From Candidatus Omnitrophota bacterium (GTDB taxonomy: Bacteria; Omnitrophota; Gorgyraeia; 1-14-0-20-64-10), in contig JACOVG010000024.1 of NCBI GenBank assembly GCA_016177405.1, forward strand, positions 71,079 to 135,078: a stretch of DNA of 64,000 nucleotides, written 5' to 3'. Below, in pieces: positions 1-64,000 of the stretch. Below the pieces are notes generated by a model. The model was not told the origin of the DNA and did no database searches. It worked only from the letters and a program-made list of their open reading frames with translations. The position numbers and the translations under genes were made by a program. Numbering within the stretch: position 1 is the stretch's first letter; the number at the start of each line of letters is the position of its first letter.

Positions 1-150
1 GTCGGCCACCATCCCCTGGCCGTCCAGGCGCTCGGCGGCCATCTCCACCTCGGCCTTGGCGTTGTGACCGTGGAGAAAGCGGCACTTGCCCTGGTGGTTT
101 AAGAGCCGATGCCCGTAGCAGAATTCGATCTCTTTGGTTACCTTGTACAC
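1..150 (-). CDS. queD: 6-carboxy-5,6,7,8-tetrahydropterin synthase QueD, N-terminal part; the gene runs off the window edge
   Basis: Reverse-complement translation from GTG (complement of 148-150) gives VYKVTKEIEFCYGHRLLNHQGKCRFLHGHNAKAEVE, the QueD/PTPS N-terminal signature (CxxxHGH zinc site). Confidence 0.6.
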   Translation of the reverse strand, partial: MYKVTKEIEFCYGHRLLNHQGKCRFLHGHNAKAEVEMAAERLDGQGMVAD

Positions 151-167
151 AACGAGCCTATCATACG

Positions 168-830
168 ATGAGGCGGCGGAAGGATCAAGGCGCGGCGGTG
201 CTGGTGAGCGGGGGCGTGGAGAGCGCCGCTCTTCTGGCCCAGGCGCTGGGGGCTTACGAACGGGTTTACCCCCTCTACGTGAAGAAAGGCTTGAGATGGG
301 AAAGGGAGGAGTTGGCGGTCTTGAAGCGTTTGCTGGCCCAGGTTAAAGAGGACGGTTTGGCCGATTTGACCATCCTGCCGGTCCCTGTCGCCGCCGTCTA
401 CGGCGCCCATTGGTCTGTGGGCTCTTCCGCGGCGCCAGGTTTTCGGGCGCCCGATTCGGCCGTCTACCTGCCGGGAAGGAATCTCCTGCTCTTGTCGCTG
501 GGAGGGCTCTTCTGCTCTTCGCGGAGGATCCCGAACCTTTGGATCGGCACCCTGAAGGGGAATCCCTTCCGGGACGCCCAAATCGGTTTCCTGCGCCGGA
601 TGGAAGGGCTTCTGCGGGACACGCTGGGCTGGCCCATCAGGATCGCGGCGCCGTTTCGGGGGCTGACCAAGGCCCAGGTGATCGGCCGTTGGCCGGGGCT
701 TCCCTGGGGGAGCACCCTTTCTTGCCTGCGCCCGGCGGGGGCGGCCCACTGCGGCCGCTGTCAAAAATGCGCGGAGCGAAAGAAGGGATTTAAGGAGGCT
801 GGCATGGCCGACCCGGCGAGATTCGCGTGA
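168..830 (+). CDS. queC: 7-cyano-7-deazaguanine synthase QueC
   Basis: The VLVSGGVESA PP-loop, GRN, and C-terminal CGRCQKCAERKKG zinc-ribbon are typical of QueC. Length 220 aa. Confidence 0.85.
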   Translation: MRRRKDQGAAVLVSGGVESAALLAQALGAYERVYPLYVKKGLRWEREELAVLKRLLAQVKEDGLADLTILPVPVAAVYGAHWSVGSSAAPGFRAPDSAVYLPGRNLLLLSLGGLFCSSRRIPNLWIGTLKGNPFRDAQIGFLRRMEGLLRDTLGWPIRIAAPFRGLTKAQVIGRWPGLPWGSTLSCLRPAGAAHCGRCQKCAERKKGFKEAGMADPARFA

Positions 831-1195
831 GGTCCTTCTATCGGGGCGGCATCGGCCAGTGGGCCTGGATCCTGCACCGGGTGACCGGAGTCGGGGTCCT
901 CCTTTTTCTCCTGACGCACATCCTGGACACCGCGCTCATCCTGCTGGGCCCAGAGTGGTACAACAAGATCATCGCGATTTACCGGCATCCTGTCTTTGGT
1001 TTGATGGAGATCGGCCTGTTTGCCGCGGTTTTATACCACGCCTTAAACGGCGTCCGGATCATCCTGGTGGATTTCTGGGTGGAGTCCACCCTCTACCACA
1101 AGCAGATGTTCTTCATCGAGATGGCCCTCTTTCTCGCGATCTTCCTGCCGGTGGCCTGGATCATGCTGGGGCACATCCTTCGGGGAGGGGCCTAG
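827..1195 (+). CDS. sdhC: succinate dehydrogenase cytochrome b556 subunit SdhC
   Basis: 122 aa, 3 TM helices, ILHRVTG heme-ligand region. First gene of a sdhCDAB arrangement, and its start overlaps the queC stop. Confidence 0.7.
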   Translation: MRSFYRGGIGQWAWILHRVTGVGVLLFLLTHILDTALILLGPEWYNKIIAIYRHPVFGLMEIGLFAAVLYHALNGVRIILVDFWVESTLYHKQMFFIEMALFLAIFLPVAWIMLGHILRGGA

Positions 1196-1570
1196 GTGAG
1201 CGGCAGTTACGGAGGACACGAGCGCCCTGCCGGCGGGGCGGAGCTGTACGCGTGGATTTTCATGCGGTTTTCCGGGGTGCTCCTTTTGGTTTTGGCCCTG
1301 GGGCACTTCTTCATCATGCATGTGGTGAACTCGATCCACCAGATTGATTACGACTTTGTGGCCCAGCGTTATTTCCAATGGTTCTGGCGGGCCTACGACC
1401 TGGCGATGCTGTGGCTGGCGATGCTACACGGGGCCAACGGCGCCCGGACCCTGCTGGACGATTACCTGCGGCCGCCCGCGCGGGGATGGGCCGTCAAGGC
1501 GCTGTACCTGGGGGGAGCATTGTTCTTGTTTCTTGGCACCTGGGTCATCCTTTTCTTCAAGCCCCTATGA
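1196..1570 (+). CDS. sdhD: succinate dehydrogenase hydrophobic membrane anchor SdhD
   Basis: 124 aa hydrophobic protein with a conserved His in the ALGHFFIMH helix. Lies between sdhC and sdhA, and its stop overlaps the sdhA start (ATGA). Confidence 0.6.
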   Translation: MSGSYGGHERPAGGAELYAWIFMRFSGVLLLVLALGHFFIMHVVNSIHQIDYDFVAQRYFQWFWRAYDLAMLWLAMLHGANGARTLLDDYLRPPARGWAVKALYLGGALFLFLGTWVILFFKPL

Positions 1571-3312
1571 CCCACACCTTTGACGCGGTGATCGTGGGCG
1601 CCGGCGGCGCCGGGCTCATGGCGGCCCTGCAGGCAACCAGGGGACAGTCCCCTGCGGGGACAGTCCCCAAGGTCGCCGTGCTCTCCAAGCTTTACCCCAC
1701 CCGCTCCCACACCGGGACGGCCCAGGGCGGGATCGGAGCGGCCCTGGGCAATTCGGAAGAGGACCGCTGGGAGTGGCACATGTTCGACACGGTCAAGGGC
1801 GGCGACTATCTGGGCGACCAGGACGCCATTGAGATCATGTGCCGGGAGGCGGTGGACACCGTCTACGAGCTGGAGCACATGGGGCTGCCCTTCTCCCGCA
1901 CGCCGGATGGGAAGATCGCCCAGCGGCCTTTCGGCGGGCACACCCGGGAATTCGGCAAGGCGGCGGTGCGCCGCGCCTGCTACGCGGCCGACCGGACCGG
2001 CCACATGATCCTGCAGACCCTGTACCAGCAGTGCATCAAGCAGGGGGTCACCTTCTTCGACGAGTTTCATGTGGTGGACCTGCTGTTGGACGGCGGGGCC
2101 GTCCGCGGGGTGGCGGCGGTGGAGATCGCCACCGGTGATCTCCACACCTTCGCCGCCAAGGCGGTTCTGTTCGCCACCGGCGGCTGCGGCCGGATGTTCA
2201 AGATCACCTCCAACGCCTTGACCCTGACCGGCGACGGGATGGGGGTCGTTTACCGGCGGGGGATCCCCCTGCAGGACATGGAGTTCTTCCAGTTTCACCC
2301 GACCGGCATCTACAAGATGGGGATCCTGATCACCGAGGGGGCGCGCGGGGAGGGGGGCATTCTGCGGAACAATTCCGGCGAGCGCTTCATGGAGCGCTAC
2401 GCCCCCAACCTGAAGGATCTGGCCCCCCGGGACATGGTCTCGCGGGCCATGCACACGGAGATCCGGCAGGGCCGGGGAATCGGCGGCAAGGATTACCTTC
2501 ACCTGGATCTGACCCACCTCGACCCCCAGGTGATCCACGACAAGCTTCCGGACATCACCGATTTTGTCGAGACGTATCTGGGGATCGACCCGGTTAAGGC
2601 CCCGATTCCGGTTCAGCCCACCGCCCATTACGCGATGGGGGGCATCCCCACCAACGCCGACGGCGAGGTGGTGATCGACGAGCGCCGGACGCCCCTGCCG
2701 GGCCTTTACGCCGCTGGGGAATGCGCCTGCGTCTCGGTGCACGGGGGCAACCGCCTGGGGACCAACTCCCTGGTGGACATCATCGTTTTCGGGCGGCGGA
2801 GCGGCAAGGCCCTGGGCGAATATGTGAAGCGCTCGGCGCCGGCGGGGCTGCCGGCAGACCCGGAGGGCCAGACGCGCGAGAGGCTGAAAAGGCTGCGCGA
2901 GGGCCGGGGCCCGGAGAGGGTCTCCTCTATCCGGGAAGCGCTTCAGGCCGAGATGACGGACAAGGCCTCGGTCTTCCGGACCGCCGGCGAGCTTCAAAAG
3001 ATGCTGGAGGTCCTGACCGGGCTTAAGGCGAGGTATGAAAAGGCAGCGCTCCAAGACCGGGGGAGCCGCTTCAACATGGAGCTCCTGGAGGCCTTTGAGC
3101 TGGGGTGCCTGCTGGATTTGGCTCAAGTTACCGTGACCTGCGCTTTGAACCGTCAGGAATCGCGCGGGGCCCATTGCCGCGAGGACTTCCCCAAGCGGGA
3201 CGACGCCAACTGGTTCAAGCACACGCTCGCCTGGAAGCGGGGAGACCGGGTGGAGATCGGGTACAAGCCGGTGGTGGTGACCCGGTTCCAGCCCCAGGAG
3301 CGGAAATACTAA
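1567..3312 (+). CDS. sdhA: succinate dehydrogenase flavoprotein subunit SdhA
   Basis: MTHTFDAVIVGAGGAGLMAAL FAD-binding N-terminus, HTGTAQGG covalent-FAD His region, and HGGNRLGTNSL. The true start is an internal ATG of the listed ORF (1378..3312). Confidence 0.9.
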   Translation: MTHTFDAVIVGAGGAGLMAALQATRGQSPAGTVPKVAVLSKLYPTRSHTGTAQGGIGAALGNSEEDRWEWHMFDTVKGGDYLGDQDAIEIMCREAVDTVYELEHMGLPFSRTPDGKIAQRPFGGHTREFGKAAVRRACYAADRTGHMILQTLYQQCIKQGVTFFDEFHVVDLLLDGGAVRGVAAVEIATGDLHTFAAKAVLFATGGCGRMFKITSNALTLTGDGMGVVYRRGIPLQDMEFFQFHPTGIYKMGILITEGARGEGGILRNNSGERFMERYAPNLKDLAPRDMVSRAMHTEIRQGRGIGGKDYLHLDLTHLDPQVIHDKLPDITDFVETYLGIDPVKAPIPVQPTAHYAMGGIPTNADGEVVIDERRTPLPGLYAAGECACVSVHGGNRLGTNSLVDIIVFGRRSGKALGEYVKRSAPAGLPADPEGQTRERLKRLREGRGPERVSSIREALQAEMTDKASVFRTAGELQKMLEVLTGLKARYEKAALQDRGSRFNMELLEAFELGCLLDLAQVTVTCALNRQESRGAHCREDFPKRDDANWFKHTLAWKRGDRVEIGYKPVVVTRFQPQERKY

Positions 3313-3538
3313 GAGCACGTTTCAAAACCGTCATCGCGAGCCCCCGCCCCTGGCGGGGGCGTGGCGATCTCGTCTTAAAAGCGAGATTGCTTCGGCCTAA
3401 AGGCCTCGCAATGACGAGTTATCTAAGGAGTCATCCCCGCCCTCGCTTACGCGAGGGTAAACTACAGCGGGGATCCCTGTCATTCCCCCGAAAGGGGGAA
3501 TCAGATCCTCACTTTCGTGAGGATGACTTAAGGGTGCA
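3313..3538. repeat. cluster of 4-5 REP-like palindromic hairpin elements in the sdhA-sdhB intergenic space
   Basis: Consecutive perfect hairpins: gcccccgcc-cct-ggcgggggc; gagattgc...ggcc-taaa-ggcc...gcaatgac; gtcatccccgc[cctcgc-ttac-gcgagg]...gcggggatc; attccccc-gaaa-gggggaat; gatcctcac-tttc-gtgaggatgac. The same modules recur at 12672, 55097 and 4543. Confidence 0.65.
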
Positions 3539-4237
3539 ATGAACGTCACTTTTAAGCTTCTGCGGTTTGACCCGGAGCGGGACGCCAAGCCCCACTGGGA
3601 AAGCTATCAGGTGGAGATGGAGCCGACCGACCGGGTGCTGGACGGCTTGGAGGCGATCAAGGGCCGCCTCGACGGCACGCTGGGTTTCCGGCGCTCCTGC
3701 GCCCATGGGATCTGCGGCTCGGACGCCATGCTGATCAACGGGCGAAACCGCTTGGCCTGCAAGGTGCTGGTGAAGAACCTGGAGCAGCCCATCGCCATCG
3801 AGCCGATGCGCGGCTTCAAGGTGGTGAAGGATTTCATGGTGGATCTCACGCCCTTCTTCGCCAAGTACCGGTCGGTCAAGCCTTTCCTCATCGAGTCCGG
3901 CCCCCCGCCCGAAAAGGAGCGCCTCCAATCCCCGAAGGATCGGGAGCGTTTTGACGACACCACCAAGTGCATCCTCTGCGGGGCCTGCACCACGAGCTGT
4001 CCCTCCTTCTGGTCGAACCCGGACTACGCGGGGCCGGCGGCCATTGTTCAGGCCCACCGCTTCCTCTTTGACAGCCGGGACGCCGGCAAGAAAGAGCGGC
4101 TGGCCGTCCTGAACACCCAGGACGGCGTCTGGCGCTGCCGCACCGTCTTCAACTGCGTTCAGGCCTGCCCCCGCGGCATCAACGTGACCCGCGCCATCGG
4201 CGAGGTCAAGCTCGCCCTCCTTAGAGGAAAAGCCTGA
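3539..4237 (+). CDS. sdhB: succinate dehydrogenase iron-sulfur subunit SdhB
   Basis: CxxGxCGxC 2Fe-2S motif (SCAHGICGSDAM), CILCGACTTSCP and CVQACPRGI cluster motifs. Length 232 aa. Confidence 0.9.
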   Translation: MNVTFKLLRFDPERDAKPHWESYQVEMEPTDRVLDGLEAIKGRLDGTLGFRRSCAHGICGSDAMLINGRNRLACKVLVKNLEQPIAIEPMRGFKVVKDFMVDLTPFFAKYRSVKPFLIESGPPPEKERLQSPKDRERFDDTTKCILCGACTTSCPSFWSNPDYAGPAAIVQAHRFLFDSRDAGKKERLAVLNTQDGVWRCRTVFNCVQACPRGINVTRAIGEVKLALLRGKA

Positions 4238-4246
4238 ACGGATAGA

Positions 4247-5206
4247 ATGGAGTCGAAGCGCTCGCCGTACCTGAAGCACATTTACGTCTGCGTGAATCGG
4301 CGCGACCCCGGAGAAACTTTCTGCGCCGCCGGCGGCAGCGAGGAGATTCTGGAGAAGCTGAAGGCCTACGTGAAGGCCAACGGCTTGAAGGGCAGGGCGC
4401 GGGTGAGCAAGTCCGGCTGTATGGATCTGTGCGCCCAGGGGCCCAACGTGATGGTTTACCCGGACCACCAATGGTACCACCACGTGACGCTGGCTGACGC
4501 GGACCGGATCATCGCGGAGCACCTTGAGCCATTGGTCCAAAACGAGATTGCTTCCCGCTTCGCTGGCGCTCGCGGTCGCAATGACGAAGGGGTGCCCTCC
4601 TCTCGCGACGGGATAGGGGCCTTCCTGTTTGATCTGGGCAACGTCCTGGTCCGGTTTGACCATCTGAATGCCGCCCGGCAAATCGCCCAGCGCACCCGGG
4701 TGGACCCGGAGGAACTTTTCCGCCTCTTCTTCGATTCTCCCCTGGTGATCGATCACGACACCGGAAAGATCTCCACCCGGGCCTTCTACGAAGAGCTAAG
4801 GAAGAAGTGGAACATCGGGGCCACCTTTGAAGAGTTCCTGTTGGCGTGGAACGGGATCTTCACCGAGGACAAAGGGTCCACGGCCCTGGTGAGGAAGCTG
4901 ATGAAGCGCTACCCCTGCTACCTGATCTCCAACACCAACCCGCCTCACTTTGAGCATTGCCGAGAGAGTTACCCCGTGCTGAAAGAGTTCTCCGGCTGGA
5001 TCCTCTCCTACGAGGTCGGCGTCTTGAAGCCGCATCCGGCGATCTATCAGAAGGCGCTGGAGATGATCGGCCTGCCGCCGGAGCGGATCTTCTACGTGGA
5101 TGACCGGGCCGACCTGATCGAGGCGGCCGAGACCATGGGCTTCATGACCCACCGCTTCACCGACGCCAAGACCCTCCGCGAAGAGTTATCCACAAAAGGG
5201 GTCTGA
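4247..5206 (+). CDS. fusion ORF: N-terminal thioredoxin-like [2Fe-2S] ferredoxin domain plus C-terminal HAD-superfamily hydrolase domain
   Basis: N-terminal ~100 aa (YVCVNRR...CAAGGSEEI...GCMDLCAQGPNVMVYP) is a Trx-like 2Fe-2S ferredoxin. The C-terminal part (FLFDLGNVLV..., ISNTN, YVDD) carries the HAD motifs I-III. The junction (aa ~98-115) is encoded by a REP-like palindromic element. Confidence 0.6.
   Translation: MESKRSPYLKHIYVCVNRRDPGETFCAAGGSEEILEKLKAYVKANGLKGRARVSKSGCMDLCAQGPNVMVYPDHQWYHHVTLADADRIIAEHLEPLVQNEIASRFAGARGRNDEGVPSSRDGIGAFLFDLGNVLVRFDHLNAARQIAQRTRVDPEELFRLFFDSPLVIDHDTGKISTRAFYEELRKKWNIGATFEEFLLAWNGIFTEDKGSTALVRKLMKRYPCYLISNTNPPHFEHCRESYPVLKEFSGWILSYEVGVLKPHPAIYQKALEMIGLPPERIFYVDDRADLIEAAETMGFMTHRFTDAKTLREELSTKGV
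4543..4586. repeat. REP-like palindromic element (gagattgc...gcaatgacg type) embedded in-frame in the coding sequence
   Basis: cgagattgcttc...tcgcaatgacg shares both arms with the intergenic copy at 3382..3416. It encodes the linker NEIASRFAGARGRND between the ferredoxin and HAD domains. Confidence 0.55.
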
Positions 5207-5212
5207 CCCCCC

Positions 5213-6616
5213 TTGTTGAAAACTAAACCTTTACCGGCCTTTCCGGGATGGTGGGCGGCGCTGGGGCCGGGGGTGGTGTGGCTGGCCCTGGCGCAGGGGA
5301 GCGGGGAGCTCATCTGGTGGCCGTACCTCATCGCCAAGTACGGCCTGGCCTTTTTGTTTCTTCTGGTGCCGGCCTGCCTCCTGCAGCTTCCGCTTAACTA
5401 TCACATTGGCCACTACACCCTGGCCACCGGCGAGTCCATCTTTCAGGGCTTCATCCGGCTGAACCGCTGGTTCGCCGGCCTCCTATGGCTCTTGATGGCG
5501 GTCGCCTTTTTCTGGTTCGGCGCCTTCGCCTCGGCCGGCGGCACGGCCCTGGCGGCCTTGACCCATTTTCCGGCCGGGTGGAGCGTGAGGGGGCAGACCC
5601 TTTTCTGGGCCTATCTTTCCATGGGTTTTTTCCTGGGGTCCCTTTTGATCGGGAAGGTCGCTTACCGGGTGGTGGAGCGCTTCATGTGGGTGGTGGCGCT
5701 GGTCACCTTTGGGGGCCTCCTTCTTTCCTGCGCCCATCCTGCCGTGGTCAAGGCGGTCCCCGGTTTTTTGAAAGGGCTGGTCCATCCTGCCTGGCCCCCG
5801 CCGCGCCCCTGGGAGGCGGCCGACGCCACAAAGCTTTTGACCGCGGTGACCTTCGCGGGCCTCGGAGGTTTCTGGACCCTCTTTTATTCCTACTGGCTTC
5901 GGGAGAAGGGATCGGGGATGGCGGCCCACGCCGGGCACATCACCTCCCCCTTGACCGGACGGTTGGAGCAGATCCCTTTAAGCGGCTTCGCGCCGCCGGA
6001 TGGGCCGGAGCTTTCCAAGGGCTGGAGCCGCTGGAGGAGATTCCTGCTGGCCGACAGCGCCGTCGGGATCGGCGGGAACATCCTCACGACCCTGATGACC
6101 TGCCTGTTGAGCTTTGCCTTGCTTTTCCCGGAGGGGATCCTTCCCCAGCATTACGAGTTGGCGGCGGTGCAGAGCCGGTTCTTCGAGGTTCAATGGGGGC
6201 TGATCGGGCGGGCCCTGTTCCTGGTGGTGGCGGCGGCTTTCCTGGCCGACACGTGGCTGGCCACGGCCGACGCGGTCAGCCGCATCCACACCGACTGCGT
6301 CTTGAGCTTCTTCCCGAAGGCCCGGCGATTCACGGCGAGGGCCTGGTATTTCGGGTGGCTCGCCTTTTTGAGCGTCGTGACCGCCGTCACCGTGCTGTTG
6401 GATGAACCAGGGAAGCTCATCCTTCTTTCGGCGGTGCTCGGTTTTGCGGGGACGGTCCTCTTCACCGGGGCGCTGTTCGGGGTGAGCTACCGGGTGCTCC
6501 CCAAGCTGGTGCCGCGGCCTTTGAGGCCGGGAAGGTTCGCCCTCGCGGGCCTGGCCGTTTCCTACGCGGCCTACCTGGTCTTGGCTGGCGCCTACCTCTG
6601 GGTGATTCTCCGGTAA
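5213..6616 (+). CDS. NRAMP-related integral membrane transporter, probably a divalent metal cation transporter, with a non-canonical metal-site motif
   Basis: 467 aa, ~11 TM helices. N-terminal LGPGVVWLALAQGSGE resembles the NRAMP TM1 GPGxLxSxAYIDPGN but lacks DPGN. Start is TTG at 5213. Confidence 0.45.
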   Translation: MLKTKPLPAFPGWWAALGPGVVWLALAQGSGELIWWPYLIAKYGLAFLFLLVPACLLQLPLNYHIGHYTLATGESIFQGFIRLNRWFAGLLWLLMAVAFFWFGAFASAGGTALAALTHFPAGWSVRGQTLFWAYLSMGFFLGSLLIGKVAYRVVERFMWVVALVTFGGLLLSCAHPAVVKAVPGFLKGLVHPAWPPPRPWEAADATKLLTAVTFAGLGGFWTLFYSYWLREKGSGMAAHAGHITSPLTGRLEQIPLSGFAPPDGPELSKGWSRWRRFLLADSAVGIGGNILTTLMTCLLSFALLFPEGILPQHYELAAVQSRFFEVQWGLIGRALFLVVAAAFLADTWLATADAVSRIHTDCVLSFFPKARRFTARAWYFGWLAFLSVVTAVTVLLDEPGKLILLSAVLGFAGTVLFTGALFGVSYRVLPKLVPRPLRPGRFALAGLAVSYAAYLVLAGAYLWVILR

Positions 6617-6701
6617 TCCCGCCGTTCAAATCGTTAGTAATAATATAAAGTTATATGTTTATTTTATCCACGCTTATTTTTGAAGGTATAATTACCTTGT
6701 T

Positions 6702-9005
6702 ATGAAAAGTCTCCTTTGGGGTCTAACCCTCATGGCCTTCTCAAGCTCTTCCGTGAGTTCTGGAACTTCCGAATTCTTAAGCAGCGTTCTTCGGCCCATG
6801 GTGGAGAAGAAGATCGAGACTGGTCTCGAAGAGGCCTTGGGCGGCGAGCCAGACAACCCCTCCTCCGAATGGAGGGGAACGCGGCGCCGATTTCTTAACG
6901 AGGCAGCCCGACGCTTTGCAGGCGTCACAGCGGCGGGCTTAATGACTCTGAAAGGAGGGGTCCAGGCCGAATCGGTTCCCCTCCCCTCTGCGCCACCGCC
7001 CTCTCCCAAACCGGCCCCGCCGGCCGAAGCCAGCGCCGCCGAGTGGCAAGAGCGGTACGCCGGGCTTTTCGACGTCTGGGGCGACCTGTACGACGCGGCC
7101 GACCAGTTCCTGGACGCCGTCCAGTTGAGGCGCTACGGCCTTGTCCTCTTGGACAAGACCAAGGACCTGGAGGATTGGGAGGCCCTCCTGGCCGGCGCGG
7201 TCGCCAGCTACAAGGAAAAGATCCGGTGGACCGTCTTGGCCAGGCCAGCGTTTTCGCCGGAGTTTCGAGCCCGCTTCGTCCGGCTGATCCGACGGCTTGA
7301 AGAGGAGGCGCGCCCGCAGGTGGTGGATGAGCGGTTTTTGCCTGGCAAGATGCGGGAGATCCTCCGGTCGGAAAAGATGCGGCAGTGGGCCTGGTCCCAG
7401 GGGCAGGCGGCCGGGAAGCCGTGGGATGCCTATTGGGCGAGCGAGCCCGGCTTTTGCGCCCTCTTCCTGGGTTCGAGCGGCGAGGTCCTGGAAACCAAAG
7501 AGGATCTGCTGGCTTTCCTGGACGACGTCTTAAAGGAAAACGACAAGGCCATTCTTTCCGCCGCTCTTTCAGACTGGGAGATCCACTTCAGGGCGGTTCA
7601 GATGAGGTCGGAGAAGGAGGGGCGGCCCACCCCTGGCTATGTCAGGGCTCTTCTGGAGGATGAGCCGAGGCGCCGGCGGTTTGTCCTTGCCCTCTTCGAG
7701 ATCTTTTACGACCTGGGTCATAACTCAAGCGAGGTCTTCCAGCTCAATACCCTGCGGACGGCCCGACACCTTCGGACGCGGCTGGCAAGCCCCAGCTATC
7801 TTCCCGCTGAAGAAAAGATTACCCTCTTTACGACCCCGCCGGAGGCCCTGCAGGTTGTTTTGGGAAGACTGCCCGTTCTCTGCGAGATGGTGAGCAGGGG
7901 GATCGTCTCAGGCCAGGAGGCCTCCAGGCGGCTTGGGCCCCTCTTGCGGCATCCCGTGGCGGCGGCCCAGGAGCTGGAGGAGCCCCTTTCAGCTCTTTTG
8001 GATTGGGCCGCGAGCCGAAGAGAGGCAACGGCCGATGTCAGGAAGGCCCTGGAGACGCTTGCCGCGCGCCTGAAACCGAGGGGCTTCCATGTGGAGCCCC
8101 TTTTCGTCACCGATCCCGGCTTCCTCTACCCCAGGGTCCCCAGCGCGGTCTGGTCGGGGCTGATCACCAGGATCGTTTATGAGGGGATGCTGGACAATCG
8201 GAAAATCCTGGTGGTGCACAACCTCTATGGCTATAACCCTTATGTCCTGGTGGGAGGTTATTCCTTCTCCGCCCGGAGGCAAGCGGTGATTTTTCTCCAT
8301 CGCTACATTACCGTCAACCGCGCCTTTCAAGAAGGACTGGGGGGTGAGCGGATCCCTTACCGGATCTCGACGCGCGTGGGGGACGCCTCCACCACAAGAA
8401 GGTTTCGCGATTGGGAGACGAGCATCCTGCGGCAGGCGGTGGGAGAAAACCCGGAGCTTCTGGATGAGAAGAAACGCCTTTGGGCCGTCGCGCTGGATGC
8501 CCTTCTTCACGAATGGGTTCATGCCTGGGGAGCAGGCGGCGGCGAATACCTTCCCTACGCGGTCGTGATGGGTTTTGGGCGGGCGCCTCTTTTGTATCTG
8601 GCCGAGATCGCGCCAGGGCATCTGCTGCCGGACAGGGGAGAGCGAGAAAGAAGCGCCAAGGAAGGTGCCGGCGGAATCTGGAAGGCTCTGGGAGCCGATC
8701 CTGCCCAGCCGCCCCTGGAGCAGATCCTGGCCACCCGCCCCACAGAGGCCCAGCTCCGAAGGCGTTTTTCGGAGCAGCTTGGCATTGATGATCCGGTTCT
8801 CATGCAGCGCCTGGTTGCACTGCGGGAAGAGTGGGAGGCCCTTTATCGCGCGCTGCTGAAGCAGGAGTTTAAGGTGCCCCCTCCGGAGGCAGCCGCGCCC
8901 TCGTCGGAGACAGTCCCGGCTGCCCAGGGCGGGCTGGAGGAGGCCTCCGAAAAGGGGTTGGAAGAAAGGATCCGAAGGGCGCCCGAGCTGGAACAAGGGG
9001 TTTGA
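6702..9005 (+). CDS. secreted hypothetical protein with a Tat-type signal (RRRFLNEAARRF...VQA) and an HExxH motif (LHEWVHAWG); carries GLEE motifs near both termini
   Basis: Long ORF preceded by an AT-rich promoter region. Twin-arginine motif at aa 61-66 followed by an h-region and an AxA site. The true start may be the internal ATG at 6798. Single HEWVH near aa 590. A Pro-rich linker follows the signal. Confidence 0.55.
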   Translation: MKSLLWGLTLMAFSSSSVSSGTSEFLSSVLRPMVEKKIETGLEEALGGEPDNPSSEWRGTRRRFLNEAARRFAGVTAAGLMTLKGGVQAESVPLPSAPPPSPKPAPPAEASAAEWQERYAGLFDVWGDLYDAADQFLDAVQLRRYGLVLLDKTKDLEDWEALLAGAVASYKEKIRWTVLARPAFSPEFRARFVRLIRRLEEEARPQVVDERFLPGKMREILRSEKMRQWAWSQGQAAGKPWDAYWASEPGFCALFLGSSGEVLETKEDLLAFLDDVLKENDKAILSAALSDWEIHFRAVQMRSEKEGRPTPGYVRALLEDEPRRRRFVLALFEIFYDLGHNSSEVFQLNTLRTARHLRTRLASPSYLPAEEKITLFTTPPEALQVVLGRLPVLCEMVSRGIVSGQEASRRLGPLLRHPVAAAQELEEPLSALLDWAASRREATADVRKALETLAARLKPRGFHVEPLFVTDPGFLYPRVPSAVWSGLITRIVYEGMLDNRKILVVHNLYGYNPYVLVGGYSFSARRQAVIFLHRYITVNRAFQEGLGGERIPYRISTRVGDASTTRRFRDWETSILRQAVGENPELLDEKKRLWAVALDALLHEWVHAWGAGGGEYLPYAVVMGFGRAPLLYLAEIAPGHLLPDRGERERSAKEGAGGIWKALGADPAQPPLEQILATRPTEAQLRRRFSEQLGIDDPVLMQRLVALREEWEALYRALLKQEFKVPPPEAAAPSSETVPAAQGGLEEASEKGLEERIRRAPELEQGV

Positions 9006-9023
9006 CTTCGAGGAGGGGCGGGG

Positions 9024-9052
9024 TTGACTTGGCCGCCGGGCTTCGATAATCT
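9024..9052 (+). promoter_or_regulatory. candidate sigma70 promoter (TTGACT-17-TAATCT) for the downstream transglutaminase-like gene
   Basis: TTGACT at 9024-9029, a 17-nt spacer, TAATCT at 9047-9052, and ATG at 9065. Confidence 0.35.
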
Positions 9053-9064
9053 ATCCCTTCACGC

Positions 9065-9916
9065 ATGTCCCCATCCCACTCCGATCTTAGAGCTCTCATT
9101 GACCTGCTGGCCGACGACCACGCCGAGATCGTGGAGGTGGCGCGGCTGAAGCTGGTGGAGCAGGCCGCCGAGGCCTTGCCCCTCTTAAAGGAGGCCGTCC
9201 GGTCCCATGCCGACCCCAAGGTGCGGGTGGAGGCCCAGGGGGTTTTGGAGCGGATCCGGCTGGCCGACGTCGGTTCGCAGTGGAAGCAGACGGCCCATCG
9301 GCCGGATGAGAAGCTGGACTTGGAGGAGAGCATCTTTCTGCTGGCCAAGGTTTCTTATCCGGAGGTGGACGCCCCCGCGTACCAGAAACGGCTGGATGAT
9401 CTGGCCCAGCGCGTCTTGCCCCTCTTGAAGGACGACCAGAGCCTGAAGCAAAAGCTCGCCTCCATCAACCGGGTTCTGTTCAGGGACGAGAAGTTCCGCG
9501 GCAACGAGGAGGATTACTTCGACCCGCAGAACAGCTACTTAAACCGGGTGCTGGACCGAAAGCTCGGGATACCCATATCGCTTTCCATCCTGTACCTCTT
9601 GGTGGCCAAGCGGCTGAAGCTGCCGGTGCAGGGGGTGGGTCTTCCGGGCCACTTCATGGTGAAGCTCAAGGACGCGCGCGGCGAGGTTTACGTGGACCCC
9701 TTTCAGGCCGGCTGCTTCCTGACCCGGCCCGAGTGCGTGCTGTCTCTCGTGGAGGCCGGCTACCCCTACCAGCCGGAATTCCTGGATGGGGTGGGGCCCA
9801 GGGAGATTCTGGCCAGGATGCTGCGCAACCTCATCCTGATCTACGTGGACCGGCACGAGCAGACCCTGGAGCGCACCCTCACCCGCTTCCTGGACGAGCT
9901 GTACCCTTCCTCTTAA
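9065..9916 (+). CDS. SirB1/YchA-like transglutaminase-like family protein (UPF0162) with N-terminal HEAT-like region
   Basis: C-terminal ISLSILYLLVAKRLKLPVQGVGLPGHFMVK and a YVDPF core are typical of the transglutaminase-like/TPR family. Confidence 0.55.
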   Translation: MSPSHSDLRALIDLLADDHAEIVEVARLKLVEQAAEALPLLKEAVRSHADPKVRVEAQGVLERIRLADVGSQWKQTAHRPDEKLDLEESIFLLAKVSYPEVDAPAYQKRLDDLAQRVLPLLKDDQSLKQKLASINRVLFRDEKFRGNEEDYFDPQNSYLNRVLDRKLGIPISLSILYLLVAKRLKLPVQGVGLPGHFMVKLKDARGEVYVDPFQAGCFLTRPECVLSLVEAGYPYQPEFLDGVGPREILARMLRNLILIYVDRHEQTLERTLTRFLDELYPSS

Positions 9917-9917
9917 G

Positions 9918-10748
9918 ATGCTCCTTCGCATCGGCCACAGCCCGGACCCGGACGACGCCTTCCTCTTTTACGCCATGACCCAGGGGAAGATCCCCCTGGA
10001 CGGGATCCGGGTGACGCACGTGATGGAGGGCATTGAGGCGCTGAACCAGCGGGCCTTTTCCGGGGAGCTGGAGATGACCGCCATATCGCTGGCGGCTTAC
10101 CCTTACTGCGCCGATCGCTACCTTCTGCTGACCGGAGGGGCCAGCATCGGCGAGGGGTACGGCCCGGTGGTGGTTGCCAGGCAGCCGATGACGCGCCAGC
10201 AGATCGCGAATGTCCGGGTGGCGATCCCGGGGCAGTTCACCACGGCGAACTTGCTGCTTCGGATGGCCTTTGGGTCCTTGGAGACGGAGATTCTTCCGTT
10301 CGATCGGATTCTCCCTGCCGTGGCGGAGGGGCGCTCGGAGGCCGGCGTGCTGATCCACGAGGGACAGCTCACCTACGAGGCCTCCGGCCTGAAGAAGATC
10401 CTGGACCTAGGCGAGTGGTGGCGGGATCAAACCGGCCTGCCGGTTCCCCTGGGGGTCAACGTGATCCGCAGGGATTTGGGCCCGGGAAATCTCCGGCGGG
10501 CGGCGGGGCTTTTCAAGGAAAGCCTGGATTATGCCATGGCCCACCGCCCGGAGGCCTTGGCTTACGCGCAGGCCTTCGCGCGGGGCCTCGCGCCTTCCTT
10601 GACCGACCGGTTCGTCGGGATGTACGTCAACCACTTGAGCTTGGACTGCAGGCCCCGGGGGGAGCAGGCGATGCAGCTTATGCTGGACCGGGCGGCCGAT
10701 GCCGGCTTGACCCCGCGGCGGGTGCCGGTGCAATTCGTGGAGAGCTAG
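9918..10748 (+). CDS. mqnD: MqnA/MqnD-family protein of the futalosine menaquinone pathway, probably the 1,4-dihydroxy-6-naphthoate synthase MqnD
   Basis: The N-terminal LRIGHSPDPDDAFLFYAM matches the SPCPND(T/A)F signature of the MqnA/MqnD periplasmic-binding-protein-like fold. Length 276 aa. Confidence 0.5.
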   Translation: MLLRIGHSPDPDDAFLFYAMTQGKIPLDGIRVTHVMEGIEALNQRAFSGELEMTAISLAAYPYCADRYLLLTGGASIGEGYGPVVVARQPMTRQQIANVRVAIPGQFTTANLLLRMAFGSLETEILPFDRILPAVAEGRSEAGVLIHEGQLTYEASGLKKILDLGEWWRDQTGLPVPLGVNVIRRDLGPGNLRRAAGLFKESLDYAMAHRPEALAYAQAFARGLAPSLTDRFVGMYVNHLSLDCRPRGEQAMQLMLDRAADAGLTPRRVPVQFVES

Positions 10749-11480
10749 ATGGAACTTGAAGGCAAAGTTGCCCTGGTGACCGGCGGGGCCAAAAGGGTCG
10801 GCCGGGAGATCGCCCTGGGGCTGGCCGGCGCCGGAGCCCAGGTCGCGATCACCTACCGGACCTCTGTTTCCGACGCGAGGGAGACCCTCCGGAAGATTCG
10901 CGGCCTCGGCGTAAAGGGTTTGGCCCTTCGGGTGGATCAGAGGAGTGGGCGCGAGGTCCGGCAGGCGGTCCGAAGGGTCGAAAAGGATTTCGGCCGGCTG
11001 GACATTCTGGTCAACAGCGCTTCCTCCTTTTATCCGACTCCGCTCTCCAGGGTTTCGGAGGCGCAGTGGGAGGAGATGATCGGAGCCAACCTCACCGGGC
11101 CCTGGCGCTTTGCCCAGGCGGCGGCGGCCGGAATGCTGCGGCGGCGCTTGGGCAGGATCATCAACATCGCGGATGTCTCTTACGAGTCTCCGTGGAGCGA
11201 CTACCTTCCTTACTGCGCGGCCAAGGGAGGGCTGGTCACCTTGACCCTGGGGCTGGCCAAGGCGCTGGCGCCTCACGTTCAAGCGAACGTGATCGCTCCC
11301 GGGCCCATCCTTTTTCCGCCTGGCCTGGCCCCGAGGGAGCGCCGGCGGGCCCTGGATCGGACCTTGCTCAAGCGCCCGGGCGGCCCCCGGGAGATTGCCG
11401 AAGCGGTTCTGTACCTGGCCAAATCCGATTTTGTGACCGGCGTGGTTTTGCCGGTGGACGGAGGGCGGCGCCTTGCCTAA
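10749..11480 (+). CDS. short-chain dehydrogenase/reductase, pteridine-reductase-like
   Basis: The VALVTGGAKRVGREIA Rossmann motif, NSASSFYPTP and a YCAAK catalytic Tyr-x3-Lys. Confidence 0.75.
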   Translation: MELEGKVALVTGGAKRVGREIALGLAGAGAQVAITYRTSVSDARETLRKIRGLGVKGLALRVDQRSGREVRQAVRRVEKDFGRLDILVNSASSFYPTPLSRVSEAQWEEMIGANLTGPWRFAQAAAAGMLRRRLGRIINIADVSYESPWSDYLPYCAAKGGLVTLTLGLAKALAPHVQANVIAPGPILFPPGLAPRERRRALDRTLLKRPGGPREIAEAVLYLAKSDFVTGVVLPVDGGRRLA

Positions 11481-11889
11481 CGACACACCGCTGGATGTGG
11501 CGGTGGCGGTGATCGAGCGAGACGGGCAGTATCTCATCAGCCAGCGTCTGGCGAACGATTCCTTCGGCGGTCACTGGGAATTCCCCGGGGGCAAGCTCCT
11601 GCCGGGGGAGCAGGTCGAGGCGTGCCTGGTTCGGGAGATCCAGGAAGAGCTGGGGCTGGCGATCACGGTCAGGCACAAGCTCATGGTGATTGACCACCGC
11701 TATCCCCAGCGGGCCCTGCGGCTGCATTGTTTCTTGTGCGGGGTGGTGGGCGGCGAGCCGCAAACGATCGAGTGCGCGGCTTGGCGCTGGGTGGCCCCCA
11801 GCGAGCTGGGCCGCTACCGGTTCCCGCCGGCCAGCGGGCCGATCATTCAGAGATTGCTCGATGAGGATACCCGGAATGCGCGAGTCTGA
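11473..11889 (+). CDS. NUDIX hydrolase (MutT-like)
   Basis: Nudix box GGKLLPGEQVEACLVREIQEELGL. Length 138 aa, TTG start. Confidence 0.75.
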   Translation: MPNDTPLDVAVAVIERDGQYLISQRLANDSFGGHWEFPGGKLLPGEQVEACLVREIQEELGLAITVRHKLMVIDHRYPQRALRLHCFLCGVVGGEPQTIECAAWRWVAPSELGRYRFPPASGPIIQRLLDEDTRNARV

Positions 11890-12694
11890 TTCCTCCGCCT
11901 GCCTGGCGGCGGCGGTTGAGGCGGCCCAGGCCGGCGGCAAGATCCTGCTGGCCCGGCTGGGCAAGCTTTCGGCCTCGGAGGTGAATCGCAAGGGGGCGAC
12001 CGACTGGGTGACGGCGGCGGATCACGCCTCCGAAGCGGTGATCCTGCGGATTTTGAAGAAGGCCTTTCCGGATCACTCCGTCAAGGCCGAGGAGTCCTCG
12101 CCGGGGGAATCGGCTGCCGCCTTCCAGTGGCTGGTGGACCCGCTGGATGGAACCTCCAACTACATCCACAGCTTCCCGGCCTTCTGCGTGTCGATTGCCC
12201 TCGCGAAAGAGGGAAAGCTGGAAGCGGGCGTTGTCTTTGACCCTCTGCGGCGGGAGCTCTTCACCGCGAGGCGCGGCCGCGGGGCTTACCTCAACGGCCG
12301 GCGAATCCATGTTTCCAAGAGGCGCAGGCTCTCCGAAACCCTGCTGGCGACCGGCTTCCCTGTGAAGGGGAAGGAAAGGATCGATCTTTACCTGGCCAGC
12401 TTCCGGCGGATCTTTCTTAAAACTGGGGTCATCCGCCGGGCCGGATCGGCGGCGCTGGATTTGGCTTACACCGCCTGCGGCCGAGCCGACGGCTTCTGGG
12501 AGATGTGCCTGGCGCCCTGGGACATGGCGGCAGGCGCCTTGCTGGTCACCGAGGCCGGCGGCAGGGTGAGCGATTTCTTCGGGGGCGGCCGATACCTCGA
12601 AAGCGGCAATATCACCGCCGGCAACGCGGCCATTCACCCGCAGCTGGTGAAAATTCTCGCCCCTCTGTTTAGATCCTCGCTTGCGCGAGGATGA
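11876..12694 (+). CDS. suhB: inositol monophosphatase family protein (SuhB-like)
   Basis: WLVDPLDGTSNY and AAGALLVTEAGG motifs. The true start is an internal ATG (MRESDSS...) of the listed ORF 11690..12694. The last codons and the stop are encoded by a REP hairpin. Confidence 0.8.
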   Translation: MRESDSSACLAAAVEAAQAGGKILLARLGKLSASEVNRKGATDWVTAADHASEAVILRILKKAFPDHSVKAEESSPGESAAAFQWLVDPLDGTSNYIHSFPAFCVSIALAKEGKLEAGVVFDPLRRELFTARRGRGAYLNGRRIHVSKRRRLSETLLATGFPVKGKERIDLYLASFRRIFLKTGVIRRAGSAALDLAYTACGRADGFWEMCLAPWDMAAGALLVTEAGGRVSDFFGGGRYLESGNITAGNAAIHPQLVKILAPLFRSSLARG

Positions 12695-12695
12695 C
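12672..12695. repeat. REP-like hairpin (gatcctcgc-ttgc-gcgaggatgac) overlapping the suhB stop codon; possible terminator
   Basis: Perfect 8-bp stem. Same GTCATCC/GGATGAC-flanked family as the 3427 and 55097 copies. The TGA of suhB lies inside the 3' arm. Confidence 0.55.
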
Positions 12696-12711
12696 AGGGT
12701 GTTTCTTCCGG

Positions 12712-13329
12712 CTAAAGCTTCCCGACCTGATACGAAGAGCGAATGCCGAACCAAACGGCCAAGACCCCAACGCCGATGGCCATCCCCAGAGCCGGAAAGC
12801 TCATCGCTCCATAATGGGACGGGGCGAGCATCGCGAAGAGCATCGGGCCCGACAAGAAGGTGTTGACCCGCGAGGTCAAGGCGGCCAGCTTGCGAAGCTT
12901 GGGGGCTTCCTCCGGCGAGGCCTTTCCGGTCAAGAGCTTCTTTTGGATGGGCCAGATGATGAACCAGACGTTGAACCACATGACTGTCCCCAGGAGCATC
13001 CCAAAGAGGATCCACATGGCCCGCTGGGTCATCCGGCTGGTTTCCATGAGGAGGCTGGTCGCCCCCAGGCCCACTCCCGGGGTGTAGAAGTAGGTCAGCA
13101 CAAAGAGGGCCAACCCCGCGAGGAAGGTGACCATGGCTCCCCACCGGAACCACCAGAGGGCGCGGGGCATGAGCTGGGGATTGACCGCCTTCTTGGCGGC
13201 GTCGTCCAGCGAGCCCTGCAGGGGGACGTTGACGAGGTTGAAGAAATAGAGGTGGCCGATCCAGGTAATGCCGGCAATCACGTGCAGCCACCGGACGATC
13301 AGATGGACGTTGCTGTAAAGATCGGGCAT
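12712..13329 (-). CDS. integral membrane protein, CopD-like / DUF-type, 5-6 TM
   Basis: 205 aa hydrophobic protein with HVIAGITWIGHLYFF, resembling the CopD-family HxxxGxxWxG helix. It is the only convincing minus-strand gene in this region. Confidence 0.45.
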   Translation of the reverse strand: MPDLYSNVHLIVRWLHVIAGITWIGHLYFFNLVNVPLQGSLDDAAKKAVNPQLMPRALWWFRWGAMVTFLAGLALFVLTYFYTPGVGLGATSLLMETSRMTQRAMWILFGMLLGTVMWFNVWFIIWPIQKKLLTGKASPEEAPKLRKLAALTSRVNTFLSGPMLFAMLAPSHYGAMSFPALGMAIGVGVLAVWFGIRSSYQVGKL

Positions 13330-13343
13330 CGCTAACCTCCTTA

Positions 13344-13373
13344 TTGGTATAGGGCGACCTCTACCATTATAAT
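13344..13373 (+). promoter_or_regulatory. candidate promoter TTGGTA-18-TATAAT for trxB (near-leaderless transcript)
   Basis: TTGGTA at 13344-13349 and TATAAT at 13368-13373. The trxB ATG is at 13386. Confidence 0.35.
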
Positions 13374-13385
13374 GGATAGACTACA

Positions 13386-14318
13386 ATGACGGGCATTGAG
13401 AATGTGATCATCCTGGGCTCCGGCTGTGCCGGCTTGACCGCCGCCGTCTACGCGGCCCGGGCCAACCTGAACCCCCTGCTGGTCGAGGGCTCCTCCCCCG
13501 GAGGGCAGTTGGCCCTCACGACCGAGGTGGAGAATTATCCCGGTTTCCCGGAGGGGATCCAGGGGCCGGAGCTGATGGAGCGGATGAAGAAACAGGCCGC
13601 CCGCTTCGGCACCCGGTTTGTGGCCGGCGATGTGACGAGGATTGACGTGAAAGCGCGCCCCTTCACCGTGGAGGTGGAGGATAAATCTTATCAAGCCCGG
13701 TCGCTGATCGTGGCCACCGGCGCCAACGCCAAATACATAGGGTTGCCTTCCGAGAGGGCCCTTGTGGGGCACGGCGTCTCCGCCTGCGCCACCTGCGACG
13801 CCTTTTTCTTTAAGGGGAAAGAGGTCGTGGTGGTGGGGGGCGGCGACACCGCGATGGAGGAGGCGACCTTTCTCACGAAGTTCGCCTCCCAGGTGACGGT
13901 GGTCCACCGGCGGGACGCCCTAAGGGCCTCCAAGATCATGCAGGAGCGGGCCCGGGCCAACCCCAAGATTGCCTGGGTCTGGAATTCCGCGGTGGTGGAG
14001 ATCAAAGACCCAGCCAAAAAGCAGGTGACCTCGGTTCGGCTGAAGGATCTGGTCACCGGCGCCGAAAGGGATTTCCCCTGCCAGGGGATCTTTGTCGCCA
14101 TTGGCCACGAGCCATCCACCTCGTTTCTGAAAGGGCAGGTGGAGCTGGATCAGAAGGGGTACCTCGTTTTGAAGAAGGGGACCCAGACCTCGGTGGAGGG
14201 GGTCTTTGGCTGCGGGGACATTCACGACATCCGGTACAAGCAGGCGGTGACCGCCGCCGGCTGGGGCTGTATGGCGGCGATCGACTGCGAACGCTACCTG
14301 GAGGAACATCGCGAATGA
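13386..14318 (+). CDS. trxB: thioredoxin-disulfide reductase
   Basis: GSGCAGLTAA FAD motif, CATCDAFFF redox-active disulfide and a GGGDTAME NADPH motif. Confidence 0.9.
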   Translation: MTGIENVIILGSGCAGLTAAVYAARANLNPLLVEGSSPGGQLALTTEVENYPGFPEGIQGPELMERMKKQAARFGTRFVAGDVTRIDVKARPFTVEVEDKSYQARSLIVATGANAKYIGLPSERALVGHGVSACATCDAFFFKGKEVVVVGGGDTAMEEATFLTKFASQVTVVHRRDALRASKIMQERARANPKIAWVWNSAVVEIKDPAKKQVTSVRLKDLVTGAERDFPCQGIFVAIGHEPSTSFLKGQVELDQKGYLVLKKGTQTSVEGVFGCGDIHDIRYKQAVTAAGWGCMAAIDCERYLEEHRE

Positions 14319-15088
14319 CCGGGGCAACGGACTCCCTTTTTGACCTGACCGGAAAGACAGCCCTGGTGACCGGGGCCTCCCGCGGCATCGGCAAGGCCCT
14401 GGCGCTGGCCCTGGCCAAGGCCGGCTGTGATGTGGCGGTGAACGCCCGGGCGGCCGAATCGTTAAAGGGTACGGTTCAGGAGATCGAGAAACTTGGCCGG
14501 AAGGCCGTCGCCGCCGCCGGCGACGTCACCGATGAAAAGCAGGTGAAAGAATTCGTGGGGCTGGCGGTCAAGGCCCTGGGCCGGATCGACATTCTGGTGA
14601 ACAACGCCGGCGTTTGGGAGGGAACCTATTTCTTCCGGCTTCCCAAGGAGCAGTGGGACCACGTGATGAACGTGAACTTAAGCGGCGTCTTTCTGACGGC
14701 CAAAGCGGTGGGCCGCCTCATGCTGAAACAGCGAAGCGGCAAGATCATCAACATCTCCTCGGTGCTGGGCCTGCGCGGCAGCCCCGAGGCGATCGCCTAC
14801 TGCGCCTCCAAGGCCGGGGTGATCCAGATGACCCGGGTGATGGCGATCGAGCTGGGCCGGGCTGGCGTGCAGGTGAATTGTCTGGCGCCGGGGATGGTGG
14901 CCACCGATATGACCCGGCAATACACCGAAGACAAGAAGACCATCGAGGACTATCTTTCCCGGGTCCCGTCGGGGCGTTACGCCCAGCCGGAGGAGCTCTC
15001 CGGCGCGATTGTCTTCCTGGCTTCCAAGGCGGCCGATCACATGACCGGCCAGGTGCTGGTGATTGACGGCGGCGAGAGCCTGGTTTAA
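14315..15088 (+). CDS. SDR-family oxidoreductase (FabG/gluconate-5-dehydrogenase-like)
   Basis: TALVTGASRGIGKA, NNAG and YCASKAGV motifs. Confidence 0.8.
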   Translation: MTGATDSLFDLTGKTALVTGASRGIGKALALALAKAGCDVAVNARAAESLKGTVQEIEKLGRKAVAAAGDVTDEKQVKEFVGLAVKALGRIDILVNNAGVWEGTYFFRLPKEQWDHVMNVNLSGVFLTAKAVGRLMLKQRSGKIINISSVLGLRGSPEAIAYCASKAGVIQMTRVMAIELGRAGVQVNCLAPGMVATDMTRQYTEDKKTIEDYLSRVPSGRYAQPEELSGAIVFLASKAADHMTGQVLVIDGGESLV

Positions 15089-15100
15089 GGAGGAATTGTC

Positions 15101-15622
15101 ATGGCGAGCTTAAGCGGCAAGAAGGTGCTCGTGATCATCGCTTCCCAGAAGTTTCGGGATGAGGAATATCAGAAGCCCCGCGAGCTTCTGGAAAGGGAAG
15201 GGGCCGAGATCACCGTGGCCTCCTCCAGCTTGGCAGAGTCCACCGGCATGCTGGGGCTTAAGGTCAAGCCGGACATTCTTCTTTCAAGCGCCCGGATGGA
15301 GGCGTACGACGCCGTCGTCTTTGTGGGGGGCCTGGGCTCGACCGAATATTGGGAGAATCCCGCCGCCCACGCCCTGGCGAGAAAGGCGCTGGAATCCGGC
15401 AAACCCACCTCGGCCATTTGTCTGGCCCCCATGACCCTGGCCAATGCCGGACTCTTGAAGGGCAAGAAGGCCACCATCTGGAAGGACGCGGCCGGCGACT
15501 TCAAGACCAAAGGGGTGGTCTACACCGGCAAGCCGGTTGAGCAGGACGGCAAGCTCATCACCGGATCCGGCCCGGACGCGGCCGAGGCCTTCGGCCGCGC
15601 GCTGATAGAAGCCCTCCGCTGA
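15101..15622 (+). CDS. DJ-1/PfpI family protein
   Basis: 173 aa. The AICLAP nucleophile-elbow cysteine and the overall DJ-1/ThiJ pattern. Confidence 0.7.
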   Translation: MASLSGKKVLVIIASQKFRDEEYQKPRELLEREGAEITVASSSLAESTGMLGLKVKPDILLSSARMEAYDAVVFVGGLGSTEYWENPAAHALARKALESGKPTSAICLAPMTLANAGLLKGKKATIWKDAAGDFKTKGVVYTGKPVEQDGKLITGSGPDAAEAFGRALIEALR

Positions 15623-17091
15623 CCCGCTACATCCTCGCGATAGACCAGGGGACCACCGGCACCCGCGCCATTTTGTTTGACCGAGGCGGGCGGCCGGCGG
15701 CCTGGGCCTACCAAGAGATCAGGCAATATTTCCCAAAACCCGGCTGGGTGGAGCATGATCCCGAGGAGATCTGGGGCTCCACCCTGCGGGTGATCGGCCG
15801 GGCCCTTTCCAAAGCCCGCGTCCCTCCCGCGCGAATCGCCGCCATCGGCATCACCAATCAGCGGGAGACCACCATCCTCTGGGACCGCCGGACCGGGCGC
15901 CCCATCCACCGGGCGATCGTCTGGCAGGATCGCCGGACCGCCCAGATGTGCCGGCGCCTCAAGAAAGAGGGGCCCAGCGTCCAGGAGATCACCGGCCTTG
16001 TGCTTGATCCTTATTTCTCCGGGACCAAGGCCGCTTGGCTTTTAAACCAGGTCCCGGGCGCCCGAGCCAAAGCGGTTTCCGGCCGCTTGGCCTTCGGGAC
16101 CGTGGATTCCTGGCTCCTCTGGAAGCTGACCGGCGGCCAGGTTCACGCGACCGATTTCACCAACGCCTCCCGGACCCTTCTGTATGGACTTCGCAAGGGG
16201 GCCTGGTCTTCCGCGATGCTTAAGCTGTTGGGTGTGCCCAGGGCCCTGCTTCCGGACATCTTTCCCGCCAGCGGCACGTTTGGGGTGACCTCCAAGATCG
16301 GCTCCCTGGCCGGCGGCATTCCGATTTCCGGGATCGCCGGGGATCAGCAAGCGGCCCTCTTTGGGCAGGGCTGCACCGAGGCCGGCCAGGCCAAGAACAC
16401 CTACGGCACCGGATGCTTTCTTCTGATGCACTTGGGCTCGCGGCTCGTTTACTCGAGGCACGGGTTGATCACCACGGCCGCTTGCGATCCCCAGGGACAG
16501 CCATCCTTCGCGCTGGAGGGCTCGGTTTTCATCGCCGGGGCGGCGATCCAATGGCTGCGGGACGGCTTGAAGATCATCGAAAAGGCCCCGCAATCAGAGG
16601 TGTTGGCCCGTTCGGTTCCCGACGCGGGAGGGGTTTATTTTGTGCCGGCCTTCGTCGGGTTGGGCGCCCCCTATTGGCGGCCTGAAGCCCGGGGGCTGAT
16701 CTGCGGGATCACCCGGGGCACCACGCGGGCCCACTTGGCGCGCGCCGCGCTGGAGGCGGTCGCCTGCCAATCCCAGGAGCTGATCGAGGCGATGCGCGGC
16801 GATTCCGGTGTGAGGCTTAAGTTCCTCAAGGTGGACGGCGGCGCGTCGAGGAACAACTTCCTTCTTCAATTCCAGGCGAACCTCTCCGGTGTTCCTGTCG
16901 TGCGCCCTAAGGTCATCGAGACGACCGCTCTGGGGGCCGCCCAGTTGGCGGGCTTGGGGGTCGGCTTCTGGAATGAGAAGGATTTGGCCCGGATGCGCTC
17001 GGTGGATCGAATCTTCAAGCCGGCCTGGAGAAGAAGCCGGCGTCGGGCCGCTCTCGCCGGCTGGAAATCCGCGGTTTCGCGCGCGTTGTGA
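15619..17091 (+). CDS. glpK: glycerol kinase GlpK (start codon non-canonical or uncertain)
   Basis: YILAIDQGTTGTRAILFD phosphate-1 motif, IVWQDRRT, GTGCF and ETTALGAA. The listed TTG at 15673 would delete the essential DQGTT motif. The frame is open back to the stop at 15538-40, with no ATG/GTG/TTG before the motif, so the start is CTG 15619 or ATC/ATA. Confidence 0.8.
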   Translation: MTRYILAIDQGTTGTRAILFDRGGRPAAWAYQEIRQYFPKPGWVEHDPEEIWGSTLRVIGRALSKARVPPARIAAIGITNQRETTILWDRRTGRPIHRAIVWQDRRTAQMCRRLKKEGPSVQEITGLVLDPYFSGTKAAWLLNQVPGARAKAVSGRLAFGTVDSWLLWKLTGGQVHATDFTNASRTLLYGLRKGAWSSAMLKLLGVPRALLPDIFPASGTFGVTSKIGSLAGGIPISGIAGDQQAALFGQGCTEAGQAKNTYGTGCFLLMHLGSRLVYSRHGLITTAACDPQGQPSFALEGSVFIAGAAIQWLRDGLKIIEKAPQSEVLARSVPDAGGVYFVPAFVGLGAPYWRPEARGLICGITRGTTRAHLARAALEAVACQSQELIEAMRGDSGVRLKFLKVDGGASRNNFLLQFQANLSGVPVVRPKVIETTALGAAQLAGLGVGFWNEKDLARMRSVDRIFKPAWRRSRRRAALAGWKSAVSRAL

Positions 17092-18572
17092 CCCGCGACC
17101 CTTCCCATCTCGCCTCCCGAACCTTCGACCTGCTCATCGTCGGCGGCGGGATCATGGGGGCGGGGATCGCCTGGGACGCCGCGTCGCGGGGCCTCTCCTG
17201 CGCCCTGGTGGAGCAGGGGGACTTTGCCGGAGGTGCCTCCTCCAAAACCACCAAACTGATCCACGGCGGCATCCGCTACCTGGAACAGCTCGATTTCGGG
17301 CTGGTGCGCCAATCAATCCGGGAACGCGGGAGGCTTCTTCAGATCGCGCCTCATCTTGTCAAGCCGCTCCCGTTTCTGATTCCGGTTGCGGGTGATTCGC
17401 CGCGCCCTTGGCCATGGGTCTGGGCCGGCGTTACCCTGTATGATTTCCTGGCCGGGGAAAACCGCGTCCGGGCCCGCCGGTTCTTGAACGCGGGAGAAAT
17501 GACCGATGAGGAGCCGGTCCTTTCCGGGGTGCCGGCCGCGCGCGGCGCCCTTTACCACGATGCCCAGATGGACGATGCCCGGCTGGTCCTGGCAGTCCTT
17601 CAGGCCGCCCATGCCGCCGGGGCACAGGCCGTCAACCACTGCTCGGTCGTCCGTTGGATCCTGCAGGCGGGGAAGGTGAGCGGCGCCGAGGTGGAGGATC
17701 GCGTAAGCGGCAGGCGTTACACGGTGAAGGCCGGCGCCGTGGTCAACGCCGCCGGCCCCTGGGTGGATCGCTTGAGGCGTTTGGCCGATCCGGCCGCCCA
17801 GCCCATCGTTCGCCCCTCCAAGGGGATTCACCTGGTCTACCCGGATCTGGGACTGAAGCACGCCCTCCTGCTGGCGGCGCCCCAGGACCACAGGATCTTC
17901 TTTCTGATTCCCTGGCGGAATCTTACCCTGATTGGCACCACCGACACCGATTATTCCGGCGACCCGAGCCAGGCCCAGGCCGCCCCAGAGGACGTGGAGT
18001 ACCTGATGGCTCAAACCAACCGTCTCTTGCCGCGCCTGCGGCTTGAAAAGACAAAGGTGATCTCCACCTTTGCCGGTGTGCGCCCGCTCATGGCACAGGA
18101 AAAGAAGGACCCCTGGGCGGTCGGCCGGGGCCACCTGATCCACGAGGACAAGAATGGCCTAGTGAGTCTGGCTGGCGGAAAGTTCACCACCTTTAGGAGG
18201 GTCGCCGAAGAGGTGGTGGACCTCCTGGCCAAGCGTTTCCCGGAAAAGAAACTGGCTTCCTGCTGTACTGCGCGATCTCCGTTAGGTCAGGCCCTCACGC
18301 CTGGTTCTGTCCAGGCGCCGCCCCTGTGCCCCCACCATCCCTTCACCCAGGAGGATGTCCGCCGCGCAGTCCAGGAAGAGATGGCGGTCACCTTGAGCGA
18401 TCTCCTCTGGCGCCGCCTTCAGGTGGGCCATTCTCCTTGTCATGGCCTGGATGGGCTTCAGGCGGCCGCCGAGACGATGGGCGGCCTCCTGGGCTGGTCC
18501 GCGGGCGAGGTGAACCGGCAGGTGGAGCGTTATCGGCAAGAGGTAGAGGAATCCCGGTCCGCGCTTGGTTAA
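17088..18572 (+). CDS. glpD: FAD-dependent glycerol-3-phosphate dehydrogenase (GlpD/GlpA type)
   Basis: FDLLIVGGGIMGAGIAWDAASRGL dinucleotide-binding motif and KLIHGGIRYLE. The GTG start overlaps the glpK stop. Confidence 0.8.
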   Translation: MTRDPSHLASRTFDLLIVGGGIMGAGIAWDAASRGLSCALVEQGDFAGGASSKTTKLIHGGIRYLEQLDFGLVRQSIRERGRLLQIAPHLVKPLPFLIPVAGDSPRPWPWVWAGVTLYDFLAGENRVRARRFLNAGEMTDEEPVLSGVPAARGALYHDAQMDDARLVLAVLQAAHAAGAQAVNHCSVVRWILQAGKVSGAEVEDRVSGRRYTVKAGAVVNAAGPWVDRLRRLADPAAQPIVRPSKGIHLVYPDLGLKHALLLAAPQDHRIFFLIPWRNLTLIGTTDTDYSGDPSQAQAAPEDVEYLMAQTNRLLPRLRLEKTKVISTFAGVRPLMAQEKKDPWAVGRGHLIHEDKNGLVSLAGGKFTTFRRVAEEVVDLLAKRFPEKKLASCCTARSPLGQALTPGSVQAPPLCPHHPFTQEDVRRAVQEEMAVTLSDLLWRRLQVGHSPCHGLDGLQAAAETMGGLLGWSAGEVNRQVERYRQEVEESRSALG

Positions 18573-18651
18573 TATTTATATATAGCCAGATTTTGACTTG
18601 TTTTTGGCCGGCAGATCGGCCATACTTAAGGTGAAACAGTAAAATGGGATG

Positions 18652-18680
18652 CCGGGCTTAACCCGGAGCCCTTTTTCTTT
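18652..18680 (+). terminator. hairpin plus T-tract (ccggg-cttaa-cccgg agcc CTTTTTCTTT), an intrinsic-terminator-like structure 25 nt upstream of the giant ORF start
   Basis: 5-bp GC stem followed by a T-rich run. Lies between the glpD stop (18572) and the giant gene ATG (18705), downstream of an AT-rich putative promoter region (18573-18650). Confidence 0.4.
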
Positions 18681-18704
18681 CTGGGCTTCTTTGAGCCTTA
18701 AAAG

Positions 18705-21700
18705 ATGAAAAAACTACGATCGCTCATCTCGCTTGCCTTGGCGCTCCAGCTTGCCCTGCCAAACCCTGCCGGAGTTTACCCAGAGCTTAGTCGAAGGGCC
18801 CTGCGCGTTAACCAGCTAAGAGAAGACCCCGCCGGAAAGACCCTTGCCGGTTTGGAAGAAGCCCTTCAGGGGAAGATGTTTTCAACCCCGGTGCCTGGCA
18901 CCAAGATGGCTGAAGGGGCCCGGAGGCAGATGAGCCAGTTCTTCCTGGCGCTGGGAACCTTCCTGCTCCTGTGCGCCGGAGGCAGGGGCGAAGAAGCGGT
19001 TTCGCCCCCGCTTATATCTTCAGCCGGCCCGGTATCCCCTCCATCCGATTCCAGCCAGAGAGCGCGCGGCCTGCTTTCCATCGGTCGAGGGACCTACGAA
19101 GGCGTTCTGAAGTCGCCAGCCAGAAGCTGGGCGGTTGGGGAGTTTGCCGAGAGTTATGAAGAATACGAGAGGATGCTGGCCAAGTTTCCCGACCTCCCGC
19201 CCATGGTCGAAGAGGCCTTGGATTACCTGAAGGAGAACCACCCTGGGATTTATGAGCGGTACGTCTTGCCCGGGATCTCTCGAATCATCCTGGTGGAAGG
19301 GGACATCCTAACCGCTCAAGCGCTGGGAGAGGGGAATGTTCTTCTCGCGGATGCCACCGTGCGGCACCTTCACGCCATGCCCCGCCAGGATCGTCCTCGC
19401 GTTCTCGCGGGAATCTTGGCTCATGAGGCGGTCCACAATACCCATCGCCAAAGAGGGCGTTTCCCCTCCACGAAGGACGAAGAGCCGGCGGACAGCGCTC
19501 TCGCCATGGAAGAGCTCACCGCCTACCTGATTCAGGCAGCCATTCCATTTGCCGAAACCCAACGTCCTGGAGCGATTCAGCCCATGGGGTATCTCATTTT
19601 TCAGGAGGATCTCTTTGGCCTGCGGCATGTTTCCGACGGACATTGGCTTGGGCTTTTCTCCGGGTTGGTGATCGGCCAAGGCGGTCTTTTCTTTCCGGAC
19701 GAGCTGGGCAGGCCCCCGAAGGTCCTCTGGCCGCTGGCCTCTCGGAGGATTCAAGCGCTTGCAAAGATCGAGCGGATGGAGCGGCAGAGGTTTGGAGAGG
19801 AGACGGCCGTTGAATTCCTGATATTCCACAAGGGAGAGGAAGATCCGAGGGCGGTCTATGTGGAGTATCGAATCCGGGAGGTGATCTATCGGCGGAAGGT
19901 TGACGTCAGAAGAGGCGGGAGGACATCGGTTGGGAAACCTGCAGTCGTTTCAAGGGACGCGTCGGTCTTTCATCGGGAGGTTCAAGAGCCATATGAGACA
20001 AAAGGGGGACCTGCCGCGGACCCCAAGGTCCTTAGGGATCTCAAGGCCTTCTTATTGGAGGTTGCCCAGCAGTTGTCAAATGAGCCAAGGACGCCGGCCG
20101 ATCAACGCCTCCTTGAGGTCATCCGTGAGATTCAAAAAAGATTAGAACCCCCCCCGGCGCCGCCCAAGCCCACGGTGCCTGGCAGAAAAGGGCTAGAAAC
20201 CCCCACCGGGCTGGGCAGGGCGGAGACGCAGCCGCCGAACCAGCCGCGGACGTTCTGGGCGGCCCGCGGCAACGGTAAAGTTCCCTTCACCCCAACGGCC
20301 CTCACTCGTAAATCAACTCCTCCGGTGTCTGGCCCCACCGCTGGGCTGGAGGAGGGGACCTCGCTTAAGAGGCGGATGGAGATTGCCAAAGGTCATGGCG
20401 CTCTCTACATCTCATTGATCGATATCTTCTTAAGACCAGGAGATTTGGAGGAGAAAAACCAGAGGGTCGAGCAGCAGATTCGAGACCTCCCCCCCGGATT
20501 TCCGAAAAGCATGAAGGAAGGTTACCTTGAAGGATATCGGAGATTTCTAGGAGGACTTGCAGCTAACCATGCTCTTCTTGAGGATTTTAGACAAGAAGGA
20601 GTCCGCGGACTTCTTTCGCGTCTGGCCTTGAGTTTAGAGGAAGATCCAGCAAGACCTTCGATGAGGATAAAGGCTGTTCGAGGAGTGTTAGAACGGAGTT
20701 TGAGCAGGGAAATGAATGATGCGGATTATCTTCTCACCACGTTCATCGTCTCATCTGGCCTTGAGAAGAAAAAGGATATGAATGAGATCGAACTTGATCT
20801 GCAAAAAGTCTTAGCTCACCCGGTTCGTCAAGGGTCCACACGCCTTTTAGAACCGACGCGGGGTGTTCTCATCGTTGAGGTCCAGGAAGAACTCATTCGT
20901 TTGATGCAAAATCGTGGGCTGCTGCTTTGGGCAGGGGCAGCGTTTTACGTTCCAAGTGAAAGCAATCATTTACCCAATTTTATTATAGTGCCAGACAATT
21001 CTCAGCTTTGGAAAAAGGCCCTGGCAAACGAGAGATACCTTACGGATGACCCTGATGTTCGCCATGAATTTCATCACCTCGTTTGGGATCTCCTCATGCG
21101 CAGCGGGTTCTTAAGAGAAACAAAGGAATCATCGGTGGGCAGGAGTAAAGCCTTTGATGGTTTTAGAGACGAGGTTAGCGCCTATATCGTTGCTGCCAAT
21201 AAACATTTCGCGGGAGTAGAACCAAAGTTACTGAATTATCTGGAGGGGACAGGTGACCTATCCGCAGACGCTCGGAAGGCGACCCGCGATGCGAGGGATT
21301 TTTCCGCCGCCGCTATGGAGATAGCCGAACAGCTAGGCATTCCCCGTTCCGCCTTTCTCTATGCTTCCATGACAGCGAGAAATTTCTCCGAGTTAAAAAG
21401 ACTTTTTGCGGAGTTAACTCCCTTACGCAAGTTGGAAGACCTTGAGGCCTGCGGCTTGCTCTATGCCGCATGGGAGAAATTGAGATATGAAGCGGATGTA
21501 AGCAAATCCATCGGAGATCTGCTTCGGGAGAAAGGGTTACGCGTCGACCCGGCCCTCGCACAAGCGTTTGCCATCCATCACCTCCGATCAGACGAAAAGT
21601 CCTTCCAGCGGTTGGGCGAGCTGGATGAAGAGTTGGGAAGAATTGAGAAGGTCTTTGCGGCATTTGGGTCGAGGCTTCCATCTCGGGAGGGCGTCTTGGA

Positions 21701-24700
21701 AGCCGTCTTTGAAACCCGGCTCCCTCTGCCTCTTGAAACGCGCCAAACCATCCGGACGTTCTCGTTGGGCGAACGGACTGGAATCCCGCTGGGTTTGAAA
21801 CCAGAGGATTTCTTAACGTCCCTCGTCTCCTTCCTTCTCATCGATGATCCCGCCACAGGGAACAGGTTCAGAATATACCAAGCCATCGTTCGCTCTTCAC
21901 CTGTTATGCTGGCGGCCTTCCGAAAGGTTCAGGACGAGATTATTCGTAAGGGGAGTCAGGCTTACCGGATCGAGATGAAGGGGAGGGGGGCATTGGAGGC
22001 CGAGATCAAAACGATATCGGACTGGATAAAACGCTTAGGTGAACCGCCGCCAGCGTTGGACACCCCAGCGCCAGCCACCCCCGCCGGGCTGGAGAAGGTG
22101 GTGAGGGGAAATTTGGCCATGCTAAGGCAGGCGTACCCTCTTATGGAGAGTGCCGTTGTTCCTGAACCATTTGTGAGGGGAGAAAAGAACAGACCCCATC
22201 TCTATTTCGCCCTGAATGGGGCGGGGAAGATCCTCGAAATTAGACAAGATTGGGTGAGTACGGAAGATCGTGCGGCAAAATGGGTTCTGGGGCTTGCCTT
22301 ACGCTGGCCCGCCAAGGGGCCATTTCAACTCAGTACGGCTAAAAGAGATGTTGAAATTATAACGGGTCCAAGCGGCGCTGGCTACTCGAAATTGCCGAAG
22401 CTTTTTCTAGATTCAATAAAGTTGTTTAATCGGGTCCCCTATCCGTTCGCCGCCCTGACACGTTTTTCTCCCGATGAAGCCCAAAAGGAACTGGGCCAGT
22501 TCAAAGGACTGGGGAAGCTGCAGGCGGCGGAAACGTGGGTGGGACATGGCGGCACCAATAGGCGTGAAAAGATCTCGTTGGTGGATCCCCCAGGAAACCT
22601 CTGGTTTATCCATCTTAAGGACGTGATGGTTGAAAAGACGACGCGGGAAGAAAGATTTCTAGAGGGTTCTCTCTTCGTCAGGCAAAGGCAAATCTCTTTG
22701 GGTGAACTTCAGAAACTCATTGCTTCCTCTTCGCTTATCCAGAGGTTTCCCCGATCCCCCGCCGGGCTGGAGGAGGGATGGCTAAAGCGTGCTTTGAAGC
22801 GGTTTGGCTTTGTTTCAGGAAAACCGGTTCTTGAAGACAAGAAAGCGCAAGAAGGCCCACGGGCTGTTGCTGCCAGAGACCTCATTGCTAGGGGTGAGAA
22901 GCCAGAAGGCATCACCGAGGTGGTTGGTTACTTGGAGAGTGTTTTAGAAGAGGAACGGCGGAACGCCCAAATGGCTCTTACCCAGATTGCTGACGATAAG
23001 CAAAATAGCGATCCCGCCAAGGTGAACTTCCTTCGAGCCATGAACAACGCCCAGGTAGTCCAGAAGAGCGTTCCCAATCTCTTTAGGCCGGGCGTTTACC
23101 GTGCAGCTTACGATACCCTTAGAGAACTTGTCTCCTATGGAGAGTTCAATGAGGCATTCATTTCAGTGATTCCCATTTTGGCGGAGAAGCTCTCGTCTTC
23201 AGATGGGGACGTTCGCCTGCCCAGCCTAGCAGTCCTGAATTACCTTGCTGGGTTCGAGAAGTTCGCTGAGGCCATTAAGAAAGCCCGGGTACTGGAAAAG
23301 TGCCTCGCCAACCCCAACCTCTTACGCGATACGGCCAATCTCTACAGGAGACATGATGTTGAGCCGAGTATCTATCTTCTTTTCCTGAATGTGCCTGCCT
23401 ACCTTGGAACATTCAACTCCCGAGTTATCCCTCTACTGGCTGCCGGTTATTCGGATTCGGATCCATTAATCCGCAACGAGGCCAGCAGGGTTCTCCTTCG
23501 GCTTGCCCACTACCTGGAATTGTGGACAGCATACGTCACTCGAGTTATCCCCGCCATCCTGGGCAACCTTATGAATCCAGATGAATCCATCCGCGATTCG
23601 GCCAGGAGCGATCTCCTCGCTTTGGATAGCACACGCCCTTATTATCCGTTCCCCGAGGATGCCGACCTCGACGGACTTCATCAAGCAATCGTCTCCCGCA
23701 TTCCGCCTCCAGTCTTAACGGCCTACCGGCAGGCATGGTTTGATGGCAAGACGCTCAAGGCTTTGGATAATCCATTTAGGTCTGATGCGGTGAATGCGCT
23801 TAGCCAAGATATTTTTAAGAGAGACGCTGGATCGAAGGAGGAACGCCTGCTGCTTCAACTTCTTGGAGAGTTCTCTCCGGAGAAGGCCGCCGAGATCAAG
23901 AGTGTCTTGGAAAAAAGATCACGGGCACCTGGAACCGGCTTGCCAGGTGCCGCCGGGCTGGAGGAGGTGGCCGAAGAACTCAAGGGGCAGACGCTAAAGC
24001 TGCTCAACGACGTGTTTGGCGGCTCTGAAATCAAGCAGGTGACAAGGGAAGCGCTCGGGCGCCTCCAGGAAAGATTCGACAGGGCCCCAAGCGAGGAGAA
24101 GCGCGGCATCCTCGGAAGATTCTGGGAGATCTACCTGCCGTCCCTCCGCAAGCTTGCTCGACAGCGCATCCAAGAGACAGCCGCCACCGCCAGGCCCCTG
24201 CCCCCAGGCCATGTGGAGCCCTCCGTGGTCATCGTTGGACCGGCCGTGAACCTGAACCTCAACATTGGCTGGATGCCGGACCCGGAGGATTCCCAGCGGC
24301 TCGTCGTAGATCCAGGCGCGACCAGTTTGAAGGCCAACGGATCCCCAACGAACGTCATGGAGACCTTGCTGTTTCTGGGGACTCCCTTCCGGTCAATCGG
24401 CATGCGCGGAGCCGATGGGGCGCCGGTTCACCAAATATTCTTTGAGCTCCTCGGGGCCGTAGGGATTGACCCCCAGGAATGGCCCCGTGTCTCCGGGGAT
24501 GTTGATTTCGTCCCCACGATGTCCGCTGGCACGCTGGGGCTTGATTATCGCTTCATCCCGCCTCTCCCTCCCTGGAAGAATGCCGAGTTGTCGAATTACA
24601 CCGGCGCGGTGTCTCGGGTCACTGAAGAGCTCGCCACAGGGGGAAGACCGCACGGGGCCTTGGCGGTGACCAGCCGCGTTCCGGCCAACGCCCCCTCAGA

Positions 24701-27700
24701 CTTTCTCTCGCAGCTCTTTCGGATCGGGAAGAAGGGAGGCCTGTTCGTGGTCTATGATCCCAAGACGAACACCCTGGAGAATCCGGAGATCCGCAGCGCC
24801 ATCGTGGCTGAAGGACCCCACCTCATCACGCCGAACCTGGAAGAGTTCTCTGTGCTGGTCGGCCTTCCTCTCGAAGAGCTTCAGACTCCGGAGCAGATCA
24901 TCGTTGCAGCCCATCGGCTGATCGGACGGCCGAAAACCGATATCCCAATGATCCTAATTTCGCTCGGAGACAGGGGGGCTCTGCTGATCGACAAGGAGCG
25001 TGCAGCCTACGCCAACGTGCCGCCGGTTTCCGTCGTCGGCCCGGGAGGGGCAGGGGACGCCGGTCTGGCCGGTTTGTTGCGCCAATACGCCCAGACGGAG
25101 GCGTCCCAGAGGCCATTCTCCACCCTAAGGGACTCGGAGTTCCTGTCCCTGCTGCGCGCCTACGTCGCCGCTGGGGCCGCGGCGGTCCTGATGCCTGGCG
25201 ATGAGTCTCCCTTCCTGGAGGGTGTCGTTCAAATGGAGCAGCAGGTCCGAACGACGTTCTTCCGGGGAGAGCTTCCTTCAGAACATCTGGCCGGGCTTTT
25301 TACCCCAGTGGAACGCCCTACTGCCCAAAGCCCCTATCAGAACCGGGTGTGGGTACCGCGGCTGGGGCGTTTTTTCTTCGCGGATGAGGAGGTCATCTCT
25401 CCGGACAATGCCGGTTCCGACCTCTACCTGAATTTCATCCTCTCCAACCCGAGTCTCTTTAGGGATAAGACGGTTCTGGAGCCCTTCACCGGTTCCGGTG
25501 TGCTGGCGTACGCCTTGGCGTCGGTTGGGGCCACGGTGGTGGCGACGGATGTCTCTGAATCGGCGATTCGCCTCGCTGAAAGGAACCGCCAGGATTGGCC
25601 GCCGGAAATCCGGGGCCGGGTGACGTTCGGGATCAGCGATGTCTATGGCAATCTGTGGAGAATCACCGCTCTACGTGAATTCGATGTGATGATTGGCAAC
25701 AATCCCACCCAGAGGCAGGATCCTCTGCCTGGGGATGGGGCCTCCTACATGACAAGTGCCGGCGAGCATTTTGAAGTCATCCGGGAGGCCATCACCGGGC
25801 TCGCTGTCCTGCTTAAGCCTGGCGGCAGCGCCTATTTGCAGACCCGTGTTGTTCAGGAGCAGGAGGAACCTCTGCGCCGGCTGACAGCCGAACACCTCAA
25901 GGAGAAACTCCTTCCAGAGGGGTGGGATCTTGAGCCGACCAGCTACGAGGGGATGGGCAGGACCGAGTTGATTCCGCTTGTGATTAACCGCATCTTCCGC
26001 ACCCCCGCCGGGTTGGAAGAGGAGGAGGCGGGTGGACGGGTGAGGGGATGGGCTTTGTCGCTGATTGGCCGCCTGTTTCAATTCCCGAGTCGGCTTGTGA
26101 CAGAGCGGAAACTCATGAAGATCCTGAAAAATCCCAACGATAACCCGTACGAACGACGTTTGGATGCCTTGGAAGTCGTTTCTATCACAGGGGACAAGAG
26201 GTTGCGCGCCAAGTGGGATTCTTCTCCTGGCTGGGATTTGAGTTATCGGGAAGCGGTAATAAAGCACTTGGCCAGGATGGGAAGCAAGAAGCTCGTGCCC
26301 CTGCTTAGGGAAATCCTTCAGGATCCAAAGACAGAAACTGCGGCTGGCGTGGTGGCAGCAAGGGAGATGATCGATTTGGGGGCCACGGACGTGGCGGTTG
26401 CGTACCTTGGTCAGGCGGTGGGGAAAGAAGAAATCCCCCCGCAGAGTCATGAGGATGTTATCAAGGCGTTATGGAAAGAAGAAATCTCGCCGCTGGATTA
26501 TGAGAATGTTATCAGGGCGCTGGGGAAAGCTGGGGGAACCGCGGCGGTGGGGTACCTTGGCAAGGTGGCGGAGAAACTGTGGCTGGGCGATGGCTCGCCC
26601 AGCTACTGGGCGCTTGAGGCACTGGGAAGGATCGGCAGCCAAGAGGCCTTGGACCGCTTAAGGGGATTTGCATCGCACCACAAGGTACAGCTCCTTCGAT
26701 TCATGGCGCAAACTGTGCTGACGGAAATTGAAAATCCGAAGAGGGCGATTCCCTCTCTGAAACAACTGATGTTGGATTCAAGGGTTCCCAATGAATTTAA
26801 GGCCACCGTTCTGGAAAGGATTGCGGAAGGCGGCTCCCCCGACGGGATTGCCTTCGTGGGAGAAATGGCCAGGGATTTGAAGATCACCTCTTTGCGGGAT
26901 AAGGCGGTTGAAGGCCTGGTCAAGAATGGCAGCCCCCAGGCGGTTGGAGAGCTCGCGGAGGTATTGAGGGTTGAGGATGGGATCTCCTCTTTCTGGGCCA
27001 GCACCCTGGAGGGCCTTGCGACGATAAAAACGCCCGAAGCGGTAGCTCTTTTAGGCAGACTGGCAACGGATAAGGGAATGCTGGTTCTTTCCAGGAGTAA
27101 AGTGATTGACCTCTTGCTCAAGGTGGAGAGCCGGCACGCCATACCGCATTTGGCTAAGTTGGCGCAGGAGGAGGGAGAGAACGTCCTCCTGCATGGTGAC
27201 AAGCAAGCTGCCGCTCTAAGACTCATAGAGATCGGCGGCGATGAGGCGCTTCCATACCTTAAGCAAATTGCCAGGAATGGCTGGTCTTGGACTTTGGCCA
27301 TACAGGGGCTTGGAGAAATGGGCGGCGTGGAGGGGCTTGATTTCCTGGCCAGGTTAGCCGTCGATAAAGAGGTTGACCCCAAGAGAAAGGAACGGGCCCT
27401 TTTTCAACTTGCCGATGTGAGCTCTCCCGAAGCGCTCGATTGGTTGAGAAGGGTAGCCATGGATCCTGATCAAGATCCCACCCTGCAAGCTGCGGCGATG
27501 TCGGCCTTGATGCGCGTAATTCCGAGGTCTCTTCCTTATCTGCTCGGTGGGTTGCTGGTTGCGGATGACGAAGGGATTCCATTGGCCATGTTACGGCGGT
27601 TCTCAAAGAAAGATATCCTGGCGGCGGTCAGCCGTGGTTCTCCCGGGCCAGAGAAACTTCTTTGGCTGCCCCCTGTCGGCAGCAAGGTGCCTGTGGCGCT

Positions 27701-28964
27701 GAGGAAAGAAGCGGGGGGGATGAAAAGCGACAATCTCGGCGTCTTCGGAACACACCTCACCGCTGAGGGACAGTTGAGGAGGATGAAGGACATTGTAAAC
27801 GTACTCGGGGCACAAAACATACACCAGATGACGGTACAGGGCCGCCTGACAGACCCCTTTAAATATGTGGCTGCCCTCCTCATTCTTGCAACCCCCACGC
27901 AGTTCATGAACCTGGAGGCAATAGGCACAGGCACCGATAGCTGGAAAACGTGGCTTCAGATTGGGCCTCTTGTCCACGACGGGCTTCAAGCCAACAAGCC
28001 GATCAACCCTCTGTGGGGTAACGAGGGCCGCACCGATTTTCTCCTTCTCATGACGCCAGAGGAGGTCCAATTGGCAGAGGGCTACCCGATCAAGCTTAAG
28101 GCCTATCAGCGATTGGCGTTGGCGCTTCACGCGGCCCAGGGGACGGTTCCAAGCCAAATGCCCAAACAGCTTCGGGAGAGGCTGGCCGATGTCTGGCGAG
28201 AATTTGTGCAAGAAGCGGATAAGCTGCTTGTGGAAAGTTACGCGAAGCCGGCGGTGGAGCTTCCATGGTTTTCAGAAGGCGCGGACTCCAAGGGACATCC
28301 TTTGAGCGCCTACGGTAAGCGGCAAGAGGCGGACTGGGGTCCCATCCAGCAGGCCTTCCTTCGCGCCAGAGAGAAGATTCTGGATGGGGCCCAGACGGAT
28401 GAAGAGAAAATGGCGGTACTCTACGGGGTTGTCGGGCCATCTTTGGGACTCCTGGCGAGATTCTCGAAGAGGGTAGACCAGGTCCTGGGGGTCTCTATGC
28501 CCCAGCCGGCCGTTCCACCGTCCCCCGCAGGGTTGGAGGAGGCGCGGGAGGCGGCGGCGAGGGAGCGGTTGGATGGGATGAGGTCGGCGGCGCTGACCTT
28601 GGACTGGGTGGTGATTGGAAAGAGAGTTGCGGGACAGTTTCCCGGGCTTGAGCAGTTGGCTGGGCTGGAGGAACGGATTTTAATCGATGGGGATGATCCA
28701 GCAGAGACGGCCTTTAAACTGATTCAGCGGGGCGCCGCTTGGGGCGATCGGGTGACCTTCTTTGGCGGCTTGGAAGAAGGGGAGAAGCTTACCTTTGTGG
28801 CCAGAGATGCCGGGCTTACGTTTCAGATCGTTGGTCTTAAGGAGCAGGGTTTTTCCATTCAGCTTCGGCAGATCTTGGCGGGTCTTGGGATTCCGGACGC
28901 GGCGATTGCGGCTGGTCTCGAGGAGATGGCCGCCGACCTGACCTTCCTAGGCCAAGCGGCTTGA
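18705..28964 (+). CDS. giant (3419 aa) secreted multidomain protein. Contains a signal peptide, a HEAVH motif, a second HEFHH motif, a PfkB/ribokinase-like kinase domain, a class-I SAM-methyltransferase-like domain and PBS-lyase HEAT repeats. Punctuated by nine (P/A)AGLEE motifs
   Basis: Single uninterrupted 10,260-nt ORF with no competing frames. N-terminal MKKLRSLISLALALQLALP signal. HEAVH at nt 19422-19436. PfkB motifs LITPNLEEF...VVGPGGAGDAGLAGLL (~24650-25100). MTase motif I LEPFTGSGVLAYA, ATDVSE and IGNNPTQ (~25460-25760). Repeated ALGxxGxxxAVxxL HEAT units (26100-27500). AGLEE motifs at nt 18846, 20337, 22080, 22758, 23949, 26004, 28524, 28663 and 28906. Confidence 0.75.
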   Translation: MKKLRSLISLALALQLALPNPAGVYPELSRRALRVNQLREDPAGKTLAGLEEALQGKMFSTPVPGTKMAEGARRQMSQFFLALGTFLLLCAGGRGEEAVSPPLISSAGPVSPPSDSSQRARGLLSIGRGTYEGVLKSPARSWAVGEFAESYEEYERMLAKFPDLPPMVEEALDYLKENHPGIYERYVLPGISRIILVEGDILTAQALGEGNVLLADATVRHLHAMPRQDRPRVLAGILAHEAVHNTHRQRGRFPSTKDEEPADSALAMEELTAYLIQAAIPFAETQRPGAIQPMGYLIFQEDLFGLRHVSDGHWLGLFSGLVIGQGGLFFPDELGRPPKVLWPLASRRIQALAKIERMERQRFGEETAVEFLIFHKGEEDPRAVYVEYRIREVIYRRKVDVRRGGRTSVGKPAVVSRDASVFHREVQEPYETKGGPAADPKVLRDLKAFLLEVAQQLSNEPRTPADQRLLEVIREIQKRLEPPPAPPKPTVPGRKGLETPTGLGRAETQPPNQPRTFWAARGNGKVPFTPTALTRKSTPPVSGPTAGLEEGTSLKRRMEIAKGHGALYISLIDIFLRPGDLEEKNQRVEQQIRDLPPGFPKSMKEGYLEGYRRFLGGLAANHALLEDFRQEGVRGLLSRLALSLEEDPARPSMRIKAVRGVLERSLSREMNDADYLLTTFIVSSGLEKKKDMNEIELDLQKVLAHPVRQGSTRLLEPTRGVLIVEVQEELIRLMQNRGLLLWAGAAFYVPSESNHLPNFIIVPDNSQLWKKALANERYLTDDPDVRHEFHHLVWDLLMRSGFLRETKESSVGRSKAFDGFRDEVSAYIVAANKHFAGVEPKLLNYLEGTGDLSADARKATRDARDFSAAAMEIAEQLGIPRSAFLYASMTARNFSELKRLFAELTPLRKLEDLEACGLLYAAWEKLRYEADVSKSIGDLLREKGLRVDPALAQAFAIHHLRSDEKSFQRLGELDEELGRIEKVFAAFGSRLPSREGVLEAVFETRLPLPLETRQTIRTFSLGERTGIPLGLKPEDFLTSLVSFLLIDDPATGNRFRIYQAIVRSSPVMLAAFRKVQDEIIRKGSQAYRIEMKGRGALEAEIKTISDWIKRLGEPPPALDTPAPATPAGLEKVVRGNLAMLRQAYPLMESAVVPEPFVRGEKNRPHLYFALNGAGKILEIRQDWVSTEDRAAKWVLGLALRWPAKGPFQLSTAKRDVEIITGPSGAGYSKLPKLFLDSIKLFNRVPYPFAALTRFSPDEAQKELGQFKGLGKLQAAETWVGHGGTNRREKISLVDPPGNLWFIHLKDVMVEKTTREERFLEGSLFVRQRQISLGELQKLIASSSLIQRFPRSPAGLEEGWLKRALKRFGFVSGKPVLEDKKAQEGPRAVAARDLIARGEKPEGITEVVGYLESVLEEERRNAQMALTQIADDKQNSDPAKVNFLRAMNNAQVVQKSVPNLFRPGVYRAAYDTLRELVSYGEFNEAFISVIPILAEKLSSSDGDVRLPSLAVLNYLAGFEKFAEAIKKARVLEKCLANPNLLRDTANLYRRHDVEPSIYLLFLNVPAYLGTFNSRVIPLLAAGYSDSDPLIRNEASRVLLRLAHYLELWTAYVTRVIPAILGNLMNPDESIRDSARSDLLALDSTRPYYPFPEDADLDGLHQAIVSRIPPPVLTAYRQAWFDGKTLKALDNPFRSDAVNALSQDIFKRDAGSKEERLLLQLLGEFSPEKAAEIKSVLEKRSRAPGTGLPGAAGLEEVAEELKGQTLKLLNDVFGGSEIKQVTREALGRLQERFDRAPSEEKRGILGRFWEIYLPSLRKLARQRIQETAATARPLPPGHVEPSVVIVGPAVNLNLNIGWMPDPEDSQRLVVDPGATSLKANGSPTNVMETLLFLGTPFRSIGMRGADGAPVHQIFFELLGAVGIDPQEWPRVSGDVDFVPTMSAGTLGLDYRFIPPLPPWKNAELSNYTGAVSRVTEELATGGRPHGALAVTSRVPANAPSDFLSQLFRIGKKGGLFVVYDPKTNTLENPEIRSAIVAEGPHLITPNLEEFSVLVGLPLEELQTPEQIIVAAHRLIGRPKTDIPMILISLGDRGALLIDKERAAYANVPPVSVVGPGGAGDAGLAGLLRQYAQTEASQRPFSTLRDSEFLSLLRAYVAAGAAAVLMPGDESPFLEGVVQMEQQVRTTFFRGELPSEHLAGLFTPVERPTAQSPYQNRVWVPRLGRFFFADEEVISPDNAGSDLYLNFILSNPSLFRDKTVLEPFTGSGVLAYALASVGATVVATDVSESAIRLAERNRQDWPPEIRGRVTFGISDVYGNLWRITALREFDVMIGNNPTQRQDPLPGDGASYMTSAGEHFEVIREAITGLAVLLKPGGSAYLQTRVVQEQEEPLRRLTAEHLKEKLLPEGWDLEPTSYEGMGRTELIPLVINRIFRTPAGLEEEEAGGRVRGWALSLIGRLFQFPSRLVTERKLMKILKNPNDNPYERRLDALEVVSITGDKRLRAKWDSSPGWDLSYREAVIKHLARMGSKKLVPLLREILQDPKTETAAGVVAAREMIDLGATDVAVAYLGQAVGKEEIPPQSHEDVIKALWKEEISPLDYENVIRALGKAGGTAAVGYLGKVAEKLWLGDGSPSYWALEALGRIGSQEALDRLRGFASHHKVQLLRFMAQTVLTEIENPKRAIPSLKQLMLDSRVPNEFKATVLERIAEGGSPDGIAFVGEMARDLKITSLRDKAVEGLVKNGSPQAVGELAEVLRVEDGISSFWASTLEGLATIKTPEAVALLGRLATDKGMLVLSRSKVIDLLLKVESRHAIPHLAKLAQEEGENVLLHGDKQAAALRLIEIGGDEALPYLKQIARNGWSWTLAIQGLGEMGGVEGLDFLARLAVDKEVDPKRKERALFQLADVSSPEALDWLRRVAMDPDQDPTLQAAAMSALMRVIPRSLPYLLGGLLVADDEGIPLAMLRRFSKKDILAAVSRGSPGPEKLLWLPPVGSKVPVALRKEAGGMKSDNLGVFGTHLTAEGQLRRMKDIVNVLGAQNIHQMTVQGRLTDPFKYVAALLILATPTQFMNLEAIGTGTDSWKTWLQIGPLVHDGLQANKPINPLWGNEGRTDFLLLMTPEEVQLAEGYPIKLKAYQRLALALHAAQGTVPSQMPKQLRERLADVWREFVQEADKLLVESYAKPAVELPWFSEGADSKGHPLSAYGKRQEADWGPIQQAFLRAREKILDGAQTDEEKMAVLYGVVGPSLGLLARFSKRVDQVLGVSMPQPAVPPSPAGLEEAREAAARERLDGMRSAALTLDWVVIGKRVAGQFPGLEQLAGLEERILIDGDDPAETAFKLIQRGAAWGDRVTFFGGLEEGEKLTFVARDAGLTFQIVGLKEQGFSIQLRQILAGLGIPDAAIAAGLEEMAADLTFLGQAA

Positions 28965-28974
28965 TCCCTTTGAC

Positions 28975-29880
28975 TTAGCCGGTGCCGAGGACGTGCCGGA
29001 GGGTCCAGTCCAGGCGCGGATAGATGAAGGGGTAGCCGGTGGATTTCAGGCGAGCCGAGACCGCCCGCTGGCTGGCCAGAAGCAAGGCATCGGCCATCTC
29101 GCCGAAGGCCAGCCTGGCCGCGAAGGCCGGCAGGGGAAAAAGGGCCGGCCGCCACAAGACCCTTCCCAGGGTCTTGGTGAACTCCCGGTTGGTGACCGGG
29201 TTGGGGGAGACGATGTTCACCGGCCCCTGGATCTGCTCGATCACGATCGCGTGAAGGATGGCCCCCACCGCGTCGTCCAGGGCGACCCAGCTCATGTACT
29301 GCCTGCCCGATCCGATGGTGCCTCCCAGGCCCAGCCGAAAGGGGAAGGTCATCACCGGCAGGGCCCCGCCGGCAGCGCCCAGCACCATCCCGAAGCGAAG
29401 ATTCACCACCCGGATTCCTGCCTGTGACGCCGGCTGGGTGGCGGCCTCCCAGGCTTGGCCCACCTCCGCCAGAAAGCCGCTTCCCGCCGGGCTGTCCTCG
29501 TTGAGTGTCTCGTCCCCGCGGCTGCCGTAGATGCCGACCGCCGAGGCGCTTAAGAAAACGGCCGGGGGTTTCTTCAGTTTGGGGAGCGATTCCGAGAGGA
29601 ATTGGGTTGCCTGAACCCGGCTGGTTCTGATGAGCTCCTTTTTGGCGGGGGTCCAGCGGCCCTTGGCGATGTTGTCGCCGGCCAAATGGATGAGGGCGTC
29701 AAGCCCCTCCAGCTTATCCAGATCGATTTTCTCCGCGGCCGGATCCCAGAAGGCCGTTCCTTCCTGGTTTTGAGCGGGTGCCCGGATGAGGCGGATGACC
29801 TCGTGGCGCCTCTGATGGATGAGGAAGTTGGCGAGGGCCGAGCCGACGAACCCGCTCGAGCCTGTCAGGGCGATGCGCAT
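28975..29880 (-). CDS. TIGR01777/YfcH-family NAD-dependent epimerase-like protein (DUF1731 C-terminal)
   Basis: MRIALTGSSGFVGSAL Rossmann N-terminus, 301 aa, YfcH-like architecture. The minus-strand ORF does not overlap neighbouring genes. Confidence 0.7.
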   Translation of the reverse strand: MRIALTGSSGFVGSALANFLIHQRRHEVIRLIRAPAQNQEGTAFWDPAAEKIDLDKLEGLDALIHLAGDNIAKGRWTPAKKELIRTSRVQATQFLSESLPKLKKPPAVFLSASAVGIYGSRGDETLNEDSPAGSGFLAEVGQAWEAATQPASQAGIRVVNLRFGMVLGAAGGALPVMTFPFRLGLGGTIGSGRQYMSWVALDDAVGAILHAIVIEQIQGPVNIVSPNPVTNREFTKTLGRVLWRPALFPLPAFAARLAFGEMADALLLASQRAVSARLKSTGYPFIYPRLDWTLRHVLGTG

Positions 29881-29954
29881 GGGGCAGATTGTAGCAGGAG
29901 GGATGCTATAATCGCAACTGGCGGCTGTACCCTAAGAGACCATGGAGGGACGGA

Positions 29955-30983
29955 ATGAAAGCGATCGCGTTTGATCATCACGGCGGCGTGGAGGTCCTCA
30001 AATACCTGGAGGTTCCGGCTCCCAGGATGGGGGAGGACGAGGCCCTCATTGAGGTGGAGGCCTGCGGCATCAACCATCTGGATCTCTGGACCCGGCAGGG
30101 TTTGCCAGGCGTTCAGGTTCCCATGCCGCACATCTTGGGCTGTGAGGTGGTGGGGAAGGTGGCCAAGGTTGGAGCCAAGGTCACCCACGTGAAGAAGGGG
30201 GACCGGGTTTTGGCGGCGCCGGGGATAAGCTGCGGCTCCTGCCCGGCCTGCCAGGGCGGCCGCGACAGCCTCTGCCGGGAATTCAAGATCATGGGTCTTC
30301 AGCGGGACGGCGGCTACGCCGAAATGGTGTCGGCTCCGGGCAAGAACCTGATTCCGGTTTCTTCCAAGCTTAAGCCGGAGGAGTGGGCGGCCGTGCCGCT
30401 GGTTTTTGTCACCGCGTGGCACATGCTGGTGACCCGGGCCGGGCTCAAGGCCGGCGAATCGGTGCTCATCCATGCCGGCGGCTCCGGCGTGGGCTCGGCC
30501 GCCATTCAGGTGGCCCGGCTTTCCGGGGCCACCGTCTTCGCGACGGTCGGCTCGGATGAGAAGCTGAAGAAGGCGAAGGCGCTGGGGGCCCACTGGGTGA
30601 TCAACTACAACAGGCGGGATTTTCCCGAGGAGGTTCAGCGCCTCACCGAGGGCCGCGGGGTGGACGTTGTCTTCGAGCACATCGGCCCGGCCACCTGGCG
30701 CGGCAGTATGAAATGCCTGGCCCGGGGCGGGCGGCTGGTCACCTGCGGGGCGACCACCGGCCCCCTGGTGGAGCTAGATCTTCGCTTCTTCTTCACCCGC
30801 GAGCTTTCGGTGATGGGCTGCTACATGGGGGGCCGCCGGGAGCTGGACCAGGTGCTGGGGCTGGCGGCGGAGGGCCGGCTGAAGCCGGTGGTGGACACCG
30901 TCTTCCCGCTCAAGGAGGCCGCCCGGGCCCAAGCGGTGATGCAAAGCAGAAACTTCTTCGGCAAGCTCGTCCTGAAGGTTTAG
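29955..30983 (+). CDS. zinc-binding alcohol dehydrogenase / quinone oxidoreductase family (MDR)
   Basis: GINHLDLW, GCEVVGKV and a GGSGVGSAAIQ NAD(P) motif. Length 342 aa. Confidence 0.8.
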   Translation: MKAIAFDHHGGVEVLKYLEVPAPRMGEDEALIEVEACGINHLDLWTRQGLPGVQVPMPHILGCEVVGKVAKVGAKVTHVKKGDRVLAAPGISCGSCPACQGGRDSLCREFKIMGLQRDGGYAEMVSAPGKNLIPVSSKLKPEEWAAVPLVFVTAWHMLVTRAGLKAGESVLIHAGGSGVGSAAIQVARLSGATVFATVGSDEKLKKAKALGAHWVINYNRRDFPEEVQRLTEGRGVDVVFEHIGPATWRGSMKCLARGGRLVTCGATTGPLVELDLRFFFTRELSVMGCYMGGRRELDQVLGLAAEGRLKPVVDTVFPLKEAARAQAVMQSRNFFGKLVLKV

Positions 30984-30985
30984 CA

Positions 30986-31774
30986 ATGCACGTCATCGCG
31001 GTGGCCAGCGGCAAAGGGGGTGTCGGGAAAACCACCGTGGCCGTGAACGTCGCCTGCGCTCTGGCCAAGGGCGGCGCCAAGGTGGGCCTGTTGGATGCCG
31101 ACATCACCGGCCCCAACGTTCCCCTCATGATGGGTCTGTCGGCCTTGCCGCCGCTTCAAGAGGGGCGGATCGTTCCGGCGGAGAATTTTGGGGTGAAGGT
31201 CATGTCGATGGGTTTCCTGGTGAAGCCGGGCGAGGCGGTGATCTGGCGGGGGCCGATGCTTCATGGAGCGATCAACAAGTTCTTGAAGGAGGTTCTCTGG
31301 GGGGAACTGGATTACCTCTTGTGCGATCTGCCGCCTGGGACCTCGGACATTCAGCTCACCCTCTCGCAGTCCATTCCGATGGCTGGGGCGCTTATCGTCA
31401 CCACGCCGCAGGAGGTTGCTCTGCAGGATGTCCGTAAGGCGATCGCCATGTTCGAGAAGGTCAAGGTTCCCCTCCTGGGGGTGGTGGAGAACATGTCCGG
31501 CTTCGTTTGCTCCCACTGCGGCAAGACCACCGACATCTTTGACCGGGGCGGGGGCCGGCGCTGGGCGCAGGAATTGAAGATCCCGTTCCTGGCCGCGGTG
31601 CCTCTGGTCCCGAAGATCCGGGAGGGCAGCGATCAGGGGCGTCCCATCGTCTTGACCGATCCGGAGTCTCCGGCGGCGGCCGCCTTTGGGCAGGCGGCGA
31701 AGAACCTAGCGGCCCAGGTGAATGCCGCGGCCGCCGCTTCCACCGGTCCAAGCGGCCCTGTTTGGAAAGTGTGA
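30986..31774 (+). CDS. apbC: Fe-S cluster carrier ATPase Mrp/ApbC (NBP35 family)
   Basis: A SGKGGVGKTT deviant Walker A and a CxxC (CSHCGK) motif. The true start is an internal ATG. The G/P-rich N-terminal extension of the listed ORF is an artefact. Confidence 0.85.
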   Translation: MHVIAVASGKGGVGKTTVAVNVACALAKGGAKVGLLDADITGPNVPLMMGLSALPPLQEGRIVPAENFGVKVMSMGFLVKPGEAVIWRGPMLHGAINKFLKEVLWGELDYLLCDLPPGTSDIQLTLSQSIPMAGALIVTTPQEVALQDVRKAIAMFEKVKVPLLGVVENMSGFVCSHCGKTTDIFDRGGGRRWAQELKIPFLAAVPLVPKIREGSDQGRPIVLTDPESPAAAAFGQAAKNLAAQVNAAAAASTGPSGPVWKV

Positions 31775-32001
31775 TGGCCGCGGATCAAACCTTGGATTGT
31801 TACGGTCTTTTATGCCCGGTGCCGGTTCGCAGGACGGCCCAGGCGCTGGAGGGGCTTCGTCCGGGCCAGCTTCTTCAGGTGATCGCCACGGACGAATGGT
31901 TTGGCCCGGATCTGGAGGCCTGGCTGCGCCATCATCCCCACCAGCTGGTCTCGATTGAAAAAGAAGGTTCGGAGATCCGCGCGTTGATTCGAAGGCAGTG
32001 A
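31774..32001 (+). CDS. TusA-like sulfurtransferase (CPxP motif)
   Basis: MAADQTLDCYGLLCPVP. Length ~75 aa. The start overlaps the apbC stop (TGATG). Confidence 0.55.
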   Translation: MAADQTLDCYGLLCPVPVRRTAQALEGLRPGQLLQVIATDEWFGPDLEAWLRHHPHQLVSIEKEGSEIRALIRRQ

Positions 32002-32795
32002 CGCCCGCCATAGCGGTTTCCCACCTGGTGAGGACCTACAACGGCCTGACGGCCGTGGACGATCTCTCCTTAGAGATCCCGGCGGGGGAGCTGTTCGGTT
32101 TCCTGGGGCCCAACGGGGCGGGCAAGACCACCACCATCAACATTCTGTGCACCCTGCTGGCTCCCGACTCCGGTTCGGCCCACGTCGCCGGCTTTGACTG
32201 CCTGGCTCAATCCCGCGAGGTCCGCCGGGCGATCGGGATCATCTTCCAGGATCCTTCCCTGGACGAGCGGCTCACCGCCTGGGAGAACCTGGAATTCCAC
32301 GGGATGATCTACCATCTCCCCAAGCTTCTTCGGCGCCAGCGCATGGAGGAGGTGCTCCGGTTGGTCGCCCTCTGGGAGAGGCGCCACGACATCGTGAAGA
32401 CCTTCTCCGGGGGGATGAAGCGGCGCCTCGAGGTGGCCCGGGGGCTGATGCATGAGCCGCGGGTTCTCTTTTTAGATGAGCCGACGATTGGCCTGGACCC
32501 GCAGACCCGCTGCCGGATCTGGGAGGCAATCGAGCGGATTCGCTCCGAGCGCCGGACCACCCTGTTCATGACGACCCACTCCATGGAGGAGGCGACCCGC
32601 TGCGACCGGGTGGCGATCCTGGACCATGGGAAGCTCCTGGTCCTGGACCGGCCGCAGGCCCTGATTGCCAGGCAGGGGGCGCGCAATCTGGAGGAGGTTT
32701 TCTTGAACCTGACCGGCCGGGGCCTCCGGGACGAGGCCGCCTCTGAGAATGAAATGCTGCGCACCCGCGTGCGAAGACTCAAGCGGTGGCGATGA
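31998..32795 (+). CDS. ABC transporter ATP-binding protein (ABC-2 type)
   Basis: Walker A GPNGAGKTT, signature FSGGMKRRLEVA, Walker B LFLDEPT. Confidence 0.8.
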   Translation: MTPAIAVSHLVRTYNGLTAVDDLSLEIPAGELFGFLGPNGAGKTTTINILCTLLAPDSGSAHVAGFDCLAQSREVRRAIGIIFQDPSLDERLTAWENLEFHGMIYHLPKLLRRQRMEEVLRLVALWERRHDIVKTFSGGMKRRLEVARGLMHEPRVLFLDEPTIGLDPQTRCRIWEAIERIRSERRTTLFMTTHSMEEATRCDRVAILDHGKLLVLDRPQALIARQGARNLEEVFLNLTGRGLRDEAASENEMLRTRVRRLKRWR

Positions 32796-33550
32796 CGAAT
32801 TTCCTGGATTTTTCGGCGCTGGGGATGATCTGGAAGCGGGATTTGATCCGGCTTTCACGGGACCGGGCGCAGATCGCTGGCTCTCTGGCCAGGCCGATTT
32901 TGTGGCTGGTGATCCTGGGGCTCGGGATGGGCTCCTCCGTCTCCGGGTTTGGCTCGGGACGTTACGTGGAGTACCTCTTTCCGGGGATCATTGCGCTTAA
33001 CCTGCTCTTCGCCTCGTTCCTGTCGGCGATCTCCATCATCTGGGACCGGGAGTTCGGATTCCTGAAGGAGATGCTGGTGGCCCCGATCCCGCGGGCCTCC
33101 ATCGCCTTGGGCAAGGCGGCCAGCGGCGCCACCGTCTCCACCCTGCAGGGGTGCCTGGTGCTCCTGTTTATTCCGGTCGTGGGGGTGTCGGTCTCCTGGG
33201 CAAGGGTCGCGCTGGCGCTTCCCTTCATGTTCCTGATCGCTTTCGCGATGACCTCCCTGGGGCTTCTGGTGGCCGCGCGGATGACCTCCTTTGAGGGTTT
33301 CGGGACGATCGCCAATTTTGTGATCATGCCGATGTTCTTTGTAAGCGGCGCCGTCTTCCCGCTGGACCGGGCCCCCCGCTGGCTTTCGATCCTCTCCAAG
33401 GTGAATCCGATGACCTACGCCGTGGAGGGCCTGCGCGGGCTGATGAGGGGCGGGGTAAGCTGGGGCTTCCTTCTGGATCTGACGGTCCTGGCCCTCTTCG
33501 CGCTGTTGGCGGTCCGGCTGGCCGTGTGGGCCTTCTCCCGCCGGATGTAG
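32786..33550 (+). CDS. ABC-2 family transporter permease
   Basis: 254 aa, 6 TM helices. Translationally coupled to the upstream ABC ATPase. Confidence 0.7.
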   Translation: MAMTNFLDFSALGMIWKRDLIRLSRDRAQIAGSLARPILWLVILGLGMGSSVSGFGSGRYVEYLFPGIIALNLLFASFLSAISIIWDREFGFLKEMLVAPIPRASIALGKAASGATVSTLQGCLVLLFIPVVGVSVSWARVALALPFMFLIAFAMTSLGLLVAARMTSFEGFGTIANFVIMPMFFVSGAVFPLDRAPRWLSILSKVNPMTYAVEGLRGLMRGGVSWGFLLDLTVLALFALLAVRLAVWAFSRRM

Positions 33551-33575
33551 CTTTCGTAAGGGGCAGGGTGATAGA

Positions 33576-33865
33576 ATGAAAAAACGCAAGATTTACATTG
33601 ATACCGGCGGCCTGACCTGTCCGAAGAAGAGGTCCCAGGAGTTCTTGAGGGCTCTTTTGGACGCCCTCCGGAAGGCCGGGTTGGAGCAGGCGGTCCAAGT
33701 GATCCCCCGCGGGTGCTTTGGTTTGTGCAACCTGGCCCCGAATCTTTACATCGAGCCGGACGGCCTCTGGTACTCTCGCTTCACCGTGAAGGATATCCCG
33801 GAGATTGTTCAGTCACATTTGATTGGCGGCCAACCGGTTACGCGGTTGATCCACTACAAAAAGGG

Positions 33866-33869
<4 letters not shown>
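33576..33869 (+). CDS. thioredoxin-like [2Fe-2S] ferredoxin (NuoE-like fold)
   Basis: CPKK...[22 protein letters not shown]. Lies immediately upstream of nuoBCD, and its stop overlaps the nuoBCD start. Confidence 0.6.
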
Positions 33870-36177
<2,308 letters not shown>

Positions 36178-36181
<4 letters not shown>

Positions 36182-36768
36182 GAATTTACGGGCTGGAGCT
36201 GCTGCGGGGGCTGTCCGTCACGCTGGGGCATTTCATCGCCAGCTACACCGAGGGTTTCAAGCGCACCTTCGCCAACCGCCTGCGGGGCCAGGTCCGGCAG
36301 GATCCCAGCGAGCGTGGAATCTTCACGGTGCAGTATCCCGAGGAGAGACTCCGGGTGCCGGAGCGCTTCCGGGTTCTGCCGGTTTTGATCTTCAACGGCA
36401 AGGAAGGGGAAAAGTGGACTCCGGCCGCCGAGCGCTGTACCGCCTGCGGAATCTGCGCCAAGGTTTGCCCGCCGCAGTGCATCTGGATCGTTCAGGCCAA
36501 AGACCCGGCCAGCGGCAAGCCAACCCCTAAGGCCTCGGAATTTTTCATCGATGTGGATGTCTGCATGAACTGCGGCCTGTGCGCGGAATTCTGTCCCTTC
36601 GACGCCATCAAGATGGACCACACCTTTGAGCTGGGGGGACAAGAGCGGAAGGTTTCGCACATCTTCGACATCGACAAGCTCCACGTCTCCACCGAGTATT
36701 ACGCGAAGACCCACCCCAAAGCCTGGGCCCAGGAGGAAGAGGCCAGGCGCAAGAAGGCGGTGAAGTGA
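36178..36768 (+). CDS. nuoI: NADH-quinone oxidoreductase subunit I (2x[4Fe-4S])
   Basis: [12 protein letters not shown] and [12 protein letters not shown] ferredoxin motifs. GTG start overlapping the nuoBCD stop. Confidence 0.8.
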
Positions 36769-37127
36769 GCTACCACCTGAATTATCTGTTTCTGGGGGTT
36801 TTCTTCGTGGGGGCCTGCGCGGTGCCGGTTTTGGCGCTTGGGCTGGCCCGCCTCATCGCGCCGAGGAAGCCGGGCAAGGAAAAGCTTTCTTCTTACGAGT
36901 GCGGCGTGGAGACCTCTGGCGACGCCTGGGTCCAGTTTCGGGTCCAGTATTACCTGTTCGCGATCCTCTTTGTGGTTTTCGACGTGGAGGCCCTGTTCCT
37001 CTTTCCCTGGGCGGTGGTTTTTAGGGAGATGGGAATGGCCGGGCTCGCGGCCATGGCGATCTTCCTTGGAATCCTGGCCCTGGGGCTGGCTTACGCTTGG
37101 CAGGAGGGGGTGCTGGAGTGGGATTAG
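36765..37127 (+). CDS. nuoA: NADH-quinone oxidoreductase subunit A
   Basis: 120 aa, 3 TM. YECG, FDVEALFLFPW. Confidence 0.75.
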   Translation: MSYHLNYLFLGVFFVGACAVPVLALGLARLIAPRKPGKEKLSSYECGVETSGDAWVQFRVQYYLFAILFVVFDVEALFLFPWAVVFREMGMAGLAAMAIFLGILALGLAYAWQEGVLEWD

Positions 37128-38215
37128 GGTTCCTCATTCCGGCGATCGTCATCCTGGCGGCGGCCCCCATCGGGATGATGGGGCTTACCTGGTATGAGAG
37201 AAAGGTCATTGCCCGGATGCAGGATCGCTTTGGTCCCAACCGGGTGGGCCCCTATGGATTGCTCCAGCCGATCGCCGATGGAATCAAGATGTTCACGAAG
37301 GAGGACCTGGTCCCCGAGGGGGCCGACCGCTTTTGCCATCTGCTGGCGCCGATTTTGATGGTGGTGCCCTCCCTTTTCCTTTTCACGGTTTTGCCTCTGG
37401 CGCCGGGCGCGGTGGCGGCCCCCCTGGCGACAGGCCTTTTGTTCTTCATGGCGGCGGGCTCTTCGGAGACCCTGGCCATCTTCATGGCCGGCTGGGGCTC
37501 GCGCAACAAGTTCTCCTTGCTGGGGGCGCTGCGTTCGGCGGCCCAGATGATCTCCTACGAGGTGCCGCTTCTTTTGACCCTGGCGGTTATTCCGTTGGTC
37601 GTGGGCAGCCTTAACCTGGTGGAGGTGGTCAAGGCCCAGGAGGGTTTCCGGTGGTTTTGCGCCACCCCGTGGGGGTTGACCGCCCTGGCTCTTACCCTGA
37701 TTGCCGGTTTGGCGGAGGTCAACCGCACCCCCTTTGACCTGCCGGAGGCGGAGTCCGAAATCGTGGCCGGCTTTCACACCGAGTTTAGCGGGATGAAGTT
37801 CGCCCTGTTCTACATGGCGGAGTTCTTGAGCACCCTGGCGCTGGCGGCCCTGGCGGCAATTCTCTTCTTGGGCGGCTGGGACGGGCCGGCCGCAGGCGTG
37901 GTGCCGGCGCGGTGGACGAACGCCCTCTGGATGACGGCCAAGACCTTGGGGATGGTCTTTGTCATGATCTGGATCCGGGGAACCTTTCCAAGATTCCGGA
38001 TGGACCAGCTCATGGGATTTGCCTGGAAGGTGATGGTGCCCTTGTCGCTGGCCAATGGGCTGGGGGCCTGCTTCTGGGTCCTCCGGCCGGGGCTTGCGGG
38101 GAACGTGGTTTCCGCGGCCTTGCCGCTGGGCGCCTTTCTTGTCTTCACCCAGCTGTGGCTGACGCCCAAGCCGCATCTGACCACGAAGTGGATTGACCCC
38201 GCGTTAAAGTTGTGA
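37097..38215 (+). CDS. nuoH: NADH-quinone oxidoreductase subunit H
   Basis: YERKVIARMQDRFGPNRVGPYGLLQPIADGIK. 8 TM. Start TTG 37097 or GTG ~37115. Confidence 0.8.
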   Translation: MAGGGAGVGLGFLIPAIVILAAAPIGMMGLTWYERKVIARMQDRFGPNRVGPYGLLQPIADGIKMFTKEDLVPEGADRFCHLLAPILMVVPSLFLFTVLPLAPGAVAAPLATGLLFFMAAGSSETLAIFMAGWGSRNKFSLLGALRSAAQMISYEVPLLLTLAVIPLVVGSLNLVEVVKAQEGFRWFCATPWGLTALALTLIAGLAEVNRTPFDLPEAESEIVAGFHTEFSGMKFALFYMAEFLSTLALAALAAILFLGGWDGPAAGVVPARWTNALWMTAKTLGMVFVMIWIRGTFPRFRMDQLMGFAWKVMVPLSLANGLGACFWVLRPGLAGNVVSAALPLGAFLVFTQLWLTPKPHLTTKWIDPALKL

Positions 38216-38249
38216 GAAATTAGTCGTTCGCCATGGAGGGTTTAACCTC

Positions 38250-38558
38250 ATGCCCAAGTTTGTGAAGGTGGCCACGACCAGTGAAATCCCGCCCGGCGGC
38301 GCCAAGTGCGTGGAGCCGGAAGGGAAGATGATCGCCCTCTTCAATCTGGGCGGCAGCTTCTACGCCATCGACAACAGTTGCACCCACGTGGGCGGGCCCC
38401 TGGCGGAAGGGGCGGTGGATGGCGAGGCGGTGGAATGCCCATGGCACGGGGCCCGGTTCAACATCAAGTCGGGCGACGTGCTCTCCGCTCCGGCGGGGGA
38501 GAACGTTCTTTCTTACAAGGTCCGCGTCAGCGGAAGCGACATCGAAATCGAAGTCTAA
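38250..38558 (+). CDS. Rieske [2Fe-2S] ferredoxin
   Basis: CTHVGGPL...CPWHGARF Rieske motifs. Length 102 aa. GGAGGG RBS upstream. Confidence 0.75.
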   Translation: MPKFVKVATTSEIPPGGAKCVEPEGKMIALFNLGGSFYAIDNSCTHVGGPLAEGAVDGEAVECPWHGARFNIKSGDVLSAPAGENVLSYKVRVSGSDIEIEV

Positions 38559-38573
38559 GGAGGAAAAGGCCCC

Positions 38574-38885
38574 ATGGCTTATGTCATCACGGCCAAGTGC
38601 TTAGGCGAGCAGTACGCCTCGTGCGTGGAGGTCTGTCCGGTGGACTGCATCTACCCCGGCGATCACAAGGGTGAGAAGTTCATGGTGATCGACCCGGAGA
38701 TCTGCATCACCTGCGGGGCCTGCCTGCCGGTCTGCCCCATCGGCGCCATTGTCGAATCCGAGGATTACGACCAGGAATTCGCCAAGGTCAACAAGGAGCT
38801 CTCCCCCGCCTTCAAGGGGAACGCCAAGGTTACCCCTCGCGCCTCCAACGATCCGCCCCGCAAGCCGACCAACAAGCTCGTTTAG
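38574..38885 (+). CDS. fdxA: 7Fe-type ferredoxin ([3Fe-4S][4Fe-4S])
   Basis: CxxxxxxCxxxCP ... CxxCxxCxxxCP arrangement (CLGEQYASCVEVCP; CITCGACLPVCP). Confidence 0.7.
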   Translation: MAYVITAKCLGEQYASCVEVCPVDCIYPGDHKGEKFMVIDPEICITCGACLPVCPIGAIVESEDYDQEFAKVNKELSPAFKGNAKVTPRASNDPPRKPTNKLV

Positions 38886-38895
38886 AGCCCGGGAG

Positions 38896-40410
38896 ATGGA
38901 TGCCGACCCCTCCCTCTCCGAAAACGACCGGTTTCTCGCCAAGGGGTACGGGCTCTACCCCCACCGCCAGGAGCCCGGCTTCTTCATGCTGCGGCTTAAG
39001 ATCCCCAATGGGGTTCTGAACGCTCTCCAGCTCAAGGCGATCGCCAAGATCGCCGCCGAGCAAAACAAGGGGTTCGCCGACCTCACCACCCGCCAGGGCA
39101 TTCAGCTTCACTGGGTGGCGGCGAGGGAGGTTCCGAGCATCCTGAACGAGCTTTCCTCCATCGGGATCACCACCCTGGGCGCCTCCGGGGATACCCTGCG
39201 CAACATCGTCGGCTGCCCCGTGGCCGGGGTGGATGCCTCGGAATATTTCGACGCCTCGCCGGTCCTGCGGCAGGCGCACGATTTCTTCGCTGGAAATCCC
39301 GAGTACGCCAATCTCCCCCGGAAGCTGAAGGTCTCCATCTCGGCCTGCCGGCAGCAATGCCAGCAGCCGGAAATCCACTGCGTGAGCTTTGTCGGGTTCG
39401 AGCGCGGCGGGGAGGGAGCGCTCGCGCCGTCTTTTGACCTCCGGGTGGGCGGAGGGTTGTCCACCAGGCCCTATTTCGCTAAGCGGCTTGATGCCGCCGT
39501 AGGTCTAAACCAGGTGGTCCCCACCTTAAAGGCCATCGCGGAGATTTACCGGGACGCCCCGGAGTATCGCGAGAGCCGCGTTCGGGCGAGAATGAAATTC
39601 CTTGTGGCCGACTGGGGGGTGGAGAGGTTCCGTCAGGCGCTTCAGGACAAGCTGGATTTTCCGCTGGAGTCCCCTGGGGCCCTCGAGGACCCGCCGGACA
39701 GTTACAAGGACCACACCGGGGTCCATGAGCAAAAACAGCCGGGCCTCTTTTTTGTCGGCGCGCCTGTCTTGATCGGGCGCGTCACCGATAAGCAGATGCG
39801 CCGGGCGGCGGAATTGGCCCAAACGTACGGGGACGGCTCGATCCGGCTCACCGTCAGGCAGAATCTCCTGATCCTGAATGTCCCCAAGGATAAAGTGGCG
39901 CAGGTGCTGGAGGGCCTGGAGTCGGTCGGCCTGGGGGTGAACGCCTCTCCCGTCGCGCGCGGGGTGGTCACCTGCACTGGGATCGAGTTCTGCAAGCTGG
40001 CGATCACCGAGACCAAGGCCCGGGCCCGGGAGATCGTGGAGCATCTTGAAAAACGGATTCACCTGGAGGAGCCCCTGCGGATCCACGTGACCGGCTGTCC
40101 CAGCACCTGCGTCCAGTCGCCCATTGCCCACATCGGCCTGCAGGGGTCCCGCCTCAAGGTGGGCGAGGAGCTGGTGGAGGCCTACGACGTGGCGGTGGGC
40201 GGCGAGCTGGGGCGCGACCGGACCTTCAACCACTTTGTCGCGCGCAAGATCCCGGCGGATGAGGTCAAGATTCGGCTGACACAGCTCTTGGCGGGCTACA
40301 AGAAACTGCGCGGGGCGGGTGAGGGCTTCAACGCCTTTTGCCGGCGGGTGGGGGACGAGGCGGTGGCCAAGCTTCTGGAGCCCTCCAAAGAGCCGGAGGC
40401 GGTGGGGTGA
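38896..40410 (+). CDS. ferredoxin-dependent nitrite/sulfite reductase, siroheme-[4Fe-4S] hemoprotein
   Basis: NiR/SiR ferredoxin-like half-domains. VTCTGIEFCKLA and HVTGCPSTCVQ cluster/siroheme Cys motifs. The true start is the ATG at 38896, inside the listed ORF. Confidence 0.8.
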   Translation: MDADPSLSENDRFLAKGYGLYPHRQEPGFFMLRLKIPNGVLNALQLKAIAKIAAEQNKGFADLTTRQGIQLHWVAAREVPSILNELSSIGITTLGASGDTLRNIVGCPVAGVDASEYFDASPVLRQAHDFFAGNPEYANLPRKLKVSISACRQQCQQPEIHCVSFVGFERGGEGALAPSFDLRVGGGLSTRPYFAKRLDAAVGLNQVVPTLKAIAEIYRDAPEYRESRVRARMKFLVADWGVERFRQALQDKLDFPLESPGALEDPPDSYKDHTGVHEQKQPGLFFVGAPVLIGRVTDKQMRRAAELAQTYGDGSIRLTVRQNLLILNVPKDKVAQVLEGLESVGLGVNASPVARGVVTCTGIEFCKLAITETKARAREIVEHLEKRIHLEEPLRIHVTGCPSTCVQSPIAHIGLQGSRLKVGEELVEAYDVAVGGELGRDRTFNHFVARKIPADEVKIRLTQLLAGYKKLRGAGEGFNAFCRRVGDEAVAKLLEPSKEPEAVG

Positions 40411-41531
40411 GGGTCATCGTGATCGGCGGGGGCGTGGTGGGGTTGGCCGCGGCCGACGAGCTGACCCAGCGGGGGATTTCGGTGGAGCTTCTGGAGAGAA
40501 ATCCCCGGGTCGGCCAGGAATCCTCGTCGGCGGCTGCCGGTATCTTGCCAGCCCACACCAACGAGGAAGGGCCAGGCCCTTTCCAGGAGCTTATCCAGCG
40601 GGGCTACGACGCTTTTCCGGGGGCTGCCCGGAGGCTCACGCGACTGACAGGGATTGATCTCCGTTTTAGGAAATCAGGCATGTTTTCCCTGGCTTTCCAG
40701 CCGGCCGACGAGGAGGACTTGGCCAGAGAGGAAGGCTGGCATCGGGCGGCCGGGATTGCCTGCCAGCGGCTCACGGCGCTGGAGGTCCGGAAGCTGGAAC
40801 CGCGGGTCAGCCAGGCGGCGCGGTCGGGCCTTTTTTATCCGGAGGTTTTTCAGGTGGACACAGGGCGCCTGGTGGAGGCCTACCTTCAGGTGGTGCAGGC
40901 CCAGGGGGCCCGGATCCGCGTGAATTCCCCGGCGAAGCGGTTTCTTCTTAAAGAGGATCAGGTGGTCGGAGTGGAGACGGCGGAGGGACCGCTTTTCGCC
41001 GATCGCGTGGTGAACTGCGCCGGCCCCTGGGCCGGGTTTGACGCCGGCCTGGCCTTCACGATCCCTGCCGTCCCGGTCCGGGGGCAAATGATACAGTTCC
41101 AGACAAGCCCTTCCTTTATATCCCATGTCTGCGCTAGCCCCCGCGCCTATTTGGTTCAGCGCGCCGCCGGCGTCTTGATTGCCGGCACCACGGTTGAATA
41201 CGCCGGCTTCGACAAACGGGTGACCGAGGAGGGGTTGGCGGCCATCCGCTCCGGGGCCCAGGAGCTTGCCCCGGGCGTCGGGAGGCTTCCAGTTCAAAAG
41301 AGCTGGGCGGGCTTGAGGCCCGGGACGCCGGACGGCCGGCCGGTCCTGGGCCCCGCCCCCTTGAAGAACCTCTTGCTGGCTTACGGCCATCACCGAAACG
41401 GCATCCTTCTGGCCCCCTTGACCGGCCGGGTGGCCGCCGATTGGGTGACGCAAGCCCAAGATCACCCGGAGCTGGCTCCCTTCGGGGTGAGCCGCTTCCT
41501 GGCGAAGCCGGACAGGGTTGTGGTATCCTAA
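40407..41531 (+). CDS. FAD-dependent oxidoreductase (glycine oxidase ThiO / D-amino-acid oxidase family)
   Basis: VIVIGGGVVGLAAADEL dinucleotide motif. ~374 aa. GTG start overlapping the upstream stop. Confidence 0.6.
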   Translation: MRVIVIGGGVVGLAAADELTQRGISVELLERNPRVGQESSSAAAGILPAHTNEEGPGPFQELIQRGYDAFPGAARRLTRLTGIDLRFRKSGMFSLAFQPADEEDLAREEGWHRAAGIACQRLTALEVRKLEPRVSQAARSGLFYPEVFQVDTGRLVEAYLQVVQAQGARIRVNSPAKRFLLKEDQVVGVETAEGPLFADRVVNCAGPWAGFDAGLAFTIPAVPVRGQMIQFQTSPSFISHVCASPRAYLVQRAAGVLIAGTTVEYAGFDKRVTEEGLAAIRSGAQELAPGVGRLPVQKSWAGLRPGTPDGRPVLGPAPLKNLLLAYGHHRNGILLAPLTGRVAADWVTQAQDHPELAPFGVSRFLAKPDRVVVS

Positions 41532-41535
41532 TCCC

Positions 41536-43362
41536 ATGAGCCTGGATTTTTCCTGGATGATCGGCGGGGCCCAGGGCTCCGGGGTGGACTCCTCCGCCAC
41601 CACCTTTGCCCGGGCCTGCGCGGCCGGGGGCCTGTGGGTCTTCGGCAAACGGGAATACCACTCCAACATCAAGGGTGAGCACTCCTACTTCCAGATCCGG
41701 GTTTCCGACCGCCCGATCCGTTCCCACATCGACGAGGTTCATCTCCTGGCCACCTTCGACAAAGAGACGATCACGGTCCATAAGGGCGAAGTGGTCCCAG
41801 GAGGCGCCATCCTTTACGACCCGGCCATCGTGAAGCCCGAGGAGATCGGCCGACCCGACTGCCTTTTGATCCCGGTGGTTTATCAGGAGATCATCCAGGC
41901 GACCGCCCGCGAGTTTCACCGGGAAAAGGAGCTGATGAAGCTTGCCATCATGAAGAACGTGGTGGCGGTGGCCGCCTCCCTGGGCTTGGTGGGACTGGAC
42001 TTCCAGCTTCTGAAGAAGACGCTGGAGGAGGTTTTTAAGGGGCGCCGGGCCGCCCTGGCGCCGATGAACATCCGGGCCGCCGAGCAAGCTTACCAATTCG
42101 CGGCGGGCCGCCGCCAGACGGACTACCCGCACCGGTTGAGGCCGATCGCGGTTCCTGCCGGAGAAAAGCGGATCATGATCAACGGCACCACCGCCACCGC
42201 CCTGGGCAAGGTGGTGGGGGGCTGCCGGTTCCAGACCTATTACCCGATCACTCCGGCCAGCGATGAGTCGGAGTACCTGGAGGCCCATCCGGAGTTCGGC
42301 GTCACGGTGATCCAGAGCGAGGATGAGATCGCGGCCGTCACCGGGGCGATCGGCGCCGCGGTGACCGGGGTGCGCGCCTCCACCTCCACCTCCGGGCCGG
42401 GCTTTTGCCTGATGGCCGAAGGGATGGGCTGGGCCGGCATGAACGAGGTGCCGGTCGTCATCTTCAACTATCAGAGGGCCGGCCCCTCCACAGGGCTTCC
42501 CACCCGCCACGAGCAGGGGGACCTGAAGTTCACCCTCTCGGCCAGCCACGGGGAGTTTCCGCGGCTGGTCCTGGCGCCCGGCGACCTGGAGGAGTATTTC
42601 TACGACGCCATCGACGCCTTCAACTATGCCGAGCGGTATCAGACGCCGGTGGTGGTGCTGGGCGACAAGGCCGTGGCCAACTCCACCCAGACCTTGCCCT
42701 GGTACGACCTGGGCGGCGTCCACATCGACCGGGGCCAGCTTCTCTCCGATGAGGAGCTGGCCGTCCAGGTGGCCTCGGAGGGCCGGTACAAGCGCTTCAA
42801 ATTCACGGAATCGGGGGTTTCCCCCCGCTCGCGCCCCGGACAGAAGCAGGGGATCTTCTGGCTCACCGGGGACGAGCACGACGAGACCGGCCACATCTGC
42901 GAGGAGCCGGAAAACCGGACCCGGATGATGGTCAAAAGGATGCGCAAGCTCGAAACCGCCGCCCGGGAGATCCCGATCGAGAAGAAGGTGAACCTCTTTG
43001 GCGACCGGGACGCCGACATCACCCTGGTCTCCTGGGGGTCGCCCAAGGGGGCGATCCTGGACGCGATGGAGCTCCTGAAGGCCGAGAAGATTTCGATCAA
43101 TTTTCTGCAGGTGCACCTGGTCCTCCCGTTCCCGACGGAATTCGTGGCGCAGGTGCTGGCCCGCGCCCGGCGCCGGGTGAATGTGGAGATGAACTACTCG
43201 GGCCAGCTCGCCCAGGTGATCCGGGAGAAAACCGGCATGGCGATGGACGCCTCGATTTTAAAGTGGAACGGACGGGCGATCTCCCAGAACGAAATCGTGG
43301 ACGGGGTGAAAAGGATCCTCAAGGCCCACGAGTCGAAGGTGGTGCTGACCCATGGCGTATAA
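41536..43362 (+). CDS. korA: 2-oxoacid:ferredoxin oxidoreductase alpha subunit (KorA/OorA type)
   Basis: N-terminal [15 protein letters not shown] and central [22 protein letters not shown] motifs of the OFOR alpha subunit. Alternative TTG start at 41518. Confidence 0.8.
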
Positions 43363-44332
43363 GGCCTCCGACTACAAGACCGACGCTCACAACGACTGGT
43401 GCCCGGGCTGCGGCGACTTCGGCATCCTCTCCGCGGTCCAGCAGGCCCTGGCCGAGATGGATCTCGCGCCGGAGCAGGTTCTTCTTTTCTCCGGGGTGGG
43501 CTGTTTCGCCAAGACCCCCCATTTTGTCCGGACCTACGGCTGCCACACCCTTCACGGCCGGTCGCTGCCCTTCGCGGTGGGGGCCAAGCTGGGCAACCCG
43601 GAACTGACCGTGATCTCCCTGGGGGGCGACGGCGACGGCTACGGGATCGGGGCAGGGCACTTCCTTAATACGGGGCGCCGCAACCTGGACATGCTCTACA
43701 TGGTCTTCAACAACGGGGTCTATGGCCTCACCAAGGGCCAGGCCTCTCCCACCTTAAAGCAGAACGTCCAGACCAAGTCGCTTCCGATGCCCAACATCAA
43801 CGACGCGATCAACCCCCTGGCCGTGGCGCTGGCTGCCGGCTACACCTGGATCGCCCGAGGGTACGCCTACGACGGCAAGGGCCTGCGGGAGCTGATCCGG
43901 CAGGGGATCAACCACCGGGGGATGGCCCTGCTGGACGTCCTTCAGCCGTGCCCCACCTACAACACGGTGAACACCAAGGATTGGTACGAGGGGTTGGAGA
44001 TGGATGAGGAAACCGGCGTCAAGAAGCCCGCGGCCCCGCGAATCTACAAGCTTGCCGAAACCGGCTTCGACCCGGTCGTCCACAACCCCGACGATTCGGA
44101 AGAAATCTGCCAGAAGAAGGGGCAGGCCTTCCAGAAGTCCCAAGAGTGGGGCGATCGGATTCCGGTAGGGATCTTCTACCAGGTTAACCTCCCCACCTAC
44201 GAGGACCGCCTGAAGGAAAGAGTCCCAGCCCTCAAGCAGTTCAGCCCCTCCAACATTCCGATCTACGACCCTGCCACCGGCACCCCTTCCCTCGACATCT
44301 CCCCAGCCCTGTCCGACCTCCGCGTCTGCTGA
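43352..44332 (+). CDS. korB: 2-oxoacid:ferredoxin oxidoreductase beta subunit (TPP-binding)
   Basis: [24 protein letters not shown] motif. Confidence 0.85.
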
Positions 44333-44413
44333 TTTAAAGTCCGCTCCCTAAAGGTTTCTCCCGCCCGCCTCCCCAGGGTAGAATAGAGGCGGAATGAAAA
44401 GGAGAAACTTCAG

Positions 44414-44878
44414 ATGACGCAACCCTCGATTGTTTCCTATTACGGGCAAGACCACGACCGGTTGGACGGCCTGTTTAAGCAGTTCCAGGCTGGAAAGCGC
44501 TCCGATCCGGAAACGGCAGGGAAGACCTACCGGGAATTCATGGCGGGGCTTAAGCGGCACATTGTGTGGGAAGAGGAGATCCTGTTCCCGCTCTTTGAGG
44601 ACAAGACCGGCATGCGGGACGTTGGCCCCACGGCGGTCATGCGGATGGAGCATCAGCAGATCCGGGGCTTCCTGGATGCCATTCTTCAAAAGGTTGAGCG
44701 CCAGGAGGCGGCCAGCGACGCCGAAGAGGCCGCTCTTCTGGAGGTGCTTTCCGCGCACAACCAGAAGGAAGAGCAGATCCTCTATCCCCTCATCGACGAG
44801 CACCTAAGCGGCGCCGAGCGGGAGGACGTTTTCACCAAGATGAAGCACCTGGGAGGAAAAGATGCCTGGAACGGATGA
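44414..44878 (+). CDS. hemerythrin HHE cation-binding domain protein
   Basis: Two H..E/H helices (LKRHIVWEEEILFP; MRMEHQQIRGFLD; KEEQILYPLIDEHL). AAGGAG RBS. Confidence 0.6.
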   Translation: MTQPSIVSYYGQDHDRLDGLFKQFQAGKRSDPETAGKTYREFMAGLKRHIVWEEEILFPLFEDKTGMRDVGPTAVMRMEHQQIRGFLDAILQKVERQEAASDAEEAALLEVLSAHNQKEEQILYPLIDEHLSGAEREDVFTKMKHLGGKDAWNG

Positions 44879-45554
44879 GCTGGTCTTTTCTGGGGAGATG
44901 AAGGAAGGGGTCTACCGGGCGATCTACGGCCGCAGGGACATCCGTTCGCAGTTTATGCCGGAGCCCATCCCGGACGAGGTGCTCCTGCGGATTCTCCGCG
45001 CGGCCCATCACGCCCCTTCCGTCGGGTTCATGCAGCCCTGGAACTTTATTGTGATCGAGGACGCGGCGGCCCGTAGGGAGGTCAAGGAGTCCTTCGAGAA
45101 GGCCCACGCCGCCGCGAAGCAGCTCTTCCCGGAGCCCAAGCGCGCGGTCTACGGCTCCTTCAAACTGGAGGGGATCCTGGAGTCGCCTGTGAATGTCTGC
45201 GTTACGTGCGACCGGAGCCGGTTTGGCCCCGTGGTGATCGGCCGCACCTGCCAGCGTGAGATGGACCTCTACAGCGCGGTCTGCGCGGTGCAGAACCTGT
45301 GGCTGGCGGCGCGGGCGGAAGGGGTGGGCGTGGGCTGGGTCAGCATCGTCTATCCAAAGGACCTGAAGCGGATCCTGCGTCTCCCCTCCCAGGTGGTGCC
45401 CATCGCCTACCTGTGCCTCGGGTACGTGACGCATTTCCCGGAGGAGCCGGAGCTGCAGAAGGCGGGGTGGCTGCCGCGGCTGGCGCTTAAGGAGGTTGTC
45501 TTCACCGAACGCTGGGGTGACCGGACCGGCAGAATCTGCCAGGCGCTGGAGTGA
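44862..45554 (+). CDS. bluB: 5,6-dimethylbenzimidazole synthase BluB (nitroreductase family)
   Basis: VYRAIYGRRDIRSQFMPEPIPDEVLLRILRAAHHAPSVGFMQPWNF is very close to the BluB signature. Length 230 aa. Confidence 0.7.
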   Translation: MPGTDELVFSGEMKEGVYRAIYGRRDIRSQFMPEPIPDEVLLRILRAAHHAPSVGFMQPWNFIVIEDAAARREVKESFEKAHAAAKQLFPEPKRAVYGSFKLEGILESPVNVCVTCDRSRFGPVVIGRTCQREMDLYSAVCAVQNLWLAARAEGVGVGWVSIVYPKDLKRILRLPSQVVPIAYLCLGYVTHFPEEPELQKAGWLPRLALKEVVFTERWGDRTGRICQALE

Positions 45555-46477
45555 CGGTGGCGCCTCATCGGTTACAGGTATTTCTTATAGGGTGCGCTGC
45601 GCTCTTTTTTGCGTCGGGGTCTTACGCGCGGGAAGAACACAAACCGCTTCCGCCGCGCCCATTCTATTTCGTCCAAGATTCCAAGGGGCAGAACCACTCC
45701 TTTGGCCTTCGAGCGGCTGAAGATGGAAGGCTTACCTTAGAGGATGGATCCGGAAGATCCCTTGAGATGGTTCCTGACCCCAAGCGGCTTTTTGGAGCGG
45801 CCTTTTATCAGGATGAAAACAGTCTGGTGGCCATCGAAACGGACGGCACGGTTTTGTGGTATGGCGAGGAAAGCGGTATCTTTCAGCTAAAGAATAAGCG
45901 GTCCGTCGAATATCCGGCCAGCGTATTGAACGTCTTCTTCACTCGGGTTCCGGGTCTTGTTTATCTCCTTCTGGAGGATACCCAGGAGGCTGACCGGTTG
46001 AGGAACTCTCCCGAACAATCCTACGCGGATCGATATGGCCGGATTACCCTGCAGACTTCAGCCGAAGGCTGGCACGCGATTCCGGCGGAAGAGTTGACGC
46101 CGTCGTTTCTGACCGGCTGTTACACGATGGCTGGCAAGAAGGTGACTGTGAGCCTGCGAGAGGACGAGAGGATTGAGCTCTCCCTTCCGGAGCCCTTGGA
46201 TGAGCCGTTTAGATCCGGCCCTTACGATCCCCTGGCCGAGGCCATCTTTGTTTTTCCAAAAGAGGGAATCGTCTGTAAAACCCAAAAGGGCTGGTCATTG
46301 CATCGGATGGATGGCTCCCTGGTGAAGTGGTTCTCCGCAGAGGGGATAGAGGCTTTCTGGTGGGAAGAACCCACCGTAAAAGAGGGCAGTTTCTTTATCC
46401 ACTCTCGTACCGGGTACGGCGGCGGCACTTTCAAGCTGGATGCAGACTCCGGAACCCTTATCCGAACCGAGGATTAA
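45551..46477 (+). CDS. hypothetical secreted protein (signal peptide), on a low-GC island
   Basis: N-terminal hydrophobic signal ending ASGSYA. ~52% GC, against ~65% in the flanks. No recognisable motifs. Confidence 0.4.
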   Translation: MTVAPHRLQVFLIGCAALFFASGSYAREEHKPLPPRPFYFVQDSKGQNHSFGLRAAEDGRLTLEDGSGRSLEMVPDPKRLFGAAFYQDENSLVAIETDGTVLWYGEESGIFQLKNKRSVEYPASVLNVFFTRVPGLVYLLLEDTQEADRLRNSPEQSYADRYGRITLQTSAEGWHAIPAEELTPSFLTGCYTMAGKKVTVSLREDERIELSLPEPLDEPFRSGPYDPLAEAIFVFPKEGIVCKTQKGWSLHRMDGSLVKWFSAEGIEAFWWEEPTVKEGSFFIHSRTGYGGGTFKLDADSGTLIRTED

Positions 46478-46598
46478 CCTCTTGCCAGCGCGTAAAACCG
46501 TACCGTTTCCGGGAGTGCCGGGTTTCGAACTGCGGACCCGGCGCGTTTGGAACTGGTATCTAAATATATGAGGGGATTCCGAAATTATCGGAGGGAAA

Positions 46599-46775
46599 AT
46601 GAAGCCAAAGGGTGCGAAGAGTGTAGAAGCGCTTCATAAGGGGGCGATCAAGGCGCTTAAGAAAGCGGTGGAAAGAGCGCTGGCACAGCATAAATTGGCG
46701 GGGGTCCCTGCGGCCATTTGGCGGGACGGAAAGGTTGTTCTTTTATCCGGTCGTCGTTTGAAGAGGCCTCGTTGA
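46599..46775 (+). CDS. small hypothetical protein (58 aa, basic)
   Basis: Strong GGAGGG RBS 5 nt upstream of the ATG. Not in the ORF track because it is under 60 aa. Lies within the low-GC island. Confidence 0.25.
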   Translation: MKPKGAKSVEALHKGAIKALKKAVERALAQHKLAGVPAAIWRDGKVVLLSGRRLKRPR

Positions 46776-46846
46776 CGTGACGCGTAACCTGTCCCCTTGG
46801 TACCCGGTACCGTTAGCTCCCGTACTGTGGTGCTGAGGACCGCCGC

Positions 46847-47392
46847 ATGTTCTGGTTAACACTTACCCTCGGAATCTTAATGGGGCTGATTTCACGGGCC
46901 CTAATTAGAAGATTTATCCAGAAATCATTTCCGGGCATTACTGACGGTCATCTTGATGTACTGCTCATTATCTTGCTGCTTATTGTGGCTGCATTATCTG
47001 TTACTAAACACCGCGACGAGGAAGCGAAAAGAATGATCCTTAGGGACGTGGAGCGTAAAACGCAAGAAGTTGAGCGGCTTCCCGATGGTAGGTCGAGATT
47101 TGGCGTAGTGATAACTGGGAAGCCCATTGTAATATTGGAAGAGCACGGAAAGGCAATTTCTAAATTTAATATTGGAGATTTTGGTGGATGCCTCCAACAC
47201 TCTCAAAGAGCCATTCAGGCACATGAAGAGACGTTAGAAACGTTATCGCGGATCGCGAATTATGGGGTAGATGGAGGTGCCTATTTGCCAGCAAGAGAAA
47301 CAGCAAAGCTTTACGATCTCGCGGCGAGGTGTGCAGATCGTCTCGGTAAAGGTGAACTAGCTGCGCAATATCGAGAGAAAGCGAAGCAATAA
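46847..47392 (+). CDS. hypothetical membrane-anchored protein, on a low-GC island (~45% GC)
   Basis: One or two N-terminal TM helices (LTLGILMGLI; LLIILLLIVAAL) followed by a charged helical region. No recognisable family. Confidence 0.4.
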   Translation: MFWLTLTLGILMGLISRALIRRFIQKSFPGITDGHLDVLLIILLLIVAALSVTKHRDEEAKRMILRDVERKTQEVERLPDGRSRFGVVITGKPIVILEEHGKAISKFNIGDFGGCLQHSQRAIQAHEETLETLSRIANYGVDGGAYLPARETAKLYDLAARCADRLGKGELAAQYREKAKQ

Positions 47393-47412
47393 ATGGTGTA
47401 CATGAGATTGCG

Positions 47413-48804
47413 GTGAAAAAGCTTTTTGTTGAGACGTATGGATGCCAAATGAATGTGAGGGACTCGGAGGAGGTGACCGGGCTCCTGCTGGAGCGGGGGT
47501 ATGCCCTCACGGAGTCGCAGGCCGAGGCCGACGTGATTCTCTTTAACACCTGCGCGGTGCGGGAGCACGCGGAGCACCGGGTCTGGTCGAACGTGGGCGC
47601 CTTGAGGCAGATGAAGCGGGAGCGGCCGGAACTGATCATCGGGGTGATGGGCTGTATGGCCAAGTCCCAGCGGGAGACGATCTTCAAACGGATGCCGCAC
47701 GTGGACTTTATCTCCGGGCCGGCCCAGCTCTACGAGGTGCCGGAGCTGATTGAGACGATTTACGAAGAGCGCAAACCGATGGCAGCCATTCAGGACAAGC
47801 GCCGGGCAGAGTTCCAGAATATCTCCTACCACGCCAGCGGAGTGAGCGCGTTGGTGACGGTGATGGAAGGGTGCGACAAGGTCTGCAGTTATTGTGTGGT
47901 GCCCTACACCCGCGGGCCGGAGGTGAGCCGGCCGGCCGATGAGGTGATAGGGGAGGTCGAGCGGCTGGCCGGGCAGGGTTACCGGGAGGTGATGCTGTTG
48001 GGCCAGAACGTGAACTCTTACGGCAGACGGTGGCCCAGTGAACCGCTGGGGGTTCGTCCTTCGACAGGCTCAGGACGAACGGAACCGAATGAATCAGAGA
48101 AAACGGGTGGGAGCAGGATGAATTTTTCAAACTTGCTCAAGAGGGTCAATGCCGTCAAGGGAATTGAGCGGATTCGGTTCATCACCTCCCACCCGTGGGA
48201 CGCGGCCGAGGAACTTTTCGCGGCGATGAGAGACTTGCCGCGCGTCTGCGAGCATCTGCACCTTCCGGTCCAGTCCGGTTCGGATAAGGTCTTGGAGAGG
48301 ATGCGCCGGGGCTACACCGCCCAAGCGTATTTGGAGAAGCTTGAGCTCCTTCGGGAGTTGGTTCCGGCTGTGGCGGTGACGACCGATGTGATCGTTGGTT
48401 TCCCGGGCGAGACCGAAGAAGATTTTGAGTCCACGGTCCGGTTGGTGGAGGAAGCCCAGTTTGATTCGGCCTTCATCTTTTCCTATTCACCTAGGCCCTT
48501 TGCCGCGGCTTCCCGTTGGGTGGACGATGTGCCCCAAGAGGTGAAGGGTCGGCGTCTTCAGACCCTGCTGAAGCTTCAAGAGGGGATAGCGCGCTCCAAG
48601 GATGAAACGTTCACGGGTCAGGAGGTGGAGGTTTTGGTGGAGGAGCCAGGCGCAGGCCGGACTCGGACGAACCGAAAGGTCTATTTTGAGGCGGAGGGAG
48701 TTAAGCCGGGGGAATTGGTAAAGGTACGGGTGGAAGGGGTGCGAGGGCACAGCCTGATGGGAAAGGTGATGCCGTGCTTAAAAACAGTCGGGGTCCGATC
48801 CTGA
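47413..48804 (+). CDS. miaB: tRNA-i6A37 methylthiotransferase MiaB (radical SAM) with a ~20-aa hairpin-encoded insertion
   Basis: MTTase N-domain ETYGCQMN. Radical-SAM CDKVCSYCVVP. TRAM C-terminus. The insertion PSEPLGVRPSTGSGRTEPNESEKT follows the GQNVNSYG motif. Confidence 0.85.
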   Translation: MKKLFVETYGCQMNVRDSEEVTGLLLERGYALTESQAEADVILFNTCAVREHAEHRVWSNVGALRQMKRERPELIIGVMGCMAKSQRETIFKRMPHVDFISGPAQLYEVPELIETIYEERKPMAAIQDKRRAEFQNISYHASGVSALVTVMEGCDKVCSYCVVPYTRGPEVSRPADEVIGEVERLAGQGYREVMLLGQNVNSYGRRWPSEPLGVRPSTGSGRTEPNESEKTGGSRMNFSNLLKRVNAVKGIERIRFITSHPWDAAEELFAAMRDLPRVCEHLHLPVQSGSDKVLERMRRGYTAQAYLEKLELLRELVPAVAVTTDVIVGFPGETEEDFESTVRLVEEAQFDSAFIFSYSPRPFAAASRWVDDVPQEVKGRRLQTLLKLQEGIARSKDETFTGQEVEVLVEEPGAGRTRTNRKVYFEAEGVKPGELVKVRVEGVRGHSLMGKVMPCLKTVGVRS

Positions 48805-49364
48805 AGAGATTGCTTCGTCCGCCAGCAATTGCTGGCGGACTCGCAATGACATTGGCACTGACGACTGCTTTTGCCGCGGACGACCTCCACTCACTGCAGG
48901 AACTCTTCCTGCGGGGCGAGTACGCCGCGGTGGTCGAGAAAACAAAAGGGCTTCTGCCGCGCGCCCGGTACGATCGGGACGGATTGCTCTACCTTCAGGG
49001 GCTCTCGGCCCTCAAGCTGAAGGAGACGGAGCTGGCCCGAAGCTCTCTGGAGGAGCTGATGACCCGGTACCCCCAGAGCCCTTTTTCTTCGCAGGCCAAG
49101 CTGGCCGTAAGCCAGGTTCAAACCCCCTCGGACGAGCCGGTTCTTTTCTCCGTGCAGGTGGGGGCCTTCCAGACCCGCGCCAACGCCGTGAAATTAGCGG
49201 AGGAGCTTAAGCGCCGTGGATACGACGCGGATGTGTCCGAGGCCCAGATGCACGGCAAGCGCTTCTTCCGGGTGCGGGTCGGGCAGTATGCCGACCGGCC
49301 GCAGGCCGAATCCAAGGCGCGAGACCTCGCTCAAGAAGGCTTTCCCACCAAGATTGTTCCCTAG
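48774..49364 (+). CDS. SPOR-domain protein with TPR-like N-terminal region and a signal peptide
   Basis: C-terminal FSVQVGAFQTRANAVKLAEELKRRGYDA...FRVRVGQY is a SPOR peptidoglycan-binding fold. Confidence 0.6.
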   Translation: MLKNSRGPILKRLLRPPAIAGGLAMTLALTTAFAADDLHSLQELFLRGEYAAVVEKTKGLLPRARYDRDGLLYLQGLSALKLKETELARSSLEELMTRYPQSPFSSQAKLAVSQVQTPSDEPVLFSVQVGAFQTRANAVKLAEELKRRGYDADVSEAQMHGKRFFRVRVGQYADRPQAESKARDLAQEGFPTKIVP

Positions 49365-50286
49365 CTCGATCGGGATCGTCGGCCCCACCGGCATCGGGAA
49401 ATCGGAAGTCGCCATCCGGATCGCCCGGAAGATTCCGGCAGAGATCATCAGCGTGGACTCCATGCAGGTCTACCGGGGGATGGACCTGGGCACCGGCAAA
49501 CCCTCCGCTTCTGTCCGCGAGGAGATCCCGCACCACGGCCTGGATCTGCTGGGACCGGAGGAGGAATTCAACGTGGGCCGGTACCTGGCGGCGGTGGCTC
49601 CGCTGGTGGACCAAATCAACCAAAGGGGGCGGCTGGCCCTCCTGGTGGGGGGGACAGGGCTTTACCTGAAACGCCTTCTGGACGGCTTGTGCCCCGCACC
49701 CGGGGGGTCCGCCTCCGTGCGAAAAGAGCTTTTTGAGCGGGCCGAAGCCGAGGGCTCTTGGGTTCTTCACGCCAAGCTTCAAGAGGTGGATCCGGCCAGC
49801 GCCGTGAGGATTCATCCCAACGATTTGAAGAAGACGGTCCGCGCCCTGGAGGTTTATCAGCTCACCCGGAGGCCGATCAGCGACTGGCACAAGGCCACCG
49901 AGCCCCTTTTGGCGGGGGAGGGGGAGGTTCGTCTCTTTGGTTTGACCGGCGCGAGGGAGTTTGTCTACCGGCGGATTGAAGAGCGGGTGGACCGGTGGCT
50001 GGCCCAGGGCTGGCTGGAAGAGGCCAAGAGGCTTCAGGGAGTTCCCTTAAGCCGGACGGCCAGGAAGGCCTTGGGCTACGAGGAGCTTTTTTCTTTCCTC
50101 GCGGGCAAGACCGATTGGGAGGCGACGGTGGGGCTGATCAAGCAAAGAAGCCGGCAGTATGCCAAACGGCAGTGGACCTGGTTCAAGGCGGACCCGCGGG
50201 TGGTCTGGATTTCTGTGGATGGAAAGACGGCGGATGAGGCCGCGGAAGAAATCCTTCGCGGGTTAAAACCCGGCGCCCTGGACTGA
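49354..50286 (+). CDS. miaA: tRNA dimethylallyltransferase MiaA
   Basis: IVGPTGIGKSEVAI P-loop, SVDSMQVYRGMDLGTGKP. The true start is probably TTG at 49354. The listed ORF start (49216) lies inside the SPOR gene. Confidence 0.8.
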   Translation: MFPSSIGIVGPTGIGKSEVAIRIARKIPAEIISVDSMQVYRGMDLGTGKPSASVREEIPHHGLDLLGPEEEFNVGRYLAAVAPLVDQINQRGRLALLVGGTGLYLKRLLDGLCPAPGGSASVRKELFERAEAEGSWVLHAKLQEVDPASAVRIHPNDLKKTVRALEVYQLTRRPISDWHKATEPLLAGEGEVRLFGLTGAREFVYRRIEERVDRWLAQGWLEEAKRLQGVPLSRTARKALGYEELFSFLAGKTDWEATVGLIKQRSRQYAKRQWTWFKADPRVVWISVDGKTADEAAEEILRGLKPGALD

Positions 50287-51545
50287 TGGAAAAGGCGCTG
50301 GTGGTTTTACCTTGGTTCACGGCCTCGGCCTACCAGGACCGGTGGCCCGTGGAGGATTCGATGGAGGAATTGAGCGAGCTCGCCAAGGCCGCCCGCCTGG
50401 AGGTGGTGGGCCGGGAAAGGGTGAACCGGGAACGTCCCACCCCGGGCCTTTTTCTGGGCAAGGGCAAGGTGGAGGATCTTCGCGCCTTGGCCGGATCGCT
50501 CAAGGCCGAGGTGGTCGTTTTTGGCGAGGATTTAAGCTTCACCCAGCAGCGCAACCTGGAGGAGGGGCTGGGCCAAAAGGTGGTGGACCGGACCCAGCTT
50601 ATCCTGGACATCTTCGCCCGGCGGGCGAAGTCTCAAGAGGGAAAGGCCCAAGTGGAGCTGGCCCAGCTGCAGTACCTCCTTCCGCGGCTGTCGGGCAAGG
50701 GGATCCTGCTGTCCCGTTTGGGAGGCGGCATCGGGACCCGCGGGCCCGGCGAGCAGAAGCTGGAGATGGACCGCCGGAAAATCCGCCTGCGTGTTGGGCG
50801 GCTGGCCCAAGAGATCCGGGAGATTCACAACCGGCGCGCGATCGCCCGGGGCAAACGCCATGAGGAGGAGATTCCCACGGCGGCCTTGATCGGCTACACC
50901 AACGTGGGAAAGACGACGCTCCTGAACGCGCTGACCCGCGCGGGCGCCCGCGCCCTGGACCAGCCCTTCACCACGCTGGACCCATTGGCCCGGAGGATGG
51001 TCCTCCCCACTTGCCAGCCGCTCTTGCTAAGCGACACGGTCGGTTTCCTGCACCGGCTCCCGCACCATCTGGTGGAGGCCTTCCGGGCCACCCTGGAGGA
51101 GGTGACCGAGGCCGACGTCCTGCTTCATGTCTGCGACGCCTCTTCGGCCTTGCTCACGGAGCAATCCGAGGCGGTTTACGAGGTGCTGGGCCTGCTTAAA
51201 GCGCGGGAGAAAACCCTCCTGACGGTGATGAACAAGGTGGACCGGTTGGACGAGGCGGCGCGTCTTGGCCTGGAGCGCAGATACCCGGAGGCGGTTTTCC
51301 TGTCGGCCCTCACCGGGGAGGGTCTGGCCGTTCTGACGGACCGGATCGGGAGCCTTTTAAGCCGGCTCACGAGGCCCGCCAGCATCCGGATCCCGCCGGG
51401 TGAGGAGCGGTGGCTTAAAAGGATCTATGAGGAGGGAAGGGTTCTGGAAAGGGAAGACCAGCCGGAAGCGATTCTTCTTAAAGCCAGAATTCCGGAACGC
51501 CTGTTTGGGCAGCTCAAAAAAGCCGGCAAGATTGTCACCGGCTAG
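50286..51545 (+). CDS. hflX: GTPase HflX
   Basis: HflX N-domain. G1 GYTNVGKTT, G3 DTVGF, G4 NKVD. Confidence 0.85.
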   Translation: MEKALVVLPWFTASAYQDRWPVEDSMEELSELAKAARLEVVGRERVNRERPTPGLFLGKGKVEDLRALAGSLKAEVVVFGEDLSFTQQRNLEEGLGQKVVDRTQLILDIFARRAKSQEGKAQVELAQLQYLLPRLSGKGILLSRLGGGIGTRGPGEQKLEMDRRKIRLRVGRLAQEIREIHNRRAIARGKRHEEEIPTAALIGYTNVGKTTLLNALTRAGARALDQPFTTLDPLARRMVLPTCQPLLLSDTVGFLHRLPHHLVEAFRATLEEVTEADVLLHVCDASSALLTEQSEAVYEVLGLLKAREKTLLTVMNKVDRLDEAARLGLERRYPEAVFLSALTGEGLAVLTDRIGSLLSRLTRPASIRIPPGEERWLKRIYEEGRVLEREDQPEAILLKARIPERLFGQLKKAGKIVTG

Positions 51546-51561
51546 GCACTGATGTTACCCC

Positions 51562-51590
51562 TTGACAGGATTTGGCGGAGTGGTAAACTT
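51562..51590 (+). promoter_or_regulatory. candidate sigma70 promoter (TTGACA-16/17-TAAACT) of the hrcA-grpE-dnaK-dnaJ operon
   Basis: Consensus -35 TTGACA at 51562-51567. The -10-like TAAACT sits immediately upstream of CIRCE. Confidence 0.4.
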
Positions 51591-51598
51591 ACTATTGG

Positions 51599-51625
51599 TT
51601 ATCACTCTCAATGAAAGAGTGCTAG
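51599..51625 (+). promoter_or_regulatory. CIRCE operator (HrcA binding site), TTATCACTC-N9-GAGTGCTAG
   Basis: Matches the CIRCE consensus TTAGCACTC-N9-GAGTGCTAA at 15 of 18 positions. Located 14 nt upstream of hrcA. Confidence 0.75.
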
Positions 51626-51638
51626 GAATAGAGAAAAT

Positions 51639-52676
51639 ATGGACACAACTCATTTAAGATCAAGAACTTATAGGATATTTGAGTCAATCATACAGGCCCA
51701 CGTCGAGTCAGCCTGCCCGGTTGGGTCAGAGTTTTTGTGCCAGAGAAACCGCTTTGGGGTCAGCCCCGCCACCATCCGGAACGTCATGGTCGAGCTGGAG
51801 GGGCTGGGGCTGATCACTCATCCGCACACCTCCGCCGGGAGGGTTCCCACCGACCGAGGCTGGCGCTATTACGTGGATCTCCTGATGGAGCCCAGCCGTT
51901 TAAGGCCCGAGGAAGAGGAATTGATTGAAGGTTTTTCAGAACCGGAAACAGACGACGCGCAGGAGATTCTATCCCTGGCGGCCCGCTTGCTGGGGGAGCT
52001 GACCGATGGGGCGGGGGTTGTCCTGGTGCCGCAATTGAGCCAGGGCTCTTACCGGTACCTCAAGCTGATCCGTGTCACCCCGGAGGAGATCGTGGCGGTC
52101 CTGATCTCTTCGGAGGGTTTGGTGCGGCATACGCGAATGGAGCTCGCGGAGGCGCTGGCGGAGGAGGAGCTTGCCCGGATAGAGCACCTCCTGAACCAGG
52201 AGCTTGCCGGGATGCCGCTGGCCCAGGTGCAGGGGTATCTCCAGCATGTCTTGATGGGTTCGGAGTCTCCGGTTTATCCGCTCGTCAAGCGGGCGTTGAC
52301 CCTGCTGTCTTTGGGAAACCTCCTGGAGGAGGCGGCGGCGTTGATCTTGGAAGGCTCCAGCCGGGTTTTAAAGGCCCCGGAATTCGTCAGGGACATGGAG
52401 CGAACCAGGCGTTTGGTGAGGGCGTTGGAGGAGAAGGAGGATCTGATCGAGATTCTCCGGCGCGACCTGTCGGCCGACACGATAAAAATCCACATCGGCT
52501 CGGAGAACCGGGGAACCCCCCTGACCGACTGCGCGATTGTGGCCGCCCCCTACCGCCTGCGGGGCGGCGTCAACGGAACCTTGGGAGTCGTGGGGCCGAC
52601 CCGGATGAATTACCCCAGGGTGACCGCGATCGTTCACCGGATGGCCCAGGCGGTCGGCCGGGCCTTTGAGGGATGA
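51639..52676 (+). CDS. hrcA: heat-inducible transcription repressor HrcA
   Basis: N-terminal winged-helix region with LGLITHPHTSAGRVPTD. Length 345 aa. Precedes grpE. Confidence 0.85.
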   Translation: MDTTHLRSRTYRIFESIIQAHVESACPVGSEFLCQRNRFGVSPATIRNVMVELEGLGLITHPHTSAGRVPTDRGWRYYVDLLMEPSRLRPEEEELIEGFSEPETDDAQEILSLAARLLGELTDGAGVVLVPQLSQGSYRYLKLIRVTPEEIVAVLISSEGLVRHTRMELAEALAEEELARIEHLLNQELAGMPLAQVQGYLQHVLMGSESPVYPLVKRALTLLSLGNLLEEAAALILEGSSRVLKAPEFVRDMERTRRLVRALEEKEDLIEILRRDLSADTIKIHIGSENRGTPLTDCAIVAAPYRLRGGVNGTLGVVGPTRMNYPRVTAIVHRMAQAVGRAFEG

Positions 52677-53167
52677 AGGCCGAGCCGGAGAAACCCGCGG
52701 CCGAGCCCAAGCCGGCGCTCGCGCCGGCCGATGAGGTTGCTGGGCTCAAGGATCAGCTCCTGCGCTTGAGGGCGGAATTCGAGAACGCCAGGAAGCGCTG
52801 GCTCAAGGAGGTGACCGAGGTCGAGGAGAATTCAAACGCGGATCTTTTGCGCGAACTGCTGGACATTTACGACGACTTTGAAAGGGCCCTGGCGACTGTG
52901 CCGGCGCAAACCGAGAACAAGCCGATTCGCTCCGGCGTGGAGATGATCGCCAAGAGAATGGAGGGTTTCTTGAAGTCGTACGGGGTGACCCCTATGGAAA
53001 CCCAGGGCAAACTCTTCGATCCCTTGCTGCACGAGGCGGTCGCCCACGAGGAAAACGCCTCGGTTCAGGAATCCACGGTCTTGGAAGAACTTAAAAAGGG
53101 CTACCTCATAAATGGACGTGTCTTACGGCACGCCATGGTGAAGGTGGCCGTTCATAAGGAGGGTTAG
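52673..53167 (+). CDS. grpE: nucleotide exchange factor GrpE
   Basis: [13 protein letters not shown] coiled-coil and a C-terminal beta domain. Confidence 0.85.
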
Positions 53168-53169
53168 CG

Positions 53170-55080
53170 ATGGGAAGGGCCATTGGAATTGATTTGGGAA
53201 CGTCCAACTCCGCGGCGGCCGTGATGGAAGGGGCCCGGCCGGTGATCATCCCTTCGGCGGAGGGGACCACCGTCGGGGGGAAAGCCTTCCCCTCGTACGT
53301 GGCCATCACCAAGGACGGCCAGCGCCTGGTGGGCGAGCCGGCCCGGCGGCAGGCGGCCATCAACCCCGAGGGGACGGTCATCGCCGCGAAAAGGAAGATG
53401 GGCACGGACCATCTCTTTAAAATCCACGGGAAGGAATACACGCCCCAGCAGATCTCGGCCTTCATTTTGCAGAAGATCCGGCAGGATGCCGAAAGCTATC
53501 TTTCCGGCCAGGTGGAGGAAGCGGTGATCACGGTCCCGGCCTACTTCAACGACAACCAGCGCCAGGCCACCAAGGACGCCGGGGAGATCGCCGGGTTGAA
53601 GGTTCTGCGGATCATCAACGAGCCGACCGCCGCCTGCCTGGCCTACGGTTTGGACAAGGCCGAACAGGAACAGAAGATCCTGGTCTTTGACTTAGGCGGC
53701 GGCACCCTGGATGTGACGATCATGGAGATGTATTACGTCAAGGAGGAGAAGACCTCCGGCTTTGAGGTTCTCTCCACCTCCGGGGACACCCAGCTGGGCG
53801 GCACCGACATGGACAACACCCTGATCGACCACATCGCCCTGGAGTTCAAGAGGGAGACGGGCCTGGACGTCCGCAACGACAAGATGGCCCTCCAGCGGGT
53901 CCGGGAGGCGGCCGAAAAGGCGAAGATCGAGCTTTCAAACGTTTTGCAGACCGACATCAACCTCCCCTTCATCACGGCCGACGCGACGGGTCCCAAGCAC
54001 CTGACCCTGACCGTGAGCCGCGCCAAGCTGGAGGAGCTGATCGGCCCCATCATCGAGCGCTGCCGGCACCCCCTGGAGCAGGCCCTCTCCGACGCCAAGC
54101 TCGCGGCCGACGGAGTGGACAAGGTGATCCTGGTGGGCGGGCCCACCCGGATGCCGATCGTCCAGCGTTTTGTCGAGGCGTACGTCGGCCCCAAGAAGGT
54201 GGTTCGGGGGATCGACCCCATGGAGTGCGTGGCCATGGGGGCCGCCATCCAGGCGGCGGCCTTGAAGGGGGAGATCAAGGACATCCAGCTTCTGGATGTG
54301 ACCCCGCTTTCCTTGGGAATAGAAACGCTGGGCGGGGTTTTCACCAAGCTGATCGAGAGGAATACCACCATCCCCACCCGGAAATCCCAGGTCTTCTCCA
54401 CTGCCGAGAACAACCAGCCGGCGGTGACCGTGCGGGTCCTTCAGGGCGAGCGGGCTATGGCCGGCGACAACGTGGAGCTGGGACGATTTGACCTGGTCGG
54501 GATTCCTCCGGCGCCCCGCGGCATCCCGCAGATCGAGGTCACCTTCGACATTGACGCCAACGGCATTGTGCACGTTTCGGCCAAGGACCGGGGAACCGGC
54601 AAGGAGCAGTCGATCCGGATCACGGCGCCTCACAAGCTCGCCGCCGATGAGATTGACCGGATGGTGAAGCAGGCCGAGCAGTTCGCCGACGCCGACAAGA
54701 AGCGGCGCGAGGAGGTGGAGCTTAAGAACCAGGCCGACACCTTGGCCTACGCCACCGAGAAGGGCCTCAAGGATTTCGGGGACAAGGTTTCTCCGGTTGA
54801 CCGGGCGCAGGTGGAAGAGAAATTGAAGACCCTGAAGGCCGCCCTTCAGGGATCGGATTCCGCCGCCATCCGCAAGGCGATGGAGGAGCTCACCTCGGTC
54901 AGCCACAAGCTGGCGGAGGAGGCCTACCGGGCCTCGGCGGCCAAGACGCAGGGCGCGTCAGGACCCGGCGGCGCCGGCAATGGTCCGGACTCCGGTTCGG
55001 GGGAGGCTGGCCCCGCCCAGGAGAAGAAGAAAGAGGATGTCATCGACGCCGAATTCAAGGTGGACGACGAGAAGCCGTGA
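53170..55080 (+). CDS. dnaK: molecular chaperone DnaK (Hsp70)
   Basis: [22 protein letters not shown], and a C-terminal GPGGAG...[12 protein letters not shown] tail. Confidence 0.95.
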
Positions 55081-55096
55081 CCCTTCCGGCGGAAAG

Positions 55097-55145
55097 GTCA
55101 TCCTCACGAAAGTGAGGATCTGATCCCCGCTTTCGCGGGGATGAC
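55097..55145. repeat. pair of REP-like hairpins (gtcatcctcac-gaaa-gtgaggatc; tgatccccgc-tttc-gcggggatgac) between dnaK and dnaJ
   Basis: Exact reverse complements of the hairpins at 3502-3529 and 3427-3474. 8-bp perfect stems with GAAA/TTTC loops. Confidence 0.65.
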
Positions 55146-55157
55146 AGCGAGGTTGAA

Positions 55158-56327
55158 ATGCCGGTAGCGAAGAAGGATTACTATGAGGTCTTAGGCGTCG
55201 GCCGCCAGGCCAGCGCCGATGAGGTCAAGCAGGCGTTTCGGCGACTGGCGATGAAGCACCACCCGGACCGCCACGCCACCACCAACAAGAAAGAGGCGGA
55301 GGAGAAGTTCAAGGAGATCTCCGAGGCCTACGAGGTCCTAAGCGACGCTCAAAAACGCTCCGCCTACGACCAGTACGGCCACTCCGGAGTGGAGGGGGCG
55401 TTCCGGCACGGCAATTTCAGCTGGGAGGACTTCACCCATTTTGAGGATTTGTCAGACCTCTTTGGCGGGCTCGATGACGTGCTTTCTTCCTTTGGCCTGG
55501 GAGGAATGTTTGGGGCGGGGGGGCGGTCCCGCTCCCGGCCGGGGCAGGGGGCTGCCGGTGAAGATCTGGGTGCCGCCCTGGAGGTGGATCTCCCGCAGGT
55601 TTTGACGGGAACCGAGATTCCCCTGGCTTACAAAAGGCGGGAGGTCTGCGCCGCTTGCTCGGGAACCGGCAGCCGGGACCCCAAGGGCCGTGTCACCTGT
55701 CCGGAGTGCCAGGGGCACGGTCAGGTCCGGATGAGCTCCGGTTTTTTCACCATGGCCACCACCTGCCGCCGCTGCCGGGGGCAAGGAGAGATCATCAAGG
55801 AGGCTTGTCCGGCCTGCCGCGGCCAGGGACGAACCGTGGAGGACCGGAAGCTGACGGTCCGGGTGCCGGCGGGGGTGGATTCGGGGGTCCGGCTCAAGCT
55901 CTCCGGGGAAGGGGAGGCCGGTCTCAAGGGGGCGCCCCGAGGAGATCTTTACGTGGAGATCCGGGTCCGGCCGCACCCTCTCTTTGAGCGCCACGGGGAT
56001 GACCTTTACTGCGAGCTTCCGATCAGCATGGTTCAGGCGTCGCTGGGCTGTGAGCTTTCGGCGCCGACGCTGGATGGCACCGTCACCATGAAGATCCCTC
56101 CCGGGACGCAGCCGGGCTCCCTGTTCCGGCTGCGGGGCAAGGGGTTGCCCTCCCTGCGCGGCGGGGGCCGGGGAGACCAGATGGTCCGGGTGGAGGTGGA
56201 GATTCCGGCTCGGTTGACGGCCCAGGGGAAGAAACTCCTTGAAGAATTTTCCAGGATAAGCGAAGATCATCTTTTTCCTGGAATCGAGAAGTTCTGGCGG
56301 CAAGTGAAGGGGTGGATGAAGCCATAG
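55158..56327 (+). CDS. dnaJ: molecular chaperone DnaJ
   Basis: J-domain with HPD. G/F-rich region. Four CxxCxGxG zinc-finger repeats. Confidence 0.9.
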   Translation: MPVAKKDYYEVLGVGRQASADEVKQAFRRLAMKHHPDRHATTNKKEAEEKFKEISEAYEVLSDAQKRSAYDQYGHSGVEGAFRHGNFSWEDFTHFEDLSDLFGGLDDVLSSFGLGGMFGAGGRSRSRPGQGAAGEDLGAALEVDLPQVLTGTEIPLAYKRREVCAACSGTGSRDPKGRVTCPECQGHGQVRMSSGFFTMATTCRRCRGQGEIIKEACPACRGQGRTVEDRKLTVRVPAGVDSGVRLKLSGEGEAGLKGAPRGDLYVEIRVRPHPLFERHGDDLYCELPISMVQASLGCELSAPTLDGTVTMKIPPGTQPGSLFRLRGKGLPSLRGGGRGDQMVRVEVEIPARLTAQGKKLLEEFSRISEDHLFPGIEKFWRQVKGWMKP

Positions 56328-56606
56328 AGCCCCTTTCGCAACCTCCCGTGGCCGCGCTTAAGCTTAAATGCGAGCAGCGCAAGGAGCGAGGAGGAGGCGT
56401 ATCATGAGGGTCAGGATACGGTGACGACGAGCGACGAAGCGATGCGACGCATTTCAGCTAAGCCCTCCGGGTTGCGGCGGCAGGCGGCCATCTCCTTTGT
56501 CTCTCCTCCTCGGCGTACTCCATGAGTACGCCATCGTCGTCGTTCCTCGGATCTGGCCGCCTGGCGCTCGCAACGCGGCTCACGCGAGGTTGCGAAAGGG
56601 GCTCTT
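56327..56606. repeat. ~280-bp palindromic element with perfect 19-bp terminal inverted repeats (MITE-like or highly structured ncRNA)
   Basis: gagcccctttcgcaacctc at 56327-56345 and its exact reverse complement gaggttgcgaaaggggctc at 56588-56606. The interior has nested inverted repeats: ggcgtact-ccatg-agtacgcc, cgtatc...gatacg, and gaggaggagg/cctcctcctc. Confidence 0.5.
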
Positions 56607-56608
56607 AA

Positions 56609-56881
56609 ATGCCTACCTACGAGTATAAATGCGGCCATTGCGGCCGCCGGTTTGAGCGGTTTCAGCCGATCACCTCCAAGCCCGCGGCCCCCTGCCCGAA
56701 GTGCAAACGGTCGGCCAAGAGGCTGATCTCCGCGGGGGCGGGCCTTTTGTTCAAGGGGTCCGGGTTTTACGCCACCGACTACCGTTCCAGCGACTACAAG
56801 AAAAAGGCCAAGAGCGAAGGCCAGCCCCCCTGCGGCGCTTCCTCCAAGGCCGCGTGCCCGAAACCGTCGTGTAAGGCGTGA
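56609..56881 (+). CDS. FmdB-family zinc-ribbon putative regulatory protein
   Basis: The MPTYEYKCGHCG...CPKCK double CxxC zinc ribbon. Length 90 aa. Confidence 0.6.
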   Translation: MPTYEYKCGHCGRRFERFQPITSKPAAPCPKCKRSAKRLISAGAGLLFKGSGFYATDYRSSDYKKKAKSEGQPPCGASSKAACPKPSCKA

Positions 56882-57543
56882 CCCCGCGAAGGTTCGACCG
56901 CATCCTGTCGGAGCTTCGGGAGCATGTGCCCTACACCATCTTCGCGGCCCTGATGGGGGTGGCGGCCCTGGGAGCGGTGACCCTGGCCGCCAATCTCACC
57001 CAGCGCGAGGCGCTCCTGCCGCGGGCGTCGCTTTCCCTCTTTCACTCCTTTCACTTTCTCCACCTCTTTTTCTCCGCCATAGCGACCACCGCGATGTTCT
57101 GGAGGCATGAGCGCCGGGTGGCGAAGGCGGTCGGGGTCGGTTTCTTCGGAACGGTGATCCCCTGCAGCACCAGCGATATCCTCTTCCCCTGGATAGGCGG
57201 CCGGTGGATGGGGGCCGACACCACCCTGCATGTCTGCCTTGCCGAGCACCCCCTTTTGGTGCTGACCTTTGTTCTGGGGGGGATCCTCGTGGGGTTCGCG
57301 CTGCCTCCGATCACGCGCTCGACCCTCTTTTCCCATGGGGCCCATGTTCTCCTGTCCAGCATGGCCTCGATGCTGTATCTGGTTTCCTTTGGGATCGCCG
57401 ACTGGCTTAAGATGCTGGCCCTGGTTTTTCTGCTCTTGCTGGCTTCGGTCATGATTCCCTGCTGCACCAGCGACATCATCCTGCCGCTTTTATTCACCGA
57501 GTACGAAACATCCGAAGACCGTGCCCGTCATTGCGCCGTTTAA
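56878..57543 (+). CDS. hypothetical integral membrane protein with a duplicated IPC(S/C)TSDI motif
   Basis: 221 aa, ~6 TM. Internal repeat VIPCSTSDILFPW / MIPCCTSDIILPL. Translationally coupled to the upstream zinc-ribbon gene. Confidence 0.45.
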   Translation: MTPRRFDRILSELREHVPYTIFAALMGVAALGAVTLAANLTQREALLPRASLSLFHSFHFLHLFFSAIATTAMFWRHERRVAKAVGVGFFGTVIPCSTSDILFPWIGGRWMGADTTLHVCLAEHPLLVLTFVLGGILVGFALPPITRSTLFSHGAHVLLSSMASMLYLVSFGIADWLKMLALVFLLLLASVMIPCCTSDIILPLLFTEYETSEDRARHCAV

Positions 57544-58762
57544 GGGATTAAGGTACGAGCTCTCCCGCGTGGGGAGCCTGGCGAAGGTGGTGACCCCTCC
57601 CTACGACATCATCTCGCCCGAGGGCCAGCGGAGGCTCTACCGCCTTCATGCGCACAACTTCGTCCGGGTGGTTTTCGGCCGGGGTTACGCGCGGGATCAC
57701 TCCCAGAACAACCGCTACGCGCGGGCCCGCCAGACACTCCAGCGCTGGGTGGACCAGGGGATCTTGAAGGAGGATTCCGCCGCCAGCGTCTATCCCTATC
57801 TTCAGGAGTATCGCCTGGGGGGCAAGACCCATCGGCGGTGGGGAATGATCGCCCTGGTGCGATTGGATTCTCCGGGCATCTACCCGCACGAGAGGACGCG
57901 GCGGGCGCCCAAGCAGGACCGGATCCGTCTGCTGGCCGCGGCGCGCGCCTCCTTGAGCCCGATCTTCGGATTGATCCCTGACCGGAGGAAGGCTTACGGG
58001 AGAATGATCCGTCAAGCTTGCCGGAGCCAAGCCCCTGTGGGCACGGCCCGGCTGGACGGGGTGCGGCACGTCCTTTGGAGGGTTTCCGACCCGCGCCGGA
58101 TTTCCGAGCTTAAGAATTTCTTGAAATCGAAGGATCTTGTGATCGCGGATGGCCACCACCGCTTCGAGGCCGCCCTGCATTACCAGAGGCGCCGGGCCCG
58201 GCATGACCGAAGCTCCGGACCGCCGGCCCCCTACCGCTACGCCATGTTTTATTTGGCCTCGGCGGGCTCGGAAGAGCCGGGCCTCCTGCCGACCCACCGG
58301 CTGATGATCCGGGCGGGGCGGAAAAGGATCGCCCGGCTCCTGGACGATTTGAAGAGCCATGGACAGGTCCAGGCGGGGCTGTCTGTGGAAGGGCTTTCCT
58401 CCAGGCTCGCCCATTCGGCGCGCCGGGGCAAGGTGGCGATCGGGTTGTGGGCGTCCCAGGGCCGGCGGGGCTATCTTCTGACGCCCAACTCCTCTCTTCC
58501 GGCCTCCTCCTTGGATGTGGAGTGGCTGCACCACCAAATTCTGCCCCGGTGGATGGGAGCAAGAAGCGAGCCGGTCTTCACCCAGGATCTTCAGGCGGCC
58601 CTGCGCCGGGTTCGGAGGATGCCCGCGTCGGCCCTGTTTGTGATGCAGCCCCCCCGGCTGAACCAGGTTTTCTCCCGGGCGAGGGAAGGCCGGAGGATGC
58701 CGGGGAAAACCACCTACTTCTATCCCAAGCCGCTGGCCGGCCTGGTGGAGTACAAATTTTAG
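57521..58762 (+). CDS. DUF1015-family protein
   Basis: N-terminal PFKGLRY...VVTPPYDIIS is the DUF1015 signature. Length 413 aa. Confidence 0.55.
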   Translation: MPVIAPFKGLRYELSRVGSLAKVVTPPYDIISPEGQRRLYRLHAHNFVRVVFGRGYARDHSQNNRYARARQTLQRWVDQGILKEDSAASVYPYLQEYRLGGKTHRRWGMIALVRLDSPGIYPHERTRRAPKQDRIRLLAAARASLSPIFGLIPDRRKAYGRMIRQACRSQAPVGTARLDGVRHVLWRVSDPRRISELKNFLKSKDLVIADGHHRFEAALHYQRRRARHDRSSGPPAPYRYAMFYLASAGSEEPGLLPTHRLMIRAGRKRIARLLDDLKSHGQVQAGLSVEGLSSRLAHSARRGKVAIGLWASQGRRGYLLTPNSSLPASSLDVEWLHHQILPRWMGARSEPVFTQDLQAALRRVRRMPASALFVMQPPRLNQVFSRAREGRRMPGKTTYFYPKPLAGLVEYKF

Positions 58763-58765
58763 CCC

Positions 58766-59608
58766 ATGGCCCTCTTTGGAAAGCCCAAGTACACCGTGGT
58801 CCGGGTCAAGAAGCGGGAGATGCCGGAGGGGCTCTGGACCAAGTGCGAGGATTGCTCCGAGATTATCTACAACAAGGTCTTGGAGGAGAACCTGAAGGTT
58901 TGCCCCAAGTGCCAGTACCATTTCACCCTGGGGGCGCACGAGAGGATTCAGCAGATCGTTGACAGCGGCACCTTTCAGGAGTTTGATGCCCAGCTGCGCT
59001 CCGTGGACCCGCTGGAGTTCAAGGGGCCCAAGACCTACCGGCAGAAGCTTCAGCTCGATCAGGCCGCGACCGGTTTGTCCGAGGCGGCCGTGATGGGGGA
59101 GGGAAAGATTGACGGACGGCGCTCGGTGGTGGGGGTGACCGACTCCCGGTTCATCATGGGCTCCATGGGTTCGGTGGTGGGCGAGAAGGTGACCCGCGCC
59201 ATCGAGCGCGCGATGCGCGGCAAGATCCCCCTGGTGATCGTCTCGGGCTCGGGGGGCGGGGCCCGCATGTACGAGGGGATGTTCTCCCTGATGCAGATGT
59301 CGAAGACCTCGGTGGCCCTGGCCGGTCTTCACGAGGCCGGGGTGCCGTTTGTCTCGGTCTTGACCGATCCCACCATGGCCGGCGTCATGGCGAGCTACGC
59401 CTCGCTGGGCGATGTGATCATGGCAGAGCCCCGCGCCCTGATCGGCTTCACCGGCCCGCGGGTGATTGAGCAGACGATCCGGCAGCGTTTGCCGGAAGGG
59501 TTCCAGCGTTCGGAATTTCTCCTGGAGCACGGCCTCATCGATCAGGTGGTTCACCGCAAGCAGCTTAAAAGCACCTTGAGCTTGCTCTTTTCGTATCTCA
59601 CGCCTTAG
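58766..59608 (+). CDS. accD: acetyl-CoA carboxylase carboxyltransferase subunit beta
   Basis: N-terminal CxxC-x15-CxxC zinc finger (CEDCSEIIY...CPKCQYH). CoA-carboxyltransferase domain with GGGARM. Confidence 0.85.
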   Translation: MALFGKPKYTVVRVKKREMPEGLWTKCEDCSEIIYNKVLEENLKVCPKCQYHFTLGAHERIQQIVDSGTFQEFDAQLRSVDPLEFKGPKTYRQKLQLDQAATGLSEAAVMGEGKIDGRRSVVGVTDSRFIMGSMGSVVGEKVTRAIERAMRGKIPLVIVSGSGGGARMYEGMFSLMQMSKTSVALAGLHEAGVPFVSVLTDPTMAGVMASYASLGDVIMAEPRALIGFTGPRVIEQTIRQRLPEGFQRSEFLLEHGLIDQVVHRKQLKSTLSLLFSYLTP

Positions 59609-59626
59609 TCAAAAGCGGGGGAGCTT

Positions 59627-60733
<1,107 letters not shown>

Positions 60734-60737
60734 GCTT

Positions 60738-62066
60738 TTGCTGCATCCGGCGTGGCCCTGGCTCATCCAGGCGGCTTTTCCCCTCGTCACGGCGGCGTGG
60801 CTCGGCGCGGATCGTCCGTTTTTGGCGCTGGGGCTGGCGGTGGTTTTTTCCCTCTCGTTCCTCCTCGTTTCCCTCTCCAGCCAGAATCTTTCCTTGGCGT
60901 GGGTTGCCCTGGAGCTGATGGCTCTGGCTTTCATCCTTCGCTCGGGGTGCGCCTTCTGGCGCAAGCGGCTGCGCCATGAAGAGCTTCAGGCCGACCACTT
61001 GGAGGAGGAGGTGCACACCCTGGAGGGGGAGTTGGCTCGCCTGAAGGATCACGAGAGCGGTTTGGAGGTTCGCTCGAGGCGCTACCTCCTTTTGAGGAGG
61101 GCGGCCAACACCCTGGGCTCCGTCCTCGCCCTGGAGGATCTCCTGGCCGCGATCGGTGAGGAGCTTGGAAACTTGATCCAGGGGGCGGATCGTGTCTTGG
61201 TGTATCTGATGGAGCCGGAAAACCTGACCCTGGAGCTCAAGTCGGTTTGGCAGCGGGGCGAGCGCGTGACGATCAAGGCCAAAACCGGAGACCCCTTCGA
61301 TGGGTGGGTGATGCGGCAGGCGCAGCCCCTGTTGGTGGAGGAGCCCTCCTCGGATTTTCGATTCCCCCGCGATGTGGCCCGGCAGGTGGGCCGCCCGCTG
61401 GGGGCCCTCATGAGCGTTCCCCTGATGACGAGCCAGCGCGTGACGGGCGTTCTCCGGGTGGAGTCGGACACGACGCGGGGGCTGTCCTCCGATGATCTTC
61501 GCCTGTGCCACATCGTGGCGGATTTGGCCACCCTGGGGATTGAGAACAGCCGGCTCTACCAACGGACGGCGCAACTGGCTGCCACGGACGACCTGACCCG
61601 ATTGGCCCTGCGAAAGGTTTTTGAGGAACGGTTGGATCGGGCGCTTCAGGAATCCTCCCCGGGGAATCGGCCGGTTTCGGTTCTGATGATCGACATCGAT
61701 CACTTCAAGGCCTACAACGATTCCTTTGGCCACACCGCCGGCGACAAGCTGCTGAAGCGTTTGGGGGAGATGGTGTCGGCGGCGGCCCGCGCGCGGGATC
61801 TGGCGGCCCGCTACGGCGGCGAGGAATTCGTCCTGCTGCTGGCCGGATGCTCCGGCCAGGAGGCCGCCCAGCGGGCTGAAGCGCTGCGCTCCCGCGTGGA
61901 GGCCGTCGAGCTTACGATGAGGCGCGTTCAAACCAAGACCACCGTTTCCATCGGTGTGGCGACCTCGCCGCAGGATGGAACCACGCCGGAGCTTCTGATG
62001 CGGCGGGCGGACGAGAGGCTCTACAGGGCCAAGGCTTCCGGGAGGAATCAGGTATGCGCGGGGTAA
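60738..62066 (+). CDS. membrane-anchored GAF-GGDEF diguanylate cyclase
   Basis: N-terminal TM helices, a GAF-like region, RYGGEEFVLLL GG(D/E)EF motif with an intact I-site-like RxxD. Confidence 0.75.
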   Translation: MLHPAWPWLIQAAFPLVTAAWLGADRPFLALGLAVVFSLSFLLVSLSSQNLSLAWVALELMALAFILRSGCAFWRKRLRHEELQADHLEEEVHTLEGELARLKDHESGLEVRSRRYLLLRRAANTLGSVLALEDLLAAIGEELGNLIQGADRVLVYLMEPENLTLELKSVWQRGERVTIKAKTGDPFDGWVMRQAQPLLVEEPSSDFRFPRDVARQVGRPLGALMSVPLMTSQRVTGVLRVESDTTRGLSSDDLRLCHIVADLATLGIENSRLYQRTAQLAATDDLTRLALRKVFEERLDRALQESSPGNRPVSVLMIDIDHFKAYNDSFGHTAGDKLLKRLGEMVSAAARARDLAARYGGEEFVLLLAGCSGQEAAQRAEALRSRVEAVELTMRRVQTKTTVSIGVATSPQDGTTPELLMRRADERLYRAKASGRNQVCAG

Positions 62067-63256
62067 GATTTCTTCTCCCGGCGGCCTGGCTCTTGATGCT
62101 GGGGGCCGTCTTTTTGGCTCCGGAAAAGTCCGGGCCCTGGCTTTTGGCTCTGGTTTTGCCGATGGCCGGGGCCGCCTTCTTCCTTCCCCCGCGCCTGCTG
62201 TGGCTTCTGGCGGCGGCGAGCTCCCTTTCGAGCCTTTACCTGATAAGAGTGGAGCCCCTGCGGGAATGGCTGCCCGCGGCCTGGGTGGCTTACGCGATGG
62301 TCCCTTTTTTTCTTTGGAGGAAAGCGCGCCGGACGGAGGGCGCGCTCGCGGCCTGCGCCAAGCGCCAGAGGCAGCTGTCGGAGTCCAGGGAGCTTCTGCT
62401 TGGCAAGAAGCGGAAGTGGACTTCCACCGCGCGCGGCCAAGAGGAAGGCATCTCGACGATCGTTGAGCTGTACGGGATCTCCAAGAGATTCCTGGCCACC
62501 CTCGACCTGGAGGAGGCGATCCGGATTGCCGAGGAGGTCCTGAAGGCCGAAGGGGCTCATCTGGCCCCGAGCCGGCGCCAGGAGTGTCTGTCGGTTTTGC
62601 GGGAGGATCTGGAGAAGGGGAGGCTTTCGCTTGAGGCGTTGTCCTCTTTGCCGGGGCCCGCGGAGCCGCCGGGGGCGGAGCGTTTTGACATCCTGAAGGG
62701 CCAGCTGGCCATGGGGTTGAGGCGGGTCGGTCTGTATCAGCGGGTTCAGGAATCGGCCACCCACGATTCCCTGACCGGCCTTTGGGTGAGGCGCCATTTC
62801 CTGGAACGGCTGGCCGAAGAGATCGATCGGTCCAGCCGCCGCGAATTGAAGCTCGCCTTTCTCATGGTGGATTTGGATTTCTTCAAGAGGGTGAACGACA
62901 CCTACGGGCATCTGGTCGGGGACGTGGTCTTAAAGGAGGCGGCGCTGCGCCTGCGCCGCTCGGTCCGGGAGATTGATCTGGTGGCGCGCTACGGCGGCGA
63001 GGAATTCGCCCTCGCGCTGCCGGAGGCCAACCGCCTGCTGGGCGTCCAGGTTGCCGAGCGAATCCGGCAGACGATGAGCCAAACGAACGTCCGGGCCTAC
63101 GATGAGCTGATTGGGATGACCGTTTCGGTGGGGGTGGCCATCTTTCCCGATGACGCCCGGACCGTGGAGGATCTGATCGAAGCGGCCGACCAGGCGATGT
63201 ATCGGGCGAAGGCCCTGGGCCGGAATCGAACCGTGGCGGGAGTCAGTCAACTATGA
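62054..63256 (+). CDS. membrane-anchored GGDEF diguanylate cyclase
   Basis: 4 TM N-terminus. RYGGEEFALAL active site. Overlaps the upstream cyclase gene by 13 nt. Confidence 0.75.
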   Translation: MRGVRFLLPAAWLLMLGAVFLAPEKSGPWLLALVLPMAGAAFFLPPRLLWLLAAASSLSSLYLIRVEPLREWLPAAWVAYAMVPFFLWRKARRTEGALAACAKRQRQLSESRELLLGKKRKWTSTARGQEEGISTIVELYGISKRFLATLDLEEAIRIAEEVLKAEGAHLAPSRRQECLSVLREDLEKGRLSLEALSSLPGPAEPPGAERFDILKGQLAMGLRRVGLYQRVQESATHDSLTGLWVRRHFLERLAEEIDRSSRRELKLAFLMVDLDFFKRVNDTYGHLVGDVVLKEAALRLRRSVREIDLVARYGGEEFALALPEANRLLGVQVAERIRQTMSQTNVRAYDELIGMTVSVGVAIFPDDARTVEDLIEAADQAMYRAKALGRNRTVAGVSQL

Positions 63257-63271
63257 TACATTGCGAAAATC

Positions 63272-64000
63272 ATGCGCACCGTAGCCCGTAGGGCGGTTTT
63301 TGTCGGCGTGGACATCGGGGGCACCTTTCTCAAGGCGGGTCTGGTCCGGGGAAGCCGTCTGCTGCGGGAGGTTTCGATCCCCACGGGGCGCGCGGCCACT
63401 CCCGCGGGAACGGAGTTTTTGGTTTCGGAGGCCTTGGGGCGTTTGGGGGTTTCTTCCGGCGGCGGCGCGGCCGCCGTGGGGGTGGGAATTCCGGGGCTCG
63501 TGCGTTTTCCCGCCGGGGTGGTCGTTTCCTGCGTGAACCTGCCGGGCTGGAAGGAGGTTCCGCTTAAGAAGCGTCTTTCCAGGAGGCTGGGCCTGCCGGT
63601 TTTTGTGGACAACGATGTCAACGTGATGACCCTGGCCGAATGGCGTTATGGCGCCGGCAAGGGGGCGAAAAATCTCGTGGGCGTCACCCTGGGGACCGGC
63701 GTCGGAGGGGGCCTGGTGATCGATGGGAGGTTTTACCGGGGCAGCGGAGGAAGCGCCGGAGAGATCGGGCATCTTCCGCTGGCCGCGGAAGGCCCCGCCT
63801 GCCCGTGCGGGGGCCGCGCTTGCCTGGAGCAGACGGTTGGAAACAAGCAGATTCTGGGCTGGGTCAAGGGTGAGCTGAAGAAGAATCGGCGAAGCAGGAT
63901 CTGGACCCTCATTGGGGATCACCTTGAGGCGCTCACCCCGGAGGTGATCGACCGGGCCTGCCGGGAGGGCGACCCCCTGGCGCGAAAGGCTTGGAGACGC
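63272..64000 (+). CDS. ROK-family sugar kinase (glucokinase-like), C-terminally truncated by the window
   Basis: VGVDIGGT ATP-binding start. The CPCGGRACLE zinc motif lies at ~63800. The frame is still open at the window end. Confidence 0.7.
   Translation, partial: MRTVARRAVFVGVDIGGTFLKAGLVRGSRLLREVSIPTGRAATPAGTEFLVSEALGRLGVSSGGGAAAVGVGIPGLVRFPAGVVVSCVNLPGWKEVPLKKRLSRRLGLPVFVDNDVNVMTLAEWRYGAGKGAKNLVGVTLGTGVGGGLVIDGRFYRGSGGSAGEIGHLPLAAEGPACPCGGRACLEQTVGNKQILGWVKGELKKNRRSRIWTLIGDHLEALTPEVIDRACREGDPLARKAWRR

Follow-up and report, generated by a model that had tools for sequence, protein, structure and literature searches.

Hairpin modules in the sdhA-sdhB spacer

What fills the spacer between sdhA and sdhB in this Candidatus Omnitrophota MAG, and how did it get there? 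In the window (the whole stretch of 64 kb analyzed, from contig JACOVG010000024.1) we found 10 copies of one module of the form 5'-GTC-AT[stem]-loop-[stem']AT-C-3'. Five make up the sdhA-sdhB spacer, two lie between dnaK and dnaJ, and single copies are located at the suhB stop codon, after a miaB-like gene and, in frame, within a protein linker (Table 1). An earlier note on this DNA had reported hairpins at the two spacers and at suhB. All were found where it had placed them, with the stems ATCCTCAC, ATCCCCGC, and ATCCTCGC and the loops GAAA, TTTC, and TTGC that it gave; its list missed two copies of the "GAGATTGC...GCAATGAC" type, those at 4546-4585 and 48808-48850, both on the minus strand.

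Table 1. Hairpin modules of the window and the sites that they occupy
Feature	Positions	Strand	Sequence or structure	Site and arrangement
sdhA-sdhB spacer, 226 nt	3313-3538		five modules, order [A> <B] [C>] [D> <E]	between sdhA and sdhB
Module A, long type	3330-3369	+	GTCATCGCGAG-[inner 9-bp hairpin GCCCCCGCC/GGCGGGGGC]-GTGGCGATC, then TCG	sdhA-sdhB spacer
Module B, long type	3385-3415	-	GTCATTGCGAG-GCCTTTAGGC-CGAAGCAATC	sdhA-sdhB spacer, tail-to-tail with A
Module C	3430-3475	+	8-bp outer stem ATCCCCGC/GCGGGGAT; 26-nt loop with hairpin CCCTCGC/GCGAGGG plus TAAACTACA	sdhA-sdhB spacer
Module D, simple 24-nt type	3479-3502	+	GTCATTCCCCCGAAAGGGGGAATC	sdhA-sdhB spacer
Module E, simple type	3504-3527	-	GTCATCCTCACGAAAGTGAGGATC	sdhA-sdhB spacer, tail-to-tail with D, 1 nt between
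HAD-linker copy, long type	4546-4585	-	GTCATTGCGA...GAAGCAATC, encodes NEIASRFAGARGRNDEG	in frame, interdomain linker of HAD-domain gene 4247-5206
suhB copy, simple	12672-12695	-	GTCATCCTCGCGCAAGCGAGGATC	convergent junction of suhB-like ORF (end 12694) and minus-strand gene 12712-13329
miaB copy, long type	48808-48850	-	GTCATTGCGAG-[10-bp inner hairpin]-CGAAGCAATC	4 nt past the stop of MiaB-like radical-SAM gene (47413-48804), upstream of IPPT (miaA-like) gene
dnaK-dnaJ doublet, left half, simple	55097-55120	+	GTCATCCTCACGAAAGTGAGGATC	between dnaK and dnaJ
dnaK-dnaJ doublet, right half, simple	55122-55145	-	GTCATCCCCGCGAAAGCGGGGATC	between dnaK and dnaJ, tail-to-tail, 1 nt between

GTC stands directly 5' and C directly 3' of the AT...AT palindrome in 10/10 window copies and, since these flanks are not palindromic, each module has an orientation; relative to transcription, four copies are plus and six minus. 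The outer stems are perfect, with 8 bp in six copies and 5 bp in four. In the GTCAT reading, four simple copies have the loop GAAA and a fifth has GCAA. The other five (A, B, C, HAD, and miaB) are long-loop copies in which an inserted hairpin takes the place of the G-M-A-V loop, modules A, B, and C having this second hairpin inside the loop. The subtype of module C was also found in two other loci (L148 and L139) and in a protein linker of a third (L246, see below), and module E is identical at 24/24 positions to the copy at 55097-55120, two distant loci. The 3' flanks of the window modules are TGA, AGA, TAA, TCG, TCT, or CCT.

The suhB copy supplies the last 7 codons (RSSLARG) and the TGA stop of the suhB-like (Inositol_P) ORF. 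A plus-strand ORF at 12691-13335, whose ATG lies inside this module, was rejected as spurious, the real gene being on the minus strand. The modules create spurious ORFs and altered C-termini, and they break short-read assemblies. By eye, the sequences on either side of the dnaK-dnaJ and suhB copies showed no direct repeat.

An oriented family shared by many phyla

The earlier note had taken the family to be genome-specific, a claim that has to be given up. The exact 24-mers of the window occur in >119 GTDB species representatives of many phyla, including Povalibacter, Devosia, and Sphingomonas, as well as in 111 metagenome contigs, whose GC content ranges from 30 to 65%, and in viral contigs, at least 120 of them; the repeat was described in 2025 as NTS/SRM. 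The variant GTCATCCCCGCGAAAGCGGGGATC is the commonest across phyla. The CCTCAC stem was rejected as a lineage marker, given the exact 24-mer in the 111 metagenome contigs of such different GC content.

The NTS/dRS3 repeats of Neisseria, like the larger group of Ssn-related motifs (SRM), are the targets of Ssn GIY-YIG nucleases (Chenal et al., Nat Commun 2025, PMC11893778). In that work the NTS sequence is given as CGTCATTCCCGCGMAVGCGGGAATCYRG; binding depends critically on the C that follows its palindrome, and cutting on the 3 nt that precede the palindrome. Ssn, studied in four homologues, is active on single-stranded DNA only and on one strand only, and SsnA does not bind RNA. The unit has the order NTS-ssnA-NTS, and the SRM-rich genera named include Povalibacter, Devosia, Sphingomonas, and Rickettsia (PMC11893778).

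The window modules resemble this family in their (C)GTC, in a palindrome starting AT(T/C)CC..., in the G-M-A-V loop, and in the C right after the palindrome. Like it, they are hairpin-forming inverted repeats of 20-50 nt that have an orientation, exist in many copies, and group around genes; small GIY-YIG genes have identical modules at their flanks, and the hosts Povalibacter, Devosia, and Sphingomonas are SRM-rich genera of the published work (PMC11893778). However, the stems are CCTCAC, CCCCGC, CCTCGC, and TCCCCC, whereas that of NTS is TCCCGC, the 3' flank is not YRG, and in several copies a second hairpin is nested in a long loop. The host belongs to the phylum Omnitrophota, with no ssn gene located in the ca. 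75 kb searched, and one window copy is in frame within a gene, whereas in N. meningitidis just 2% of NTS lie inside genes (PMC11893778).

The published SRM search string, HGTCWYN(0-2)YYVSBRHN(0-5)WNVSBRGN(0-2)RNCYNB, an operational search tool, has a background of ca. 1 match per 64 kb. The full string gave 0 matches in the window, because the 3' flank is not YRG and because other copies have long loops or stems with compensatory A:T pairs; without its last three flank positions it matched 3/10 window copies. Module D, the suhB copy, and the second dnaK copy (dnaK2) are one 3'-flank position short of the full string, and the other copies 2 to 4 positions short. No window copy qualified as a strict Neisseria NTS (≤1 mismatch), the best having 5 mismatches, and only D fits the Neisseria dRS3 pattern (ATTCCC-N8-GGGAAT), along with the core of the SRM string.

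The same flanks were recovered in an unbiased census of non-seed 8-bp hairpins beginning with AT in the fetched loci, in which the chance of a GTC...C flank is 1/256 per orientation: the flank was present in exactly one orientation in 80/97 and 105/136 hairpins (185/233). The census loops (GAAA, GAAG, GCAG, GCAA, and GAAC) follow the published G-M-A-V. In sequences unselected for pairing, the paired share was 94.2% versus 78.9% in shuffles, with 88 double-change cells versus 27.6 (0/500 shuffles as high) and compensatory changes at all six variable stem pairs. This agrees with the earlier description of a dispersed family of small palindromic hairpins of the REP/BIME kind, grouped in the spacers between genes; the stems vary by compensatory changes.

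That the hairpins are simply GC-rich palindromes arisen by chance, or intrinsic terminators, could be thought from the 62% GC of the genome and the location of the elements near gene ends. We consider this negligible, with the flanks conserved, the stems covarying, and six perfect 8-bp modules in the window versus 0.017 expected by chance (300 shuffles), controls that refute chance palindromes. Matches to the module pattern were 5 versus 0.40 expected, and to the long-type pattern 4 versus 0.01. The DNA folds have z-scores from -4 to -8.8, the whole sdhA-sdhB spacer reaching -64.1 kcal/mol (z = -8.8). There were 0 terminator-like sites on either strand between 3200 and 3700, and a terminator and promoter scan of the sdhA-sdhB spacer found none.

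Neighboring modules follow a rule of their own. Within 150 nt of each other they are tail-to-tail in 143 cases, tandem in 21, and head-to-head in 6, and doublet partners have unlike stems in 135/144 cases; the A/B, D/E, and dnaK doublets of the window obey the tail-to-tail rule. Such doublets have inverted termini; a MITE would have terminal inverted repeats together with a target-site duplication.

Linkage to small GIY-YIG genes

On other contigs, modules identical to those of the window (CCTCAC and CCTCGC) directly flank ORFs of ca. 95 aa with a GIY-YIG domain, twice in locus L177 and also in L170, L136, L225, L165, and L232; ORFs of this kind are found in L089, L092, L095, and L125 as well. 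Among module pairs 150 to 2500 nt apart, a GIY-YIG ORF lay within 6/15 of the tail-to-tail, 2/41 of the tandem, and 0/48 of the head-to-head pairs, and it was the sole recurrent gene bracketed by modules in the ca. 1.7 Mb of fetched loci. The module-flanked ORFs match Pfam PF01541 with E = 3e-16, which assigns them to a family at the level of Pfam GIY-YIG only. None of the NCBIfam models is specific to such proteins, and the PDB has just two UPF0213 structural-genomics entries as relatives. With a profile built from 10 Ssn-like ORFs, no Omnitrophota-labeled protein was among the best 120 of at least 8000 matches, and there was no GIY-YIG (ssn) ORF in the 64-kb window plus ca. 11 kb of flanking Logan contigs (ca. 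6 kb to the left and ca. 5 kb to the right).

The identity of the bracketed gene also bears on the kinship with REP/BIME/REPIN elements of E. coli and Pseudomonas. These too are short extragenic palindromes that occur as inverted doublets and in clusters within operon spacers; their presumed source is the two ends of a unit with a gene, and their presumed mode of recognition is as single-stranded hairpins. The window modules could be REP/REPIN elements moved by a RAYT (an IS200/IS605-type Y1 HUH transposase), as their short GC-rich palindromes, inverted doublets, and BIME-like clusters would allow. However, the only recurrent bracketed gene in the ca. 1.7 Mb of fetched loci encodes a GIY-YIG enzyme instead of a Y1 HUH transposase. 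At the 5' end the modules have the head GTCAT, not the GTAG of REP/BIME nor the GT[A/G]G that RAYT-associated REPs reportedly have. Moreover, the family spans phyla, while REP families are species-specific, and the unlike doublet halves fold separately and form no joint long REPIN hairpin. Although the REP analogy was drawn in the Ssn paper too (PMC11893778), movement by a RAYT seems to us very improbable. IS200/IS605 elements themselves are similar in that the enzyme reads subterminal hairpins on single-stranded DNA and that the two ends have distinct hairpins. However, both IS hairpins are read on the same strand, whereas the window modules are inverted, so that the two halves of a doublet would be read on opposite strands. 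We know of no transposition chemistry for the GIY-YIG Ssn enzymes.

Filled and empty sites in relatives

Close relatives show the sdhA-sdhB junction in different states. In L244 (91% SdhB identity) the sdhA-sdhB spacer has 34 nt and no module, while in L247 (82%) sdhA and sdhB overlap by 1 nt, and no convincing module was found in 20.7 kb of syntenic DNA. Since the junction is empty in these close relatives, the array of the window has been inserted there, and its absence from the relative at 91% SdhB identity indicates that it is young. L245 carries a hairpin array at the junction, as in the window, and L246 (84%) a GIY-YIG ORF with hairpins at the orthologous position; the filled and empty sites are too diverged for alignment. 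The window lacks the GTTCGT-type hairpins seen in L245 and L246. The HAD-linker copy is shared with L244 and L245 and hence old; its inner hairpin has decayed (z = -0.4). A protein linker has been invaded in frame at least twice, and small palindromic repeats able to enter coding genes in frame are reminiscent, by description, of the Rickettsia palindromic elements (RPE). These measure ca. 100-150 bp, and their in-frame insertion is reportedly tolerated as an extra peptide. These filled and empty sites and the invaded linker, together with the rule of tail-to-tail doublets with unlike stems, are circumstantial evidence for mobile repeats.

Could the hairpins nevertheless be kept for what they do in mRNA? 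The earlier note favored this, and they would then be REP/BIME-like RNA regulators that shield the mRNA before them from 3' exonucleases or break translational coupling, setting the sdhA:sdhB and dnaK:dnaJ ratios. The arrays do lie between co-directional genes, and the spacer RNA would be extremely stable (-122 kcal/mol, z = -9.9). The purine-rich AAGGG (3530-3534) before the sdhB ATG (3539) and the RBS-like GCGAGG (55148-55152) of dnaJ are outside the hairpins and thus left free. Besides, with an overlap of 1 nt in L247 versus 226 nt of stable hairpins in the window, the insertion must alter sdhA-sdhB translational coupling. A module-containing transcript even accumulates as the sRNA FtrB in Francisella (Rfam RF02748), whose Northern probe contains GTCATTCCCGCGTAGGCGGGAATC. 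The window spacer itself, with weak FtrB matches, was rejected as a member of FtrB because it scored 17 bits versus a gathering score of 66, only the module being shared. Rfam gave nothing at the gathering score over the whole window, and CRISPR-DR57 and FtrB matched the spacer below threshold.

However, the asymmetric GTC...C flanks are kept in both orientations with respect to transcription, one copy is in frame within a coding sequence and another at the junction of two convergent genes, identical 24-mers are found in many phyla and in unrelated settings, T-runs are lacking, and SsnA does not bind RNA. The earlier note had named absence from close relatives as evidence against its reading, and the sdhA-sdhB array is absent at both 91% and 82% SdhB identity. 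Maintenance for RNA regulation is thus unlikely in our view, although a side effect of the array on the sdh mRNA is plausible.

Another question is whether the repeats are still alive. They might be fossil insertions, left from past SRM-type acquisitions with no cognate nuclease now active, and inert save for their hairpin potential. The lack of an ssn gene in the ca. 75 kb searched, the 3' flank that deviates from the published consensus, and the age and decay of the in-frame HAD copy would be in line with this, as would the SsnA homologue missing from 19% of SRM-rich genomes (PMC11893778). On the other hand, the six perfect 8-bp stems and the two distant copies identical at 24/24 positions suggest that the repeats spread recently or are still being maintained, the sdh array is young, and ca. 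75 kb is a small part of the MAG. We therefore regard a fossil state as improbable.

Origin and significance of the modules

We propose, with a probability of roughly three in four, that the hairpins are oriented copies of the NTS/dRS3/SRM repeat, related to the Ssn system and inserted at tolerant sites, with any effects on mRNA as a by-product. As the same repeat is found in many phyla beside small GIY-YIG genes, this is, judged by sequence, a known element, described in 2025, in a new host, the Omnitrophota.

By extension from what has been demonstrated elsewhere, whenever the DNA becomes single-stranded, the strand with the GTC...C reading would fold as a hairpin. A small single-domain GIY-YIG nuclease (Ssn) would bind this hairpin and the 3' C and cut a few nucleotides 5' of the GTC, and duplex DNA, RNA, and the complementary strand would stay uncut. 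Both the action of an Ssn in this organism and the mechanism by which the repeats spread are our inference. In the Omnitrophota lineage, the modules were inserted into tolerant sites (spacers of operons, 3' ends of genes, and one protein linker), either singly or tail-to-tail with unlike stems. The doublets may be gene-less derivatives of a "module-ssn-module" unit that spread as selfish, non-autonomous elements, and whatever the hairpins do to the sdh and dnaK mRNAs would be incidental. More specifically, in a tail-to-tail doublet with unlike stems the two modules could be the left end and the right end of a mobile element that has no gene, is non-autonomous, and is mobilized in trans by Ssn, an idea that we put forward tentatively, since we hold it to be possible rather than probable.

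If true, this would be a class of bacterial mobile DNA that uses single-stranded hairpins and a GIY-YIG enzyme in place of an HUH transposase, with elements that cross phyla, re-invade permissive sites (the sdhA-sdhB junction and the HAD linker), and colonize protein linkers in frame. The Ssn/SRM system was recognized only in 2025, and each module variant could indicate a new single-stranded-DNA nuclease specificity. The relatives of this genome provide a natural series of filled and empty sites at one operon junction, in an uncultured phylum.

Hairpin modules in the window

Between the end of sdhA (3312) and the start of sdhB (3539), a spacer of 226 nt holds five modules, A to E, all on a single plan: 5'-GTC, a palindrome with AT at both ends, and C. 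The hairpins that the earlier note placed at sdhA-sdhB, dnaK-dnaJ, and suhB are real and far more numerous than chance would give (six perfect units in the window versus 0.017 expected), and the set is somewhat larger than noted, with two extra copies of the "GTCATTGCGA...GAAGCAATC" type. A pattern search of the window gave five matches versus 0.40 expected, and the pattern of the latter type gave four versus 0.01. Short loops, read in the GTC orientation, are GAAA or GCAA. The spacer folds with z = -8.8 as DNA and z = -9.9 as RNA. A chance origin of these hairpins is excluded.

Module copies in the window
Module	Position	Strand	Features
A	3330-3369	+	outer frame of D/E; second hairpin within loop
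B	3385-3415	-	outer frame of D/E; second hairpin within loop
C	3430-3475	+	outer frame of D/E; second hairpin within loop
D	3479-3502	+	plain 24-mer, 8-bp stem, 4-nt loop
E	3504-3527	-	plain 24-mer, 8-bp stem, 4-nt loop
HAD linker	4546-4585	-	"GTCATTGCGA...GAAGCAATC" type
suhB	12672-12695	-	plain; overlaps stop codon of Inositol_P (suhB-like) ORF
Extra copy	48808-48850	-	"GTCATTGCGA...GAAGCAATC" type
dnaK-dnaJ left	55097-55120	+	plain; tail-to-tail with right module, gap 1 nt
dnaK-dnaJ right	55122-55145	-	plain; tail-to-tail with left module, gap 1 nt

A 214-aa plus-strand ORF (12691 to 13335), with its ATG within the GGATGAC of the suhB module and without a Pfam match, was rejected as spurious; the true gene lies on the minus strand (12712 to 13329, Urate_ox_N, E = 7e-28) and is missing from the syntenic region of L247, a contig of one of the relatives. 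A 3419-aa ORF (18705 to 28964) is internally repetitive: a 26-nt motif occurs six times in it, and 51 nt are duplicated in tandem (26413 to 26514).

Orientation, covariation, and pairing of modules

The fetched loci were surveyed for perfect 8-bp hairpins beginning with AT, leaving out the search seeds. The flanks GTC and C, one at each side, were found in exactly one orientation in 80 of 97 hairpins from GTDB loci and 105 of 136 from metagenome loci, the chance of this flank pair being 1/256 per orientation; loops in the GTC orientation were GAAA, GAAG, GCAG, GCAA, and GAAC. Among 60 distinct sequences picked by flanks and loop only, with pairing ignored, 94.2% of the stem cells were paired versus 78.9% in shuffles, and 88 cells were changed on both sides versus 27.6, a value reached by 0 of 500 shuffles. 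Compensatory types appeared at all six variable pairs, and slid controls dropped to 28 to 48%. The hairpin is under selection.

Neighbors no more than 150 nt apart were mostly tail-to-tail (143, versus 21 tandem and 6 head-to-head). Their stems were unlike in 135 of 144 tail-to-tail pairs, and in all 29 separated by at most 2 nt; the window doublets A/B, D/E, and dnaK obey both rules. Long perfect palindromes are unstable in bacteria, and the unlike stems may reflect either avoidance of these or distinct left and right ends, two accounts that both fit.

Identification as NTS/SRM

A full-text literature search for the module pointed to work by Chenal et al. (Nat Commun 2025, PMC11893778), where the Neisseria repeat dRS3 (ATTCCC-N8-GGGAAT) is extended to an oriented 28-nt NTS, CGTCATTCCCGCGMAVGCGGGAATCYRG, and generalized to "Ssn-related motifs" (SRM), which in many phyla flank a small single-domain GIY-YIG gene (ssnA, CDD cd10448). 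SsnA binds the hairpin, with its cut lying upstream; its sole target is the forward strand of single-stranded DNA, and RNA is not a substrate. The C directly 3' of the palindrome weighs most in binding, and the three bases 5' of the palindrome weigh most in cutting (PMC11893778). These critical bases coincide exactly with the GTC and C that are invariant among the window copies, and the SRM-rich genera named there, Povalibacter, Devosia, and Sphingomonas (PMC11893778), recur among the GTDB module hosts found here. The published degenerate SRM string had no match in the window: three copies fail at a single 3'-flank position, three match the core, and the remaining ones miss it through compensatory A:T pairs or long loops. 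Judged by sequence and architecture tests, the window hairpins are members of this known cross-phylum family, to which they, coming from a Candidatus Omnitrophota MAG, add a host phylum, stem variants, long-loop copies, and in-frame copies.

A scan of one genome per GTDB species with GTCATCCYCRCGMAAGYGRGGATC (calculated chance, ca. 0.1 matches) found it in at least 119 stretches, the hosts among the matches listed being Alpha-, Beta-, Gamma-, and Deltaproteobacteria, Patescibacteria, Omnitrophota, Hydrogenedentota, Gemmatimonadota, Planctomycetota, Melainabacteria, and an actinobacterium. The module was also in at least 120 IMG/VR stretches (viral contigs, L248 to L367), and the CCTCAC variant, considered as private to the window, occurred in 111 JGI metagenome contigs of 30 to 65% GC. 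The description as a genome-specific REP-like family was half right: the REP/BIME-like working holds, while the family crosses phyla and had already been described. An actual RAYT/REP system is unlikely, given another head motif, another associated gene, and the spread across phyla.

In the viral contigs, the Neisseria-like stems ATTCCCGC and ATTCCCAC predominate among the matches listed. Several copies sit at contig ends, with one per end in the 7.6-kb L309 (12 to 35 and 7483 to 7506), which fits the use of dRS3 as a prophage attachment site. Three viral loci carry an Ssn-like GIY-YIG ORF. One GTDB locus has a run of N (masked sequence) between modules (L117:5710-6505).

Linkage to GIY-YIG genes

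ORFs of ca. 95 aa, assigned at the level of Pfam GIY-YIG (PF01541, E = 3e-16), are directly bracketed by modules in L177 (twice), L170, L136, L225, L165, L232, L089, L095, and L125. Of the module pairs 150 to 2500 nt apart, those enclosing such an ORF numbered 6 of 15 for the tail-to-tail, 2 of 41 for the tandem, and 0 of 48 for the head-to-head arrangement, with no other recurrent cargo. Among the modules bordering these ORFs are the CCTCAC and CCTCGC sequences of the window itself. No ssn gene was found in the ca. 75 kb searched (window and flanks). A fossil state, with modules persisting without an active nuclease, is possible; perfect stems and two identical copies at distant loci favor recent activity.

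Filled and empty sites in relatives

Tracing SdhB homologues to their own contigs gave four relatives, L244 to L247. The array is missing from the same spacer in L244 (91% SdhB identity), where 34 nt without a module separate the genes, and in L247 (82%), where sdhA overlaps sdhB by 1 nt; the latter is syntenic with the window over 20.7 kb and has two weak 5-bp pattern matches only, judged to be chance. The window, L244, and L247 share the SdhA terminus ...QPQERKY, and the insertions therefore lie strictly between genes. The array was inserted recently, in the window's lineage. Logan short-read assembly of the same organism is interrupted within it (L242 end; L003, L007, and L008 starts), as expected of a multicopy repeat.

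At the same junction, L246 (84%, 4753 to 5140) carries a 107-aa GIY-YIG ORF (4815 to 5138; PF01541, E = 3e-19) that overlaps the sdhB start. Hairpins of another family border this ORF, with CCGTTCGTCCTGAGCACAGTCGAAGGACGAACGG on its upstream side and GGTCACCCT...AGGGTGACC at the 3' end, making a second nuclease/hairpin pairing. L245 (85%) begins within the spacer, and its first 275 nt are full of hairpins of that family (GTTCGTGGTTCGACAGGCTCACCACGAAC / GTTCGTCCTGAGC...GGATGAAC type), which is absent from the window.

Modules also enter genes. The interdomain linker of a HAD-domain protein (window 4247 to 5206) is short and plain in L247, without a module, and holds in frame a module of the long, "GTCATTGCGA...GAAGCAATC" type in the window (NEIASRFAGARGRNDEG), L244, and L245, and a CCTCAC module plus one built like module C in L246 (CHPHEGEDP...). 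In-frame invasion of this linker thus took place at least twice, and it resembles the in-frame palindromic elements of Rickettsia. The suhB module encodes the last seven codons and stop, RSSLARG*, where L247 ends in ...FRGRI*.

The earlier note proposed mRNA stabilization or differential expression within sdhA-sdhB and dnaK-dnaJ. As the reason for the elements' existence, this fits poorly with an asymmetry conserved independently of transcription direction, copies in frame within a gene and at a convergent junction, the array's absence in close relatives, and a spacer with no terminator features and no Rfam family. As a side effect it is plausible: the spacer RNA would be very stable (z = -9.9), sdhA-sdhB translational coupling must be lost relative to L247, and a module-bearing transcript accumulates in Francisella as the sRNA FtrB. 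The published FtrB Northern probe is the reverse complement of ...GTCATTCCCGCGTAGGCGGGAATC... (PMC3091763), and FtrB therefore contains an NTS/SRM-like module, a link not found stated in the Ssn paper (PMC11893778). Spacer positions 3411 to 3549 gave weak Rfam matches to FtrB (17 bits versus a gathering score of 66).

Proposed mechanism

The sequence class, orientation, unlike-stem doublets, and GIY-YIG linkage elsewhere are observed here. According to the literature, the forward strand folds when the DNA is single-stranded, and Ssn binds the hairpin and 3' C and cuts 5' of GTC. An Ssn may act on the window copies in the host organism. The doublets would be gene-less derivatives of a module-ssn-module unit, spreading as selfish elements and persisting only at harmless sites; the RBS-like sequences of sdhB and dnaJ are spared. 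The series of filled and empty sites, the reinvasion of two sites, and the unlike-stem rule bear on the as yet unproven mobility of these repeats.

What the first reader, a model, noticed from the sequence alone, without database searches (positions are those of the whole stretch)
6702..9005. Second secreted HExxH protein shares the leader architecture and GLEE motifs with the giant protein, suggesting a paralogous family
The 767-aa protein encoded at 6702..9005 has two signal-like segments separated by a GLEEALGG peptide: a hydrophobic N-terminal segment, IETGLEEALGG at aa 40-50, then a Tat signal RRRFLNEAARRF...VQA. The giant protein has the same layout: MKKLRSLISLALALQLAL, LAGLEEALQG at aa 48-57, then a second signal- or lipobox-like MSQFFLALGTFLLLCAGG preceded by a GGAGG RBS. 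Both proteins also end with GLEE motifs (GGLEEASEKGLEER... in the 767-aa protein; LAGLEER...AAGLEEMAADL in the giant). Both carry HExxH, and both are preceded by unusually AT-rich upstream regions beginning taata..tatat (6640-6700 and 18573-18650). This points to a dedicated secretion or processing route for a protein family, rather than coincidence.
Basis: seen in the sequence. Interest (0 to 1): 0.7.

Follow-up and report, generated by a model that had tools for sequence, protein, structure and literature searches.

The report
Shared junction motif in modular proteins
The 767-aa protein and the 3419-aa giant belong to a small, undescribed group of modular exported proteins from Omnitrophota-like bacteria, in which every building block is bounded by the peptide A-G-L-E-E, a possible clue to how such long proteins are assembled or cut up.

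Summary
GLEE is the most over-represented 4-mer in both proteins: 3 copies against 0.07 expected in A, and 9 against 0.23 in B.

A and B are not paralogs in their bodies. BLASTP and hhalign find nothing, and HExxH is not a family trait. They do share an architecture, which I found in 9 further proteins from metagenomes:
- a Sec-type signal peptide, then "LR" and [A/S/T/G]-G-[L/M]-E-E;
- cargo modules (zincin-like, PfkB kinase plus methyltransferase, ROK, GNAT, HEAT), each bounded by a Pro-rich linker and A-G-[L/M]-E-E;
- usually a conserved 145-aa C-terminal alpha/beta domain that carries three more copies. B has it. A lacks it, but A's homolog P0006 has it (43% identity to B's, E 5e-29).

Homology blocks between members end exactly at the motifs. 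The junction copies are also conserved as DNA: 8 of 13 are exactly GCCGGGCTGGAGGAG, against 0.23 expected.

There is no Pfam, NCBIfam or PDB match, and no paper. No peptidase, sortase or Tat gene lies nearby.

My best reading is a shared maturation or recognition site, probably proteolytic, with multi-module proteins built by in-frame fusion at the motif. The function is inferred, not shown.

The parts
6617..6701 (+). AT-rich intergenic region upstream of A (28% GC), with TATAAT at 6687-6692, 9 nt before the ATG
6702..9005 (+). Protein A, 767 aa. Gene callers give 687 aa (NCBI HYS41_05020) or 735 aa (Logan). The N-termini of the homologs support the 767-aa start.
6702..6797 (+). A leader: Sec-type signal-like segment (aa 1-29) ending in L-R-P (aa 30-32)
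   Evidence: read by eye against the homologs, no SignalP available
6819..6833 (+). A leader copy of the motif, T-G-L-E-E (aa 40-44)
6873..6968 (+). A second signal-like segment: RGTRRRFLNEAARRFAGVTAAGLMTLKGGVQA (aa 58-89), twin-arginine-like
   Evidence: UCR_Fe-S_N Tat-signal model, E 0.072, below cutoff; NapG N-terminus, E 0.12
8508..8522 (+). HEWVH (aa 603-607); H603, E604, H607, G610 and E615 are invariant in the A subfamily
8928..8966 (+). A C-terminal copies GGLEE (aa 743-747) and KGLEE (aa 751-755). The second aligns with the junction that precedes the C-terminal domain in the homologs; A stops 12 aa later and lacks that domain.
18573..18704 (+). AT-rich intergenic region upstream of B, with a terminator-like hairpin at 18654-18671
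18705..28964 (+). Protein B, 3419 aa (NCBI: methyltransferase domain-containing protein). Contains HEAT repeats, PfkB (aa 1986-2131) and a SAM methyltransferase (aa 2254-2382).
18705..18770 (+). B signal-peptide-like N-terminus (aa 1-22)
   Evidence: by eye
18846..18860 (+). B leader copy, A-G-L-E-E (aa 48-52)
18930..18980 (+). B second hydrophobic segment (aa 76-92), preceded by A-R-R
20340..20354 (+). Junction I/II, A-G-L-E-E (aa 546-550)
22083..22097 (+). Junction II/III, A-G-L-E-K (aa 1127-1131)
22761..22775 (+). Junction III/IV, exact GCCGGGCTGGAGGAG (aa 1353-1357)
23952..23966 (+). Junction IV/V, exact GCCGGGCTGGAGGAG (aa 1750-1754). Module V is 52% identical to L008 residues 59-756; that block starts about 9 aa before the motif.
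26007..26021 (+). Junction V/VI (aa 2435-2439). The homology block with L008 ends here; L008 has AAGAEE at the same place.
28527..28961 (+). C-terminal 'GLEE domain' (aa 3275-3419). It starts with A-G-L-E-E and has further copies at aa 3319-3323, 3354-3358 and 3403-3407. Predicted as a 4-stranded beta-alpha-beta sandwich.

Best explanation
A and B are two members of one architectural family of exported, probably membrane-tethered, modular proteins. So far the family is seen only in a small Omnitrophota-related lineage.

Every complete member starts with a Sec-type signal peptide. A short pro-region follows, containing 'LR' and the pentapeptide [A/S/T/G]-G-[L/M]-E-E.

The cargo modules differ between members:
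- A subfamily: a zincin-like HExxH domain.
- B: two unknown modules, HEAT arrays, and PfkB kinase plus SAM methyltransferase.
- Relatives: ROK kinases and GNATs.

Each module is bounded by a Pro-rich linker ending in A-G-[L/M]-E-E. Most members end in a conserved 145-aa alpha/beta domain that begins with the motif and carries three more copies.

Proposed mechanism (inferred): the motif is the recognition element of one shared maturation step. The most likely step is endoproteolytic release of the cargo from the leader or anchor, from the C-terminal domain, and of modules from one another, as in a polyprotein.

Proposed origin (inferred): multi-module proteins such as B arose by in-frame fusion or exchange of single-module genes (leader, motif, module, motif, C-domain) at the motif. 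That would explain why the junction copies are conserved even at synonymous sites.

Shown: the family, the motif, its positions, the C-terminal domain, the module boundaries and the DNA-level conservation. Inferred: export, cleavage, and recombination at the motif.
For: - Motif enrichment: A 3 against 0.066 expected, B 9 against 0.23, with 0 of 2000 shuffles reaching either count. Every relative shows 4-8 copies against 0.03-0.25 expected; the fragment P0003 shows 1 against 0.04.
- Specificity: in all loci held at that point (window and L001-L013), only family members have 2 or more copies.
- Leader and C-domain copies use varied codons, so these are selected as peptide.
- A homologs P0004-P0006 have the same layout.
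- The C-terminal domain is homologous across proteins with unrelated cargo. B against P0006 gives E 5e-29. It also occurs in L003-L008, P0007 and P0008.
- Junction copies sit in Pro-rich linkers (P 18% against 6% background) with A at position -1 in 22 of the 24 sites classed as junctions. They never fall inside a Pfam domain.
- Homology blocks end at the motifs: L008 59-756 matches B 1741-2439, and the L003/B module I match stops before the motif, after which the sequences are unrelated.
- DNA-level conservation at junctions only: 8 of 13 sites are the exact 15-mer against 0.23 expected, with 0 of 200000 simulations reaching 8. Preferred codons are 56/65 at junctions (29.7 expected) but 34/65 in C-domain copies (30.6 expected).
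- The literature states that cleavage of Omnitrophota giant proteins is suspected but the cleavage points are unknown (10.1101/2023.11.21.568195). It also describes multi-enzyme long proteins with signal peptide plus TM helices (10.64898/2026.06.07.730766).
Against: - There is no direct evidence of cleavage or export.
- Three motif copies lie inside the folded C-terminal domain, at helix starts and strand ends (pLDDT 80-89). Cleavage there would destroy the domain, so in that setting the motif may be structural.
- No protease, sortase or Tat gene is conserved next to any member.
- The cargo enzymes need ATP, SAM or acetyl-CoA, which is odd for exported proteins.
- The second hydrophobic segment is present in A, B and P0004-P0006 but absent in L005 and L008. 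Homologous modules would then sit on opposite sides of the membrane if that segment is a stop-transfer anchor.
- Twelve independent assemblies of this strain are effectively identical across the locus (eleven at 100%, one with a single mismatch), with no module rearrangement.
- Signal peptides were judged by eye and hydropathy only.
Confidence: 0.4

Rival explanations
1. Recombination footprint only. The junction motif is a short DNA microhomology (ccnccGCCGGGnTGGAGGAG) at which modules are fused, lost or exchanged. The peptide it encodes at junctions has no function of its own, and the C-domain and leader copies are simply where it came from.
For: - Junction copies, and only those, are conserved at synonymous sites.
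- L006 has three identical 21-mers.
- Homology blocks end at the motifs.
- The B ortholog locus L003 has 2 modules against 6 in B, in the same synteny with the DUF1731 epimerase gene.
Against: - 15-20 nt is short for homologous recombination.
- Leader copies use varied codons yet keep the peptide, which suggests a protein-level role.
- Variants AGMEE, AGAEE and AGVEE keep G and EE.
- No rearranged alleles appear in 12 assemblies.
Confidence: 0.25
2. Docking or assembly motif. The motif is a short linear motif, and the C-terminal domain a docking module, that recruit these proteins to a common partner or scaffold without cleavage, in the way dockerin-bearing enzymes bind a scaffold.
For: - A conserved C-terminal domain sits on proteins with unrelated cargo.
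- The motif copies are multivalent.
- HEAT arrays are present in B.
Confidence: 0.2
3. Purely structural motif. P-A-G ends a linker and L-E-E starts a helix (Gly as N-cap, acidic first turn). On this reading the motif is inherited with duplicated units and has no recognition role.
For: In both AF2 models the motifs lie at or just before helix starts. This is confident only in the C-domain core.
Against: Many sequences can cap a helix. Near-invariance of one pentapeptide across unrelated modules in proteins only 40-50% identical, together with synonymous-site conservation at junctions, is more than capping requires.
Confidence: 0.12
4. Artefact of start-codon choice. The region upstream of the second hydrophobic segment is not translated (true starts at M81 or M33 in A and M76 in B), so the 'leader motif' is coincidence.
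For: Gene callers disagree on A: 687, 735 or 767 aa. GGAGG lies 3 nt before the M76 codon of B.
Against: - All seven complete members keep signal peptide, LR and G[LM]EE as peptide with different codons.
- Starting at M81 cuts the twin-arginine segment in half.
- Promoter-like -10 boxes and AT-rich DNA lie just upstream of the first ATG in A, L001, L002 and L005.
- 3 nt is too short a spacing for a Shine-Dalgarno site.
Confidence: 0.03

Closest known systems
Long and giant multi-enzyme proteins of Omnitrophota ('Archaeovorins' and the 'multi-enzyme metabolic cluster' class; 10.1101/2023.11.21.568195 and 10.64898/2026.06.07.730766)
   Same: The same phylum label. An N-terminal signal peptide with or without a TM helix. 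Cytoplasmic-type enzyme domains (sugar kinases including ROK, methyltransferases) tiled with HEAT scaffolding. Post-translational cleavage is suspected.
   Different: B is only 3.4 kaa and the other members are 0.4-1.9 kaa. [quoted passage not shown] Whether the A-G-L-E-E motif and the C-terminal domain occur in the true giants could not be tested here.
MARTX toxins (own knowledge): large secreted proteins whose effector modules are released by an internal cysteine protease cutting at inter-module Leu sites
   Same: Unrelated enzyme modules strung in one polypeptide with short conserved inter-module sites. Module content varies between strains through recombination.
   Different: No RTX repeats and no CPD domain were detected (Pfam and NCBIfam). 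The signal is Sec-type rather than T1SS. Cleavage is not shown.
C-terminal sorting or docking domains on variable cargo (T9SS CTD, dockerins; own knowledge)
   Same: A conserved C-terminal domain appended to unrelated catalytic modules.
   Different: The predicted fold is a flavodoxin-like beta-alpha-beta sandwich, not a beta-sandwich CTD or an EF-hand-like dockerin. There is no sequence match to any Pfam, NCBIfam or PDB family.
Sec/Tat dual-targeted membrane proteins, such as actinobacterial Rieske proteins (own knowledge)
   Same: An internal twin-arginine motif ahead of a hydrophobic segment, downstream of a Sec-type hydrophobic segment. The weak matches are to Tat-signal regions of Rieske and NapG.
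   Different: Only one hydrophobic segment precedes the RR motif, which would put RR on the wrong side of the membrane. The RR motif is absent in P0004, L005 and L008. No cofactor-binding exported domain is evident.
Double-glycine leaders cut by C39 peptidases, and Ala-Gly self-cleavage in the S24 LexA family (own knowledge)
   Same: A small residue followed by Gly immediately before the putative scissile region.
   Different: There is no C39 or S24 domain in the window or related loci. The conserved L-E-E after the Gly is not part of those sites.

Membership tests
Tat (twin-arginine) signal peptide | S/T-R-R-x-F-L-K consensus followed by a moderately hydrophobic h-region and an A-x-A site | tested here: met
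   A has T-R-R-R-F-L-N, AGVTAAGLMTL and V-Q-A at aa 60-89. P0006 has YRRDFVK and P0005 has TRREWIGK.
Tat (twin-arginine) signal peptide | Located at the N-terminus of the precursor | tested here: not met
   The RR motif starts at aa 61 in A, after a conserved signal peptide and motif region. No in-frame ATG or GTG lies between M33 and the RR motif; only the TTG at L46 does, with a 2-nt spacing to an SD-like stretch.
Tat (twin-arginine) signal peptide | Recognised by curated Tat-signal profiles or predictors | tested here: inconclusive
   Only sub-threshold matches: UCR_Fe-S_N at E 0.072 and the NapG N-terminus at E 0.12. TatP and SignalP were not available.
Sec-type (SPase I) signal peptide | A positively charged n-region, a 10-15 residue hydrophobic h-region and a small-x-small site | tested here: inconclusive
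   Present by eye in A, B, P0004-P0006, L005 and L008 (for example SAPAFA|LRP and PAPVWA|LRD). The hydropathy scan flags it in some members only. No SignalP run was possible.
Zincin metallopeptidases (A subfamily only) | HExxH on an active-site helix plus a third zinc ligand | tested here: inconclusive
   H603, E604, H607, G610 and E615 are invariant in 5 sequences. In the AF2 model HExxH lies in helix 589-608 after a beta-sheet (pLDDT about 60-70 there).
Zincin metallopeptidases (A subfamily only) | Sequence or fold match to a known peptidase family | tested here: inconclusive
Omnitrophota multi-enzyme long proteins | Many unrelated enzyme Pfams plus HEAT scaffolding in one ORF with a signal peptide and/or TM helix | tested here: met
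   B has HEAT, PfkB, a methyltransferase, a signal peptide and a hydrophobic segment. L005 has ROK twice and L008 has PfkB, a methyltransferase and GNAT.
Omnitrophota multi-enzyme long proteins | Length of 10,000 aa or more (the 'giant' class in the two preprints) | tested here: not met
   B is 3419 aa and the other members are 422-1861 aa.
MARTX-type autoprocessing toxins | RTX-type repeats and an internal CPD protease | tested here: not met
   No such domains in B by Pfam or NCBIfam at E of 0.1 or below.
   BLASTP best E is 0.34, and 0.83 for the leader. hhalign probability is below 1%. The link is indirect: A's homolog P0006 shares B's C-terminal domain.

The most novel reading that the evidence does not exclude
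A-G-[L/M]-E-E is the cleavage site of a bacterial polyprotein system. The precursors are exported and then cut at every junction by a dedicated protease, possibly the membrane-tethered zincin-like A protein itself. This releases individual enzymes, perhaps effectors used against host or prey cells. The same signature would then predict the long-sought cleavage points of the giant Omnitrophota proteins. The DNA-conserved junction would be the splice point by which these genes grow.
Probability: 0.2. Interest if true: 0.85.

Novelty: new variant of a known kind. Interest (0 to 1): 0.62.

Why it matters
Omnitrophota encode some of the longest proteins known. The literature states that cleavage is suspected but that cleavage points are unknown.

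A compact signature that marks every module boundary gives a concrete hypothesis that can be searched for. It is conserved as peptide in the leader and the C-terminal domain, and additionally as DNA at the junctions. It bears on both questions: how such proteins are matured, and how their genes are assembled and reshuffled.

It also defines a C-terminal domain and a leader that no domain library covers, and it corrects the start of the deposited 687-aa gene model.

Tried and rejected
- Word-index searches of A and B in 5.8 billion proteins found only themselves.
- The exact 767-aa product of A is not on record.
- A profile search with the C-domain found just two fragments.
- Viral contigs hold no relative.
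- A and B show no detectable homology by BLASTP or hhalign.
- The leader HMM was not significant.
- PDB sequence searches for the A family and the C-domain found nothing significant.
- Rfam finds nothing in the window.
- Papers: 'PAGLEE' gives 0 hits, and none of the 15 top-ranked 'AGLEE' hits is relevant.
- Reading the motif as a purely DNA-level element was rejected, because the leader and C-domain copies vary in codons.
- SD-mediated pausing was rejected as a specific explanation, because GGAGGAG occurs 50 times on the + strand of the window.
- Internal initiation at the NTG middle codon was rejected as a general explanation, because L008 has GCG there.
- A shufflon-like rearrangement was looked for in 12 independent assemblies of the same strain. 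All are collinear and effectively identical.
- A co-located peptidase, sortase or Tat gene was looked for in the window, L002, L008 and the P0006 contig. None was found.
Full report
**What is there**

The window is part of a 140-kb contig of a 'Candidatus Omnitrophica' MAG (locus tags HYS41_).

ORF A (6702..9005, +) encodes 767 aa. ORF B (18705..28964, +) encodes 3419 aa.

GLEE is the most frequent 4-mer in both proteins. A has 3 copies against 0.066 expected and B has 9 against 0.23; no count from 2000 shuffles reaches either value. The rest of the six-frame translation of the 64 kb holds only three more, two of them in real genes: an ABC-ATPase signature region and a NuoBCD fusion.

The motif recurs at every module boundary in B, as [P/T/A]-A-G-L-E-E after a Pro-rich linker. 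The positions are aa 547, 1128 (as GLEK), 1354, 1751, 2436 and 3276.

These cut the protein into six modules:
- two of unknown function, each with an HExxH;
- one short unknown module;
- a HEAT-like module;
- PfkB kinase plus SAM methyltransferase;
- a HEAT array plus an unknown region.

A 145-aa tail follows, carrying three more copies.

**Are A and B paralogs?**

Not in their bodies.
- BLASTP gives a best E of 0.34, and the leaders align at E 0.83.
- The A-family profile against B modules I and II has hhalign probability below 1%.
- HExxH is invariant within the A subfamily (H603, E604, H607, G610, E615). It is absent from other family members, so it is not a shared trait.

**Relatives**

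A full HMMER scan of 1.84 billion representatives found only four relatives of A. They are P0003 (a fragment), P0004, P0005 and P0006.

The three complete ones (P0004-P0006) show the same order:
- signal peptide;
- 'ALRP' or 'LRE';
- [S/T/A]-G-[L/M]-E-E;
- a second hydrophobic segment, preceded by RR in two of the three;
- a large domain with ALHExTHAxG;
- a tail rich in GLEE.

The tail of P0006 is 43% identical to the tail of B (E 5e-29). A and B are therefore linked through a shared C-terminal domain. A itself and P0003 have lost or never had it: they stop 12 residues after the junction motif.

Profile and pattern scans added more members:

| Member | Size | Content |
|---|---|---|
| P0007, P0008 | 116 and 167 aa | C-domain only or mostly |
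| L003 | 564+ aa (cut by the contig end) | B module I homolog, one unrelated module, C-domain 65% identical to B's |
| L004 | 422 aa | GNAT plus C-domain |
| L005 | 1861 aa | signal peptide, ALRDP..PAGLEEALRSG, two ROK kinases separated by AGMEE, C-domain |
| L006 | 931+ aa | several modules plus C-domain |
| L007 | 298+ aa | fragment with C-domain |
| L008/L009 | 1584 aa | signal peptide, LRQAGLEQ, AAGMEE, PfkB plus methyltransferase module, GNAT, C-domain |

L003 is followed by the same DUF1731 epimerase gene as B in the window, so the two loci are syntenic.

Every member has 4-8 motif copies against 0.03-0.25 expected (the fragment P0003 has 1 against 0.04). In all loci held at that point (window and L001-L013), only family members have two or more copies. 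None is in viral contigs.

No Pfam, NCBIfam or PDB sequence family covers the leader, the motif, the C-terminal domain or the A body. 'PAGLEE' gives no hits in the paper library, and none of the 15 top-ranked 'AGLEE' hits is relevant.

**Modules are units bounded by the motif**

- B module V matches L008 residues 59-756 at 52% identity. The block runs from about 9 aa before one motif to the next motif (B 1741-2439).
- L008 has AAGAEE where B has PAGLEE.
- B module I matches L003 up to the linker. After the motif the two proteins are unrelated.
- Junction copies are preceded by Pro-rich sequence (18% P against 6% background) and have Ala at -1 in 22 of the 24 sites classed as junctions.

**Structure**

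**An unexpected DNA-level signal**

Leader and C-domain copies of the motif use varied codons, so there the peptide is what is conserved.

The junction copies are different:
- 8 of 13 A-G-L-E-E junctions in B, L003, L006 and L007 are exactly GCCGGGCTGGAGGAG. Each gene's own codon usage predicts 0.23, and 0 of 200000 simulations reach 8.
- 56 of 65 junction codons are the preferred set, against 29.7 expected. In C-domain copies the figure is 34 of 65 against 30.6 expected.
- The consensus extends to ccnccGCCGGGnTGGAGGAG.
- Codon identity at identical residues between orthologous modules is only 0.34-0.44.

The 18-mer CCCGCCGGGCTGGAGGAG, allowing up to 3 mismatches, occurs 10 times in the window against 0.47 expected. 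Seven of those are the A and B motif sites, all in frame.

Three explanations were considered and not supported:
- SD-like pausing is not a specific explanation, because GGAGGAG is common in this genome.
- Internal initiation at the NTG middle codon fails where L008 has GCG.
- Twelve independent assemblies of the strain are collinear, so there is no sign of ongoing rearrangement.

**Context**

Both genes, and their relatives, sit among housekeeping genes. L008 lies inside a nuo operon. No neighbour is conserved, and no peptidase, sortase or Tat component is nearby.

Both genes follow two of the three most AT-rich spots of the window. Relatives also have AT-rich upstream DNA, with TATACT or CATACT boxes. 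This supports the long N-terminal starts.

**Interpretation**

The family, its three-part signature and the module logic are shown. The function is inferred.

The reading I favour is that the motif is the recognition element of one shared maturation step flanking every cargo unit. The step is most likely proteolytic release from the leader or anchor, from the C-terminal domain and from neighbouring modules. Multi-module proteins such as B would have arisen by in-frame fusion of single-module genes at the motif, which would account for the synonymous-site conservation at junctions.

This fits what the two Omnitrophota preprints report: multi-enzyme long proteins with a signal peptide plus TM helices, and cleavage that is suspected but unmapped.

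Weaknesses:
- There is no evidence of cleavage or export.
- Motif copies lie inside a folded domain.
- No partner gene was found.
- The cargo enzymes depend on cofactors.
- The second hydrophobic segment is not consistently present.

The rivals remain open: a pure recombination footprint, a docking motif, or a structural helix start. Coincidence and a mis-called start are effectively excluded.

**Verdict**

This is a new, unannotated variant within the known phenomenon of modular long proteins in Omnitrophota. Its junction signature can be tested directly.

Noticed in passing
window 6702..9005: Three gene models exist for A: 687 aa (NCBI, starting at M81, which cuts the twin-arginine segment), 735 aa (Logan, M33) and 767 aa (the longest ORF). 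The N-termini of the homologs support 767 aa, so the deposited annotation is probably truncated.
   Followed up: yes
window 18654..18671: A terminator-like GC hairpin plus T-run lies 33 nt upstream of B's ATG, downstream of the AT-rich stretch. It may be the glpD terminator or a 5'-leader attenuator. Rfam finds nothing.
   Followed up: partly
window 6687..6692; L001, L002, L005 upstream of their starts: TATAAT, TATACT or CATACT boxes lie 9-25 nt before the first ATG of family genes, with no Shine-Dalgarno sequence. This suggests very short or absent 5' leaders.
   Followed up: partly
window 33713..36181: One 822-aa ORF carries the 20-kDa, 30-kDa and 49-kDa complex I domains (a NuoB-C-D fusion). 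It holds one of the chance AGLEE matches.
   Followed up: no
L008 1487..1996 and 5642..10396: In a related metagenome contig, a type IV pilin-like gene (N_methyl) and the family gene are both inserted inside a nuo operon: nuoF, pilin, nuoG, nuoH, nuoI, then the family gene. nuoN, M, L and K lie on the other strand.
   Followed up: partly
L003 37..1731 compared with window 18705..28964: A syntenic locus, followed by the same DUF1731 epimerase gene, encodes a protein with only two modules where B has six. Module content therefore changes quickly between relatives.
   Followed up: partly
window 4247..5206 and 5213..6616: A HAD hydrolase has a thioredoxin-like [2Fe-2S] ferredoxin segment at its N-terminus. 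Next to it, directly upstream of A, is a 467-aa polytopic membrane protein with no Pfam match.
   Followed up: no
window 33576..33869: A small ORF contains LRKAGLEQ at aa 31-38 and is the top, non-significant hit of the leader HMM (E 0.057). It has no signal peptide, so this is probably chance.
   Followed up: no
window 20757..20768 (B aa 685): SSGLEK lies inside module II after a hydrophobic stretch rather than in a Pro-rich linker. It is probably not a true junction copy.
   Followed up: no
L003, L005 record titles: Two contigs carrying family members are labelled 'uncultured Planctomycetia' in automated TPA assemblies, while L004 and the window are labelled Omnitrophota/Omnitrophica. The taxonomic range of the family is therefore uncertain.
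   Followed up: no

What the first reader, a model, noticed from the sequence alone, without database searches (positions are those of the whole stretch)
18705..28964. 10.3-kb single ORF encoding a 3419-aa secreted multi-enzyme protein of unknown function
One uninterrupted frame with no credible competing ORFs encodes the following in order: an N-terminal signal peptide; an HExxH (HEAVH) zincin-like motif plus a second HEFHH; a PfkB/ribokinase-fold kinase-like domain with NxxE and GAGD motifs; a class-I SAM-methyltransferase-like domain with GxGxG motif I and a degenerate NPP[YF] motif (NNPTQ); and about 1400 aa of PBS-lyase-type HEAT repeats. This combination does not match any characterised protein family I can name. 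It is reminiscent of the giant genes reported in candidate-phylum genomes. It is the largest coding investment in the window and sits directly after a housekeeping glpKD operon.
Basis: partly seen in the sequence, partly recalled or inferred. Interest (0 to 1): 0.85.

Follow-up and report, generated by a model that had tools for sequence, protein, structure and literature searches.

The report
Modular polyprotein with AGLEE junctions
This is a real 3,419-residue gene from an Omnitrophota-labelled bacterium that strings together independent protein modules (two protease-like units, a sugar-kinase/methyltransferase pair, HEAT scaffolds), joined by a repeated five-residue 'AGLEE' linker that may mark where the chain is cut, which would be a testable clue to how the long multi-enzyme proteins of these bacteria work.

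Summary
The ORF (18705-28964, +) is real, and a second assembler recovers it identically. NCBI labels it a 'Candidatus Omnitrophica' MAG protein. The PfkB kinase, class-I methyltransferase, HEAT repeats and both HExxH motifs are confirmed. Detectable HEAT covers only about 440 aa (plus one weak 65-aa stretch), not 1400.

Six sit in linkers (mostly proline-rich) and split the protein into a leader, six modules and a conserved tail.

- **Module 2** (aa 551-1126) corresponds end to end to free-standing ~520-aa proteins of Patescibacteria. H-E-x-x-H, a Glu 32 residues downstream and a Tyr are invariant, which is zincin-like.
- **Syntenic ortholog** in a related MAG keeps the end of module 1 (all that contig holds upstream) and the tail, but has one ~180-aa module between two AGLEE motifs instead of ~2,700 aa.
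- **Other polyproteins** carrying module 2 use other junction peptides (D-x-A-M-[TM] ×8; DRLML ×3).

Best reading: a fast-evolving, cassette-built multi-effector polyprotein whose junction peptides are processing or recognition sites. This resembles polyvalent proteins and MARTX toxins. It is a small relative of the published Omnitrophota multi-enzyme long proteins, so it is a new variant of a known kind. Cleavage is inferred, not shown.

The parts
18705..28964 (+). Whole ORF, 3419 aa plus stop. NCBI names it 'MAG: methyltransferase domain-containing protein [Candidatus Omnitrophica bacterium]'.
   Evidence: an identical ORF is present in the Logan assembly of SRR12113433
18652..18671 (+). Terminator-like hairpin followed by a T-run between glpD and the ORF. 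It implies the ORF is its own transcription unit.
   Evidence: consensus scan only
18705..18770 (+). Leader, aa 1-22: signal-peptide-like (MKKLR plus a hydrophobic stretch SLISLALALQLAL).
   Evidence: heuristic only, no predictor was run
18846..18860 (+). Leader motif AGLEE (aa 48-52), about 25 aa after the signal-like segment. ORF 6702-9005 and the L002 ORF carry the motif at the same position.
18918..18983 (+). Second hydrophobic segment preceded by RR (aa 72-93, ARRQMSQFFLALGTFLLLCAGG). It could be a TAT-like or lipoprotein-like signal, or a membrane anchor.
   Evidence: ORF767 has TRRRFLN at the equivalent place
18990..20339 (+). Module 1 (aa 96-545), zincin-like: HEAVH at aa 240-244 (nt 19422-19436) and EELTAY at aa 269-274. 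Its C-terminal part (aa 268-503) is 40% identical to the syntenic ortholog P0011.
   Evidence: sub-threshold PF18818 MPTase-PolyVal hit placed exactly on the motif (E=0.07, 13.6 bits)
20340..20354 (+). Junction 1: PT-AGLEE (aa 546-550).
20355..22082 (+). Module 2 (aa 551-1126). It equals a whole free-standing ~520-aa protein family. Invariant residues are H787, E788, H791 (nt 21063-21077), E823, Y827 (nt 21171-21185) and G720. Putative gluzincin-type metallopeptidase of an undescribed family.
   Evidence: AF2 model with pLDDT 88.6 shows beta strands, then a helix carrying HExxH, then a helix carrying Glu; no Pfam or PDB match
22083..22097 (+). Junction 2: proline-rich linker followed by AGLEK (aa 1127-1131).
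22098..22760 (+). Module 3 (aa 1132-1352), no detectable family.
22761..22775 (+). Junction 3: SP-AGLEE (aa 1353-1357).
22776..23951 (+). Module 4 (aa 1358-1749). It has a weak HEAT/ARM signal at aa 1567-1632 (nt 23403-23600).
23952..23966 (+). Junction 4: GA-AGLEE (aa 1750-1754). A GC3 change point at aa 1744 coincides with it.
23967..26006 (+). Module 5 (aa 1755-2434), a two-enzyme unit with no AGLEE between the two domains.
24444..25250 (+). PfkB / 1-phosphofructokinase-type kinase domain (aa ~1914-2182). NxxE (PNLEE) and GAGD are intact.
   Evidence: Pfam PF00294 E=3.9e-16; NCBIfam 1-PFK subfamily E=3.7e-23 but below its cut-off; PDB 2abq and 3uqe alignments
25413..25880 (+). Class-I SAM methyltransferase domain (aa ~2237-2392). 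Motif I is LEPFTGSG and motif IV is the degenerate NNPTQ. It is closest to HemK/PrmC and PRMT-type enzymes.
26007..26021 (+). Junction 5: TP-AGLEE (aa 2435-2439).
26244..27572 (+). HEAT_2 / HEAT_PBS solenoid (aa ~2514-2956) inside module 6. It contains a 51-bp tandem duplication at 26413-26529.
27573..28526 (+). Rest of module 6 (aa 2957-3274): no family hit and a low-confidence helical AF2 model.
28527..28541 (+). Junction 6: PPSP-AGLEE (aa 3275-3279), directly before the tail.
28542..28961 (+). Conserved C-terminal tail (aa 3280-3419). It is predicted as a small alpha/beta domain with three further GLEE motifs at aa 3319, 3354 and 3403. It is 65% identical to the tail of ortholog P0011 and 34% identical to P0081/L002.

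Best explanation
The ORF is a genuine, chromosomally encoded, fast-evolving modular polyprotein.

Architecture (shown):
- An export- or anchor-type leader comes first.
- Six autonomous cargo modules follow: two zincin-like peptidase units, one unknown unit, an ARM/HEAT unit, a PfkB-kinase plus SAM-methyltransferase pair, and a HEAT solenoid with an unknown domain.
- A conserved alpha/beta tail ends the protein.
- Modules are joined by flexible linkers, mostly proline-rich, that end in the peptide [P/S/T]-A-G-L-E-E.

Evolution (shown): cargo between the conserved module 1 and the tail is exchanged as cassettes at these junctions.

Mechanism (inferred): the junction peptide is a recognition and processing site. 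After export or delivery, a metallopeptidase cuts at it. The peptidase is most plausibly one of the embedded HExxH...E modules, or else one encoded elsewhere in the genome. A zincin would be expected to cut between Gly and Leu, because zincins of the thermolysin type favour a hydrophobic P1' residue. Cutting would release the modules to act separately. This is the mechanism proposed for polyvalent proteins of phages and plasmids, and demonstrated for MARTX toxins.

Site of action (inferred): the ATP- and SAM-dependent modules must work in a cytoplasm. This could be the producer's own (membrane-anchored, facing inward) or that of a target cell.
For: 1. Motif statistics: 8 exact AGLEE copies plus AGLEK and GGLEE, against 0.023 expected (Poisson p about 2e-18). 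All are in the reading frame and their codons vary synonymously (TTG/CTG, GAA/GAG). Selection therefore acts on the peptide, not the DNA.
2. The motifs fall at independently defined module borders. Module 2 aligns over residues 6-564 of its 581 to residues 25-520 of a 523-aa free-standing protein, and homologues stop where the linker begins. No motif falls inside any Pfam envelope. In the AF2 model, the residues right after the motif and the proline-rich C-terminal linker are coil with pLDDT 54-69, while the core scores 88.6.
3. The syntenic ortholog P0011/L001 has the same downstream epimerase (76% aa identity) and ADH (83%). It keeps the end of module 1 (40% identity; the contig stops there) and the tail (65%). 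It carries a single ~180-aa module flanked by SAGLEE...SAGLEE in place of about 2,700 aa.
4. The same leader, GLEE motif, cargo and tail plan appears in the 848-aa ORF of L002. The leader and terminal GLEE motifs also appear in window ORF 6702-9005.
5. Other polyproteins that carry module 2 have their own junction peptides with identical placement, including one just before their tails. P0025 has D.AM[TM] ×8 (0.03 expected). P0004 has DRLML ×3 (0.002 expected). Each has a small residue followed by Leu or Met.
6. H787, E788, H791, E823 and Y827 are invariant in 27 of 27 family members at 20-36% identity. They lie on consecutive helices after beta strands, which is the zincin core topology described in PMC5512222. 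Module 1 has the same HExxH-x24-EExxAY pattern and a sub-threshold MPTase-PolyVal hit on it.
7. GC3 is mosaic. Change points at aa 1135 and 1744 lie within 8 residues of junctions 1127 and 1750.
8. West-Roberts et al. state that cleavage of Omnitrophota giant proteins is suspected but the cleavage points are unknown.
Against: - No experimental or proteomic evidence of cleavage exists.
- Three GLEE copies lie inside the predicted folded tail (pLDDT 70-84) in different structural contexts. Their positions are conserved in a 34%-identical homologue. This fits a binding or structural role better than cleavage.
- hhalign does not link modules 1 and 2 (probability 0.3).
- The MPTase-PolyVal hit is far below threshold.
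- The L002 protein has the motifs but no HExxH, so any protease would have to act in trans.
- Only four proteins of the AGLEE type were found.
- The third GC3 change point (aa 605) lies 59 residues from a junction.
- Topology, meaning secreted versus membrane-anchored in the cytoplasm, is unresolved.
Confidence: 0.45

Rival explanations
1. The protein is an unprocessed single-chain scaffold. It stays intact, tethered to the inner membrane by its N-terminal hydrophobic segments with the bulk in the cytoplasm. The HEAT/ARM blocks organise the enzyme modules into one assembly. AGLEE is then a structural or docking element, for example the start of each module's first helix or a short linear motif bound by the HEAT solenoid or by the tail.
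For: - GLEE motifs also sit inside the folded tail and are conserved there.
- The kinase and methyltransferase need ATP and SAM, which means a cytoplasmic site.
- The 2026 Omnitrophota preprint reads most long proteins as membrane-anchored and facing the cytoplasm, with HEAT/adaptin scaffolding.
- HEAT repeats are typical peptide-binding scaffolds (established knowledge).
Against: - Non-homologous modules have no structural reason to share an identical five-residue peptide in a disordered linker.
- Other lineages use unrelated peptides at the same positions, which is more typical of recognition by a co-evolving enzyme.
- Modules exist as free-standing proteins elsewhere.
- The positive charges (RR) lie on the N-terminal side of the second hydrophobic segment. 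This favours a signal-peptide orientation rather than an N-out/C-in anchor.
Confidence: 0.3
2. The AGLEE junctions are recombination scars or handles. The peptide and its coding DNA persist only because cassettes are swapped by recombination at this short shared sequence. It has no role in the mature protein.
For: - Cargo has been swapped between the conserved module 1 and the tail in the syntenic ortholog.
- GC3 change points lie at two junctions.
- Four junctions share 14-15 of the 15 nucleotides GCCGGGCTGGAGGAG.
- By analogy, polymorphic-toxin pre-toxin motifs such as VENN mark exchange points (established knowledge).
Against: - Synonymous codon differences among the copies (TTG/CTG, GAA/GAG, GCT/GCC/GCA) show peptide-level rather than DNA-level conservation.
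- 15 nt is short for RecA-type exchange.
- The motif is kept at 34% overall identity in P0081/L002, and inside the tail, where no exchange occurs.
- This reading is compatible with the best explanation rather than exclusive of it.
Confidence: 0.15
3. The ORF is an artefact: a chimeric assembly of several organisms' genes, or a run of fused pseudogenes that is never made as one protein.
For: - GC3 is heterogeneous (0.39-0.78) and lower than in the flanking genes (0.72-0.87).
- The protein is a singleton cluster on one contig.
Against: - The reading frame is open for 10,260 nt.
- A different assembler (Logan, SRR12113433) produces the identical ORF and flanks.
- Module 1, the tail and the downstream genes are syntenic in an independent MAG.
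- The junction peptide is in frame at every module border.
- Catalytic motifs are intact.
Confidence: 0.04
4. The protein is a member of one established adhesin or toxin family (RTX/MARTX, Rhs, autotransporter, T5/T9 substrate).
For: Large size and an N-terminal export-like signal.
Against: - No RTX, Rhs/YD, CPD, autotransporter, Ig-like or T9SS CTD domain appears in Pfam or NCBIfam scans of any tile.
- No PHROG, phage or plasmid match was found.
Confidence: 0.02

Closest known systems
Omnitrophota long multi-enzyme proteins: 'Archaeovorins' (West-Roberts et al. 2023, bioRxiv 10.1101/2023.11.21.568195) and class 1 'multi-enzyme metabolic clusters' (bioRxiv 10.64898/2026.06.07.730766)
   Same: - The taxon label is the same.
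- Unrelated enzyme domains (methyltransferase, kinase, peptidase-like) are strung on one polypeptide with HEAT scaffolding.
- Sequences are mostly unique singletons.
- Embedded peptidases are suspected of cutting the chain.
- The genes sit among housekeeping genes.
   Different: - It is about 10 to 40 times shorter (3.4 kaa, against thresholds of 10 kaa and 30 kaa or more).
- It has no transmembrane arrays, SecA, C39/S8 peptidase, glycosyltransferase, glycoside hydrolase or NUDIX domains.
- It comes from a 62% GC genome with complex I and glycerol catabolism.
- The conserved junction peptide, the conserved tail and the cassette swap are not described in those papers. A term search found 0 uses of 'linker', 'motif' or 'polyprotein' in the 2026 preprint and 0 uses of 'linker' or 'polyprotein' in West-Roberts ('motif' was not searched there), and West-Roberts say cleavage points are unknown.
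Polyvalent proteins of phages and conjugative elements (Iyer et al. 2017, PMC5512222)
   Same: - Two to fifteen unrelated effector or enzyme domains sit in one chain.
- Zincin-like MPTase is the commonest domain, often present in several copies, and is proposed to cut the chain into functional units.
- Methyltransferases are frequent.
- Mosaicism is extensive.
- A related polyprotein, P0004, carries ART-PolyVal.
   Different: - The context is chromosomal and housekeeping, not a phage or conjugative element.
- There are no phage, plasmid or PHROG matches.
- The MPTase-PolyVal score is only 13.6 bits against a cut-off of 27.5.
- An N-terminal export-type leader is present.
MARTX toxins (multifunctional autoprocessing RTX toxins); comparison from established knowledge, not tested beyond domain scans
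   Same: - Conserved regions flank variable effector cassettes that differ between strains.
- An internal protease cuts in unstructured inter-effector linkers at a Leu-containing site, releasing effectors into a target cytoplasm.
   Different: - There are no RTX repeats and no cysteine protease domain.
- The candidate protease is a zincin.
- The junction is a fixed pentapeptide.
- No T1SS genes lie in the window.
Polymorphic toxin systems with pre-toxin junction motifs (CdiA VENN, Rhs DPxGL); comparison from established knowledge
   Same: A short conserved peptide marks the border between constant and variable parts, and coincides with both cassette exchange and processing.
   Different: Here the motif recurs at every module border rather than once before a C-terminal toxin. 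There is no immunity gene, and no Rhs or CdiA domains.
Gluzincin metallopeptidases (clan MA: HExxH plus a downstream Glu)
   Same: Modules 1 and 2 carry HExxH on a helix and a Glu 25-32 residues later within an ExxAY-type motif on the next helix, preceded by beta strands.

Membership tests
PfkB/ribokinase-fold carbohydrate kinases (PF00294) | Profile match above the Pfam gathering score | tested here: met
   59.7 bits against a cut-off of 25.8, E=3.9e-16, aa 1986-2131. PDB FruK and Pfk-2 align at E=3e-9 to 1e-8.
PfkB/ribokinase-fold carbohydrate kinases (PF00294) | Catalytic GAGD (Asp base) and NxxE motifs | tested here: met
   GGAGDAG and PNLEE align with GAGD and PNHHE of 2abq.
1-phosphofructokinase / hexose kinase subfamily (TIGR03168, TIGR03828) | Score above the curated equivalog or subfamily cut-off | tested here: not met
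   81.9 bits against a cut-off of 216.4, and 74.5 against 292. It resembles this subfamily most, but the substrate cannot be assigned.
Class-I SAM-dependent methyltransferases | Profile match above the gathering score, with motif I and an acidic residue at the end of beta-2 | tested here: met
   Methyltransf_31 scores 33.6 against 27 and Methyltransf_11 scores 23.4 against 21.2. LEPFTGSG and VVATD are present.
HemK/PrmC N5-glutamine methyltransferases | NPPY motif IV and an equivalog-level score | tested here: not met
   Motif IV reads NNPTQ. PrmC scores 32.6 bits against a cut-off of 199.
HEAT / PBS-lyase HEAT-like repeats | Repeated HEAT_2 and HEAT_PBS profile matches | tested here: met
   HEAT_2 scores 99.8 bits in 4 stretches and HEAT_PBS scores 46.3 bits, aa ~2514-2956. 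The extent is about 440 aa, not 1400.
Zincin (gluzincin) metallopeptidases | HExxH plus a downstream Glu ligand, conserved across homologues | tested here: met
   Module 2: H787, E788, H791, E823 and Y827 are invariant in 27 of 27 sequences and 24 of 24.
Zincin (gluzincin) metallopeptidases | Zincin fold: a beta sheet followed by the active-site helix and the Glu helix, with similarity to solved zincins | tested here: inconclusive
Zincin (gluzincin) metallopeptidases | Zinc-dependent peptidase activity | not testable with these tools
   This needs biochemistry.
MPTase-PolyVal (PF18818) / polyvalent proteins | Profile match above the gathering score | tested here: not met
   13.6 bits against a cut-off of 27.5, E=0.07, although the hit lies exactly on HEAVH...EELTAY of module 1.
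MPTase-PolyVal (PF18818) / polyvalent proteins | Encoded by a phage, prophage or conjugative element | tested here: not met
   The flanking genes are glpKD, trxB, an epimerase, ADH and complex I. There are no phage or plasmid tblastn matches and no PHROG hits to the enzyme or zincin modules.
Omnitrophota 'Archaeovorin' giant proteins | Length above 30,000 aa with many transmembrane segments | tested here: not met
   The protein is 3419 aa. A Kyte-Doolittle scan (19-residue window, threshold 1.6) flags only one borderline segment, at aa 2146 inside the PfkB domain; by inspection the only hydrophobic stretches that look like signals or anchors are the two short ones in the N-terminal leader.
Omnitrophota 'Archaeovorin' giant proteins | Domain repertoire: HEAT, methyltransferases and peptidases, plus glycosyltransferase, glycoside hydrolase and NUDIX | tested here: inconclusive
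   HEAT, a methyltransferase and putative peptidases are present. Glycosyltransferase, glycoside hydrolase and NUDIX are absent.
Omnitrophota 'Archaeovorin' giant proteins | Omnitrophota origin | tested here: inconclusive
   The NCBI label is Candidatus Omnitrophica. The closest related MAG contig is labelled 'uncultured Planctomycetia'. No phylogenetic marker was analysed.
MARTX / RTX toxins | RTX repeats and a cysteine protease domain | tested here: not met
   No such Pfam or NCBIfam hits were found.
Sec/TAT-exported proteins | A cleavable N-terminal signal peptide | not testable with these tools
   Only a heuristic was possible: MKKLR followed by 13 hydrophobic residues, and a second RR-plus-hydrophobic segment. 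SignalP or DeepTMHMM were not available.

The most novel reading that the evidence does not exclude
Short junction peptides form a lineage-specific processing or sorting code for exported multi-effector polyproteins in Omnitrophota-type bacteria.
- The peptide is AGLEE in this lineage, D-x-A-M-[T/M] in P0025 and DRLML in P0004.
- The peptides mark where modules are cut apart and where cassettes are exchanged.
- The code is read by a previously undescribed zincin family that is shared with Patescibacteria.
- If correct, this would give the first predicted cleavage map for the long and giant proteins of these phyla.
Probability: 0.3. Interest if true: 0.8.

Novelty: new variant of a known kind. 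Interest (0 to 1): 0.6.

Why it matters
Long and giant multi-enzyme proteins are a signature of Omnitrophota. They have been linked to a predatory or host-dependent lifestyle. [quoted passage not shown]

This 3.4-kaa protein is small enough to express and study. It offers several concrete handles:
- It has six sharply defined junction peptides that coincide with independently defined module borders.
- A natural cargo-swap variant exists at the same locus in a related genome.
- It carries candidate cis-acting zincins.
- Other lineages use different junction peptides at equivalent positions.

Together these turn the question into concrete experiments: N-terminomics, and cleavage assays with junction peptides. 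They also give a simple bioinformatic rule, over-represented pentapeptides in disordered linkers, for segmenting much larger giants. In addition, the work defines an unannotated HExxH...E family of about 520 aa that is shared between Patescibacteria and Omnitrophota, two groups of ultra-small, host-associated bacteria.

Tried and rejected
- **Word-indexed homology searches.** The full length found only itself. Residues 1-1353 found nothing. The tail found only P0081.
- **GTDB species-representative scans.** The full protein gave no relative. The tail alignment recovered only the contig already known.
- **JGI metagenome scan with the tail alignment.** Nothing was found.
- **Literature search for 'AGLEE'.** The hits were irrelevant.
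- **Internal Shine-Dalgarno or internal start hypothesis.** The motif DNA (GGAGGAGG) was checked for this. It was rejected because there is no consistently placed in-frame start codon downstream, and two copies use TTGGAAGAA, which lacks the SD-like sequence.
- **DNA-level repeat, uptake sequence or recombination site.** The copies differ at synonymous positions. Near-exact DNA matches elsewhere in the window are limited to the other GLEE protein and one ABC ATPase.
- **Internal protein repeats.** BLAST of the protein against itself shows none.
- **Homology between modules 1 and 2.** hhalign probability was 0.3, so this is not supported.
- **Phage and plasmid link.** Module 2 gave no tblastn match, and PHROGs gave no hit to the enzyme or zincin modules.
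- **PDB sequence searches of unknown regions.** Nothing was found.
- **Rfam, tRNA and tandem-repeat scans.** No RNA genes were found. The only repeat is one 51-bp duplication in the HEAT block.
- **Glutamate-methylation idea.** AGLEE loosely resembles chemoreceptor methylation sites, and the methyltransferase is HemK/PRMT-like. I considered that the methyltransferase might modify the motif or the terminal LGQ. There is no evidence for this, so it remains speculation.

Full report
**1. The observation**

The window holds one uninterrupted ORF from ATG 18705 to the stop at 28964 on the + strand, encoding 3419 aa. The largest ORF on any other frame inside it is 259 aa.

It lies 132 nt downstream of glpK-glpD, both identified by NCBIfam. 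The spacer is AT-rich and has a terminator-like hairpin at 18652-18671, so the ORF is probably its own transcription unit.

The flanking 64 kb is ordinary chromosomal housekeeping: thioredoxin reductase, succinate dehydrogenase/fumarate reductase flavoprotein, menaquinone synthesis, a NuoBCD fusion, sulfite reductase, 2-oxoacid:ferredoxin oxidoreductase and ABC transporters. There are no tRNA or Rfam hits.

The exact protein is in NCBI as 'MAG: methyltransferase domain-containing protein [Candidatus Omnitrophica bacterium]' on a 140-kb contig. It is a singleton among 5.8 billion clusters.

An independent assembly (Logan, run SRR12113433, 13.9-kb contig) encodes the identical 3419 aa with the same neighbours. 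The reads are probably the same as those behind the MAG, but the assembler is different.

**2. Domain claims**

Confirmed:
- PfkB scores 59.7 bits (E=3.9e-16) at aa 1986-2131. It is closest to the 1-phosphofructokinase/hexose-kinase subfamily but far below that subfamily's cut-off.
- GAGD and NxxE align with FruK (2abq) and Pfk-2 (3uqe).
- A class-I SAM methyltransferase lies at aa ~2237-2392, with LEPFTGSG, VVATD and the degenerate NNPTQ. Its best resemblances are to HemK/PrmC and PRMT enzymes, at superfamily level only.
- HEAT_2 and HEAT_PBS cover aa ~2514-2956, and there is one weak HEAT at aa 1567-1632.
- HEAVH is at aa 240 and HEFHH at aa 787.

Not confirmed:
- The '1400 aa of HEAT' is about three-fold too high.
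- Residues 1-1353, most of 1354-1750 and 2957-3419 have no Pfam, NCBIfam, PHROG or PDB-sequence match.

**3.

The pentapeptide AGLEE occurs 8 times, plus one AGLEK and one GGLEE, against 0.023 expected from composition (p about 2e-18).

All copies are in the ORF's frame. In a six-frame scan of the 64-kb window for [AG]GLE[EK], only four further matches turn up: one in ORF 6702-9005, one in an ABC ATPase, one in the NuoBCD-fusion ORF and one in a shadow frame overlapping glpK (for GLEE in long ORFs).

The codons vary synonymously (CTG/TTG, GAG/GAA, GCC/GCT/GCA). It is therefore the peptide that is conserved, not a DNA repeat.

Six copies sit at the end of linkers that mostly contain or end in proline...PT-AGLEE...PAPATP-AGLEK...RSP-AGLEE...LPGA-AGLEE...RTP-AGLEE and ...VPPSP-AGLEE. 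They divide the chain as follows:
- a leader (aa 1-95, with its own AGLEE at aa 48);
- module 1 (aa 96-545, HEAVH);
- module 2 (aa 551-1126, HEFHH);
- module 3 (aa 1132-1352);
- module 4 (aa 1358-1749, ARM/HEAT-like);
- module 5 (aa 1755-2434, PfkB plus methyltransferase, with no motif between them);
- module 6 (aa 2440-3274, HEAT solenoid plus an unknown domain);
- a 140-aa tail that contains three more GLEE motifs.

No motif falls inside a Pfam envelope.

**4. The modules are real units**

An exhaustive phmmer search with aa 1-1200 against 1.84 billion representatives gave 80 hits. Nearly all match aa ~550-1120.

Module 2 aligns over residues 6-564 of its 581 to residues 25-520 of a 523-aa protein. 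These free-standing ~510-550-aa proteins end exactly where the giant's proline-rich linker starts. Where named, they come from Patescibacteria (Microgenomates and 'Patescibacteria group').

In 27 sequences at 20-36% identity, the invariant residues are G720, H787, E788, H791, E823 and Y827.

An AF2 model built on this alignment is confident (pLDDT 88.6, pTM 0.86). It places HEFHH on helix 237-253 and E277/Y281 on the next helix (265-283), after four short beta strands. The residues right after the junction and the C-terminal linker are low-confidence coil. That is the zincin core layout described for MPTases in PMC5512222.

Module 1 shows the same HExxH-x24-EELTAY pattern and a sub-threshold hit (13.6 bits) to PF18818 MPTase-PolyVal exactly there. 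hhalign does not link it significantly to module 2.

**5. Cassette exchange at a syntenic locus**

P0011 lies on a 4.4-kb contig of GCA_964372575.1, labelled 'uncultured Planctomycetia', and its gene is cut by the contig end. It sits immediately upstream of the same minus-strand TIGR01777/DUF1731 epimerase (76% aa identity) and the ADH (83%), with an MFS gene inserted between them.

Its product matches aa 268-503 of module 1 (40% identity) and aa 3290-3419 of the tail (65%). Between them it carries only one ~180-aa kinase-like module, bounded by TSAGLEE and DSAGLEE, where the window protein has about 2,700 aa of other modules.

The locus therefore diverges much faster than its neighbours, and its cargo is replaced between conserved junction peptides.

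GC3 agrees with a mosaic origin. It is 0.39-0.78 along the ORF against 0.72-0.87 in the flanking genes, and significant change points at aa 1135 and 1744 lie within 8 residues of junctions 1127 and 1750. A third change point at aa 605 is 59 residues from junction 546.

**6. The same plan in other proteins**

- The 848-aa ORF of L002 (JGI 3300000574) has a signal peptide, GGLEE about 10 residues after it, AAGVEE, one large module, PPAAGVEE and then a homologous tail with GLEE at conserved positions.
- Window ORF 6702-9005 (767 aa) has a signal-like start, TGLEEAL at aa 46 and a good TAT-type TRRRFLN. Its C-terminus reads ...PAAQGGLEEASEKGLEE....
- The Omnitrophota protein P0025 (3938 aa) has two module-2 copies and D-x-A-M-[T/M] eight times (0.03 expected).
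- P0004 (1797 aa, with ART-PolyVal and a methyltransferase) has DRLML three times (0.002 expected).

In P0025 and P0004 the motifs again separate the Pfam and homology units, and the last copy directly precedes a conserved 'GGIDL' tail. The junction peptide is thus a property of the host polyprotein lineage, not of the module. All three motif types contain a small residue followed by Leu or Met.

**7. Mechanism**

Shown:
- The protein has a modular architecture.
- The junction motif is selected at the peptide level.
- Module 2 exists elsewhere as an autonomous protein.
- Cargo has been exchanged between related genomes.
- The kinase motifs are intact (GAGD, NxxE), as are methyltransferase motif I and the acidic residue at the end of beta-2; methyltransferase motif IV is degenerate (NNPTQ).
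- The HExxH...E signature is invariant.

Inferred, as the best explanation (confidence 0.45):
- The junction peptides are recognition and processing sites cut by a metallopeptidase.
- That peptidase is most economically one of the embedded zincin-like modules.
- Zincins of the thermolysin type prefer a hydrophobic P1' residue, which suggests cleavage at Gly|Leu. This rests on established knowledge, not on a test here.
- Cleavage would release modules that then act independently, as proposed for polyvalent proteins and as known for MARTX toxins.
- The ATP- and SAM-dependent module must act in a cytoplasm. That could be the producer's own, with the protein anchored and facing inward as the 2026 preprint proposes for most long Omnitrophota proteins, or that of a target cell.

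The main counter-evidence is that three GLEE copies lie within the predicted folded alpha/beta tail (pLDDT 70-84). They sit at a beta-alpha junction, at the end of a helix and inside the last helix, and are conserved at 34% identity. This suggests that at least these copies are binding or structural elements. In addition, the L002 protein lacks any HExxH, so a protease would have to act in trans there.

Rivals:
- an unprocessed HEAT-scaffolded single chain, with AGLEE as a docking or structural motif (0.30);
- a junction motif that is merely a recombination handle (0.15; this is compatible with the main reading);
- an assembly or pseudogene artefact (0.04);
- membership of a classical adhesin or toxin family (0.02; excluded by the scans).

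**8. Comparison with what is known**

In kind, this is a small relative of the multi-enzyme, HEAT-scaffolded long proteins of Omnitrophota. It fails their size and transmembrane criteria and lacks their glycosyltransferase, glycoside hydrolase, NUDIX, C39, S8 and SecA content.

It works most like polyvalent proteins and MARTX toxins, but it is not a member of either group. It has no mobile-element context, its MPTase score is sub-threshold, and it has no RTX or cysteine protease domain.

Three features appear to be undescribed:
- the conserved junction pentapeptide, and the existence of different such peptides in other lineages;
- the conserved leader-motif and tail frame with swappable cargo;
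- the ~520-aa HExxH...E family shared with Patescibacteria.

A term search found no mention of linkers, motifs or polyproteins in the 2026 preprint, and no mention of linkers or polyproteins in West-Roberts ('motif' was not searched there). West-Roberts state that cleavage points are unknown. My literature access is limited to the held library.

**9. Verdict**

I rate it a new variant of a known kind, with interest 0.6. The ORF itself would not astonish a specialist in 2026. The junction code and the natural cargo-swap do make the open question of whether, and where, these long proteins are cut directly testable on a tractable 3.4-kaa example.

Noticed in passing
window 6702-9005 (+): A 767-aa ORF with no Pfam, NCBIfam or PHROG hit shares the giant's leader plan. 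It has a signal-like start, TGLEEAL at aa 46 and then a TAT-type TRRRFLN followed by a hydrophobic stretch. It ends in a proline-rich stretch followed by GGLEEASEKGLEE, and it contains HEWVH. It looks like a one-module relative of the same protein class.
   Followed up: partly
window 9065-9916 (+): A Transglut_core2 (transglutaminase-like, cysteine-protease superfamily) gene lies directly downstream of the GLEE-bearing ORF 6702-9005. It is a possible trans-acting processing enzyme, which is pure speculation.
   Followed up: no
L007 10001-21817 (P0025) and L005 8001-13394 (P0004): Other polyproteins (P0025 is NCBI-labelled Candidatus Omnitrophica; P0004 carries no source name) that carry the module-2 family have their own over-represented junction peptides: D-x-A-M-[TM] ×8 and DRLML ×3. 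These separate the Pfam units and directly precede a conserved C-terminal 'GGIDL...PVII' tail. Both proteins also share a conserved N-terminal domain (LSPYEKDRIIP...). Both genes sit among housekeeping genes.
   Followed up: partly
L002 925-3471: The called 219-aa protein P0081 is only the C-terminal part of an 848-aa ORF. That ORF has a signal peptide, GGLEE and AAGVEE motifs, and the conserved tail. The gene call in the source record is truncated.
   Followed up: yes
window 26413-26529: A 51-bp tandem duplication (2.3 copies, 78% match) lies inside the HEAT block. It encodes KEEI(P/S)P..(H/Y)E(D/N)VI(K/R)AL twice, which indicates local repeat expansion.
   Followed up: no
L001 2788-3963: In the related MAG, an MFS transporter gene is inserted between the epimerase and the ADH. 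These two genes are adjacent in the window (28975-29880 and 29955-30983).
   Followed up: no
window 33713-36181 (+): A single 822-aa ORF fuses the NuoB (20 kDa), NuoC (30 kDa) and NuoD (49 kDa) domains of complex I.
   Followed up: no
whole window; L003: The taxonomic label is uncertain. The window is 62% GC and encodes complex I, glycerol catabolism and menaquinone synthesis, which is atypical for reduced, ultra-small Omnitrophota. The closest related contig is labelled 'uncultured Planctomycetia'. There are no rRNA, tRNA or Rfam hits in the 64 kb to check the placement.
   Followed up: partly
window 29955-30983 and 30713-31774 (+): The longest-ORF calls for the ADH and the Mrp/ApbC ATPase overlap by about 270 nt. 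The NCBIfam match to Mrp begins at residue 93, so the true Mrp start is probably further downstream.
   Followed up: no
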